NCBI RefSeq assembly: GCF_963921235.1
Contig: NC_086097.1
Span: 125,862,001-125,926,000, forward strand
DNA length: 64,000 nucleotides
Reading direction: 5' to 3'
From: Mobula hypostoma
Taxonomy: Eukaryota
Position numbers and translations under genes: made by a program. The notes beneath the pieces are model-generated. The model ran no database searches. It saw nothing but the letters and a program-made list of their open reading frames with translations, and was not told the DNA's origin. Shown here piece after piece: positions 1-64,000 of this stretch (positions are counted from its first letter, which is position 1; every line of letters starts with the position of its first letter).

Positions 1-319
1 AATGTTTCCAACCTATGCAAGCTGTATTGTAAGTAGTAGAATGATAATGATTGATTCTTAGTGATGCTGCTTTCATTCATAGCATCTGTGATCCTATCTC
101 ACAGCAATATGGGTGTGTTTATGCCAAAAGGAACTCTCTTTCTAATGGACCACAATAAGAACAAAGCTTCAACTGCAGAATTATATTCTATTATTAATTC
201 TATCTGTAATTATATCCTACCAGAAGGCATTACCAGACTAATTTTCCAAGTAATATCACAAAACACCACAAGTGCGTCAGGCCACACTCAGTTGTTCTTG
301 TTCTTTCCCCCACAGAAAG

Positions 320-510
320 GGAAACAAAAACAAGCGCATAATTTAAGGTGAGGGGAAGATTTCAAAGGGACTTGAGAGGCACTTACTTCAAGCAAAGGAT
401 GGGTGAGTATATGGAATAAACTGCCAGAGAAATTAGTTGAGACGAGTACACTTAAAAGGCATTTAGATAACACATGCATAGGAAAGGTTTGGAGGGATAT
501 GGGCAAAAGT
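320..510 (+). mobile_element. Degenerate CR1 LINE 3' fragment
   Basis: Resembles the CR1 ORF2 C-terminus seen elsewhere in the window (IWNKLPEKLVE..LKRHLD versus AWNALPESVVE..FRRLLD). Confidence 0.6.
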
Positions 511-596
511 ACCGATTTGTATGGATTACTCATTTGCTTTCACTTCACCTCAAGAAATGACAACAGTATACTCCAGTCTTGTTCTTTTAAAAAAAA

Positions 597-2950
597 AGAA
601 ACAGTCCATCCCAACACATTTCAAATCATAGTCAGGGACTTCAACCAGGCTTGTTTGAAGAAATCTCTGCCCAACTCCCAACATGGTAGACGACTTTTAT
701 ACCAAGATAAGGAATGCTTACCATTCCATGTTCAGACCACATTTTGGTAAATTGGATCACTTGGCTGTCTTTCTCCTACTTGCACTGAGGTAGAGGCTAC
801 AGAGCAAAGCTCAGAAAATAGAACACCAAAGAGATGGAAACAACAGGAATTCTGCAGATGCTGGAAATTCAAGCAACACACATAAAAGTTGCTGGCGAAC
901 GCAGCAGGCCAGGCAGCATCTGTAGGAAGAGGTGCAGTCGGCGTTTCAGGCCGAGACCCAAAGAGATGGTATGGGAGGCTGGGGAGCTGCTACATGATCA
1001 CTTCGAGTCAGTGGACCGGCCATGTTCAAGAACTCATTTGTGGACCTGAATGAATACACCATGGTTGTCAATGACTTTATTAAAACAGCTGTTAACAAGT
1101 GTGTCCCCACAAAATCATTCAGTCTTCCCCAACCAGAAGCCCCAGATGAACCATGATATCCACAATCTGATGAGGGCCAGGTCAGAGGTATTCAAGTCTG
1201 GTGACCAAGGAAGTTACAAGGAAGTCCAAATATGACCTCCAGAAAGCCATCTCACAGGCGAGGTAGCAATTCCAGACTAAACTTGAATCAACAAAGTATG
1301 CTTGCTAGTTGTGCCAGGACTTAAATACCATCAGCTCTTATAAAGTAAAATCAAGCAAAATAGGTGACAACATGAATTTGCTTCCAGATGAGCTCAATGC
1401 CTTCTATGCTCGCTTTGACTGTCAAAAGATGGAAGAACCATCACAAACTCCCAAAGCCCCCAGTGATCCAGTGATTTCAGTCTCTGATGCTGACATGCAA
1501 ACATCCTTCTGGAGAGTGAACCCATGAAAAGCACCCAGCCAAGAAAAACCTGTGCTGTACAACTAGCTGGAGTGTTCACTGAGATCTTTAATCTTTCGCT
1601 TCAGCAGTCTGAGGTACCCGCCTGTTTCAAGCAGGTTTCAATTATACCCATGCCTACAAAGAAGGCAGTAAGCTGCCTCAATCATTATAATCCAGTAGCA
1701 CTTACATCCAGAGTGATAAAACATATCAACTCCTGCCTCAGGAGTGACGAGGATCATCTCCAATTTGCCTATCAGAACAAGAGGTCCACATCAGTTGCCA
1801 TCTCACTGGCTCTTTACTGAACCCCGGAACATCTGGACAGCAAAGGGGCATACATCAGGGTGCTCGGCATTCAATAATATCATCTCGTCAAAACAAATCA
1901 ATGAGATCCAAGACCTCGGCCTCAGTACCTCCTTGTTCAATTTGATCCTCAATTTCCTCACTTGCAGACCCCAGTCAGTTCAGATTGGCAACGTCTCCTC
2001 CACAATCTCCATCAGCACAGGTGCACTACAAGGCTGTGTGCTTCGCACCCTGCTCTACATGCTTTACACCTATGACTGTGTGGCTAAGCACAGTTCCAAT
2101 CCCATATTCAAGTTTACTGAAGGCACCACGGTCATACATCAAATAAAAGGTGGTGACGAATCAGTATACAGATTGAATGGTGTCATAACACTCAGTGTCA
2201 ACAAGACCAAGGAGCTGATATTTGACTTCAGGTGAAGGAAACCAGAAGTCCATGAGCCACTCCTCATCAGAGGATCAGAGGTGGAGAGGATCAGCAACTT
2301 TAAGTTCCTTGGTGTGATTATTTTAGAGGACCAGCCCTGGGCCCAGCACGTAAGTGCAATTACAAAAAAAGCTTGGCAGCGCCTCTACTTCCTAGGAGTT
2401 TGAAAAGATTCGTGGTGGGGAGTATATTAACTGGCTACATCACAGTGAGGTATGCAGATGCCAATGCCCTTGAATGGAAAATCCTACAAAAAGTAGTGGA
2501 TATGGCCCGGTGCATCATGGGTAAAGCCCTCCCCAGCATTGAGCACATCTACACGAAGTGCTGTCACAGGAAAACAGCATCCATCACATTGCTGTACCAC
2601 CCAGGACACATTATCCACTCACTGCTGCCATCAGGAAGGTGATACAGCAGCCTCAGGACTCTCACCACCAGATTTAGGAACAGTCATTACTCCTCCACCA
2701 TCAGGCTCTTGAAACAAAATTGAAAACTTCACTCAAATTAACTGGCCCCATCATCGAAATGTTCCCACAATCTACTCACTTTCAAAGATTCATCATCTCA
2801 CGTTCTCGATATTTATTGCTTTGTTATTTATTATTATTTTTCTTTTTGTATATGCACAATTTGTTTCTCTTTTGCACATTGGTTGAATGCCCAGGTTGTC
2901 TTTCATTGATTCTATTATGGTTATTATTCTATTATGGATTTATTGAGTAT
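597..2950 (+). mobile_element. Rex1/Babar-type LINE, degenerate (end of APE, RT, 3' UTR); tail resumes at 4453-4526 after a CR1 insertion
   Basis: Frameshifted ORFs with [60 protein letters not shown] motifs; collinear with the Rex copy at 61470-63440. Confidence 0.85.
838..957 (-). mobile_element. Short insertion of a Penelope-like element terminus with 12-bp TSD CCAAAGAGATGG (826-837 / 958-969)
   Basis: Most of it is a near-identical reverse complement of 8384-8469; perfect flanking direct repeat. Confidence 0.85.
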
Positions 2951-4451
2951 AGAACATAGAACATAGAATAGTACAGCACAGTACAGGCCCTTCGGCCCAC
3001 AATGTTGTGCCGACTCTCAAACCCTGCCTCCCATATAAGCCCCCACCTTAGATTCCTCCATATACCTGTCTAGTAGTCTCCTAAACTTCACTAGTGTATC
3101 TGCCTCCACCACTGACTCAGGCAGTGCATTCCACGCACCAACCACTCTCTGAGTAAAAAACCTTCCTCTAATATCCCCCTTGAACTTCCTACCCCTTACC
3201 TTAAAGCCATGTCCTCTTGTATTGAGCAGTGGTGCCCTGGGGAAGAGGCGCTGGCTATCCACTCTATCTATTCCTCTTATTATCTTGTACACCTCTATCG
3301 TGTCTCCTCTCATCCTCCTTCTCTCCAAAGAGTAAAGCCCTAGCTCCCTTAATCTCTGATCATAATGCATACTTTCTAAACCAGCCAGCATCCTGGTAAA
3401 TCTCCTCTGTACCCTTTCTAATGCTTCCACAACCTTCCTATAGTGAGGTGACCAGAACTGGACACAATACTCCAAGTGTGGCCTAACCAGAGTTTTATAG
3501 AGCTGCATCATTACATCGCGACTCTTAAACTCTATCCCTCGACTTATGAAAGCTAACACCCCATAAGCTTTCTTAACTGCCCTATCCACCTGTGAGGCAA
3601 CTTTCAGGGATCTGTGGACATGTACCCCGAGATCCCTCTGCTCCTCCACACTACCAAGTATCCTGCCATTTACTTTGTACTCTGCCTTGGAGTTTGTCCT
3701 TCCAAAGTGTACCACCTCACACTTCTCCGGGTTGAACTCCATCTGCCACTTCTCAGCCCACTTCTGCATCCTATCAATGTCTCTCTGCAATCTTTGACAA
3801 TACTCTACACTATCTACAACACCACCAACCTTTGTGTCATCTGCAAACTTGCCAACCCACCCTTCTACCCCCACATCCAGGTCGTTAATAAAAATCACAA
3901 AAAGTAGAGGTCCCAGAACAGATCCTTGTGGGACACCACTAGTCACAATCCTCCAATTTAAATGTACTCCCTCCACCATCACCCTCTGCCTTCTGCAGGC
4001 AAGCCAATTCTGAATCCACCTGGCCAAACTTCCCTGGATCCCATGCCTTCTAACTTTCTGAATAAGCCTACCGTGTGGAACCTTATCAAATGCCTTACTA
4101 AAATCCATATAGATCACATCCACTGCACTACCCTCATCTATATGCCTGGTCACCTCCTCAAAGAACTCTATCAGGCTTGTTAGACACGATCTGCCCTTCA
4201 CAAAGCCATGCTGACTGTCCCTGATCAGACCATGATTCTCTAAATGCCTATATATCCTATCTCTAAGAATCTTTTCCAACAGCTTTCCCACCACAGACGT
4301 AAGGCTCACTGGTCTATAATTACCCAGACTATTCCTACTACCTTTTTTGAACAAGGGAACAACATTCGCCTCCCTCCAATCCTCCGGTACCATTCCCGTG
4401 GACAACGAGGACATAAAGATCCTAGCCAGAGGCTCAGCAATCTCTTCTCTC
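2948..4451 (-). mobile_element. Young 5'-truncated CR1 LINE with uninterrupted RT ORF (3017..4456, 479 aa) and (TTCTATG)n tail
   Basis: [48 protein letters not shown] motifs; tail reads tagaacatagaacatagaa on the plus strand. Confidence 0.95.
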
Positions 4452-4986
4452 GACAAGAAAATGAATCTCAGGGTTGTACATGGTGACGTACATGTATTTT
4501 GATACTGAATTTATGTTGAACTTTGACATTACCTACTGGCATGCAAAAACTAAATATGATTGTTCCCAGTGAACTGTAAACCTTTCACAGTGCAACAATA
4601 AAAAGTCCCAATATAGGATTGAAAGCATAATACTGCCACAAAATTCATGTACATCGAAATGAGTGTAAAATAATATTTATTTTTCAGGAACAGACTGTTA
4701 GCTCTAAGCCCAAGCATATCACATTCTTGCACCAAGACCCAATCTCAGAGAATGAAAAATGAGAGGAAAAAAGCTGAAAAATATTTCCATCTTGACAAAT
4801 GGCCAATAAACATTGATTTGCAACCTCCACTTAGAAAACAGATTATATTGTTCCAATTTATCAGCAATAAAACTTCAGAAGAGCTTTTTGTAAAATTCCT
4901 AATTACTTATGCATCCAAGAACAGTGACATAAGACCTATACCCAACACATGAACAATCTGTCATCAAACAAACACCTTAATATTTA

Positions 4987-5155
4987 AGCAACACACACAA
5001 AATGCTGGAGGAACTCAGCAGGCCAGGAAGTATCTATGGAAAAAAGCACAGTTGCCGTTTCAGGCTAAAACCGTTCTGCAGGGTCTGCTGAGCTCCTCTA
5101 GCATTTTGTGTGTGTTGCTCGGATTTCCAGCATCTGCACTTTTCTCTTGTTTATG
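4987..5155. mobile_element. Hairpin-forming Penelope-terminus-derived short element
   Basis: Inverted arms agcaacacacacaaaatgctggaggaactcagcag / ctgctgagctcctctagcattttgtgtgtgttgct; imperfect TSD ACCTTAAT(A/G)TTT. Confidence 0.8.
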
Positions 5156-5256
5156 ACCTTAATGTTTTAACACAACTATATTAAAAGAGGTTTATAATCC
5201 TCAACTTCATGTTCATTAAAAACAGCCTGCAAATAACAAAAAAAGTCTTTTCTCAC

Positions 5257-5467
5257 CTTCTTCCTCTTTGGTTTCCTTATTGCTTGTGGGGAAACAGACA
5301 GATACACAAGCATGCAAGACATTACGGTTCCCATCACACCGATTGCTTAGAAATGTATTTAGGGCTTGTGGTGTTTGTTCCAACAGGACAGCCTGTTCAA
5401 GGTTCATCAAGTACTGCCTGGAGGCATCATAATCACATCTCAGTATATGCTGCATTAATGCTTGTTT
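5257..5467 (-). CDS. UBR5: UBR5 coding exon ([27 protein letters not shown]...[13 protein letters not shown]), 211 nt
   Basis: tgcag|AAACAA...GAAG|gtgag; ORF 5216..5455. Confidence 0.95.
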
Positions 5468-8400
5468 CTGCAGAAGACAAAATAAAAGCAGTGACTAATT
5501 ACTGTACATAGGGAAGTTGTACTACAGCGTGCAAAATGGTTTAAACACACATCCATGTAGACTCTACTATAATTCTCATTACTGTTTAACAGCGGATCAG
5601 AGTACAAAACTACCAGCAATCTCAAAAGAATTCAAATTCAACAGTCAAAAAAATAAAAGCAACCAAATTAAGTAATCAAAATATCAGTTAGTGCTCAAAT
5701 GCTTATCCATCCTACAATCACCGGTCAGTTACATTTGGAACAAAACCATTTCTTTGAGAATGCCATAATTTTCTGCTGAAAGGCAGGACGCCTCCTCCAT
5801 AATCAGGGCCCAGGACAAAGCAGACGTCTCCCAGCACAAGGTCCTGACTGCACTAACAACAGCTTTAACAGGCTCATCAGCTAAATTGTCAGAGTAATAC
5901 AGTATGGAAGCAAGACCTTAACATGGAACTGTAAAGGCCTTTCAAACTACAATGTTGTGCTCACCTTTTAACCTGCTCCACTATCATTCAAACCCTTCCT
6001 TTCCATATAGCCCCCCCCATTTTATCTTTCATCCATGTGTCTCTTAAATGTCCTTAATATACTTGCCTCTACCACTATCCCAGCAGCATGATCCACGCAC
6101 TGAGGGAAAAAACCCTGCATCTGACAACCTCTCTATATTTTCCTGCAATCACTTTAAAATTATGCCCTCTTGCATTAGCCAATTCCACCCTGGGAAAAAG
6201 GCACTAGTGGTCCACTCCATCCGTGCCTCTTTTCAGGATCAAGTTATCTCTCATCCTCCTTCACTCCAAACAGAAAACCCCTAGCTCGCTCAGCCATTCC
6301 TCATAAGATATGCTCTCTAATCCAGTCAGCATCCTGGTAAATCTCCTCAGCACCCTCGCCAAAGCTTCTAAATCCTCCCTATAATGAGGCAACCAGAAGT
6401 GAGCACAATACTCCATGCATGTTCTAACCAGTTTTAAAGAGCTCCACCATCACATCGCAGATCTTGAACTCAATCCTCCAATGAATGAAGGCAAATAAGC
6501 CAAATGCAGTCTTAACCACCTTCATCAACTTTTGTGGCAACTTTGAAGAATCTATGGATGTCGACCACAAGAACCCTCTGCTCCTCAGCACTGCTAAGAA
6601 TCCTGCCATCAATTCTGTATTCTGCTTTGAAGTTCAACTTTACAGAGTGTATCACTTCATTCTTGTCCATATTGATCTCTGGCGATCACTACTTAGACCA
6701 CCTCTGCATCCTGTCAATATCTCGTTCTAATCTACAACAACCTTCTACACTGTCCAAAACACCAATTCTCTTGTAATCTGCAAACTTACTCACCCATCTC
6801 TCCACTTCCTCACCCAAGTAATCTATAAAAATCATAGAGAGCAGACATCCCAGAACAGATCCCTGTGAAGCACCACTGGTCACCAACTTCCAGACAGAAT
6901 ACACTCCATCTACTACCACTGCCTGCCTTTTGTGCGAGCTAATTCTGAATCCATGCAATCTATGTTCCGTGCCTATTCTGGTATCTGTCCCCCACTTTTC
7001 CTTTGCTACATCGATGACTGCATTGGCGCTGCTTCCTGCACGCATGCAGAACTCGTTGACTTTATTAACTTTGCCTCCAACTTTCACCCTGCCCTCAAGT
7101 TTACCTGGTCCATTTCTGACACCTCCCTCCCCTTTCTAGATCTTTCTGTCTCTGTCTCTGGAGACAGCTTATCCATTGATGTCTACTATAAGCCTACTGA
7201 CTCTCACAGCTATCTGGACTATTCCTCTTCTCACCCTGTCTCTTGCAAAAACGCCATCCCCTTCTCGCAATTCCTCCGTCTCCGCCGCATCTGCTCTCAG
7301 AATGAGGCTTTTCATTCTAGGACGAGGGAGATGTCTTCCTTTTTTAAAGAAAGGGGCTTCCCTTCCTCCACTATCAACTCTGCTCTTAAACGCATCTCCC
7401 CCATTTCACGTATATCTGCTCTCACTCCATCCTCCAGCCACCCCACTAGGAATAGGGTTCCTCTGGTCCTCACCTACCACCTCACCAGCCTCCGGGTCCA
7501 ACATATTTTTCTCCGTAACTTCCGCCACCTCCAACGGGATCCCACCACTAAGCACATCTTTCCCTCCCCCTCTCTCTCTGCATTCCGCAGGGATCGCTCC
7601 CTACGCAACTCCCTTGTCCATTCTTCCCCCCCATCCCTCCCCACTGATCTCCCTCCTGGCACTTATCCGTGTAAGCGGAACAAGTGCTACACATGCCCTT
7701 ACACTTCCTCCCTCACCACCATTCAGGGACCCAAACAGTCCTTCCAGGTGAGGCAACACTTCACCTGTGAGTCGACTGGGGTGATATACTGCGTCTGGTG
7801 CTCCCGATGTGGCCTTTTATATATTGGCGAGACCCGACGCAGACTGGGAGACCACTTTGCTGAACATCTACGCTCTGTCCGCCAGAGAAAGCAGGATCTC
7901 CCAGTGGCCACACATTTAAATCCACATCCCATTCCCATTCTGACATGTCTATCCACGGCCTCCTCTACTGTAAAGATGAAGCCACACTGAGGTTGGAGGA
8001 ACAACACCTTATATTCCGTCTGGGTAGCCTCCAACCTGATGGCATGAACATCGACTTCTCTAACTTCCGCTAAGGCCCCACCTCCCCCTCGTACCCCATC
8101 TGTTACTTTTTTTTTATGCACACATTCTTTCTCTCACTCTCTTTTTTCTCCCTCTGTTCCTCTGAATATACCTCTTGCCCATCCTCTGGGTCCCCCCCCC
8201 TGTCTTTCTTCCCGGACCTCCTGTCCCATGATCCTCTCATATCCCTTTTGCCTATCACCTGTCCAGCTCTTGGCTCCATCCCTCCCCCTCCTGTCTTGTC
8301 CTATCATTTTGGATCTCCCCCTCCCCCTCCCCCTCCAACTTTCAAATCCCTTACTCACTCTTCCTTCAGTTAGTCCTGACGAAGGGTCTCGGCCTGAAAC

Positions 8401-11400
8401 GTCGACTGCACCTCTTCCTACAGATGCTGCCTGGCCTGCTGTGTTCACCAGCAACTTTGACATGTGTTGTCTGAATCCATGCAACTAAGTTTCCCTGGAT
8501 CCCATAACTCCTGACCTTCTGACTGAGCCAACCATGGGCAATCTTGTCAAACACCTTACTAAAATCCTTACACGCTGTATCTATTGCTCCACTTTCAATT
8601 TCCTCAAAGAATTCAATCAAGCTCAAGAAGCATGAACTGCACCTCAAAGCCATGCTGATTATAATTAACCAGACAATGCTTCTCCAAATACTCATAGATC
8701 TTCTCTGAAAATCCGCTCCAATAGTTTGCCCACCCCTGATGCAAGGCTCAATAGTCTATCATTCCCAGGATTATCCTTTTTTGAACAAAGGAATAGCATT
8801 TACCATTTTCCAACTTTCTAGTAATGCTCCTGTGGCCGGTAAGGATGCAAAGATCATCACCAAAGGCAAGCAATCTCTTCTCTCACTTCCCATTGTAACA
8901 TGGGGTACATCACATCTGGGCTTGAGGAATTATCTATTCTAATGTTTTTCAAAAGTTCCAGTACATCCTCTTTTTTTAAACATGGACATGTACAAGCATA
9001 ATAGCCTGTTCTACACTGTCCTCACATTCGTGAACATCCTCTCACAGGTGAATACTGAAGCAAAGTACTCATTCACCCCTACCTCCTCCAGCTCCAGGCA
9101 CGTTTCCTCTTTTTATCCCTGATTGGTCCTATCCACACTCTAGTCAAAGATTCAAAGGTTCACATCCCTGTGGAATCCCTTGGAGTTTCCTTAAACCTCT
9201 CATGACCCCTTCCAGCTGTCCCAAGTCCCTTCTTATGCTGCTTCCTGGCTACCTCAACTCTCAAAAGGCCTGTCTGATCCTTGATTCCTAAACTGTAAAA
9301 TGTGCTTTTCTTGTCATCCATGGTACCTTCACCCTACCATCCTTTATCTGCTTCAAAGAGGCAAACCTATTCAGAACCCCATGTAAGTGCTCTCTAAACA
9401 ATCTCCACTTTTCCATACGATCCGCTCCTGTCCCTGTCCAAGGTCATGGTGAAGGTCAGAGAATTGTGGTCACCCACTAAGAGGTCTGTCACCCGACCAG
9501 GTTTATTGCCTAGTACTAGATCCAGTATAGCTTCTCGTCTAGTCAGCCTATCCAGATTTTGTGTCAGGCAATCCTTCCCGGACACACCTAACAAATTTCA
9601 CCCTATCCAAACTTTTTGCATTAAGTAAGTGCCAATCAGTATTAGTGAAGTTAAAGTCACTCATGTCAACAATCCTTTTTAGTTTTACACCTTTCCAAAG
9701 TCTGCCTCCTGATTTGTTCCTCATCATCTCTGTTGCTCTTTGGGGGGTGGGGGGGGAGTATCCGTAGAACAGAGTGAATGCTTCATTCCTGTTTCTGATC
9801 TCTGACTTCTACCCACACTGAAACAGTGGACAACCCCTTCACGACACCCTCACATTCTGCAGTTGTGGTGCTCTGATTAGCAATACCACTCCCCCAGCTC
9901 TTTTACCTCCCTCCCTGTCCCCTTTGAAACATTTAAACCCCAAAACATGCAGTAGCCATTCCTGCTGTTGTGGCAGCCAAGTCACCAACATCGTAGTTTC
10001 ATGTACTGACCCATTCGTTAAGTTGCTTAACCCTTGTTCCTGATACTCCTCACATTAGACACATTCCAACGTATCCAACTGTCTGCATCTATGCCCTATT
10101 CACTGCCTGTCCTTCCTCACAGCCTCTCCACACACTGCATCCATCTCTACACCATCTACTCCGTATTCTGTCCTATAATCAGGATCCCATGTCGTTGCCA
10201 ACCTAGATTAAACCCTCCCCAATTGCTCTAACAAACCTGCCCACAAAATATTTGTCCCCTTCAAGTTTATGTGTAACACATACCTTTTGTGCAGGTCACA
10301 CTTTCTCCAGAACAGCGCCCAATGATCCACACATCAGAAATCTTACCTTGATGCACCAATTCTTCAGCTACACATTCACCTACAATATCGCCCTATTCTT
10401 ACCCTCACTGATGTGTGGCACAGACTGCCATCCAGAGATTACTACTATTGAGATCCTGATTTTTAGAACCTATCTAGCTCCCTATATTTGTTTTTCAGGA
10501 CCTCGCCCCCCCCCCCCTTCCTACCTATGTCAATAGCACCAATGTGTACCACAACTTCTGGCTGCTCACCCTGACCCTGACATCTGAACGGCAACATACC
10601 GTCTATGAATTTTATTGAAGTTTCTTTCTCAAAGCAGACTTACATTGCACTGTTCATCGTCAAGGATGCAAATGAAAATGAAATATCAAGGTTCTTAAAC
10701 TGCTCACAAATTAGAGCCACATCTCTCAAAATTACAAATTTAAAAGGCATTATGAACAGATTCCCACTAATTGTTGCACAACACTTTCATTACTTCTACA
10801 AAAAAGTCAAAACTACTATGCTCCAGCCAGCTTTGCTCCTTATCAAGCCTTCCAACATTTTTGATCCTTCAATGTAATTAATCAAAACTACTTAAATAAA
10901 ATACCATATGATTCCATTACTAAAGTGCATCTACACGGCCTGGTCCAAGTATCCCACTTCCCAAAGTTTGCTTTTCAACCAAAAATTATATTTAATCATA
11001 TTGCCCAACATTTGCTTTACTGATTGGAGTGTTAAGTTAATAAAGTCAATGGGAATGAACCTCAGACTCCGATAAATTAAACTTAATAAACCTACCTCTA
11101 CTGTCATTACAATAACAGCTGCTTTCTTTTTAAGAGATGAATTTGCAGGAAGATTTGTTAAGGAATGAATACCCATTCCAAGACTAGTAATTGGTGGAAG
11201 ATCTAACCAGTCAGGATCACGGATTCCACCCATACAGTCTTTAGCCATTGGGTAGATTGTGCCATTTCCATCCCTGAGGATGATAGGAGATTCCTAGAAA
11301 TAACAATATAAGCAATGAGAAACACGCACTCAAGTAAGGTAAACAAATGATCTGCACATTTTTCCAGAATTGGTAAAATTTATAGGTGATTCGGGTCATA

Positions 11401-14400
11401 TGAATACCCTCATTCAAAACATAAATAGCTACATAAAACAATCAAAATTTATAGAAAAGGGCTTGCATCTTGCATCATTTGGCTGTCTAACCTTAAGTAA
11501 CAATTGCAAGAACAAAAGCAAACACACAATTTAAATTCAATTCAACTTAATCTTAATGCAGAATACATTTCTCTACAAAACCTATATTTCTAAAAAAAAT
11601 GAACTTCAGCTTTAATACATACAAATATTAGGCAGTTAATAAAATAATTTAGCTTCATTAACTGCCAAAATAGGTGCAGTGTCTATGAACTTTGTCAAAA
11701 TCACATCTTTGCTTAAAACACAGTGTAGTGGTTAGCATAACGGTTTTACAGCTCAGGGCGTTGGAGCTCAGAGTTCAATTCGTCGTTCGTATGGAGTCTG
11801 TATGTACTCCCCCATGCAATTGATAGGTTTACTTCGGGTCCTCCGATTTCCTTCCACAATCCAAAGATGTACCAGTTAGTAGGTTAATTGGACATTGTAA
11901 ATTATCCTGTGATTAGGCTAGGGTTAAATTGGGGATTGCTGAGTGGTGCATCTCAAAGCGCCAGAAGGGCCAATTCCGCATCGCACCTCTAAATAAATAA
12001 TCGTATCAACATCTCAATTCAGCCATTACCCAGCATTAGTCCCAATTCCAGAAAATCTAAAGTGAATTTAAATATTATTTTGACCATTTAAAAAATCTTC
12101 ACCTCTTACATGATTAATTGGGACACTAATGAATGTACATGAGGAAATCAATTACTGTGGGATACCTTCAGAATGCCTTCTTAATACAAGGTTATAAACC
12201 ACACAAAAAAACCAAGTCCACATATTTATTATCGAAGTATACGTATGTCACCATATTCTACCTGAAGATTTAGCAGGTATTTACAGAAAAATAAAGAAAT
12301 ACAATAGAATTTATCAACATCTATATATAAACAAAGATTGATAAACAACCAATGTACAAAAGATGACAAATTGTGCAAATAAAAAAATAAATACTGAGAA
12401 CATGAGTTGGAGAGTCTTTGAAAGTGACTCTGTAGGTTGTGGAGTATGTTCAGAGTTGAGGTGAGTGAAGTTATTTAGGCTGGTTGAAGAGCTTAATGGT
12501 TGTAGGGTACTAACTTCTGAACCCAAGGCTCTTGTACCCTTGCCCAATGGTAGTAGCCGGAAGGGAATATAGCCTAAATGGCAAGGGTGCTTGATGATGG
12601 ATAATGGTTTCTTGTGGCAATGCTCCTTGTAAATATGCTCAATGGACTTGGCTGTATGGACTTGACTTTTCCATTCCTGGGCATTAGTGTTTCCATACTA
12701 GGCTGTGATGCAACCATTCAGGATACTCTCCAGTGTGCACCTATAGAAGTTTGTCAAAGCTACTGATGCCATGCCAAATAGAGCAGTGTACTGTACGTAT
12801 ACATGACAGGGTGCATTTGTATGGCAACTATAGTGAAAATGCTACTCCCTTAAAACATGGCAAATATGAACACTGAGGGAAAAGAAACAGGAAGGCACAT
12901 CATCGAGTATGTGCTCACAACGTTTATGCTTAAAAATCACCGTAAAAGGAAGAAGCAAAGATATTCAGCCAGGGAGCCTATAATCTAGATAGTTTAAAGC
13001 ACATATGCCAATGAGGGAAAGTAAGAGGGAAGTGCACTAAGTGACATTGTGAGCAGAGGAAATGACATAGGAAGGGACATGATTTACTGCAATGTTAAGC
13101 TTGCCAACTCAAACATCATAGCTATACACAGCTTGGTTCAGAGTAGAACATGGACAACGATTTGGATGTTACAAATGGCATCCAGTGCTCCCGGTGCGGC
13201 CTCCTCTACGTCGGTGAAACCCGACGCAGACTGGGGGACCGTTTCGTCGAGCACCTCCACTCCGTCCGCCAAAACAGACAGGATCTCCCAGTAGCCACCC
13301 ACTTCAACTCTGCTTCCCACTCCCATTCAGATAAGTCCATACATGGCCTCCTCTACTGCCATGATGAGGCTAAACTCAGGTTGGAGGAGCAACACCTCAT
13401 ATACCGTCTAGGTAGTCTCCAGCCCCTTGGTATGAACATAGAATTCTCCAACTTCCGGTAATTCCCTCCCCCTCCCTTCCTCTATCCCTATTTCACTCTA
13501 CCCCCTCCCCCAGCTCCCTCCTGGTTCCGCCTCCTTCTACTACCCACTGTGTTTTCCCCTATTCTTTCTTCACCTTTTCTGCCTATCACCTCCCTGCCTC
13601 CCCTCCCCCACCCCTTTATCTTTCCCCTTACTGGTTTTTCACCTGGAACCTACCAGCCTTCTCCTTCCCACCCTCCCCCCACGTTCTTTATAGGGCCTCT
13701 GCCCCTTCCCTCTACAGTCCTGACGAAGGGTTTCAGCCTGAAATGTCGACCGATCTTTTCCACAGATGCTGCCCACCTGCTGAGTTCCTCCAGCATGTTG
13801 TGAGTGTTGCTTTGACCCCAGCATCTGCAGATTATTTTGTGTTTACCTAGCTCCCTTAATCTCTGATCATAATGCATACTCTCTAAACCAGGGAGCATCC
13901 TGGTAAATCTCCTTTGTACCCTTTCCAATGCTTCCACATCCTTCCTATAGTGAGGTGACCAGAACTGGACACAGTACTCCAAGTGTGGCCTAACCAGAGT
14001 TTTACAGAGTTGCATCATTACTTCGCGACTCTTAAACTCTACCCCTCGACTTATGAAAGCTAACACCCCATAAGCTTCCTTAACTACCCTATCTACCTGT
14101 GAGGCAACTTTCAGGGATCTGTGGACATATACCCCCAGATCCCTCTGCTCCTCCACACTACCAAGTATCCTGCCATTTACTTTGTACTCTGCCTTGGAGT
14201 TTGTCTTTCCAAAGTGTACCACCTCACACTTCTCCGGGTTGAACTCCATCTGCCACTTCTCAGCCCACTTCTGCATCCTATTAGTGTCTCTCTGCAATCT
14301 TCGACAATCCTCTACACTATCCACAACACCACCAACCTTTGTGTCATCTGCAAACTTGCCAACCCACCCTTCTACCCCCACATCCAGGTCGTTAATAAAA

Positions 14401-17400
14401 ATCACGAAAAGTAGAGGTCCCAGAACAGATCCTTGTGGGACACCACTAGTCACAACCCTCCAATCCGAATTTACTCCCTCCACCACGACTCTCTGCCTTC
14501 TGCAGGCAAGTCAATTCTGAATCCACCTGGTCAAACTTCCCTGGATCCCATGCTTTCTGACCTTCTGAATAAGCCTACCGTGTGGAACCTTGTCAAATGC
14601 CTGACTAAAATCCATGTAGATCACATCCACCGCACTATCCTCATTTATATGCCTGGTCACCTCCTCAAAGAACTCTATCAGGCTTGTTAGACATGATCTG
14701 CCCTTCACAAAGCCATGCTGACTGTCCCTGATCAGACCATAATTCTCTAAATGCCCACAGATCCTATCTCTAAGAATCTTTTCCAACAGCTTTCCTACCA
14801 CATACGTAAGGCTCACTGGTCTATAATTACCCGGACTATCCCTACTACCTTTTTTGAACAAGGGGACGACATTCGCCTTCGTACAATCCTCGGGTACCAT
14901 TCCCGTGGACAACGAGGACATACAGATCCTCGCCAGAGGCTCAGCAATCTCTTCCCTCGGCTCGTGGAGCAGCCTGGAGAATATTCCGTCAGGCCCGACC
15001 TAATGTATTTTAACAACTCCAACACCTCCTGTCCCTTAATATCAACAAGCTCCGGAACATCAACCTCACTCATATTGTCCTCACCATCATCAAGTTCCCT
15101 CTCATTGGTGAATACTGAAGAGAAGTATTCATTGAGGACCTCGCTCACTTCCACAGCCTCCAGGCACATCTTCCCACCTTTATCTCTAATCGGTCCTACC
15201 TTCACTCCTGTCATCCTTTCGTTCTTCACATAATTGAAGAATGCCTTGGAGTTTTCCTTTACCCTACTCGCCAAGGCCTTCTCATACCCGCTTCTTGCTC
15301 TCCTCAGCCCCTTCTTAAGCTCCTTTCTTGCTACCCTATATTCCTCAGTAGACCCATCTGATCCTTGCTTCCTAAACCTCATGTATGCTGCCTTCTTCCA
15401 CCTGACTAGATTTTCCACCTCACTTGTCACCCATGGTTCCTTCACCCTACCATTCTTTATCTTCCTCACCTGGACAAATTTATCCCTAACATTCTGCAAG
15501 AGATCCCTAAACATCGACCACATGTCCATACTATATTTCACTGCAAAAAATCATCCCAATTCACACCCGCAAGTTCTAGCCTTATAGCCTCATTATTTGC
15601 CCTTCCCCAATTAAAAATTTTCCTGTCCTCTCTGATTCTATCCTTTTCCATGATAATGCTAAAGGCCAGGGAGCGGTGGTCACTGTCCCCCAGATGTTCA
15701 CCCACTGAGAGATCTGTGACCTGACCCAGTTCATTACCTAATACTAGATCTAGTATGGCATTCCCCCTAGTCGGTCTGTCAACATACTGTGTTGGCCTGT
15801 CAACATACTGATGTGCCAAGGATGCAGCCTAAGAGATTAGCTCGCTTTCGGAGTTTCAGGACCTCTTGGCTCTGGAGGTGGACGGACCGAAGGTCGGTGT
15901 CTCTGCAGGAATCCGGGGTGTCGTGGGAGACTGAAGATCTTTGGCTGTGTGCCCAGAGGCCCGAGTTCTTTGGGCACAGAGCTCAGAAAAGGCGACGTAA
16001 CGGACTTTTAACATTGTAAATCAGCAAGTTGTTTGTTATGTCTCTCCTCTTACTATGAAACAGAGAGCCTGTGGTATGTCGAATACGAGTAGTCTTTGGT
16101 GTTCTGTATTTTTGTTGATGTCATGCTGCACACTTGAGTGCTCGGTGAGGGGTGCTGATGCTTTTTTTTTTGCTGGTGGGGGGGGATTGTTGCTTTGCTG
16201 CTGCTTTATCATGGGAGGGGCAGCTGGGGGGCTTTGGGGTTCTAAACATTTAACTGTCATTCATTCTTTGGGGGCACCTCTGTTTTTGTGGATTGTTGAG
16301 CAGTAAAAGCATTTCAGGATGTATATTGTATACATTTCTCCGACATTAAATGTACCTCTGAAACCTTTGAAATAGTCAATATGGGAGCAATTGCTGGTTG
16401 GGGGCACTGATATACTGAAGCAGGTAAGTAAAAAATGAAACATTACCATATAAATAACCAAAGATAGAAGCCTCATGTCTTGAAGTTTCAAGTTAACCGT
16501 ACACCGAATATAGTCAAAAGTCTATTTATATTTTCAACCTTCACATGTAAAATAATACATCACAACACTACACACTGAAAACTGGGACCATGTAAATGTT
16601 CAGGCAAAATTTTCAAACTGAGGGCCTTCAAAATCAACATTATGTAACCAACTAGAAACCTGGATATGATTCTAATTACAAAATTCTTACAAATTTTACA
16701 CATTTTAATCCAAGGGTTGTCATTAGTATTAAGATACTAATTAAATATTATTAAATAATTAGTGAAGTCTTCACCTAGTGCAGATTAAGTTGAACATAAG
16801 GACACATTGAACTCCACTTGACCTGGCTGTGCGTCTGTTCCAGTCCAGTTTTGCATTTTAAAAAAAATCTGCAAACTGTATACAATCCAAATACTCTGCA
16901 CTGGCCAGGGGTTAAAAATGTAAAAGGAACATTTTAAAAGGGCTAGGAAAAGATTAACATTCCTCAAGCTCAATTATTCTGGTTTGACCAACATGATTTA
17001 ACACACCTCCCCCATTGACATGAAAAGGAAAAAAACAAAACTAAGTTCCTGGGGGGGAAAGGGGGTTGTGGGAGATGAAAATTAATTCCTTATTACAGCC
17101 CACCCTGTATATACTGCCCCGTGTTATAACAAAACTTTGAGGATATCATGTCCCCCATGAAGGATGTATTTTCTTTAATTGCAAAATAGAGGGCAAACTT
17201 TGATTTGCCAAGTTTGAGTAAATTAAGTTGTTCAGTTCTCAAAAAAAAAACTTTAAGACTGTATTACGAAGAGAAATTAATGGGCAATGACTAGCAGAGT
17301 TATGGAAAATGTATTCTAATGTCGACAAACATGGAGTGACCAAAATCAGTTTTTGTGGGACCCAACAGTTTATGAACATAGGACAACTATCCCAGACAGA

Positions 17401-20400
17401 GCCTGTGTACAAGACTAATACCCCAGGAGAGTCCGTGTGTGGGGGACCAGGAAAACATTTTAATTAAGAAATACAATGCAACTTGCTTACCTGAGGTACT
17501 GTAGGATTATTTGATTATCTGTGCCAACTGCATCTCATTTGTTATTGCTGATTGGAGATTTGGCACGTAGGTGCCTGCTGCATCTATTTTACCCCTAATA
17601 GCTAATAGTTGATTTTGTGATAAGATACTTGTGGAAGTAACTGATCCTCAGCCACCTGCATCAAACGTGGATAAGAAAGGGCATCGAAATCCACTCCCAA
17701 CATCTGGCTCTACTGACTCCAGTCACAATCACCAATTTAGATAATATTGATACCAGATGAAAATCCATAGAGAGACAATTAAAATAGTACATACCTGTCC
17801 AGCTGTATAAATTTCTACATTGCGTTCATTCTGACCAAGGAAAGCAACACTGCTCGTGGGGAAATTATGCTCCTGCTCAGCTTTACCCGTCGCTAGATCA
17901 AAGATGCAATAGCGTACCCAGCTCCCGGTCTTCAGCACAGTATGAACACCTAGTAGCCAAAGATTTAATAAAATACATATATGATTAAGCAAATCACATT
18001 GTGAGATTTTAGTCATAACTAGATCAATAACCAGGTCTATTATTGGAGGCTTAGCTTTGCTCAATAAGCTTTGCTTTCATTTTCATCAGTTTTATTAAGG
18101 GGTCAGCATCCCTGAGGAAATGTTCAAATAACCTATCAAAAATTATGCTATTTCAAATATGGCATCACTAAATATAGAGTAGGCATTTTTACTTTGGAGA
18201 GGAAGAAATGATAAGTATTTTCAATTCCTGTAATTTTGGTTGGAAAACAGATCCATCCTTTTGAGTAAAGACTCAAGTTTGATGGCACCGTGATGAAAAA
18301 ATATTGATCTTCCAAGCTTTCCATTTATAAAGCCAAATCACAATACTTCTGAAGACCTGTAGTTTGATTTTCTTTACCAATAACCTGCCATAAAGTTTGT
18401 GGGAACAAAGAAATCCCAAATTTAAACATACATACAAAAAGAGTTCAGAAATAAATAGACCGTAGTGAATAAAGGCTTATCTGGTAGGGTAAACCTACAC
18501 ACTCTCAAAGTAGTAATTACAACAGTAAATATATATTAAAAACAACTTCTACTGTAAAACATTCAGGTTAAGCAACAATAATCAGACTAACCAAGAAAAT
18601 CAAAGCTTCCATAGAGGGAAAACCTTATAAAAGGACTGAACACTACCCACAAAAGTACAAGAGAGAGTATTTCAAAAAAATCCTCAATATAAAGCCAGGG
18701 TAAAAGCAAAAAAGAAGTAAATGAGAAAACATGGACCTTAATGGACTGGAATGTACCCAATCCAATTGGTAATTCAGTACAGAGCCAGTGATAACATCCT
18801 CCTCTCAGATTAGGTTATTTGACTCCTATATGCTTGCTTAAACATACTTATCGGAGACAAATTGGAAGCTAGGCCCTTGCATATCTCACTTCCTACTCTG
18901 GCTCTACATATATCACAAATATACTGACCTGTGTGGCTAGATGCTGGTTGCAAAGAGGCTCTGAATTTGACAAGTAACAGAACGCAGTTACTAACCGAGT
19001 GAAAGGTGCAGTGGTTCGCTTACTTTTTCTTTACCTAATTTCCATCACTAGGTTAGCACAGTAGCATGGCAATTAGCATGGCAATTAGCACAATTGCTTT
19101 ACAGTACTAGCAATTACTGATCAGGGTTCCATTCCAACCTCTGTAAGGAGTTTGCATGTTCTCCCCGTGACAGTATGGGCTTCCTCTGGGTGCTCCAATT
19201 TTCTCCCACATTTCAAAGACATATAGTTAGGGTTAGGGTTAGTAAGTTATAGTCATGCTATGTTGGCATTCGAAAGCATGGCGACACCCGTGGGCTGACC
19301 CCATCCATACTTACTCAATGCAAATGCATTTCACTGTGTATAAGTGAAATACACAGATGTGACAAATAAAGCTAATCCTTATCTCTCTTCCAGTAGTTAA
19401 AGGTAAGCTTTATTTTACATTCTTTAAATCAGATGACTGGTTTTAAAAGTTTCAGATACATGCAAACTTTCAAAAAGCAAATAAATGGCTTCAAAATTTG
19501 CTTTGTGAGCCATTACCACAGAATTCAGCGAAGGCGAGTACCTTTGCTTTGTAGACAAGCCTTGGCATCAATTGGTACTACTTGCTCCTTGAGAAAAAGC
19601 ATCATTAAGTGATTGGGGTCAGCTCAATCTATAGACTACTGCAAGGTTAAGATTCAAAACCTTATGTTTAAAAAAAGAGCTATTCTCTCTAATGAGCATA
19701 TTTTCCAGCAAGGATTGGTAAACATTGTTCGGAAACCTTGATTACTTTTCCTCAGGAAGGAAATTTTAAGATTCTAGTTTTTGGAAGCACAGGGATGGAA
19801 TCAATGCAGTTTGAACAACTGATCAGTAAATAATCAAGAAACTCTAGTTTATTTATACACATAAAAAAAGAACTAAATAGTATTGCTACAAAATAATGAT
19901 TTTGCTTTATAGCATTAGGATAGAGATAATATATTTTAAAACATTTTCTATGCATTTTCATATCAGCCCTTTAGGTGATCCTGCCAACCACTTTCATCCT
20001 CAAAAGGTTAATTCAATTTCTGTAGATGTCAATATAGAGGGATTGACCAATTAATCCACATCAAACACTCAAAATATCTTAAATATTCTTTAAAATTAAG
20101 TTTATTTTCATTTCATTATTGTCCCACTTTTGCATGGTTGAAGTTATTTTGTGTCGTATTACCATTTTCTAAAATGAACTTTGAAAGACTGGATTTACTG
20201 TTTGACAACATGTACAGCTGTCAGTGTTGGAATCCAGGTGATAAAACCCCAAAGTTATTAGATTTCATTCCCATTAATTTCCCCAATATTTTTCCAAGCA
20301 ATAATACCAATTTCTTTCACATTCTTCCCAGGTGGTTTTCCTCCATGCTTTTTTTTTGCAAATCCACTGAAGCATTTACAGCCTGTTTTATAGGCATTCA

Positions 20401-23400
20401 TCAGATTACATCAGGGCTCTTCAGCTCCTTGCCAATACCATAGTACTTGCCTTTGCTGAATTCTGACATTTTCTCTAACCTTTAGACTGTTAATTTTGGC
20501 AATACTATTAGCCTTTACACGTTGGGACTAACACACTTAACTTCTCTTTTACAATATTACAGGACCACTCTTTCTGCTGGAATTTTGTTTCTAAAGTACA
20601 TCGATTTTTGTAAGCTATGTACTCATTTTTCAGATACTACTATTGCTCATCTATTAAAATAACTTATCTTGCAATATTTCCAATGAAACAAAGCCAACAC
20701 ATCTCATAACTTAGCAATTGTCTTTGTTTAAATTAAGACCCTAAGTTTAAGACGGAACCAAATTACTTCCAACCATTATGAACCATAAATGAAAAAGACA
20801 AGATGGCAACGGAACAATAGAATACTGTATAGATATTAGAGAAAGGAAACACAAGCTGGAAACTATTCCATCTTAAATGAAGCACTGTGCAAATAGAATG
20901 TCCTTGAGTCGAGTTTTCCTAAATCAGCTGATGAAAATATCTCATTAACTCAAGACATTCACCTTCCACAGCAATTACTACTTTTTCATGCATAGCTTGT
21001 GAAAATTAAAGTCTGTTATGATTACCCTATGACCTTGTTGGATTTGTGAGCAACCTGACCATGTTTAAAAGACCTGATTATGGCTAGAAGTGAAAGCTCA
21101 GTTATTATTATATTATCACCCTGTTTCAATAAAAATCGGCAAATGCACTGCAGTGGTCTTATTATAAATATATGGAGTACAGCATCTGAACTCACCTTTT
21201 GAATCCACATTCACTGCAAGGATCTCCGCTTTGTCTGGAATAGTAAGCTTTTTAGGTGTGCGTTGGAAACAGTCTGGAATCTTTGGTGTTCCACCCGTTT
21301 TCATCACCTGAAGCAAGACAGAGAAGCACCAAAATATAAATCATAATCAGCATTTCAAATACAAGTAACTCAACAAAAAGCTTTCAGTTACAGTAAACGC
21401 ATATGCAAAGTAAATGTTTCACATCAATAATTTACAACTCTTCTGAAGTATACTACAACAACTACACCAAGTCCACTTAGAAAATTTGTGATAGTGTTCA
21501 CTACTTTCAACACAAGGAGTCCAAAGAAACTGAACATTACCAACGCAAAGCAAATGATTGCAGAGAAAGAGCATGGTGCACAAATGGAGTGGCACTTCAA
21601 GACAGGTGTGTAGATGATACTGTAAATGACAAAGACAGAAGATGGCAACGGAACAATAGAATACCGTATAGATATTAGAGAAAGGAAACAAAAGTTGTGA
21701 ACTATTCCATGTTAAATTGGTTGAGGGAGACACAAATTGGGAAGAGAAGTGGTGGGAAAACAGAGTGAATTATGTCATTTATCCTTAGTGGAAGGCACCT
21801 GTCCTCCTCCTGTGCAATAATGGAGGATGACAGAATAGCTTGAAACTGTACACTGAAATGACCAAGGAGAAACCCGGATCTTTCCACCAATGAACTTACC
21901 CAGAGGTTAGAAAAGCTAGAAGATGCCAGCTCAAATCCACCATGTGGTCTGATCACTTAAATGCGCAAGGGTCCAACTAGGCAATTTCAGTCTGGCAGTT
22001 TATAAAATCACATCACAATATCCATAAAATAAACTATAACAAGATCACTGACAAAGGTGACAATAGTGCAGGGAAAACTTACAAAAGAATTCAGAAAAGA
22101 CGGGCTATTATCAAGTTCTTCGGGGAATTAAAAAACCTAAGAAAACTTAAAAGGGTAAACTGCAATGTATAAAGCCTAGGTGAGGAACTGCACTCCCCCC
22201 CCACCCCCCAAAGTCTTTAGCAAGAGACATCAGGCTCAAAAGCAAATGTAAACCACCATTTGTAGATTAAAGATAGAAGAGTTAGTCTACACGGTCTGTT
22301 ATGAGGGCTTGAAGGAAAGCCTGAAACAATTAGAGGATGCACAAATTCAGCACTTATAAAATTCTTAAAGAAAACTTTGCAAAACTGGAAATGTGAACAC
22401 ATTTCAAAAGGATGGGTCAAAATGGGGAGAAAAGCTAGGAAATTACTTCAGTTAGTTGGTTTATTTGAGGAAAACTGTGTGAGTACAAAAAAGGATACAA
22501 TTAGTAAAACACTTGGCAAAACAGGAACTCTTTAAGGCCATTAGGTATGCATTTCTAGAAGAGACTATAGCTGAAATAGAAGATTCTTTGAACGAAGAAG
22601 GGAACATAAGGTTAGACAGAAAGAAGAGCCTGGCAGACAAAAAACAAAGTGCATATGAAAATTCTTTGAACTACAAGGATCAATTCAGAGATCCACAGCA
22701 AAACTCTTGTGTTAAAGCTACTTCAATAATCCATTTGCAACACAACAACCTGCAGTTCATAAATGAAGAGAATATTATTTAATGTTACTCAGTGAGAGCT
22801 TCATAAATAATCATGAAGTCAATGATAAATTGCAGGCAAGTTAACAAATAGATAATGCAATGGGGACAGGGTTCTGAGGGATAGGAAGTTTTCAGCAGAA
22901 ACCCACTTGAAAGGTCTACGAGAAAAAGCCTTAAAGAGTAAAGCAACACACACAAAATGCTGGTGGAATGCAGCAGGCCAGACAGCATCCATAGGAAGAA
23001 GCACAGTCGACATTTCCGGCCGAGATCCTTCATCAGGACTAACTGAAAGAAGAGATAGTAAGTGATTTGAAAGTGGGAGGGGGAGGGGGAGATCTGAAAT
23101 GATAGAAGAAGACAGGAGGGGGAGGGATAGAGCTAAGAGCTGGAAAGTTGATTGGCAGAAGGGATACAAGGCTGGAGAAGGGAGAGGATCATGGGACAGG
23201 AGGCCTAGGGAGAAAGAAAGGGGGAGGGGAGCATCAGAGGAAGATGGAGAGCAGGCAAGGAGTTATTGTGAGAGGGACAGAAAGAGGGGGGAAAAGAGAG
23301 AGAAAAAAGGGGAAAAATAATAAATAAATAAATGAGGGACGGGGTAAGAAGGGAGGAGGGGCATTGACGGAAGTTAGAAAAGTCAATGTTCATACCATCA

Positions 23401-26400
23401 GGTTGGAGGCTACTCAAACGGAATATAAGGTGCTGCTCCTCCAACCTGAGTGTGGTTTCATCTTGACAGCAAAGGAGGCCGTGGATAGACATAGCAGAAT
23501 GGGAATGGGATATGGAATTAAAATGCATGGCCACTGAGCGATCCTGCTTTCTCTGGCGGACAGAGCGTAGGTGTTCAGCGAAATGGTCTCCCCCAGTCTG
23601 CGTCGGGTCTCACCAATATATAGAAGGCCACACCGGCAGCACCAGACACAGTATATCACACCAACTGACTCACAGGTGAAGTGTCACCTCACCTGGAAGG
23701 ACTGTCCGAAGCCCTGAATGGTGGTGAGGGAGGAAGTATAAGGGCATGTGTAGCACTTGTTCCGCTTAAAAGGATAAGTTCCGGGAGGGAGATCGGTGGG
23801 AAGGGATGGTGGGGGGGAAGACGACAAATGGACAAGCGAATCACGTAGGCAGTGATCCCTGCGGAAAGCAGAAGGGGGGGGCGGGAGGGAAAGATGTGCT
23901 TGGTGGTGGGATCCTGTTGGAGGTGGCGGAAGTTACAGAGAATTATATGTTGGATGATGGGGTGGTAGGTGAGGACAAGGGGAACCCTATCCCTAGTGGG
24001 GTGGTGGGAGGATGGGGTGAGAGCAGATGTGCATGAAATGGGGAAGATGCGTTTGAGAGCAGAGTTGATCGTAGAGGAAAGGAAGCCCCTTTCTTTAAAA
24101 AAGGAAGACATCTCCTTCGTCCTGAAATGAAAGGCCTCATCCTGAGAGCAGATGCGGCGGAGACGGAGGATTTGCAAGAAGGGGATGACATTTTTGAAGA
24201 GACGGGGTGGGAAGAGGAATAGCCCAGGTAGCTGTGAGAGTCCATAGGCTTATAGACATCAGTAGATAAGCTGACTCCAGAGATAGAGACAGAAAGATCA
24301 AGAAAGGGGAAGGAGGTGTCGGAAATGGACCAGGTAAATTTGAGGGCAGGGTGAAAGTTGGAGGCAAAGTTAATGAAGTCAACGAGCTCAGCGTGCACGC
24401 AGGAAGCAGCGCCAATGCAGTCGTCGATGTAGCAAAGGAAAAGTGGGGGACGGATGCCAGTATAGGCTTGGAACATAGACTGTTCCACAAAGCCAACAAA
24501 AAGGCAGGCATAGTTGGGACCCATACGGGTGCCCATGGCTACACCTTTAGTTTGAAGGAAGTGGGAGGAGCCAAAGCAGAAATTATTAAGAGTAAGGATT
24601 AATTCTGCTAGAGAGAGGAGAGTGGTAGTAGAGGGGAACTGGTTAGGTCTGGAATCCAAAAAGAAGCAGAGAGCTTTGAGACCTTCCTGGTGGGGGATGG
24701 AGGTATATAGGGACTGGACATCCATGGTGAAAATAAGGCGATGGGGGCCAGGGAACTTAAAATCATTGAAAAAATCCTGAGCATGGGAAGTATCACGAAC
24801 ATAGGTGAGAAGGGATTGAACAAGGGGGGATAAAACAGTGTCGAGGTATGTAGAAATGAGTTCGGTGGGGCAGGAGAAAGCTGACACAATGGGTCTACCT
24901 GGACAGGCAGGTTTTTGGATCTTGGGTAGGAGGTAGAAACGGGAAGTGTGGGGTGTGGGAACTATGAGGTTGGTGGCAGTGGATGGGAGATCCCCAGAGC
25001 TGATAAGGTTCGTGTTGATGTTGGAGACAATAGCCTGGTGCTCCTTGGTGGGGTCATGATCGAGGGGTAAATAAGAGGAGGTATCAGCGAGCTGTCGCTG
25101 TGCTTCAGCAAGGTATTTCCTCATGTTTGCCTTTAAAAGAGTAAATTTTGCGTCAGATGCCAGTTCATTAAGGTGTGACAGCAGGAACAATGCAAGTCAT
25201 AAAAAGCCAATGAAATACAGTGTTCTCCATGTTAAACACCTTAGACCTTAGCTTTGCACACCACCTGAAAGCAAAGACATGATTATAGTGTATTTCTCAG
25301 GAGCAGGAGGCCGTGGTTGTACAGAGGGGGGTTATTGAAAGGCTGCAGTCATGACAGCTGACAGATAAAGTTCTTAAAGGAACAATAAAGAGAAATTTCT
25401 TGCTTACAGTGAAGTAGTAACATGGTATTGTTAAAAGCATCAGGAAAGGATTCTGTGCAAAGGATTATACAAATTTGCACTTCTCAGTAGGAGGCCATAA
25501 AGGTTTATCTAATGTTGCATAAAATATACTGTTCAAGAATGTGAATAGTATTAGACTGGGTGACTTGTGTAGATTAAATCAGTACAGAATTAATTGCCAG
25601 ATGGCCTATTTCTATGTTGTCACTTTTAAAGATCAGAGTAAGATACATCATTTACCAGTGTAAATGATTTAAAACTTCAGAGACTAGTGAAACTCCCACC
25701 AGTTATCAATATGCACCCACCACTCAAACATTATAGTTAAAGAACTGATCAGTTCCAGCTGCAGGATGCAAAACCCAGTGGTATCAGAAGACAACAGTAC
25801 AAGTGAAATTATAAAACCTCACAGAAGTCAAAGAATAGAGCACCTGCAAGACCCAAAAGTGGCGCAAAGCATTCTGACATTTACTACGCCTAACTGGAAA
25901 CGGGCATGTCTGCAAGCAAATAGCGAATCAGTTCAGAGCGTAATCACATTCCACGTTGCTTAACGTGGGCCACAGAAGTGCATTTTCTCCCCTACTTCAG
26001 TGTGATCCTCCTACATTGCAGACTGCAATATCCTCAAAGTGGTAACAAATGCCCACTAAGACTGGCACCAACTGTGCGACTTTCTACTTGCAAGGTACAG
26101 TAGCTTCAAGTGACCAAAAAGATGGTGCACTTCTACATCTCGTTCTGTGCTAACTCGGGTTCTTTTGCCATATTGATGCAATGAACCCTAATATGACAGA
26201 AGGGTGTGGTCTGCTGACTAAAATCATCCTAGCATGCCTTCTTTCAAGTACAACAGAAAGTATGACATACTGTGATTAGACTACTTCTAAAGCATTGATC
26301 TAGTATTACAGACAGGCAAGTATCAACATGTCAAAGAAGCTAATGGATCGGGTATTCCAGTTTCTTATGGAAAAAGGAGCCACCACATGCACTAATTATC

Positions 26401-29400
26401 TGCCAAAGCAAGGTCTAGTCACCTCTGTCTGCAGATTCGGGTGTGAGGGTACTGCTGGGTGGGCACAGAATACCTCACGTGCAGTCTGACCTGGTTGGCA
26501 GCCTTCCGCTGGTCCTCGTTTTCCAAACACGTTAGATAAGGAGGATTCCCATTGGAGAACCCATTGGTACCAATAATAGTGCTGGGAGTAAAACAAAAAC
26601 ACTCTAATTGACACAAAGCCTCAAGATTTTCTAAGTGCTAGCAATAATTGCTAGGAAAATAAAACCAAACCTGGTGTGGTGATGACTTTAAATTTGTTGA
26701 ACATCTTGACATGTTACTGCTATATACAGCTCAGTTAGTGCTCAACAAACCTTGATGCCCAATTAGTACAAGGACTTGAACCTGGTGCTAATGACCAGTT
26801 GAATCACATGAAAAATCCACTTGGCAGATTTAGAACCAAAATCATATGCCATGCTAAGTGAATGAAAACCTGAATTGTGGTTATCCACCCCCTTTCTTGT
26901 ACCACAAGGCTCAGTTAAAAGTCAGGCACATGCCCCAACTAATTTGACCTAATACTTCGTATTCAATTTTGTGAGATGATTTACAAGCTTAAATTTTGAT
27001 CCAAAAATGCAACAGACAGATAGGTTTTTAATTTATCATCTGATTTAGTATTAGAAAGTAATTTCTCATTTAATGAGGAAAGAGATATGGCTTAGAAGTC
27101 ACACATTCAAATGCTGGAAGAACCTGCGGAGTTCCTCCAGTGTTTCGTGTGTGTTGCTTTGGGTTTCCAGCATCTGCAGAATGTTTTGTCTTTATGGCTT
27201 AGAAGTGCAAGTTTTCTTTCAAATGGAATTGATAAAGCTATGCAATGCACTGTTACACTTACCATTGGAATAAACTGAGACATAAACTGTTTATACCAAT
27301 TTTATTCAAATAAACTAAGCAGAAATGAGTTTGAGATTACAAAATTAATAAACATTCGCTATCTTTCACAATATAATGCAAGATGTTTTTTTTATTTTTA
27401 AAAGGTGCAAGTTCCTCATCAGGTAAACAACTGGCATATTTTCAAACCAAAAACTTAGCACTAGGCCATGCAGATGAGAAGTCCATTGATGACAAACAAG
27501 TGCAAATATGGTGAACAACAACTTTAATAGCACAAGCACTTTATGATAATGGGCTGAAGAGGGTAAGGAGCAAAGAAAGACACAAAGAATAGGTGAAAGC
27601 CTCAATCTATTTCTAAAGAAAAATTAACTTATTTGGTTGTGTGATGTCTCAGCCCTAATAACCTTCACAAGAATCACCACCACAATGACACCCACCCCCA
27701 ATGATCCCTCTGCCAAAAAAAAGACCAATGTTTATTTAAGACCAACTAATTTTAATTGGACTTATTTAATTGTTGATGACTGAATTTAGAAAATTCTAAT
27801 TGGAAGTCATCACACTGAGCTTTAAAAACCATAGTTGCTGTTTAATGTTTGAAATTGAGCCAATTTCAAATAACTCTCACCTGTCTTTGTACAATAATAA
27901 TAATTCTGTAATTCAACTGTTCAACATAAACTTAATTATTTTAAAAAATATCTAAAAATGCTTACTTGCAGTTCATCAATTCGAAGCAGCCTACAGTCTT
28001 GCAGCAGAGAAGTTGGATCAGCATCTGCACTAGCACAGCTCTGATTACTGACATTGCTAGAAGTTCCAGGGAATTTCACAGCAACATAAGCACCATCCAC
28101 TTTCAATACCTTGAAAATCAAATGAATTTTACAGACAAACATTGCAATAATAAAATTCAACTTAAGAAGCAAAAACCTTTATTATTCACATAAGTTAACA
28201 ACAGGGTAATCCAAGTGAAAGCTCCCAATTAGTGCCATTTATGTTGTTCTATTTAAAGACTAAGTAAATGCAAATATAGCAAGTTACCCTATCTGCTTGA
28301 CTTGCCATAGAAAATTAGGATTAGTGATATTTTCTGATATATACTGTGTAAAACAAGGCCTCTAGTCAGAGTAGGAATAATTCAAAATATGAATCCCATT
28401 CCTGTACCATCAATTTATAAAAGGCACTTTTCCCAACAGTCCCTAATCTCTCTCATCAAGTTTCCCTGTTATTCCAACCCATCACCTTGCTATATTATTT
28501 TCAATCACTTATGGTCCAAAATTGGAACTAAAAGGGTAGATCGAAAAATCTAACAAATCTAGAGCAAGATCTCGCCCACAAAAAAAGTCAAAAATCTCAA
28601 CTAAAATATTTCCAGAAAATTTTAATTACTCTAATACAGCAAGATGACATTTGACATAAAACTACAACAGTTTGCAAGTAATAACATTAAAATGCTAGAT
28701 TCTTCAGCTTCATAATCCTTGCGTGGCTTAAAAATTATCTCTATTTTTCTTTTTTAAAAAACTGGCCTTGCTTCCAAGATAGTTCACTGCAGTACAAATT
28801 TAAATTATCTTTGTGAAGTGAGGGGCGCTATAGGGAAATCTCAAGAACTGAACTCACTCTTGATGGCAGGAAATGCCTATTTCTACTGAATGAAAGATGC
28901 TTCTTAAATTAGAAGTAATGCATAAGCCATGAGCATAAATACCATAACAGCGAAATTTGCTCCCCTATTACAAGAATTGTTTAGTTGGTAATATGCCAAT
29001 GCAAATTTCTATGCAAGAGCAAATAAAAGTCCATTTCATCAAAGAAACAATTTCCCTTTTTTTAAAAAAAAAGTTATACATTTGAAGAAATTTTCCTTAA
29101 CCAGAATAGAGCATAGTCACATTTCACTGAATTCACTAGTTAGTATATACATAACACCGCTTGGTTGCATACCTTCCCCACTGGCACATTTTTAACATCT
29201 TCAACAAATACCACTTCTCTAAGTGGCCACTGCTCCTCATTCACTTTTTCCTCTTCTTTGGGAGCTGGAGTGGAACGCCTGCGCTCTGAATTAGAAAAAC
29301 AGGTAAGCCAGAATCCAAACAGAACCAAATAGAATTAAATTAATTAGAATTAATCTTGTTTAGTTTCTTTAGTATTAACAGTAATACGCATATGACAGTA

Positions 29401-32400
29401 TAAGACAGTATAAGCATATGAAAATCTGGTTGAACAGTACCATAACAACCACTCAATGTCAGCAAAACCAAGGAACTGATCATTGACTACAGGAGGAAAC
29501 CAAAGGTCCATGAGCCAGTCCTCATTAGGGGACAGAAGGTGAAGTGGGTCAGAACTTTAAATTCCTTGGTGCTATCATTTCAAAGGATCTCTCTTAGGAC
29601 CAGCATGTAAATACCATTACAAAGGAGCACCTCTATCTTCCCAGAGATTTCCACAGATTCCGCATGTCATCTAAAACTCTAACAAACTTCAATAGTTATA
29701 CAGTGAAGAGTATCCTGTTTGGTTGCATCGTGGCCAAGCATGGAAACACCAACGCCCAGGAAAGGAAAGCCTACAAAAAGTAGTAGATAGAACCAAGTCC
29801 ACCACAGTAAAAGCCCTCCCCACCATTGAGCATATCTACAAGAAGTGCTGCCACAAGAAAACAGCATCCATCAAGGATGCCCCTCTATTTAGACCACACT
29901 CTCATCTCACTAAAACCATTGGCCTTTGGTCCAACACCACTAATTTTTGGAAAGTTCAGTCTCCTGTACCAGTGTGGGTAAGTTCTCTAACCTCAACACT
30001 GAACTGATTCCACAACCTATGGATTCACTTTCAAAGACAAAGACACTATAACCCATGTTCTCAATGTTATTTATTATTTTTCTAAAAAGTTGCAGTTTGT
30101 CTTCTTTTGCACACTGGTTGCTTGTCGGTCTTTGTGTGTAGTTTTTCATTGATTCCATTGTATGCTTTGGATCTACTGTGAATGCCTACAAGATAATAAA
30201 TCTTTGACTCTGAGAATAAAACTAAAGAGCACAGGAAAACATCCAGCTCATTACGCAAGTGGCAACTCTTCGAAATACCAGTCCAGTTAATCCTGTGTTG
30301 ATCATCTTAACAACTTCAAAATAAAGACTACGAAAAACTTCAAAATAAAGAGTACACAATCTCAGAATACTTACTATAAGGCAGTGATGCACTACTAGCA
30401 ATGGAGGATGCATCACTGCAAGTGGAAGCAGGTGATGGTGGCGGCCCCATTTCAGTCTTCACTGGCTCTTGTTTGCTTTCTGTCCTATACCAGAAAAATG
30501 GCAGCATTTCAGGGAACAAAGGTGCAGAATATTTCACCTCAGAATTATACCAAAAGGCAGAGTTGCTCTGAATATTGTAAATCAGCCAATAAGGGGAATA
30601 TACTGAGTAAATTACTTAAAATGTTTATTTCCTGTTTTGCTTCTCAAAGAATTCTACGTAATAGCTACAGCAAAAAAAAGAGGATATTCAGCCAGATGTT
30701 TCTCTGGTTTCATACAGGAGCTATCCAGATAGATCCACTGCACGGCACCACCCAACATTCCCCACTAAAAATCCCGCAATACTGTTTCATCTCAGTCCAA
30801 CACCTAGCTATTATATGTTATAATAGAATGGATCAATTGGAATGCAATCCAAACCCAAACCAATTGCAGTATACAGGTTTCTTCTGCTGTTACTTTTGAA
30901 AATGACTATTTTAATTGTCATGTTTTTTGACCCTGTTGCCAATGGGACTGGTTTTCAGAGATGTCCTTTTTGTGATCACCTCAATAACCTCTTCTATTCC
31001 AAGGAGAGCAACCCCTCCTCCTCCAGTCCATCCACATTAAAAGTCTTTCATCTCCAGAATGATTTAGTTGGTTAAATTTCTCTCTATCCTTTACACTTCA
31101 CATTTTTCTAGCACAGAACTAAACAAAAATACCCCAGCTCAGGCCAAACCTATGTTTTATAAAAGGCTCACTGCAATTTACTTGTTCTTGTATCTTAACC
31201 TATATACAAAGCTCAGAATCTAGGTGGTTTTATAGCCATTGTCTTAATCTGCCCTGTACTTGCAATGAACCTTGCTTATATACACCTATGGTAGTTTGGT
31301 TTATGACTCCCTTTTAGAATTGAGCTTGCTGTACTGCTGCTTTGCATTCCCCTACCAAATATAAAATTTTGCATTTCTCACCATTCAGTATTGTCTGTCA
31401 TCACTCTACCCATTCCACCAGCTTGTTTCTGTTTCCCAGTTTATAACTTGTTCTGTGCTACAAACTGCCAAGATGCATGTCAACTGCAAATCTGGATATT
31501 GTCTTCAGTATGCACAAGTGATTAACATCTTAGTCAGAGCCTGTGGAACTCAACTGTATAATTCCCCTCCAGTCAAAATTCAACTCCAGTTGACCACTGT
31601 TTCCTGCTACTTAGCTAATTTCCTTTGCTACAACTCCACTACACGTATTACAGGGCTTTTCAAGCTTAATATGTCGCACTTAAACATTTGGAAGTTCGTA
31701 TATCACATGATTTACCTTTAACAAATACATGCTAGTGTCCTCTTTTCAATGCACACATCAAAGTAAATGCTAATTCAGTCACTAATTATTCCTAGAATGT
31801 ACCCAGATATGAAGGTTAAACTGCCTGGTTTTAAGTTAAGAATTATCACCTTTTTAAACATATTTATAATGCTAAAACATTATTCTTGCTTCTTACTGAA
31901 GGAATAACAGAAGTGACTGTTTACTTTAGATCATGAAATTGGTAAGAACAAATTTTCAGCCAGTTTATACAATGCATAACAATAGGTCAATTTGTATTAA
32001 GTGCTTCATAAAGATAGAGGATACATATTAAGCTACTATATTCACGCAATGTGAGACATCAAATACAAGGTGTGGGATTACATCAATGACTTACTTATTT
32101 TCAGTACTTTTGGTCAATTTTTCTAAGTTTTTCAAGCTCTCTGGTGACCGGAGCTGGAATCGACAGCTGTCATTCATGTTCCAAACAGATTCCATTAGTA
32201 CACCAACTTTTGGAATGCCAGCACTAATGGAAAAAGCTACTGCTCCAGCGTGGTAAAGTGGATTATTTCTCAAACATACCTATTAGAATAAATTTACATA
32301 TTTTTCATTAGGCATCCAGTTTTGATCCATTAGTTGTATCATCAAAGAGCACAAGATACAATAATGGACCCAATTTAACAATGGTCTTTAACATTATCCC

Positions 32401-35400
32401 CTATATTTGAACCCACACAAAAGTACAAGTCAAGTTTACTTGGTCGAAAGGTCTGTTTTCTTTTCCCTGAAATAAAGCTACTTCAGTTCATACTTCTATA
32501 AAAAATAACAATGGAGGTTCACTTTGCAGCATTGTAGGTTACTAAGGAAACAATCATTCAAAAGGTGCAAAAATTTTCCTAACCTGTGTTCCAACTGTTA
32601 TGTTTGGCATTGAGGAAATGCCTGCATTGGATTTTGGCTTTTTGTTTTTGGCTCTGGCCTTCTCAAGCATCTTTTTTCTCTGACTGAAAGGAATTACTCC
32701 CCTGAAGAGAAAGTCAAATGCAGTTAAAAAGCATTACTGAACTTGAAAATATACTTAAAAACTTCAGCTAATGTACAAATATAAATCACTGAGTTAAAAC
32801 TGAACAGTAAGAGTGTGGTTCCAATATATAAACTTCACCTAAACTTCAGACCTGCAAGCTTAAAACTAAATAGAAAGTAACCTGAAATAAATAAAGAGCT
32901 TTCCAGGATTACCTTGTATACTATTTACCTTTGATGAATTTGAGTACATCTGGAATTAGTCAACTGAGTAACACACACAAAACGCTGGAGAAACTCAGCA
33001 GGCCAGGCAGCATCTATGGAAAAAAGTACAGTCAACATTTTAGGCAGAGACCCTGCTGAAGGGTCTCAGCCCAAAACATCAACTGTACTCTTTTCCATTG
33101 ATGCCGCCTGGCCCACTGAGTTCCTCCAGCATTTTGTGTGTTGCTTGGATTTCCAGCATCAGCAGTTTTTCTCGTTTGTGATTAGTTAATTGGGTAACTC
33201 ATTTGAATCAACAGGCAAAGAACTTCAGCAAAGCCATTGCAAGTAAACAATTAATGAAATTGAGGCAAAGGATAATTCTGGAGGAAGTAGTGTGAGCACC
33301 AAAGACAACTCTTGAGATACACAGATACTCTTAAGCTTGAGAAGCCAGGGCTGAGGGTTAAACGAGCTAGATGAGAAGAGGGCGTTTAAGTGACCTAGTT
33401 GAGTGAGAAATGTTTCAGAGAAGGCACAGGTAAGAGCAGATAAACTTTTTTTTGTTGTCTTTAAGTCCCTTGTCCTTAATTCAGTGCAAGCAGGACGCCA
33501 GTTGGGACGGTGGAGTGCTCCTCTGCAAATATAGAATTTCAGGGAGCCTAACAGTTTCCCTAATGACTATATCTGTGGGAGGTGTATATGACTTCGGCTC
33601 CTGACTGACAAGGTCAAGGAAGTGGAGCTGGTGCTGGATGTACTCAGGGCCATTGGGAGGCTGAAAACCTCATAGTTGAGTCTTTTACTGAGTGGGTCAT
33701 ACCCAAAGTGCAGGCTTCAGATAATAAGTGGGTGACACCAGAAAAAGTAAAGGGAGTAAGCAGTCGGTGTGGTCATTCCCCTCAGCAACAAGTATTCCCC
33801 TCTGGATACTGATGGGAGTGAAAGAGTCATCAGTGCACAGCAGCAGCATCTAAGCAGGGAAGAGTAAATTCAGACAGAGTAATATAAGTCTCAATAGTTA
33901 AGGGGACGGACAGGAGATTCTGTGTCCACGACGGAGAAGCCAGGATGGTGTGTTGTCTCCCAGGTGCTTGGGTTCAGGATGTCTCAAGAGTAGCTGCAGA
34001 ATATTCTCAAGGAGGAGGGTGAGCAGCCAGAAGCCATGGTGCACATTGGCACCAATGACATCGGTAGAGAGGGAGAAGAGGTCTTGTGCAGTGAGTACAA
34101 GGAGTTAGGGAAGGGGCTGAAGAGCAGAACCTCTAAGGTAGTAATCACTGGATGATAGTACAAATGAATGAGTGGCCAAGGAACTAGTACAATGGGCAGG
34201 GGTTCATGTTCTTAGATCATTGGAACCTCTTCTGGGGCAGGGGTGACCTGTACAAGAGGGATAGGTAGCACCTGAACTAGAGGGGAGCCAATATACTGGG
34301 TAGGAGTTTCACTTGTATTACTCAGGAGGGTTTAATCTAGTTTGGCAGGGGGGCAAGAATCAGAGCACCAGGCCAGAAAGTAGAGGGAGGGAGAGGAAGT
34401 TAGATGTCAGGGCCAGTAAAAACAGGCAGGAGCAAAGTAATAGATAGGATAGGACAGAGTTTGAAGTGTGTTTCTTTTAACACTAGGAGTATTATGGGTA
34501 AAGGTGATGAACTTAGAGCATGGATCAATATGGAACTATGATACTAGAGCAAGAGAGCGAGAGACAGACAGACAGACATACAGACAGGAATGGGTGCTTA
34601 ATGCCCCAGGGTTTTGATGTATTAGAAAAGGTGAGGGAGGTAAAAGAGGAGTTGAGAGGAGTTGCACGACTAATCAGGAGCAATATCACAGCTGCACTCA
34701 AATGGGACATAATGGAGACCCATCCACTGAGTCAACATGGGTAGAACTCAAAAATAAGAAGGCTGCATCACTCTGATGAGATTGTACCACAAACACCACC
34801 CTAAAAGCCATCAGGACATTGAGGAACAGGTATGCAGATGGATTAAGAAATGGTGTAAAAACTATACGGCTGTTGTCATAGGGGATTTCAGCTTCACTAA
34901 CATAGTTGAGACCCAAGTAAAAGAGGTTTAGATGGGGCAGAATTTGTTAGGTACAGGAGGGTTTTGTAATTCAATACGTAGATAGTCCAATAAGAGGAGG
35001 GGCTGTACTGGACCTGGTGTTGGGTAATGAGCCTGACCAGGTGATTGACCTTTCAGTGGATGAGCAGTTAGGGAATAGTGACAACTCCTTAAATTTTAAG
35101 ATAGCTATGTAGATACAGATAAGTATGGTTCTTGCTGGAGAGTATTAAATTGGAGCAGAGCATATCACTAGAACAGTAGGCAGGAACTAGGGAGAATTAG
35201 AGAACAGATGTTTTTGGGTAAGTCCAACATGTGGAGGGTGTTTAAAGACCTGCAGGGTACAGGATGCATGTTCCAATCAGAAGGACAGACAAGAATGGCA
35301 AGCTAAGAGAACCTTGGATGTTGAGAAGTGATGAATTTAGTCAACAAAAAAAAAAAATAAGTAAAGCTTAGGAAGCTAGAATCCTTGATCCTTAACCCTC

Positions 35401-38400
35401 TAGAATCTTAAAATCCTAGAGCCCTTGAGGATTATAAAGAAGCCAGAAAACAAGGGAATTAGGAAAGCCAGGAGAGGCCATGATAAAGCCTTGGCAAATA
35501 GGATTAAAGAGAATCCCAAAGCATTCTATACATACGTCAAAAGCAAGAAGGTAACTAGGGAGAGAGCAGGGCCACTCAAGGATGATGGTGGGGAGATCAT
35601 TTGCTTGAAAGCAGAGGATATGGGTGAGGTTTTTAATGAGTACTTTATATCAGTATTTATCAAAGGGAAGGACATGAAGGATAGGGAGATCAGTGCCAAG
35701 TGTATTAATATGCTATGGCATTTCAAAGTAGATCAAGGTGGATAGGTTCCCAGGGTCTGATGGGACATACCCCAGGTCACTAAGAGGGGCAAGAGAAAAG
35801 ATTGCTGGGCCTTGACTAATAGCTTTGTGTCCTCTCTTGCCACAGGTGGGGGCTGGCAAGTAGCTAATATTATTCCACTATTCACGTAGGGAACAAAGGA
35901 TAAATCCTGGAAACCACAGACCCGTGAGTTTCACATCAATGTCAGTAAGTTACTGCAGAGAATTAGGGTAAGATTTATCAGCATTTAGAGAGCCATGGCC
36001 TAACTAGTGAGAGTGAGCATAGCTTTTGTGTGGAGCAAGTCAATCTTATTAACTGGATTGAGTTTATTGACAAGTGTGATTGAAGAAGGTAGAGATGTGG
36101 ATGTTGTTTGCATGGATTTTAATAAAGTGCTTGACAAGGTCCCTCAAGGGAAGCTCATCAAGAGGATTAAGATGCATGGTATCCATGGTGAATAAGCTGT
36201 ATGGATTCAGAACTGGCTCGCCAATAGAAAACAGAGGGTCGTGGTCCAAGGGACTCATTTGAGCTGGAGGTCTGGAATTAGTGGTGCTCCGCAGAGGTGT
36301 GTGCTGGGAGCTCTGCTGTTGTGATGTATACAAATTGCCTGAATGAAAATGTAGGTGGGTGGGTTAGCAAGTTCGCAGATAATACCAAGATTAGTGTTGT
36401 GGATAGTGTAGAGTACTGGCAAAGAATGGAAGTAGGATTTAGATCATTTGCAGATATGGGCAGAGAAATGGCAGACTGAGTTTAACCCAGTCAAATGTGA
36501 AGTGTTGCACCTTGGCAGGCCAAATGTAAAGAGACGGTACACTGCTAAGGTCAAGGAATCTTTGAGTCCAAGTTCATAGCTCCCTGAAAGTGGCTACATA
36601 GTTTGATAGAGTGGTTAAGGTGGCATATGATATGCTTCCCTTTATTAGTCAAGGCATTGAGTTCACAACTCAGGGAGTTATATTGCAGCTTTATAAAACA
36701 GTTTTATTTAGCGACACAGCATGAGGCAGGCCCTTCCAGCTCTTCACCCCAGCAACCCAAAAACCCTAATTAACCCGAGACTCATCACAGGGCAATTTAT
36801 AATCACCAATTAACCTACCTCATACACCTTTGGATTGTTGGAGGAAACCAGAACACCCAGGGAAAGCCTATGCATTCCACAGGGAGGACATACAGAGATT
36901 GCTTACGGAACAGCGCTAGAATTCAACTCTGAACTTCAAAATGCTGAGCTATGATAGTGCCATGCTAACTGCTACACTACCATGTTACCCCATTATAGGA
37001 AGGATGCCGAGGCTTTGAAGGGGGTGCAGAAGAGATTTACCAGGATGTGGCCTGGATTCGAGGTCATGTACTATATAACTAGAGGTTGGACAAACTTGGG
37101 TTGTTTTCTCTGCAGCAGCGAATGCTGAGGGGAGATCTGATAGATGTTTATAAGATTATGAGAGGCACGGACAGAGTACGAAGACAGCATCTTTTTTCCA
37201 GGGTTGAAATTTCTTATACCAGAGGGCATGCATTTAAGGCGAGTTTAGGTGGGGGGGGGTTGGGGGAGAGATAATTTGAAACCAGGGGCAAGGTTTATTT
37301 AAACACAGAGAGGTGGGTGCCTGGAATGCACTGCATTGAATGGTGGCAGAGGCAGATACATTAGAGACTTTTAAGAGACATTTAGATAATCACATGAAAG
37401 TGGAAGAATGTGGATATTATATAGGCAGAGGACATTAGTTAGGTTGTCCATTTGATTACTAATTGGATCGGCACAATACTGTAGGCCAAAGGGCCTGTTC
37501 CTGTGCTGCACTGAAATAGACCATTTCAACTAATTGGAAGATTTATAAACACAATAGTCCCTTTGCAATGTTATTTATCTAAACTTCAAAAATATAGACA
37601 CAGAAAATGTTAATCCTTGGAAAGAGTATTCAGTTCAGATGCAAGAGATGCATAATAGATAACCCCTGTGTGAAAAAACATTGTGAATCACTTTAGGATC
37701 AAGTTTCCCTTTGTCAGCATGAGTAAATAATCAGCCAAGACTCCACATTAGAAGTGTTTTTGCATAAAAGAGTTAATGATTGTTGAAAAGGCACATTCCC
37801 CAATACTGACCAATTATAAAAGCACAACCCTCTGTTAGAAGATAATCAAAAGGTATTCAGATAATCAGAAACATCAGCCTACTGGCAAGCTCGCTGATAT
37901 GTGTCATTGGTTCAAAAAAATCCTCAGATAATATTTCTATGAATGTATTTTAATTGATTAAAAACAGCTTGCTGTGGGAGGACTGAAATAACTGTTCAAA
38001 TGTAAATGACCAGCCAACAGTACAGAATTTGTCTCGCTGGGAAGTCTTGCTAAAAAGGTGGGAAACATTATTCAGCAGATAAATTCAGATAAATTTATAA
38101 AAGATAAATTCAGCAGAGGTTAGGATACAAATTAGAATAGGCAATGGGAGACTGGGATTTTTTATGAAATGTATTTCAATTTTCACAGCTGTGGCTAAAA
38201 GAGAAAAATGGTCCTCTTGGTTTTGTCAATTTAACAGCAGTTAGATGGGATTCTGCAAGTTTACTGCATTATGGTCTGTTTGAACTCCTGGAGACCACCA
38301 AATCTGGAAAGAAAACCTCCCTAAAGGAACAAATCAGATTTTTTTTTGCTTGCTCTGAGCAAAATGAGCAAAAAGATATTTCTTGGCTGATTAGATGAAG

Positions 38401-41400
38401 GCAGGTACAACTTCACAGAGTAGCAATTAGGTTTCAAACAACTTTTTCTAAAAACAATAAATAACGTGCTGCATTGAGTTTTTCCCCGCAGACCATGCAG
38501 TTACAAATACTTCTTCATTAGAAAGAAAAAGGCAAAGTAAACAGTTTTGATCAATTTTGTTGGACATTTTACAGGTGAAGTCTAATTTATCCAGTGCCAA
38601 CTTCTACAAATGTAAAACCTTTTTTACATGAATGACAAATGCACAATTTGGCACACAAACAGCCTTTAGGATGCTGGATAATCCATCTGCATATCTGTAA
38701 ATTGACAAGGAACACTTGGAACAGTCCTGCCAGGAAAGCTGGAGAGCGGAATCACTAGCTGTTCTCCACTACCCTCTCTAAAAAGTCTGATATGTTTTTC
38801 TACCTTATATAACTATATAACAATCTTTTTTCGGTTGCGAGGCACTTTGAAAGTTCTGATGCAGTGAAAAGTATTTCACTAATTTCCTTTAGTGAGCAAA
38901 TGAACAGAGACATGATCATTAAAGGGTGGCTTGTGAGGAATGGTAAGAGTTCAAGAGCAAGAAATCTCAAAAGGATATCGAAGGAAATGAGCTGGGAAAT
39001 TAGAATTCCTTCATAATTTGCATCACCCTTAGTGAGATTTCACCAACTTCACCACCCCTCCACTTTCAGCATTTTGAAGGGACTGCTCCCTAATCAATTT
39101 CCTGGTCTACTTTTCCATCAACCACTCCTCAAAGCATTTTCCATTGCAACTGCTGAAGATGCAACATCTGTCCTTTTACCTTTCCCCTTCCCACCATGCA
39201 AGTAGATAAACAGTCTTTCTAGGTGTAGCACCAATTCCTGTGATCTCCTCCACATTAGATAAACCAAGCACAGATTTATGTGCCCGTCTTGCAGAGTACC
39301 TGCATTCAGTCCGCAGTGTTGACCTTGAACTTCTTGTTGCCTGCCACTTCAATTCTCCATCCCAGTCCCACTCTGATCTCTCTGTATGTGGCCTCCTGCA
39401 ATGTTATAATGAGGCCCAATGTAAGCTTGAGGAACAGCACCTCGTGTTCTGTCTGGGCAAGTTATAACCTTTCAGACTCAGCATTGAATTCAACAACTTC
39501 AGGCAACTGGTGTGCTCTGCATCAGAACTGACCAGAGCACCCATCGTATTGGCACAGTTTTTCCTCTCCATTAGCACAGCATGCTGGGCATATCCTACAG
39601 TTCTGCATTTTGCAAATGTATCACTCTCACATGCTTTCCACTCTTTAACAGCCCTCAATTTTAACAATTTTGTTCCTTTGTTCAGTTCCTTTAAATGTCC
39701 CCATTGATTGGATAATCTCATTTATGTTATAGACCAGGGGTGGCCAACCTTTCACATTCCATGCGTCAATTTTTTTTATGAGTTCAGATGCGTCATACAA
39801 CTCTTGTACCCCCATTCAATTCTTGTAAAAACATGTTAATATAGAACTCGTGTGTGAAAAAAAAATCGCATCTGAATTTGTGCGTGAAAAAATTGACGCA
39901 CGTAATGTAAAGGTTGGCCACCCCTGTTATAGACTTATAGGAATCCTAACTTCACACTACCAGAAATATATTAAAAAGTTTGTTCTGTCAATTTCTGACA
40001 TTGACTCTCTGCAATTTGACTTAAAATATTAACTAATTTTCTTTCAATAGATGCTGTCTGATCTGCTGAATGTTTGCAGTATTTCTTAAATATGTTAACC
40101 TGGGATGTTTCTCTCAAAAGCCAAGTTTAAAATTGAGAGCAACCATCTTTTCCATACAGAATGGCAAACTTTCAGACATGGAAGTCAAAAATCAGAGAGA
40201 TAAATTAAATGGTAAAATAGATTGGGAAAATTGCAGAACAGATTTATGCCAAAAGATCCTTCTAATCTTCTATTCTCTTGAAGCTCATGCTGACTGCAGA
40301 CGGAAGATTAACATGTATTCATCTTAGTTTTAACTTGTGCTTTAGAAATGTACCTGGCAACCACAGAAACCATGGAGCAAAATATTTTATTTGGATCTAT
40401 AGAGCCTCATTCAAGGTATTTTAATGTAGACTGCAATATTGATATTCCAATGATTTGGAACAGTTCATTTCTGATCAGGTTATTTCCATACACACATCCA
40501 TACTTTTATTGACCAGGCAAGATACTAGCAATATAGAGTGTAAACAAATAAACATAATTTCTGGAATTTGGCTCAAAACACTTAGATTCACATTTCATGA
40601 TGTGAATATATCAGGATACATATTCTTACCACAATCTCAATATTTCACAGATAATTGAAATTAATGTTGAATTAGAAATATCAATTAGTACAATCTGCAT
40701 CAGTACTCCATACAACGGAGCTTTCAATTTTCTCAACACCAAGACAAACCCTTCCTATTCATGCTTCACCGATTCCATACATAGATGAGAATGACTTTCT
40801 TAATCAGAATAAAATGAAATATGCTCAGCAGTTATTTAATATTACATAATTTTGGAATTACCAGGTAAGTACTTTCTGGGCAAATTTGATGTTTAATAAT
40901 GGCTCTTCTGTCATTACGAAAATAATGAACAAGAACTCATTCCATTAAGACTAATGAGTAAAGCATTAATCAAATTGAAAAAGTGTATTATTAACAGAGT
41001 TACAGTCATTAGTGAAAACAAGGAAACAAAGGGGAAAATTAAACCACATTTTCTAAATTCAGAATTTGCAATCATTTAGAAGCTCAAAATAGCTGAAAGA
41101 TAAAAATTTTTGAGTTTAACCAATTATGAAAACGTACAAAAATTACTCCTGTACCAGTGTTTTGGGAAGATCATTACATGTTTCATATAAACTACTTTTC
41201 CCCCAAATGCTTTGGGCTATCGCTTAAGCAGAATTCAGTGTCACAATGAAAAAGCCAGTTCGCTAATGGTTAATATACTGTCAATATACAAATATTTATA
41301 AATGCATTCAATACTTACCACCAAAAGAGGCCATTTTCCAGCTGGACACATGTATACAGGGCACAACAATACAAAGATACAATCTTTTCTCCTTGCAGCT

Positions 41401-44400
41401 CAGGAAAAATCTGGGCACTGTGCTCCAGTTTAGAAGCTACAGAACATAATGTTTCATCAACCCAAGTGGCAACCTAAAGACAAAAGGTGAAGGATAAACT
41501 ACAATCACAGATAAACAAATAACCAATTCCCTACAAACACAAGAGATTCTACAGACGCTGGAAATCCAGAAATAACAAGATGCTGTGGGAACTCAGCAAG
41601 ATAGGCAGCATCTATGAAGGGAAAAAATATGTTGGGCCGATATCTTGATGAAAGGTCCTAATGAAGCATTGCAGGCCAAAACATCGACTGTTTATTCCCT
41701 TTCACGGATACTGCTTGACCCAGGTTCCTCCAGCATCTTGTGTGTTATTCAGTTTCTCAGCTCCGATTTAAAGAACCATACAATTTCTAAAATTACAACA
41801 CAAGTTATTTATTGCGAAGTATCAGAGCACAATTCATATGAATGGTCAACCCCTCATTAAGTTTGTGACTTCTAATTCTAGACAACTCAATCAAGGAAAA
41901 CATCACTTCAGAACTTCCCCTATCAAGTCCCATATAAATTTTCAAATGACCAACCCTCATATCCTGATGAGTTCAAAAGATATACTCTCTCCTTTTCAAG
42001 GATATCCTTCCTTTTACAGATACAGTAAATCAGATCTGCTGAGAACCTGCCAGATGTGGTTTCATAATTGACACTACACCTGTTAAACTCAACTTCACAT
42101 TTCATTTTGCTTTCATAACTGTTTACTGAAGCTGCATGTTAATTTTTAGTGATTTGTGTACGACAGTAGCTAGATTTCTTTTAAATACTATTCCTCAATT
42201 TCAAGGTTGCATATGTATACATGCAATAAATTTATATTGACTTTCATCACTATTAAAGAAATACTCCCATGTCTATTCACTTAATCGATCTATACTCCCC
42301 CTTGAAATCTCTCTGCATGCTTCTCACATCTCACCACCCTGTAGCAACAGGGAATGAGGGTCTATTCCATAATCTTTAAAAACTTCCATGCAGTCTAGTT
42401 AAATATGACATTAATAGTTGACATCATTCAAATACAACCTGTACAATCATCTCATTTGAAGATCTGATTAGTCAGCACATCATGCTGTGAGAGGAAGTGG
42501 TGGATGAGAGTTTAATTTCAACATTTAAAAGATATTTGGATATCTACATGGATAGAAGAGATATGCAGGGCTACGGTTCAGGTACAGGTCAATGGGATTA
42601 GGCAGAATGACAATTCACCATGGACTGGATGGGCCAATACGCCTGTTCCTATTCTGTAGTGCTCTATGACTCCAATATCTTATAAAAGTAAAACCCACAT
42701 TGCAGCACCTTAATCCAAAGCTTTGCCGATATACTGCATAGAATAAATAGGCACAAGGGAAGAATTTTGGGTAAGGCAAGTAAAAGAGGTAGCTCAGTTC
42801 AAAATTTTTCAATTATACTTACTTTGCTATTCTCTGTAGTGACTGTGGCTCTAATGCTATTGGCAGCCAGAAGGACAATTTTTTCATTTGTTAAACTTAA
42901 CTGCGTAGTCCGAGGATGGTGCACTGAAGGATTCTTTGGGGAATGAAGATGTAACAATTCAGTTAACATGAACATTGATATTCAATTAGCTAAGTATGAA
43001 AGCTAAAACAAAAAATAATTTTAATTTCATACCTGTGTATTTCTATATGGTTCAGATTCATTCCATTTCCACTGATATAATTCACCTTTACTGCTTACAG
43101 CCACCAGTTCAGAATACAAGGCTCCAATAGCTACAAATTTAGTACCATCCTGGGGAAGAAAGTTCAGTCATTTATAACAGCTCTTCTATTTTCATTGAAA
43201 AAATTACATAATCTGATCCAAATGACAATCATACTTTATTCTGTACTTAAAGGATTAATTCTGATCCACAGAAAGACACAGTGGATGAAGAATTTCACCA
43301 GTAAAATATTTAAGCCTTTTGTAGAGGTAAAGTAGAAATAAAAAGAATTGCCATTGCCAAAACCAACTTCCAAGAAATGAAACCCATTTTTACCAACAGG
43401 TGTGAATTGGGATCATGTTTTAGCAGGGAATTGTACTATGGACATGTGGTCGATGTTCAGCGATCTCTTGCAGGATGTTAGGGATAAATTTGTCCCGGTG
43501 AGGAAGATAAAGAATGGTAGGGTGAAGGAACCATGGGTGACAAGTGAGGTGGAAAATCTATCAGGTGGAAGAAGGCAGCATATATGAGGTTGAGGAAGCA
43601 AGGATCAGATGAGTCTATTGAGGAATATAGGGTAGCAAGAAAGGAGCTTAAGAAGGGGCTGAGGAGAGCAAGAAGGGGGCATGAGAAGGCCTTGGCGAGT
43701 AAGGTAAAGGAAAACCCCAAGGCATTCTTCAATTATGTGAAGAACAAAAGGATGACAGGAGTGAAGGTAGGACCGATTAGAGATAAAAGTGGGAAGATGT
43801 GGAAGTGAGCGAGGTCCTCAATGAATACTTCTCTTCGGTATTCACCAATGAGAGGGAACTTGATGACGGTGAGGACAATATGAGTGAGATTGATGTTCTG
43901 GAGCACGTTGATATTAGGGGAGAGGTGGTGTTGGAGTTATTAAAATACATTAGGACAGATAAGTCCCCAGGGCCTGACGGAATATTCCCCAAGCTGTTCC
44001 ACGAGGCGAGGGAAGAGATTGCTGAGCCTCTGGCTAGGATCTTTATGTTCTCATTGTCCACGGGAATGGTACCGGAGGATTGGAGGGAGGCGAATGTTGT
44101 CCCCTTGTTCAAAAAAGGTAGTAGGGATAGTCCGGGTAATTATAGACCAGTGAGCCTTACATCTGTGGTGGGAAAGCTGTTGGAAAAGATTCTTAGAGAT
44201 AGGATCTATGGGCATTTAGAGAATCATGGTCTGATCAGGGACAGTCAGCATGGCTTTGTGAAGGGCAGATCGCGTCTAACAAGCCTGATAGACTTATTTG
44301 AGGTGGTGACCAGACATATAGATGAGGGTAGTGAAGTGGATGTGATCCATATGGATTTTAGTAAGGCATTTGACAAGGTTCCACACAGTAAGCTTATTCA

Positions 44401-47400
44401 GAAAGTCAAAAAGCATGGGATCCAGGGAAGGTTGGCCAGGTGGATTCAGAATTGACTTGCCTGCAGAAGGCAGAGGGTCGTGGTGGAGGGAGTACATTCG
44501 GATTGGAGGGTTGTGACTAGTGGTGTCCCACAAGGATCGGTTCTGGGACCTCTACTTTTCGTGATTTTTATTAACGACCTGGATGTGGGGTTAGAAGGGT
44601 GGGCTGGCAAGTTTGCAGACAACACAAAGGTGGGTTGTGTTGTGGAGAGTGTAGAGGATTGTCGAAGATTGCAGAAAGACATTGATAGGATGCAGAAGTG
44701 GGCTGAGAAGTGGCAGATGGAGTTCAACCCGAAGAAGTGTGAGGTGGTGCACTTTGGAAGGACAAACTCCAAGGCAGAGTACAAAGTAAATGGCAGGATA
44801 CTTGGTAGTGTGGAGGAGCAGAAGGATCTGGGGGTACATGTCCACAGATCCCTGAAAGTTGTCTCACAGGTAGATAGGGTACTTAACAAAGCTTATAGGC
44901 CTCACAGGTAGATAGGGTAGCTAAGAAAGCTTATAGTACTGTGTCCAGTTATGGTCGCCTCACTGTAAGAAGAATGTGGAAGCACTGGAAAGGGTACAGA
45001 GGAGATTTACCAGGATGCTGCCTGGTTTAGAGAATATGCATTATGATCAGAGATTAAGGGAGCTAGGGCTTTACTCTTTGGAGAGGAGGATGATGAGAGG
45101 AGACATGATAGAGGTATACAAGATATTAAGAGGAATAGATAGAGTGGATAGCCAGCGCCTCCTCCTCAGGGCACCACTGCTCAATACAAGGGGCCATGGC
45201 TTTAAGGTAAGGAGTGGGAAGTTCAAGGGGGATATTAGAGGAAGGTTTTTTACTCAGGGAGTGGTTGGTGCGTGGAATACATACCTGAGTCAGTGGTGGA
45301 GGCAGATACACTAGTGAAATTTAAGAGACTTCTAGACAGGTTATGGAGAAATTTAAGGTGGGGGCTTATATGGGAGGCAGGATTTGAGGGTCGGCACAAC
45401 AATGTGGGCCGAAGGGCCTGTACTGTGCTGTACTATTCTATGTTCTATATTACACATTTCTATGACAACAAAGCTTAAGCTACTAAAATGTTACATCTGG
45501 TCAATCTTGCTGTATGCTTCCGAAACATGGACTATAACACTAGAACTGCAAAGAAACTTAGAAGCAACAGAAATGTGGTTTCTTAGAAGAATGCTGAAAA
45601 TATCATATAAAGATAGGGTAACTAATGAGACAGTACTCCAACATGCCCATACAAAAAGATCTTTAATGAGAACATTAAATGAGAGGCACCTTAAAGTTCC
45701 TGGGTCATGTCATCAGGAAGGGAGAAATAGAATGCCTTGCATTACAAGGCCATATGCCTGGGAAATGCGAAAGAGGAAGGCAAAGAAGAAAATATATGGA
45801 CACTGTGAAAGAGCTAACAGGTCTAAGTGTGCGAGATATGTGAGACGCTGCAAGGGATCGTTCGATGTGGAATGCCATGATCGCCCAAGCGCATAACACG
45901 CAAGGCACATGAAGAACCAACAGCCGACAATTTTAATGTGACTGGTTTAACAAAACCAATCCAGTTTCATATGCCCTTTATCAGTCTTTCTGAGATTTAA
46001 ATTGAATCAGGGTTGTAGCAAAAAGATGGTTCTTGGCTTTTTCTACTTCTCAAACTCTTGCATAGCTCCAAAAACATTAAATTGTTAAATTTCCCATTCC
46101 TAATGACTGATAGTTGCTGTTTCATTAAAATATGACATTTGCTCATTCATTCGTATTTAACTAATTTTCACACAAGTGTGATCACAAACTTTACCATTCT
46201 AGTACTTGGAATCAAATTAATATAAAATATTTATAAGAAAAACCATTTAGTTTTAGCCAGTGATTTCAGCTGCATAGTACGATTTAGGTACAATTATAAA
46301 ACTTATTTTAATTGAGTTTGAGTTCCACTAAAAAGAGCCTTTTATTGCTTCAGGTTTTCATTAAATGCACGGTTCTTAAAAGCAATGTATACAGCAAGAC
46401 TATTTAAACTAGAAATTGAATGCCCATCAATTAAGTTCCATTCATGCATGTTCAATTTCCCTTGACTAAACAATGGCAGTGTCTTAATTTTTGCCAAATG
46501 GCCAGCTTTGTTATAACCTAGCAAACACAAGATAATAGAATAATGTGTTTAATAAAAAAACTTAAGTTTAGTTCCATTCAGGGGTCAATGTTGCAGCAAT
46601 TATTACTCTTATGGCCAGAATAGTGTTTACAAGAGCAATAACTGTTAATGAACCAGAATGTCACCACTAAAATCGAGTACTTCAATTTAATTAACCAATG
46701 CAAAATTACTCACCCGATCAGGCCACCACTGCAATTCCTCTCCCAAGGAGACAGGGCTTTGGATGGGAAGGCTTTTCTTATCCAAGTTCGATTCACCTTC
46801 ACGGCTTGTGGAGCCTCTTTCATTATCAAATGAAGAACCATCAAGCCACCTCCTTTCACGTAAACGTAAAACTGATTCACGTTCACGCAACAGATCGGAG
46901 TCTCTCTCTAAGGGAAGAAGGAGAACTGGTATGCAATAGGGTCACACCAGTGGAATAAAAATAAGCCAATCTCTAGGAAAACCCTCCACAGAACAATAGC
47001 AGTGTTACACACAAGACCTGTGGATAACAACTCTGCACCAAGCCAAATCACACATGCCAAAACTGACAACTGAAAATAAAAAGACTGATTCCCAATGTCA
47101 TATCTTGGATTATTCATATAGCTTAAAAAAAATGAACTAAGGTAAACAATTCCCAGGGGATAAATTCTTACCTACCCCAGACATCTCCACTCATGTAACC
47201 ACAGTGAACAGGGACACAAAATTGGAAAAGCAGCCCTAAAGACCAGTCAGGCAACACAGTAATGTAGAATCAAAACCGCCAAAAATTAAGAGGCAATGGA
47301 TTTGTAGCATGCAGAGAGCAGTTGCTTTGGGGCTCCTCAAAATTAACTTCTGACATTATAAAATCCTAAAATATCTTGTTAAACATGGAAATGAAAACTA

Positions 47401-50400
47401 AATATCTACTAATTATCACCTACCACAATCCTTCAACTGATCGATCTGCATTTTTCCATGATGATCGCCACTTAAAAAAATGTACTCTTGGGCAGAGGCT
47501 CTTAAAAGGTCCATCACCAAGAGTAGTTTTATAGAACAGCCGCTGATTAGCTCCAGAAGGACTTAGCTGTACCTATTTGAATCTGGTTGACTTGGTACTC
47601 ACCAATCTACCTGCCAGTGTCAACACTGGACATGATCATGTCCTTGCAAAAACCAAGTCCTGCCTTCACAATGAACACAACCATCATAACGTATGGTACT
47701 ATCCCTGCAGATATGCCCTGATGTAAACTAAATGGAACAATGGTTACCAAACAATTGGTCATTTCTGTCTAGAATACCTGCCCGACACTAACTCTTTTAG
47801 CATAGTAGATTTAGAACAGCACTTGGGAGTTCAAAATTTGGCACCTGTGAAACACAGTGGGGCTACAGTACAATTTACTCCATCACAATATCTACCATAT
47901 ATTTCTTGCTATGATTACTATCAAACCAAGGCTTGATGTAGATTTAAGAAATGTACAAGAGCATGCCAGTTGCAGCATTTGCCACACATATTCTGATGAG
48001 GTTATAATTAAGTTCAAGAACAATTAGATCAAATCTATAATCTTGACTCATCTAGTCCCCTTGGTCCTGAAGAATTAAAGTAAAATAACATAGCAGTGCT
48101 AAAATCATTCCCATCCTCAATGATGGCAGAGTCCAGTATATAGGTGCAAAAGAAAAGGCTGAATTATTTGCAACCACCTTTGGCCAGAAGAGTCAGATCA
48201 GAGTTCTGCCAATTCAATTTACTCCAAAAATTAGCTGAGCATTCTGAAGGAGGCAAAGACAAGTGACCTTGTAAACATTTACAGATGCAACCTAAAGACT
48301 TGCATTCCAGAAATGGTGGTCTATAGACAAGCTTTCTCATTACAGCCTAGAGGTGTCTTGTCCGTAAGTAGCTGGATGAAACTAATTTCCTAGTTGGCTC
48401 AATATGACAGAGTAACATGATGAACTTATCAAAGATGCTACAACTGGCAGGTGAATATATCTGGGTCTAGAATCCTGCCCTGAGGAACTCCTGCAGAGGT
48501 TCTGAGATGCTCAACTCATGAATCTGCATCTACCTTGCTTAGTGCCATACACAACTTCAGCCACAGCTAAGTTTTCTATTTCATCCCCACTGACTTTATC
48601 TTTACACAGCCTTAATGTCACACTCAGTCCAATGTTGCCTTGATATTATAGGCCTCTTATCCCCTGAACTCTTCAACTTATGTCCACACCAAGCCCATCA
48701 CTAGGTCTGGAGACAAAGTAATCTTGGTGAAAACCAAATTGGGCATTGGTGACTATGTGCCGCTTGATATCACTTTTCTGATGATCAAGATTAGACATAC
48801 ATAACAGTAATAAACAGAATAGATCCATCTTACTTTTATGACTTTTCCATATTTCCAGTATAATTGCAACTTTTACTGGGCCTGTTTGGCGAAGGGCTCA
48901 GTTCTGGAGTGCAAGACTTCTGTATTGCAACAAGGATGCTATACTGTACCTAGTGTATTCAGCTGTTTCTGGACATCACAAAGACAACTGAATTGGCTGG
49001 ATATTGGCTTCTGTTGTCCTGGGGATCTCAGAAGCATATGAAGATGGATTAGCTATTCAGCATTCCTGGCTAAGCATGAATGCGAATGCTTCAGTCTTTT
49101 CTTAGCACTTGCAGCACTGAGAACAGAGATCTTCTTGCAACCTCCTTTAATACCCTGAAAGTTATTGCTGCACCTCCCCTGATTATTTTGAGTAACGAAA
49201 ACAGTCCCCAAGTTTAGAAACTGCTCCAAACTTAGTACATTTGACAAAATGCCAAATGTACATTTTAAATTGAAATGTCATATGGGCAAAGGGCGTTCAT
49301 TACCTTTTGATCCTGACACTGTGCATATAATAATACAAACTCAGGAAACTTCTTGATTTATATCTTCCCATTTCTTAGTTTATGTTACTGCACTAATGGA
49401 TAAATAGCTTAAGTGAAGTAAGTATGCAATTACCCACATCTAAAATTCTATATAATTGTAAACCAAGTCCTGGATAATCATAGGTTATAAAGGACAAGGA
49501 CTGCCTGCAGTTAGCAAAAAAAAAACCACCAAGGCTCTCTTTGTATCCAATGTACCCCCAAAATAAACAAATAAGCCCGATGTTCTAAAAACATTAAAAA
49601 TGTATTCATAAACATTAAAATGTTAAAATACCTAAAGGAAAATTATATTAACAACCAGCTACCTTGATTGAATGCACTAACAGTCATTGATCAGTTTTGA
49701 AATTATAAGGAATAGAATATGTACACAAAGTCAGAATTCTAACACACGAGTATAAATACAGGAGTCACTTCATACAAGTGGTGTGGAAACCAGTTACCTT
49801 ACTTATACAGAGAATGATTAGTTACTTGATGTGTATGTGTGCACAGACACATCTGTTCAAAATTAAACCTAAAATGCAGCCGAGGGCCATGAATACACAG
49901 GTCTGTGCTCTGCAATCAAAGAATAATGGGGACTATATGCACAGCAATTTGAGTATAAGACCTTAAAAGCCTTTCATTGTATCTTACAATAACATTGGAA
50001 CATTTCTTTCTTAAAACTGCATTATTTTAGCATTAATTATACACACTAGTGTTCCAAATATTGCTCCTCTTTATAAACCAATGATCCAACTTCAGTACAA
50101 ATCTATCAATTTGCAATAAATTTTAAGCAAAAACTAAGCTGATCATTTTAATGAAAACTATTTTTGAACAATCAGGTGTAGTTTAGTACACTTGACATTT
50201 AACTTTAAAGCAACGAAGTTTATTTTTTAAATATAGATTCTAAGTTTGCACCCTTTGCCCTCCTGTCTAATATCCACTGTTGGACAAAACAAAAGCACTT
50301 TGTCCTTTTACAAAATGGTCAAATGCTCACTTTTCAATAGATACTGGAGACTAATTTCAGTAAACAAATATCTTGATCATCAAGATAAACCAAACTTGTG

Positions 50401-53400
50401 GAACTCTACATTTCAGAGAAACATTACAGGCAAGTAGCAAATTCGGATTTATGAAAAGAAAGAGGATGCAGTGACATGGTGATGCAGACAGAGAGGAGTG
50501 GTAGCAATCTAAATAAAATTTACCAATTTCACATCCCAACTCAAAATAGTAGGTTTTTAATGTGACTATTCACACCTTTGAGGAAATTGCATGTTTAGGT
50601 GGGGCAGAGTATATTTTTAAATATCACAACTGTTTGGGATAATTGAATGAACATCATTTTCTCAATCTTCACTGTTCACCTGGAAAAAAAAGTTACTTTT
50701 GAAAGCCTAAAAGATAAACTCAAATATTTTAAAAAATCAAAAGCACAACAAGAAAGCACTGTACTTGGTCATGCAGTTGTGCCTTAAAAGGTGCTGTTTT
50801 AAAAAAAACAACAAACAAACATGGAGGCATCCTGAAATTGAACCTTTCAATCATACTCCATTCAGGGAGGAGGCTACATAGCATCCACACCAGGACCACC
50901 AGACTGAAAAGCAGTTACTTTCCCCAAGCAGGAAGGCTGATCAACACCTCCATCCACTAACACACCCCTCCACCACTACTTTAACATTTCATGTCAGTTA
51001 CCTTATAATACTGACACTCCTGTACCTAGTGTCACTTAACAGACATACAATCAATGTGTACAAGCTATTTTTAGTGTTTATATTTATTGGGTTTTTGTTG
51101 TGTTCTTTATCTTAATTATGATTTTTTTGTGCTGCATCGGATCCAGAGTAACAATTATTTCTTTCTCCTGTACACACTTGTGTACTGGAAATGCAATACT
51201 CAAATGGAGATAAGTAATGCTCTAGTTTCACTGTCCAGAGTTTGCTGACAGAGGGAGATTTAAGAACATGTTTTCTAGTGTTCTTATTCTTGCTACTGGT
51301 GATTAGGAGAAAACACCTTGAAAAAGGCACAATGCTTGTAAAATTATCTTGGCTTCAAAATACCTCTTGATGAGCCTAGTCTGGGTAGAGAAGAGCGACG
51401 GAAGGAAGGATAACCAAAATAGCTGATATCTTCAGAAAACATAGCATCAGCATCTATGATGACACTCGGATGAGCAGAATGGATATCTGCATCCAGCAAT
51501 GACATGAGATCCTCTGAGAAGGGAACACAGCACTGTTAATAGTACAAAACAAGGTGCTTAAGTATGCGATATATGTTAGCTATATTATTCCAATTAAGAT
51601 TAGTATCATATATTTTACCCCCCCAATACAAAACAAAATAAGATCTGATTATCATGAGTAGAGTACAAATGTAAGCATTCTCCATGGTACAATGTTTAAT
51701 AAAACATACATACAAGTATATTATCTTTTATAGATGAAAATAAATATTTCTCGCTTTAAAATATTGTTGTTCCTGTAGAATCAGTTCTTCAATTGAGAAG
51801 TGAAAGCTAAAAGACCATTTTACATAAAGAGCTACAGAAATTAGATTCAAGTAGCATGTTTGATCGGATAAAATATATATCAAAATCTTTCAGAAATGAA
51901 ATTGGAAGATGGGTAGTAGTGACGCAAATCTGATTTAAGCTGTCTGAACAGCAATCTAAAACAGATAAGACTGAAAAGACAAGGAGGTTAACACTTAATA
52001 TGAAGCCTCAGGCTCCCTTAGTTACACACGGCCTACAAAAATTAGGCACAGTGTGACAGAAAATTTTCAAATTACAATTTCACAAAATTGAAGGACTTAA
52101 CTATACAAGAAAGCAAAACACATCTGAATCTGAAATCACAGAATCAAGCTCACAAACCTCCAGGCAAATATGATTCACTTGCTGTATCATCACCATCGTC
52201 TCCGTCTTCATCATCGCGGCTAAGTAGGTTATTTACAGCAAGATTAACATCCAAATTAGTCCTCTGTAGTTCCCGGATAATAACACTTCTGGATTTGCCT
52301 TGTAATACAACCTGTGCCTGTGTGTAAGAGAAAGAACTAAACTGGGGCAGAATGAAAATTTTGTTTCATTTAGAAACCCAAGACATTAATTTCTAGAATA
52401 AAGTGAAAACTCAAACATCATTTCCATTAACTATGAAACCTCTTATCATCTATTCCTGAGGTATGGTCAAGTAAGCTTGCAAATAAAACATAGGTAGAAT
52501 ACTACTAACACTATTGGGATGGCTGGCTATGTTAATGAAGTATTGCACTCTATGCCCTTCGAACTCAGCGTAGGACTGCCTTTCAGACTCCAGCTCCAGA
52601 TTTTTCCTTGAGGCTTACTCCTGAAATGTTCCCCATGAGCGGGTATAGCCACAAGGCAGTGGAGGTTTGAGATCAGAGTACAGAGAACATTTACGAGGAT
52701 GTTGCTGGGACTTAAAGGTCCTGACCTGGGTCATAGAGAAAGGCTGAATAAGTTAGGATTTTATTCCATGGCAAATAGGAGAATGAAGGGAGATTTGGTA
52801 GACATATGCACAATTATGAGGGGTATAGATAGGGTTAATGCAGGCAGGCATTTCCCACAGAGGTTGGGTGAATATAAAACAAAGGTCAAAGGTTAAGGGT
52901 GAAAAGTGAGATATTTAAGGGGAACCCAAGGGGGAACTTCTTCAGAGGGTGGTACTAGAGGAAGTGGTAGATGTGGGTTCTATTTCAAAATTTATTTATT
53001 TAGAGATATAGTGCAGAATAGGCCCTTTCTGTCCACAAGCTGCACCACCCAGCAACCTACCTATTTAACTGAAGCACAGGACAATTTACAATGACTAACT
53101 AACCTACTAACCAGTTCATCTCTGGACCATGAGAGGAAACATACGCATTCACGGGAAGGATGTTCAAACTTCTTGCATAGGATGCTAGAATTAAACTCCA
53201 ACGCCCCAAGCTGTAATAGCAAAGCGCTAACCACTACGCTACCAAACATGCAAGAAGTCTGGATAACCACCTGGATGGGACAGGTGTGGGTAATAGGCCT
53301 AGGTAGAATAACAGTGATACAACATCAGCGGTAGGGAAGCTACTGAGGGATAGGAATTTGTGCACATTTGAAACAACATGGCTTGGTTAGCAACAGTCAG

Positions 53401-56400
53401 CAAGGCTTTGTCGGGGGCAGGCCATGCCTCACAAACTTGAGTTTTTTGAGGCGGCGACAAAGGAGCTTGATGAGGGCAGGAACATGAACGTTATCTACAT
53501 GGAGGTTGATTCAGAAGATAAAGATGCATATAGGATTCAGAGTATATTGCATGCTTGAATTCAGAACAGGTTTTCCCATAGAAGACAGTAGGTTTGGAAG
53601 GCTATTATTCTGGCTGGAGGTCCATGACCTGTGCTGTTTTGCAAGAATCAGTGCTGGGTGCTCTGTTTGTAATAAATATTAATGATCTGGATGAAAATGT
53701 AGATGAGTGGATGACATCTAGATGGGTGAAGTCATGGACAATATAAAGACTAACAAGTAATACAGCAGGTCGGATAGGTCACAGATATGGGCAGAGAGCT
53801 GGCAGATGTTACTTAATCCAGGCAAGTGTGAGGTGATGCACATGGGGGCGGGAAGGGGGGCAGGATCAATGAAAGGAGAAAATATGTAGTTAATGTCAAA
53901 TCCCTTAATAGCATTGTGGTACAAGATCTCAGGTCCTGGTCCATAGCTCACTGGAAGTGGCTACTCAAAACATTAAGGTGGTAAAGGCAATATATGGCAT
54001 GCTTGGCCTCATTGGTAGGCGTGTTGAGTCATACTTCAGCCACATTAGAATTTAGGCACACCGTAGTTGGAATGTTGCGTGCAGTTCTGGTTGCCCTATT
54101 AGAGGTAGGATGTACAGATTCTGGCTTAAGATGGCGTTGCTGTAGGTGAGCGACAACTTACTGATGGTTAACAAATACAACTAAATACTTCATTAGTAAC
54201 ATTATTTTGTGGAAAAAATTATGGTAAATGATGAAGAGGTGAGCGAAACCAAAGCTGAGTTGAGGATCAAAATGTGCTGGTGCAAGGTGAAGTCAGGGCA
54301 AGGTTGAGGCAAGATTAAGGAATATTTGAGGCAAAGTCGAGGTGATCAGAGCAGAGCAAAAACAGATTCGTGGCCCATCCAGCTAAACCAAGAGCGAGGT
54401 TTGATTGATCTAAGTACTGGGCCGATTTGGAAAGGTCCAGCATGGGCCAAAATGTGGTGGCGGATCCAAGCCCAGTGAGTATTGATGTGACAGGGCCCGG
54501 GTCCTAATGAGAAAAATCATGTTTGGACGATTTAAATGGAGGACTAAATGGATTGAAAAGGCAGAGTGTCAGGACCAGAGGAAAGGATCGAGTCGGTTCT
54601 GCTCACTGCTCCATGATTTTCACTCCACTCTTTGCTGCACTGAGACTGCAGCATGGCTTGCTCTGGGCTCCACGACATTTACTCCGTTATGTGCCAAACT
54701 GAGAATGTGGCCTGCTCCGGGTTTCATGTCTTTGGGCTCTGCGACGTTTACTCCTCTATGTCCTAAACTGAGGCTGAGGCCGGCTCCAGGCTCCGTGCCT
54801 GAGGACCCACTTTCATTTAACTGCTATTTGCTTACTTTTATTGTTTGAATGATTTGTTTTTTTCCACTCTCTCTGCACATTGGGTGTGTGGCAGTCTTCT
54901 TTATAAATGGATTCTTTTGGGTTTCTAGTTTTGTGGCTGACTGTAAGGAGACAAATATCAAGGTTCTATAATGTACACACACTTTGAACTTTGAAACTGA
55001 AGAGGGTTTACCAAGATGCTGTAACGTTGGATAAACTTGGAATGTTCTCTCTAGAGTGTGAGGCTGAGTTGAGACCTGAGACAATTTTAATATTACATGA
55101 GGCATAAATAGTGCCCCAGAGTAGAAATATGAAATACCAGAGGACATGCTTTTAAGGTGGGGGGGAGGGGTAAGTTTAAAGACAATATGAGGGGCAAGTT
55201 GGGAGGGATTCATATTATACATAGGATATTTAGAATAAATTGGAATGTTCCTTTAGACAAAATTAAGAATCTCTGGGAACAAGACTTACAGACATCAATA
55301 TCTGAGGAAACTTGGAATGAAATTTTTAAACTGGTTAATACATCACCGCTACGTGCGCGCCATACCTTCATACAATTTAAGGTGGTACATAGAGTCCATA
55401 TGACTAAAGATAAGCTATATCGTTTTTATTCAGATATATCTCCCTACTGTGACAGATGCAATAATGGAGAAGCTTCATTAATTCATATGTTTTGGACTTA
55501 TCCATGTCTTGAAAAATATTGGAAGGAAGTTTTTCAAACTTTTTCTTTACTTTTCAAAGTCAATTTTAAGCCTAATCCTCTGACGGCCCTATTCGGTATT
55601 GTTGCTGGACAAGATATCAAGTTGAAGACATCTGATTTACATATCTTGGCCTTTAGCTCTCTTATAGCTAGGAGAGTGCTTTAAATGGAGAGATGTTTCT
55701 CCTCCTACTCATGCTCAATGGTTATGCGACGTCATGTCATGCTTAGATTCAGAGAAGATTCGTTGTTCAATTTCTGAATCTCTTCAAGACTTTCAAACAT
55801 TGTGGGGACCCTTCCTGAATTATTTTCAAAACCGTCAATTCGTTTAAATTTAGATGTTGGCTATTATTAATTTTTATTAAATGAGAAGGTATTTTACCTT
55901 TTTATCCTTAATAAACAGCTTCAGTCTTGGTAGGGGTTAGATTTTTTTTTATAATAAATTAGTATATTTCAATATAACTTTGACTAACCAAAATAAGGGG
56001 TAATGAGATTGTTATTATGAATGGATATAATTGGTAGTTGCTTTTTTTTTTACCTTTATATATACTTTTTTGTACTCTGCATTCTTTTATGTAGAAACTA
56101 ATAAAAATATTGAAAGAGAATAAATTGGCATCAAGATCTGCACAATGTTGTGGGTCAAATGGCTGTCCAGCGTTCTACTCTGTTTTATATTCATTCTATA
56201 ACTGGGCTAATTTTTTTTTCTTACAAGGGGATTGCAACCTTTAAGCAATATCAAATCTAAAATTATTCTGTACAGTTAAGCTATCAATTCCAAAAATAAA
56301 AGGTAACTAAAATTCTACGTGCAATTTCAAGGCTAAATGAAAAATTATTTGACATGGTATTACCTCTGAACTAATGTTTGTTAACCACGTCATTCAATGA

Positions 56401-59400
56401 ATAAACTTCACTACAAGTACACTTCAACTCTTTGAAGTACATTTAATATCAATGCATGTATACAGTACACAACCTAAGTTTAACCTACTTGAAGGCAGCC
56501 CAAAACAAAGCCATTTAAAGAAAATATCAAACTCCCAACGTACAAAATAAAAAACAAATTGCACAAATAGCAAAAAGTGAATAACACAGAATATTAAACA
56601 TCAAATCACAGGATCCTCGAAACAGTCTCAGGGTGTTCAGTTTCACACTGTGTTATTTGTTGACTGAAGGCCACAGAGCCAGTCTACGCCAAAGCGCCCT
56701 GATTAAATCATGCAAAACAGCAAAACAAGTAATCAGAAACCCATGTAACATGAACCACAGAATCCTCCAAAACAAGTTCACAGCTACGAGCACCGCTGAT
56801 CAAACCTTGTAGTGTGGGAGCCAGGACTCCTGCATATTCTGTAGGTAGCAGCGAGTGAGGGGGAAATGGATAGCGAGACCAGTCAAACGCGGTCAGACTG
56901 CACCAAACATGTGCTCTCATCCTCATTAATTTCAATTTTGCTCAACACTTAATTGGCGAGATCAGCAAGGTATAATGGAGGTGATCGTGAACTTGCACTC
57001 TGCCATCAGACCACATACTTTGCTCTCAACCTTGAACTCCCCCAGAGACAGCAAAAGTGCCAGATCGCTCAGTCGGCCCAAAAACACATTATCAAACTGC
57101 AAATTACAGCTTCCAATCACATGCAGTTTAGTAACAGAACTGCATTTAAAAGAAGTAGCTGCTTCGTGAACTGCCTGCAGAATGTCCCGTTGGTCGCACT
57201 GGCTGCTGGTACCATCTTGCAGTATATACTTGCATTTTGCTTACGTCAATTCTATTATCTGGCATTTAATGCTCAGTTAATACTTAAAAGTTCAAATTCT
57301 TCATTATCCTGACCCAACTTTGTTCACTGAATTTCAGGCTTTGTTCTACAAAATCTTTAAACTGAGCTGTCTCTAGGGAAAATGTTTGAAAACACTTCCA
57401 CAGACTGTATTGTACCAACGAAGTGATATCCCATTCTTATTCCTCCTTTAAAATTATATCATACAAAGTAGTTTGATGCTCTTCTGGAACGGAAATAGTT
57501 TCTTATACGCTACCTGAGAGATCAGTTCCTCTGGGATGACTGACGCTGGTATAACTGGCTGTGGCTGACTTCCCAGTAGTCCAGATCCTCGATCGCGACC
57601 AGTACGTATCACTCTAGTCTGCCTCCGCGAGTCCCTTGTCCCTGTGGATGATCTTCCTGAGGCCCCACCACTCACTCCAGAACTCCAACGACTCCTGAAT
57701 GCGCAATTCATGAAGTGTGTATTAGTTAAAACTAGTCTAAAAGCCATTGGAAAGGGATGAAAACAAAGGCTCAAAGAAACCTGTATGCATCATGAGAGAT
57801 TATAATATCCAAACCACCTTTATTAAATAAAAACTCCAGGAGCATTTTTTATATTTAAATGTTTTATTCTCAAATGAAAATAATAGCAAAAAGCAGAGGT
57901 TAAAATAATGCATTCCAGAACAGCCAACCATAGCTTGTAACAAGTGCAAGTGAATTGCAAGTACAAAATTCACAAACATGCATTAATGGGAATTTGGCAC
58001 AGTGCTATTATTTAATGGGTTTTTCAGCTAATGCTGGTCATTAAACCTCCATTTATCAAATTCCAATTTATGGAAGATACAAATACTTAAAAGATCAGTA
58101 GCAGTTCTTATTTATATAATTTGAGTATTTATTAACAATTTGTCTCCTTGCCTAAATATCTGAATTGTTTCCAGCCAGGATAAACAAAACATCCATTGTA
58201 AACACTCAAAATAGCAAACGGCAGAATCCTTCAGAGAGGGAAACCTTAGTTTTAATGAAGTACCAAGCCACCCTTGGTAAATATTCCAAAAGGTAGACTG
58301 GTTAGTCTTCAACAGTTTCATCTTTACACAAAATTTTTGGATTGCCTTTTAAAGTTCTTCAGTGCACAGGCAAATTCCCATGGCAACGGAAGACTGCACA
58401 ATGTAACTGTTGTTTCAACCTGTAATCACGTGTCAGATGATATTCCAATTGTATTTCTAATGCTTCCTAGCTAGATTCTGTTTATAATCGTATGCTAATG
58501 AAGCTGTTTTCAGAATCTCAGCTTTTTTTGGGCAATTTTGACAGTTCAAATATTAATTCTAGTAATTAATTGACAAGTATGCTTATTATTGCATTATAAC
58601 ATCAAATTCCATTTCACTGACCATTTACAACAGTTCATAGTTTGAATTATTAGTGGATGTAGTATAAACACTTCATCAACTGGACATGAACAGAATAAAG
58701 CATTTCTCACTTCGCAAATGCTTAAGGTAAGTGGCAGTGTTAGAAAAGCCGTCACGAAGATTACCATTCACAAATTCAAAAGAATATGTTTGTGCACGTA
58801 ATATTTATTATGACTGGGTCCAACTTAATTGTTAACATAGTATTTGGTAAAAGTAGGCAAGTGGTATTTAACAGCAGAAAGCCCATAAAGGAAACCAAGC
58901 AACCCACTTTAGCAGGAATAATGAGTCAGATTCCCAAATGCATCATGGCATGCGCTATGAATAACAGCTAAAATTTACATCCAGCAGTTTCAAGACAAGT
59001 TTTAACCACCCTAGCAATGTGTATTTCTTTGGCACGTGGGCTAATTTGAGGGTCATGATGACCTAGAACCCTGCCAAAACTTACCCAAGGGGGTTGCCTG
59101 CCAGTCTGCCCAGAGTATCAGAACCAGACAGAAACCATGGGGAATCACTACTCCTGCCTGGCCTGGAAGTCCTTCCTGTGCCTGAACCACTGCTCAACTT
59201 TGAACTGGAAACAAAGATGGGAGATGGGTTACAACACAGGTATCCCAAGCCTCGCAGCTTTCTGTATGACCAGACAGTGCAACACCCTTGGGCAATTTTT
59301 AGCTTTCAATATTTGTTCAGTTACTGCCAAGTTTTTTTTTTAAAAACAGATGTTCATAGTTTTGAGCATGGCTACAATTTGTTTATGATACTGATTTTTA

Positions 59401-59992
59401 TAAATCTGAATTCATATTAGATATCTTAAAATTTCACCAATTTTTAAAATAGCTTTCTGATTTAAAAACCCTGAAAATGTGGTACAAACAATTTTCATGG
59501 ATCAATACACAGCCAAGCCAACCCAAACTAGTACCAAATTTAGGTACAGTATTGTTATCGCTTTACAGCCATGTGTCAGGATAAAATACTTTGTATAAGT
59601 AGCAAAGGATTGCTAGACATCGAGTAAATCACAACCAAACCACAGTAAACAGATGGGTGGTCAATTATTCAGAAATAATTATACAGTACATCTAATTTTC
59701 TTCGACAAATTGTTGTCTTCAAATGAAGATTCAAAATAAGTTCAATTATTTTGTAATAAAGCCTACATGTGTTAAAAGGTTTTCATTCCTATACTTATGC
59801 ATGTGAAATTGGAACGTCAACAATATGTCAGAATTGAATATGTACACATTTAAAAAGTATGCAACTGCAAATTAAGTAAAGAGAGAGTAAAAGATGAGCA
59901 GACACAAATACTTACCCATCACTAGTATCTGGTTTTCCCAGCTCCAATCTGTCTGGTTGAACAGCAAAGCTAATTCTACAGATACGGCCATC
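5257..59992 (-). CDS. UBR5: E3 ubiquitin-protein ligase UBR5 (EDD/hyd), partial gene: 18 internal coding exons covering the N-terminal third
   Basis: Spliced translation runs [22 protein letters not shown]...[10 protein letters not shown] and matches the vertebrate UBR5 N-terminal sequence as I recall it. All 18 exons have AG/GT boundaries and compatible phases (2629 nt in total). Confidence 0.97.
6959..8469 (+). mobile_element. Penelope-like retroelement (RT C-terminus, Cys-rich linker, GIY-YIG endonuclease, terminal hammerhead), 5'-truncated, 15-bp TSD
   Basis: ORF 6932..7990: [53 protein letters not shown] at 6944-6958 and 8470-8484. Confidence 0.95.
8372..8407 (+). ncRNA. Minimal type I hammerhead ribozyme motif in a Penelope terminus
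   Basis: AGTC-CTGACGA-A-GGGT(CTCG)GCCT-GAAA-CG-TC-GACT: stem I AGTC/GACT, CUGANGA and GAAA cores, GUC triplet. Confidence 0.8.
11096..11293 (-). CDS. UBR5: UBR5 coding exon ([66 protein letters not shown]), 198 nt
   Basis: tctag|GAATCT...GTAGAG|gtagg; ORF 10931..11248. Confidence 0.95.
11719..12000 (+). mobile_element. tRNA-derived V-SINE (HE1-like) with CR1-like tail
   Basis: A-box-like tgtagtggttagc, B-box-like gagttcaattc, V-domain-like core (ggagtctgtatgtactcccc...ctccgatttccttccaca), ends agaagggcc...taaataaataa. Confidence 0.75.
12230..12780 (-). mobile_element. Rex/Babar-type LINE 3' fragment
   Basis: Reverse complement resembles 2400-2950 and 29420-30210. Confidence 0.7.
13172..13845 (+). 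mobile_element. Penelope-like element 3' fragment (GIY-YIG C-terminus, pyrimidine-rich tail, hammerhead)
   Basis: ORF 13150..13461 [24 protein letters not shown]...[26 protein letters not shown]. Confidence 0.92.
13716..13751 (+). ncRNA. Minimal type I hammerhead ribozyme motif (variant)
   Basis: AGTC-CTGACGA-A-GGGTTTCAGCCT-GAAA-TG-TC-GACC. Confidence 0.65.
13846..15810 (-). mobile_element. Young CR1 LINE fragment (end of APE to RT), truncated at both ends
   Basis: ORFs 13650..14486, 14511..14921, 14813..15541, 15538..15819; highly similar to 2948-4451 and 43400-45447. Confidence 0.95.
15811..16372 (+). mobile_element. Non-coding repeat with GC-rich body and Rex-like 3' tail (putative non-autonomous retroelement)
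   Basis: Ends ...catttcaggatgtatattgtatacat...attaaatgtacctctgaaacctttgaa, similar to the Rex tail at 4453-4526. Confidence 0.55.
17795..17949 (-). CDS. UBR5: UBR5 coding exon ([52 protein letters not shown]), 155 nt
   Basis: ctag|GTGTTC...GGACAG|gtatgt; ORF 17729..18064. Confidence 0.95.
19055..19385 (+). mobile_element. tRNA-derived V-SINE
   Basis: B-box-like gggttccattcc; V core ggagtttgcatgttctccccgtg...ctgggtgctcc; ends gtgacaaataaagctaatc. Confidence 0.75.
20787..20878 (+). repeat. Direct repeat copy 1 (~90 bp)
   Basis: agatggcaacggaacaatagaatac(t/c)gtatagatattagagaaaggaaaca shared with 21624-21717. Confidence 0.9.
21196..21307 (-). CDS. UBR5: UBR5 coding exon ([38 protein letters not shown]), 112 nt
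   Basis: ttcag|GTGATG...AAAG|gtgag; ORF 21116..21316. Confidence 0.95.
21624..21717 (+). repeat. Direct repeat copy 2 (~90 bp)
   Basis: Near-identical to 20787-20878. Confidence 0.9.
22943..25128 (-). mobile_element. Penelope-like retroelement, ~2.2 kb, 5'-truncated and frameshifted (RT + GIY-YIG + terminus)
   Basis: ORF 23943..25190: [51 protein letters not shown] in 23414..23659; imperfect TSD gccttaaagagtaaa (22928-22942) / gcctttaaaagagtaaa (25129-25145). Confidence 0.95.
23005..23040 (-). ncRNA. Degenerate type I hammerhead motif, sense to UBR5 pre-mRNA
   Basis: AGTC-CTGATGA-A-GGATCTCGGCCG-GAAA-TG-TC-GACT; cores intact, stem II mismatched. Confidence 0.6.
27100..27192. mobile_element. 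Minimal Penelope-terminus-derived insertion with 14-bp TSD TATGGCTTAGAAGT
   Basis: Direct repeats at 27086-27099 and 27193-27206; short inverted arms. Confidence 0.8.
27966..28109 (-). CDS. UBR5: UBR5 coding exon ([48 protein letters not shown]), 144 nt
   Basis: ttcaag|GTATTG...CTGCAA|gtaag; ORF 27936..28172. Confidence 0.95.
29173..29285 (-). CDS. UBR5: UBR5 coding exon ([38 protein letters not shown]), 113 nt
   Basis: ttcag|AGCGCAGG...GGGAAG|gtatg; ORF 29140..29328. Confidence 0.95.
29420..30210 (+). mobile_element. Rex/Babar-type LINE 3' fragment
   Basis: Collinear with 2170-2950 ([37 protein letters not shown]). Confidence 0.8.
30375..30484 (-). CDS. UBR5: UBR5 coding exon ([36 protein letters not shown]), 110 nt
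   Basis: atag|GACAGAA...TATA|gtaagt; ORF 30340..30537. Confidence 0.95.
32095..32279 (-). CDS. UBR5: UBR5 coding exon ([62 protein letters not shown]), 185 nt
   Basis: atag|GTATGT...AATAA|gtaagt; ORF 32091..32273. Confidence 0.95.
32584..32701 (-). CDS. UBR5: UBR5 coding exon with basic bipartite-NLS-like segment ([39 protein letters not shown]), 118 nt
   Basis: ttcag|GGGAGTA...ACACAG|gttag. Confidence 0.95.
32973..33180. mobile_element. Long-hairpin Penelope-terminus-derived element centred on a degenerate hammerhead
   Basis: ~85-bp inverted arms; imperfect 18-bp TSD attagtcaactgagtaac (32955-32972) / attagttaattgggtaac (33181-33198). Confidence 0.85.
33330..37515 (+). mobile_element. Old, near-full-length degenerate CR1 LINE (ORF1 remnants with SGNH/GDSL-esterase-like motifs; ORF2 APE + RT)
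   Basis: Remnants [12 protein letters not shown] and VHIGTNDIG near 33950-34065; [46 protein letters not shown]1 3' end aagggcctgttcctgtgctg. Confidence 0.85.
36702..36985 (-). mobile_element. tRNA-derived V-SINE inserted in CR1
   Basis: Reverse complement resembles 11719-12000 (gtagtgtagcagttagc head, gagttgaattc B-box-like). Confidence 0.75.
39030..39505 (+). mobile_element. Old degenerate Penelope-like GIY-YIG fragment
   Basis: ORF 39240..39467 [10 protein letters not shown]...VACHFNS...[14 protein letters not shown]. Confidence 0.8.
39735..39926. mobile_element. hAT (Charlie-like) MITE, 192 bp
   Basis: Perfect 18-bp TIR CAGGGGTGGCCAACCTTT, longer imperfect subterminal palindrome, perfect 8-bp TSD TTATAGAC (39727-39734 / 39927-39934). 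Confidence 0.9.
41319..41473 (-). CDS. UBR5: UBR5 coding exon ([52 protein letters not shown]), 155 nt
   Basis: ttag|GTTGCC...TGGTG|gtaagt. Confidence 0.95.
41535..41750. mobile_element. Older hairpin-type Penelope-terminus-derived element
   Basis: cagacgctggaaatcc...caagatgctg...ggcagcatctatg left arm and gttcctccagcatcttgtgtgtt right arm; decayed hammerhead at centre. Confidence 0.7.
42485..42672 (+). mobile_element. CR1 3' end fragment
   Basis: acatttaaaagatatttgga...gggccaatacgcctgttcctattctgtagtgctctatgactc. Confidence 0.6.
42823..42933 (-). CDS. UBR5: UBR5 coding exon ([37 protein letters not shown]), 111 nt
   Basis: caaag|AATCCT...AGCAAA|gtaagt; phase 0 to phase 0. Confidence 0.93.
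43033..43149 (-). CDS. UBR5: UBR5 coding exon ([39 protein letters not shown]), 117 nt
   Basis: ccag|GATGGT...ACACAG|gtatg; phase 0 to phase 0. Confidence 0.95.
43400..45447 (+). mobile_element. Young 5'-truncated CR1 LINE with complete 3' end
   Basis: ORFs 43584..43808, 43799..44455, 44480..44911, 44976..45314; ends tactattctatgttctat. Confidence 0.95.
45448..45915 (+). mobile_element. RTE-clade LINE 3' fragment with GAA tail
   Basis: ORF 45384..45896 [21 protein letters not shown]...[25 protein letters not shown], continuing after a frameshift as [22 protein letters not shown]; ends gcacatgaagaa. Confidence 0.88.
46714..46925 (-). CDS. UBR5: UBR5 coding exon ([30 protein letters not shown]...LQWWPDR), 212 nt; alternative acceptor at 46907
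   Basis: ccag|TTCTCCTT...GATCGG|gtgagt; overlaps ORF 46687..46890. Confidence 0.93.
47560..49130. mobile_element. Highly degenerate non-LTR retroelement remnants (CR1/L2/Jockey-group-like)
   Basis: Remnants VDLVLTNLP (~47586) and [28 protein letters not shown] (~48107). Confidence 0.45.
50820..51195 (+). mobile_element. Rex/Babar-type LINE 3' tail fragment
   Basis: ctccattcagggaggaggctacatagcatccacaccaggaccaccagactgaaaagcagttacttt resembles LLPSGRRYRS..RTTRLKNSYF. Confidence 0.65.
51364..51513 (-). CDS. UBR5: UBR5 coding exon ([50 protein letters not shown]), 150 nt
   Basis: tctcag|AGGATCTC...AGAG|gtat; phase 1 to phase 1. Confidence 0.95.
52158..52317 (-). CDS. UBR5: UBR5 coding exon, UBA-domain region ([53 protein letters not shown]), 160 nt
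   Basis: acag|GCACAG...GGAG|gtttg; translation essentially identical to the recalled vertebrate UBR5 UBA region. Confidence 0.95.
52990..53243 (-). mobile_element. tRNA-derived SINE (HE1-like)
   Basis: Minus-strand head ggtagcgtagtggttagcgc, B-box-like ggagtttaattc, tail ...tctctaaataaataaa. Confidence 0.75.
54124..54994 (+). mobile_element. Non-coding element starting AAGATGGCG and ending in a Rex-like tail, inserted in CR1
   Basis: CR1 sequence (RKDV...|...RFTRML region) is interrupted here; ends actttgaactttga like the Rex tail at 4515-4526. Confidence 0.6.
55205..56120 (+). mobile_element. L1-clade LINE 3' fragment (ORF2 C-terminal Cys-rich region and AT-rich 3' UTR)
   Basis: ORF 55157..55684 [14 protein letters not shown]...[10 protein letters not shown]...[19 protein letters not shown] (CxxC-x8-HMFW motif); aataaaa near 56100. 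Confidence 0.85.
56420..57222 (-). mobile_element. Non-coding element with Rex-like tail (putative non-autonomous retroelement)
   Basis: Minus-strand head caagatggtacc; tail ...ttgtgtactgtatacatgcattgatattaaatgtacttcaaag. Confidence 0.5.
57514..57694 (-). CDS. UBR5: UBR5 coding exon ([16 protein letters not shown]...VIPEELISQ), 181 nt
   Basis: ttcag|GAGTCGT...TCTCAG|gtag; lies in ORF 57454..57774. Confidence 0.95.
59085..59204 (-). CDS. UBR5: UBR5 coding exon ([40 protein letters not shown]), 120 nt
   Basis: ccag|TTCAAAG...CTTGG|gtaag; phase 2 to phase 2. Confidence 0.93.
59916..59992 (-). CDS. UBR5: UBR5 coding exon ([26 protein letters not shown]), 77 nt
   Basis: tag|GATGGC...GATGG|gtaag; phase 0 to phase 2. 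Confidence 0.93.
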
Positions 59993-61002
59993 CTAATGAG
60001 AAGGGTTTTTGGTTTGGAAGGAAGGGTAAATAAAGAGAAAAGATTCCAGTATGAAATACCATTCTATATCACTCAAAATACAAATGACTTCTATAATAGC
60101 TCAAAATGATTTACAGTTTGCAGCTACACATTAACAAATCCCAGAAGTGAATTTTGAAAATCATTAGTGATATCAGAACAATCACTTAACCAGCTTCAAT
60201 GTATATATTGGCATGGGAACATGACAAAATTGCTAGATTTTAATAAACCTGCCTTCCCAAATCCCTTACACTAAACCTTTATATTAGCACCAACTCTCCT
60301 ACGTTCTATTAAGCTTGGTGGGTCTGTTTACCACCATGCTAACAACTTCCTTACTCCTCTTAACACCCTTAACTTACCCTCTCAGCTACTGCTGTCCTCA
60401 TATGTGCAACAACACCAAGTGCCTCAAATTAATTCCGTTTTGCAGACCTTTGTTATCAATAATCTCAGAGTACTTACTGTTCATTTCACACTTACAATGG
60501 ATTCCATCAATGGTCCAACATTGCACTACACCTGTTCAGTAATGATATTACCATGAAAGACTGTTATCAATATCTTGACCCTGAGACAAGGCATTTGGTG
60601 CTTGTTTTGGTATTTTAGACAGGTCTGACAAGTGCAGAGGAATCTGTGTGGTCAAAGTATGTGCAAATCCCACACAGAACTCAAGGTCAGGACTGGGTCA
60701 ATGAGCTGAGACAGCAGCTCTAAATCGCTGTCAGTGTGCTGCTCGAAAGTTTGCAGTAGAGTGAAAAGACATACATCTTTATCAATGTGCAGTCTGGTAG
60801 GTTAAATGGCCACTGCAAATTACACCTAGTGTGTTGGCAAGCAGTAGAACCTGGGGCGAGTTAATGGAAATGTGGGGAGAATCAAATACGAAAGGGTACT
60901 TGATCAGCACAGACTCTGATCAACTAACCATTTACACTATGCTGTAAGCATGTGAAATTGGAATCATTACACAATGTAATATACTATGACAGCCATACAG
61001 AT

Positions 61003-61165
61003 AAACAAAAATATCTACAGATGCTGGAAATTCAAAGCTACACACAAAATGCTGGACAAACTGTACAGGTCAGACAGCATCTATGGACAAGAGTAAATAA
61101 TCGACATTTTGGACTGAGAATCTTCATCCTGATGAAAGGTCTCAGCCCAAAACAATGACAGTTTA
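61003..61165. mobile_element. Penelope-terminus-derived element turning back at the hammerhead
   Basis: cagatgctggaaattc..acacacaaaatgctgg..cagcatctatgga..cttcatc|ctgatgaaaggtctcagcccaaaac. Confidence 0.75.
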
Positions 61166-61469
61166 GTCAAAGACAAAGTAGTCCACAATGACAAACACAC
61201 CCTAAACCTCATATCTTCCATCCTCAGTGTAAAAAAACATTAACTTTCTTGTGATCTGCATCTCCATGACATCAGCCAGCTCTGCCATGACTCCACTTAT
61301 CCTGAAATTTCTTCCTAGCCGCCCCACTACCATAACCCTGAAACTTCACCCTTCTCTGATTTACCTCCTACCTGCCCTCGTACTCTCCAAACTCACGCAA
61401 GTCCAGCTCCTCTTTCATTAACTCACTTCTTATTGTGATCTTTTTCAACTTTACCTAATTCAATTTATC

Positions 61470-63440
61470 AGAATCAGGTTTATCATCACCGGCACGTGAT
61501 GTGAAATTTGTTAACTTAGCAGCAGCAGTTCAATGCAATACATAATCCAGTAGAGAAAAAAATAATACAATAAAAAATAATAAATGAAATAATAATAATA
61601 AAGTAAAACAATTACGTATATTGAATGGATTCTTCCCTCTCACCACCACCTGAGATTCTACCAACAATGGTTGTATCATCAGCAAATTTATAGATGGTAT
61701 TTGAGCTATGCCTAGCCACACAGTCACGTGCATAGAGAGAGTATAATACAGTGGGCTAAGCACACACTGAGGTGCACCAGTGTTGACAGTCAGCGAGGAG
61801 GATATGTTATCACTAGTCTGCACAGATTGTGGTCTTCCGGTTAGGAAGTCAAGGATCCAATTGCAGAAGGAGGTACAGAGGCCCAGGTTCTGCAACTTCT
61901 CAATCAGGATTGTGGGAATGATGGTATTAAATGCTGAGCTATAGTCGATGAACAGCATCCTGACGAAGCTGTTTGTGTTGTCCAGGTGGTTTAAAGCCTT
62001 GTGGTAAGCCATTGAGATTGCGTCTGCCATTGACCTATTGTGGCAATAGGCAAATTGCAATGGGTCCAGGTCCTTGCTGAGGCAGGAGTTCAGACTAGTC
62101 ATGACCAACCTCTCAAAGCATTTCATCACTGTCGATGTGAGTGCTACCGGGCAATAGTCATTAAGGCAGTCCACATTATTCTTCTTAGGCATTGGTATAA
62201 TTGTTGCCTTTTTGAAGCGAGTGGGAACTTCCGCCCATAGCAATGAGAGGTTGAAAATATTCTTGAATACTCCTGCTAGTTGGTTGGCCCAGGTTTTCAG
62301 AGCCTTACCATGTACTGCATCGGGACTTTCCGCTTTGGGAGGGTTCACTCTCTATTTAAAGACAGTCTAACATCGGCCTCTGAGACGGAGATCACAAGGT
62401 CATCAGGCGCAGCAGGGATCTTCACAGCTGCAGTTGTGTTCTCCCTTTCAAAGCGTGCATAGAAGGCATTAAGTTCATCTGGCAGTGAAGCATCGCTGCC
62501 ATTCATGCTCATAGGTTTTGCTTTGTAGAAAGTAATGTCTTACATACCCTGTCAGAGTTGCCGTGCATCCAATGTCCCCTCCAACCTTGTTCGAAACTGT
62601 CTCTTCGCCCTTGAAATAGCCCTCTGCAAATCATACCTGGTTTTCTGGTACAGGCCTGGGTTGCCAGACTTGAATGCCACAGATCTAGCCTTCAGCAGAC
62701 GATGTACCTCCTGGCTCATCCATGGCTTTTGGTTTGGGAATGTACAGTAAGTCTTTGGGGGCACACACTCATCCACACAGGTTTTAATGAAGTCGGTAAC
62801 AACTGCAGCATACTCATCTAGGTCCTCACTGCTTGTGCTGCAGTCTTCAGTCTCTGCCTATACTCAGAGTAGAAGTACAGCTAGGTGTTCAGACTTCCCA
62901 AAGTGAGGGCGTGGAACAGCAGGCATTCTTGATGGTGGTGTAGCAATGGTCCTGTGTGTTGTTTCCTCTGGTATTGCAAGTGATCTGTTGATGGTAGTTG
63001 CTTAGTAATTCTTTCAGACTGGCCTGGTTAAAATCTCCCAAAACGATGATGAAGGCATTAGGGTGAGCTGTTTTATGCATGTCGATCCCATTACTCAGAT
63101 CATCTAAAGCCTGAGATGGAATGTAAACTGGTACCAAAATGACCCCAGAGAACTCCCGTGGCTGGTAAAAAGGACGGTACTTTACTGCTAGATATTCCAG
63201 GTCTGGTGAGCAGAATTGAGACAGCACGGATATATTTGTGCACCAAGAAAAGTTGATCATGAGGCATACTCCCCACCTCTGCCTTTGAGAGTCTATAGAT
63301 CTATCCTGACGGTGTATAGCAAACCTGTCAATCTGGATCGCTGCATCTGGTACAGAAGGGGCTACTTTATACTTTATAGTCGCCAAACAATTGATACTAG
63401 AACGTACAATCATCACAGCGATATTTGATTCTGCGCTTCC
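61470..63440 (-). mobile_element. Rex1/Babar-type LINE (APE + RT, internally deleted, joined to its 3' tail)
   Basis: ORFs 62889..63443 (VYIP, GDFNQA), 62552..62776 (FPNQKPWM), 61530..62348 ([34 protein letters not shown]). Confidence 0.9.
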
Positions 63441-63449
63441 CACTTCCTG

Positions 63450-64000
63450 GATTACAAATATTAAGTATTAAAATATTAAAAATAGTTTTTAAAAAATTAG
63501 TAAATATTAAAAATTTAAATTATAAATCATAAATAGAAAATAGAAAAATGGAAGGTAAGGTAGTGAAAAGAAACCGAGAGGCAGATCTGGATATTTGGAG
63601 GGTACAGCCCAGATCCGGGTCAGAATCTGTTCAGCAGTCTTATCACAGTTGGGAAGAAGCTGTTCCCAAATCTGGCCATACGAGCCTTCAAGCTCCTGAG
63701 CCATCACCTGGAGGGAAGAGGGACGAAAAGTGTGTTGGCTGGGTGGGTCGTGTCCTTGATTATCCTGGCAGCACTGCTCCGACAGCATGTGGTGTAAAGT
63801 GAGTTCAAGGACAGAAGATTGGTTTGTGTGAAGTGCTGTGCTGTGATCACAATCTTCTGCAGCTTATTTTGGTCTTGGACAGGACAACTTCCATACCAGG
63901 TTGTGATGCACCCTAGAAGAATGCTTTCTACTGTGCATCTATAAAAATTAGTGAGGGTTTTAGGGGACAGGCCAAATTTCTTTAGTTTTCTCAGGAAGTA
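63450..64000 (-). mobile_element. Second Rex/Babar-type LINE 3' part, running off the window
   Basis: Minus-strand remnants resembling IIKDTTHPANTLFVPLPSR and TARFGNSFFPTVIRLLN; AT-rich tail. Confidence 0.75.

What the first reader, a model, noticed from the sequence alone, without database searches (positions are those of the whole stretch)
8372..8407. Intact-looking minimal hammerhead ribozyme inside a UBR5 intron
Seen: AGTC CTGACGA A GGGT-CTCG-GCCT GAAA CG TC GACT. Stem I (AGTC/GACT), both catalytic core boxes, a stem II and a GUC cleavage triplet (cut after 8403) are present. Stem III is reduced to the palindrome ACGT. Established: Penelope-like elements carry minimal type I hammerheads with a palindromic, near-absent helix III thought to work as dimers. 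Inference: this is a self-cleaving RNA module that would process element transcripts. It is antisense to UBR5 and invisible to the ORF track.
Basis: partly seen in the sequence, partly recalled or inferred. Interest (0 to 1): 0.7.

Follow-up and report, generated by a model that had tools for sequence, protein, structure and literature searches.

The report
Penelope jumping-gene hammerhead, one of thousands
The motif is real, but it is the ordinary end-piece of a broken Penelope-type jumping gene, a known kind of tiny self-cutting RNA motif present in tens of thousands of identical copies in this genome, and this copy, which points backwards in a UBR5 intron, is likely inert.

Summary
Observation confirmed. 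8372-8407 has the layout of a minimal type I hammerhead and lies antisense in a UBR5 intron. It sits at the 3' end of a 5'-truncated, frameshifted Penelope-like element (6959-8469, Neptune-type zinc-finger linker) inserted into a CR1-like LINE with a 15-bp target duplication. The exact 36-mer occurs 32,886 times in the genome, reversed control 0. Long family members carry it at both ends, 3.5 kb apart. This class is published (PMC4209133): the one minimal motif tested was inactive as a monomer, weak as a dimer. This copy has no upstream repeat and no intact tandem partner, and UBR5 RNA carries its complement, so it is likely inert. Family level: about 4,300 exact young copies begin at 8372-8374, the motif's first bases; no plain insertion starting at the cut was seen (0 of 30 cut-site junctions; 0 of 30 ORF-bearing 5' ends). 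Templates were likely uncut RNAs starting at the motif. The scan noted this on other genomes before. Cleavage was not testable here.

The parts
8372..8407 (+). Minimal type I hammerhead motif (stem I 4 bp, CUGACGA, extra A, stem II 4 bp with two wobbles, GAAA, ACGU palindrome, GUC; predicted cut after 8403)
   Evidence: sequence; 32,886 exact copies; stem I and II pair probabilities 0.65-0.96 when the 36 nt are folded alone
6959..8469 (+). 5'-truncated Penelope-like element (3' 1.5 kb of a 3.5-kb unit)
   Evidence: 95.4% identical to the 3' part of long copy L117; boundaries from target duplication and depth steps in contigs
6959..8073 (+). ORF remnant: RT motif YIDD and thumb, CX4CXXC linker, GIY-YIG endonuclease with two Cys between GIY and YIG; frameshift near 7920
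   Evidence: translation; intact relatives L117/L118 hit RVT_1 and GIY-YIG weakly, below Pfam cut-offs; the window remnant itself has no Pfam hit
8074..8371 (+). Pyrimidine-rich 3' UTR; its last bases (about 8357-8370) are predicted to pair with 8376-8387 and block the hammerhead fold in read-through RNA
   Evidence: sequence; folding only
8372..8374 (+). Preferred 5' end of short family copies (likely RNA start; 8370-8376 fits the initiator pattern YYANWYY, recalled)
   Evidence: 1,727 + 1,770 + 790 exact copies begin at 8372, 8373, 8374; junction types
8408..8469 (+). Conserved element end; this copy stops at the first of the two family 3' ends and lacks the roughly 35-nt tail
   Evidence: 3' ends of L001-L030 and L116-L135; family 3' ends near +65 and +102
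6944..6958 (.). Left target-site duplication, 15 bp
   Evidence: exact repeat
8470..8484 (.). Right target-site duplication, 15 bp
   Evidence: exact repeat; homologous CR1-like copies have the site once
6248..9421 (-). Older CR1-like LINE split by the Penelope insertion (6248-6953 and 8470-9421)
   Evidence: self-BLAST to 3307-4451 and 14537-15534; RVT_1 on the 3020-4510 relative; the name CR1 is recalled
11096..11290 (-). UBR5 exon upstream of the intron (residues 808-872)
   Evidence: donor GT at 11095
5255..5467 (-). UBR5 exon downstream of the intron (residues 872-942)
   Evidence: acceptor AG ending at 5468

Best explanation
This is the minimal hammerhead motif carried in the terminal repeat of a young, very abundant Penelope-like retrotransposon, left here at the 3' end of a truncated copy that likely is not transcribed into a cutting RNA and likely does nothing to UBR5. 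Shown: the element anatomy, target duplication, copy number, antisense orientation, and the motif at both ends of long copies. Inferred: in the parent element the RNA likely starts at or near the motif's first base and runs through the 3.5-kb unit past a second motif; the two ACGU palindromes, or the element's protein, would help the core fold and cut after GUC; reverse transcription starts 65-100 nt downstream of the cut on RNAs that were still uncut, which is why intact motifs are copied into the genome by the tens of thousands and then decay.
For: Element context and 15-bp duplication. 32,886 exact copies, control 0; 198 flank-anchored relatives in 1.1 Mb of evenly spaced stretches, about 630,000 by extrapolation. 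4 of 20 long-frame loci have motif-ORF-motif 3,480-3,512 bp apart. In 68 older complete copies the nine non-CpG core positions keep the majority base in 85%, the spacer just behind in 64%. Strictly intact: 19 of 197 copies; 18 of 30 young, 0 of 68 older complete copies, as expected of decay after insertion. No core pair on the UBR5 strand of the intron. In 69-170-nt contexts stem I and II probabilities fall to 0.03 or less. 21 of 30 ORF-bearing 5' ends reach upstream past the cut and 0 of 30 lie within 15 nt of it. Published class and weak activity: PMC4209133; protein-assisted and dispensable for insertion in vitro: PMC11167929.
Against: Cleavage and transcription were not measured. Loop II (82%) and the 3' flank used as anchor (81%) are kept almost as well as the core in older copies, and the stems show no clear compensatory change in the sample, so conservation does not single out catalysis. 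The upstream-flank figure (60%) is lowered by alignment noise and fold-back junctions. This copy's motif is undamaged relative to its subfamily, so antisense read-through RNA plus element protein or any of thousands of partner RNAs could in principle cut it. Folding in context is a thermodynamic prediction only.
Confidence: 0.85

Rival explanations
1. The family motif is kept mainly as a transcription-start or protein-binding signal (initiator at 8370-8376 plus downstream elements), and cleavage is vestigial or incidental.
For: About 4,300 exact young copies begin at 8372-8374; 15 of 30 copies starting at 8374 join unrelated host DNA, 8 with a target duplication, and share no upstream exon; loop and 3' flank as conserved as the core; no cut-site insertions. 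PMC8557442 notes that very successful Naiad elements lack the motif and that it may simply parasitise the element.
Against: All defining core bases, the extra base after A9 and the palindrome match the motif found across metazoan elements (PMC4209133); an Anolis version cuts and needs C3-G8 (PMC11167929). A hint of a U-A swap at the inner stem I pair in an older lineage: 10 of 17 longer-loop matches against 1 of 83 others among the first 100 of 1,357 (counted by eye), not confirmed in the random sample. Compatible with, not exclusive of, the best explanation.
Confidence: 0.25
2. This copy is an active ribozyme on an antisense transcript and influences UBR5 splicing or levels, like the domesticated intronic hammerheads of amniotes.
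For: Undamaged core; intronic position; precedent of conserved intronic hammerheads (passages of PMC6155905).
Against: Antisense to UBR5; young insertion (95% identical to long copies) with flanks as intact as the motif; one of 32,886 identical copies; no helix III, no tandem partner; upstream pairing predicted to block the fold.
Confidence: 0.03
3. The resemblance to a hammerhead is chance in a repeat's 3' end.
For: Core boxes alone are at chance level in the window; no Rfam hit; no clear covariation.
Against: It lies exactly where published elements carry it, at both ends of long copies, with every feature of the published descriptor except G-C at 10.1-11.1; a model that expects helix III would be expected to miss it (inference).
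Confidence: 0.03

Closest known systems
Minimal hammerheads (min-HHR) in pLTRs of metazoan Penelope-like elements (Cervera and De la Pena 2014, PMC4209133)
   Same: Type I layout, 4-bp helix I, extra base between positions 9 and 10.1, palindromic 15.2-16.2 with no helix III, location in both terminal repeats, most genomic copies single and from truncated elements.
   Different: Helix II is 4 bp with G.U at 10.1-11.1 in the young subfamily (7-8 bp in Schistosoma; G-C called highly conserved). Copy number is far higher (32,886 exact against about 4,000 and 9,000 reported for coelacanth and Xenopus) and sequence far more uniform. Cartilaginous fish are not named in the two parts of the main text read; one supplementary file could not be searched.
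Poseidon element PAc of Anolis carolinensis (Frangieh et al. 2024, PMC11167929)
   Same: Hammerhead in the pLTR; two 3' ends about 35 nt apart (tail); no sign of ends at the cut site.
   Different: In PAc the ORF starts inside the motif; here the first ATG is 170 nt after the motif start. This family has the CX4CXXC linker that Penelope/Poseidon lack.
Neptune (and Nematis) clade of endonuclease-bearing Penelope-like elements (Craig et al. 2021, PMC8557442)
   Same: Single RT plus C-terminal GIY-YIG ORF, CX2-5CXXC linker, two Cys between GIY and YIG, partial tandem and inverted 5' arrangements, optional tail.
   Different: No tree was built, so Neptune against Nematis rests on the motif and on the reported vertebrate range; no microsatellite target here.
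Domesticated intronic type I hammerheads of amniotes (RECK, DTNB; passages of PMC6155905)
   Same: Type I hammerhead inside an intron of a vertebrate gene.
   Different: Those are conserved across species; this is a young multicopy insertion, minimal in form and antisense to the host gene.

Membership tests
min-HHR of metazoan PLEs | CUGANGA and GAAA core boxes with NUH triplet | tested here: met
   CTGACGA, GAAA, GTC
min-HHR of metazoan PLEs | Helix I (4-5 bp) and helix II | tested here: met
   complementary in sequence; pair probabilities 0.65-0.96 in the isolated 36 nt, 0.03 or less with upstream sequence
min-HHR of metazoan PLEs | Unpaired base between 9 and 10.1 | tested here: met
   A8383; A in 30 of 30 young and 62 of 68 older copies
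min-HHR of metazoan PLEs | Palindromic 15.2-16.2, no helix III | tested here: met
   ACGT at 8399-8402; self-duplex predicted
min-HHR of metazoan PLEs | G10.1-C11.1 pair (typical; emerged from the published hits, not part of the descriptor) | tested here: inconclusive
   G.U here and in 22 of 30 young copies, G-C in 7 of 30; still a purine-pyrimidine pair
min-HHR of metazoan PLEs | Position in both terminal repeats of a Penelope-like element | tested here: met
   4 of 20 long-frame loci have both; the window copy has only the 3' one
min-HHR of metazoan PLEs | Compensatory changes among families | tested here: inconclusive
   stems near-invariant in the sample; one hint
min-HHR of metazoan PLEs | Self-cleavage as dimer or with protein | not testable with these tools
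   only contigs were available
Endonuclease-bearing Penelope-like element | One ORF, RT then GIY-YIG endonuclease | tested here: met
   about 1,040-aa frames in L117, L118 with weak RVT_1 and GIY-YIG hits; remnant in window
Endonuclease-bearing Penelope-like element | Partial tandem and inverted 5' structures, optional 30-40-bp tail | tested here: met
Neptune/Nematis clades | CX2-5CXXC zinc-finger linker before the endonuclease | tested here: met
   CKRNKCYTC in window and L117
Neptune/Nematis clades | RT phylogeny placing it in Neptune | not tested
   no reference RTs fetched
Domesticated intronic hammerhead | On the host gene's transcribed strand | tested here: not met
   antisense to UBR5; no core pair on the UBR5 strand
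Domesticated intronic hammerhead | Conserved at the orthologous site beyond its flanks | not tested
   G000 has no relatives here; contigs did not bridge the junctions
Non-LTR retrozyme | Tandem repeat with a hammerhead in each unit | tested here: not met
   no tandem array at the locus; single copy with coding remnant

The most novel reading that the evidence does not exclude
The terminal repeat is a position-dependent switch: transcription starts at the motif's first base, so only the 5' copy folds and can remove the capped first 32 nt, while in the read-through 3' copy the upstream pyrimidine tract pairs with the CUGACGA box and keeps it off; cut RNAs are then shunted away from reverse transcription, which would explain why thousands of insertions begin at the motif and next to none at its cut.
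Probability: 0.2. Interest if true: 0.5.

Novelty: new member of a known kind. Interest (0 to 1): 0.17.

Why it matters
For UBR5 it most likely does not matter. As a family it is a convenient resource: a young Penelope-like family with tens of thousands of identical minimal hammerheads and long open frames, whose insertion junctions record where the RNA starts and that copied RNAs were uncut. That bears modestly on the open question of what these ribozymes do for Penelope elements, but the class, its weak activity and its dispensability in vitro are already published.

Tried and rejected
Rfam at gathering (whole window) and at E up to 10 (8200-8600): no hammerhead. Core-box pattern: chance level. 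DNA search of the own genome with 161 bases: nothing, common words are skipped. Pfam on the window's ORF remnant: no hit. Spike of 5' ends at the cut: 254 matches at the cut against 286 and 334 four bases either side (prefix probabilities differ, about 0.18, 0.40, 0.35 by my estimate, which leaves at most a twofold excess); 30 of the 254 inspected were 29 fold-back junctions and 1 local duplication: rejected. Splice-acceptor reading of the pyrimidine tract plus AG: 15 host-joined copies starting at 8374 share no upstream exon: not supported, though splicing from varied host exons is not excluded. RT stalling as cause of the 8372-8374 ends: the predicted stems would be met at their 3' sides (8407, 8387), inference only; microhomology explains part of the fold-back junctions. 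Covariation: none clear. Expression: no RNA holder listed on record; four runs laid were contigs, which show neither strand nor ends. No earlier notes near this place. Literature: five searches found no paper on this family's hammerhead in sharks or rays; subscription papers and Repbase/Dfam were not searched.
Full report
Observation. Two consecutive UBR5 exons flank the site on the minus strand: 11096-11290 matches human UBR5 residues 808-872 and 5255-5467 residues 872-942, with GT and AG at the intron ends. The motif is therefore intronic and antisense. The core boxes alone prove nothing: 8 matches in the window against 6.4 expected; Rfam gives no hammerhead hit.

What it sits in. Upstream on the same strand is a reading-frame remnant with the RT motif YIDD, a CX4CXXC linker and a GIY-YIG endonuclease with two cysteines between GIY and YIG, frameshifted near 7920 and ending at 8073. 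The element spans 6959-8469 between exact 15-bp repeats at 6944-6958 and 8470-8484 and splits an older LINE whose other copies hold that site once (the name CR1 is recalled). It is 95.4% identical to the 3' part of long copy L117. Among 20 loci chosen for long open frames out of 150 scored, 4 have the motif on both sides of a 920-1,040-codon frame, 3,480-3,512 bp apart, and several have an inverted 5' piece. L117 and L118 hit RVT_1 and GIY-YIG weakly, below Pfam cut-offs. By the passages read in PMC8557442 this is an endonuclease-bearing Penelope-like element of Neptune/Nematis type; no tree was built. The host is likely a shark or ray (recalled resemblance and earlier scan notes; not tested).

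How common. The exact 36-mer occurs 32,886 times, reversed control 0. With C or T allowed at 8395 and the first base dropped, 41,037; 16 of the first 100 listed have C. So the G.U pair at 10.1-11.1 is the young subfamily's own state. A profile of the 3' flank alone finds 198 relatives in 110 evenly spaced 10-kb stretches of six large contigs, about 630,000 by extrapolation, and 12 in this window by a profile of motif plus flank.

Conservation. Of 197 usable copies 98 reach through the motif (99 dropped as truncated, inverted or unalignable). In the 68 older ones the nine non-CpG core positions keep the majority base in 85%, the spacer behind the motif in 64%, the upstream flank in 60% (noisy), but loop II in 82%, stem II in 79% and the anchoring 3' flank in 81%. 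The motif is thus carried as a block across lineages, which fits selection in parent elements but does not single out catalysis. Strictly intact motifs: 19 of 197; 18 of 30 young and 0 of 68 older complete copies. Stems show no clear compensatory change; one search gives one hint of a U-A swap in an older lineage (10 of 17 against 1 of 83, first 100 of 1,357, counted by eye).

Folding. Alone, the 36 nt form stems I and II (probabilities 0.65-0.96), though the lowest-energy form also mispairs the core. With 20-70 upstream bases a rival hairpin takes the CUGACGA box and the probabilities fall to 0.03 or less. The UBR5 strand of the intron has no core pair. The nearest same-strand relative, 5.3 kb away, has a broken palindrome.

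Do junctions record cutting? If cut RNAs were copied, insertions should begin at 8404. Among 30 of 385 loci carrying the repeat-to-ORF junction, 21 reach upstream past the cut, 8 start 16-86 nt after it, 1 gave no alignment, none lies within 15 nt. A junction pattern at the cut gives 254 matches, against 286 and 334 four bases either side; 30 inspected were 29 fold-back junctions and 1 local duplication. Instead ends pile up at the motif's start: 14 of 44 young copies in the sample begin in 8358-8377 (2 edge copies dropped), and matched 33-base patterns give 1,727, 1,770 and 790 copies starting at 8372, 8373 and 8374. Of 30 starting at 8374, 15 join unrelated host DNA (8 with a target duplication), 13 are fold-backs with varied partners, 2 are mutants; no shared upstream exon. 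Of 25 starting at 8372, 19 are fold-backs, 5 host, 1 same-strand; microhomology explains some. Those at 8373 were not inspected. The simplest reading, inferred, is an RNA start at the motif (8370-8376 fits the recalled initiator pattern) and reverse transcription of uncut RNA from two sites about 65 and 100 nt past the cut. Earlier scan notes on other genomes reported the same and prompted this test.

Literature. PMC4209133 (parts 1-2 of 4 read: results, discussion, part of methods; one of its supplementary files not searchable): minimal hammerheads in the repeats of Xena, Poseidon and Neptune elements of fishes, thousands in coelacanth and Xenopus; the Schistosoma motif tested showed no monomer activity and low dimer activity. 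PMC11167929 (parts 1-2 of 4 read): the Anolis motif cuts only with the element's protein, is not needed for insertion in vitro, and no RNA-seq reads ended at the cut. bioRxiv 10.64898/2026.07.22.740005 (part 1 of 5 and passages; supplements closed): hammerhead-bearing retrozymes in one chondrichthyan among 31 vertebrates. PMC6155905 (passages): domesticated intronic hammerheads. Five searches found no paper on this family in sharks or rays.

Verdict. A true minimal-hammerhead motif of a known class, in a dead 3' fragment of a young Penelope-like family; likely inert here (0.85) and unrelated to UBR5 function. Expression and cleavage could not be tested: only contigs were on hand. New member of a known kind; interest 0.17. 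The one idea worth a bench test is the position-dependent switch (probability 0.2).

Noticed in passing
window 22958-25196 (-): A second, older Penelope-like copy (84% identical to the first over 1.5 kb), longer at the 5' end, on the UBR5 sense strand; its motif has a changed 11.1 base and a broken palindrome. Whether it is intronic was not checked.
   Followed up: partly
window 32967-33184, 41575-41746, 61003-61162: Three short head-to-head fold-back remnants of the same element end with decayed motifs.
   Followed up: partly
window 13147-13845 (+): Endonuclease end and motif of a different Penelope-like family (77% identity), abutting a CR1-like LINE.
   Followed up: partly
L046, L050, L057, L041, L231 (random sample): An older lineage reads CTGCCGA or CTGCTGA in the first core box (A6 to C; C in 11 of 68 older complete copies): either a natural core variant or a lineage that spread without a canonical core.
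   Followed up: no
G000:C2:157816721-157817370 and G000:C2:12242894-12243218: Three copies of the repeat-to-ORF junction at 310-bp spacing and three motif-starting copies at 145-bp spacing: possible retrozyme-like tandem arrays derived from the terminal repeat.
   Followed up: no
window 3017-4510, 13846-15567, 43399-45451: Three young CR1-like LINE copies 89-95% identical to one another, one with a 497-codon open stretch.
   Followed up: no
G000, several contigs: Many family members have open stretches of 800-1,170 codons around the RT, so the family is young and may still be active.
   Followed up: partly
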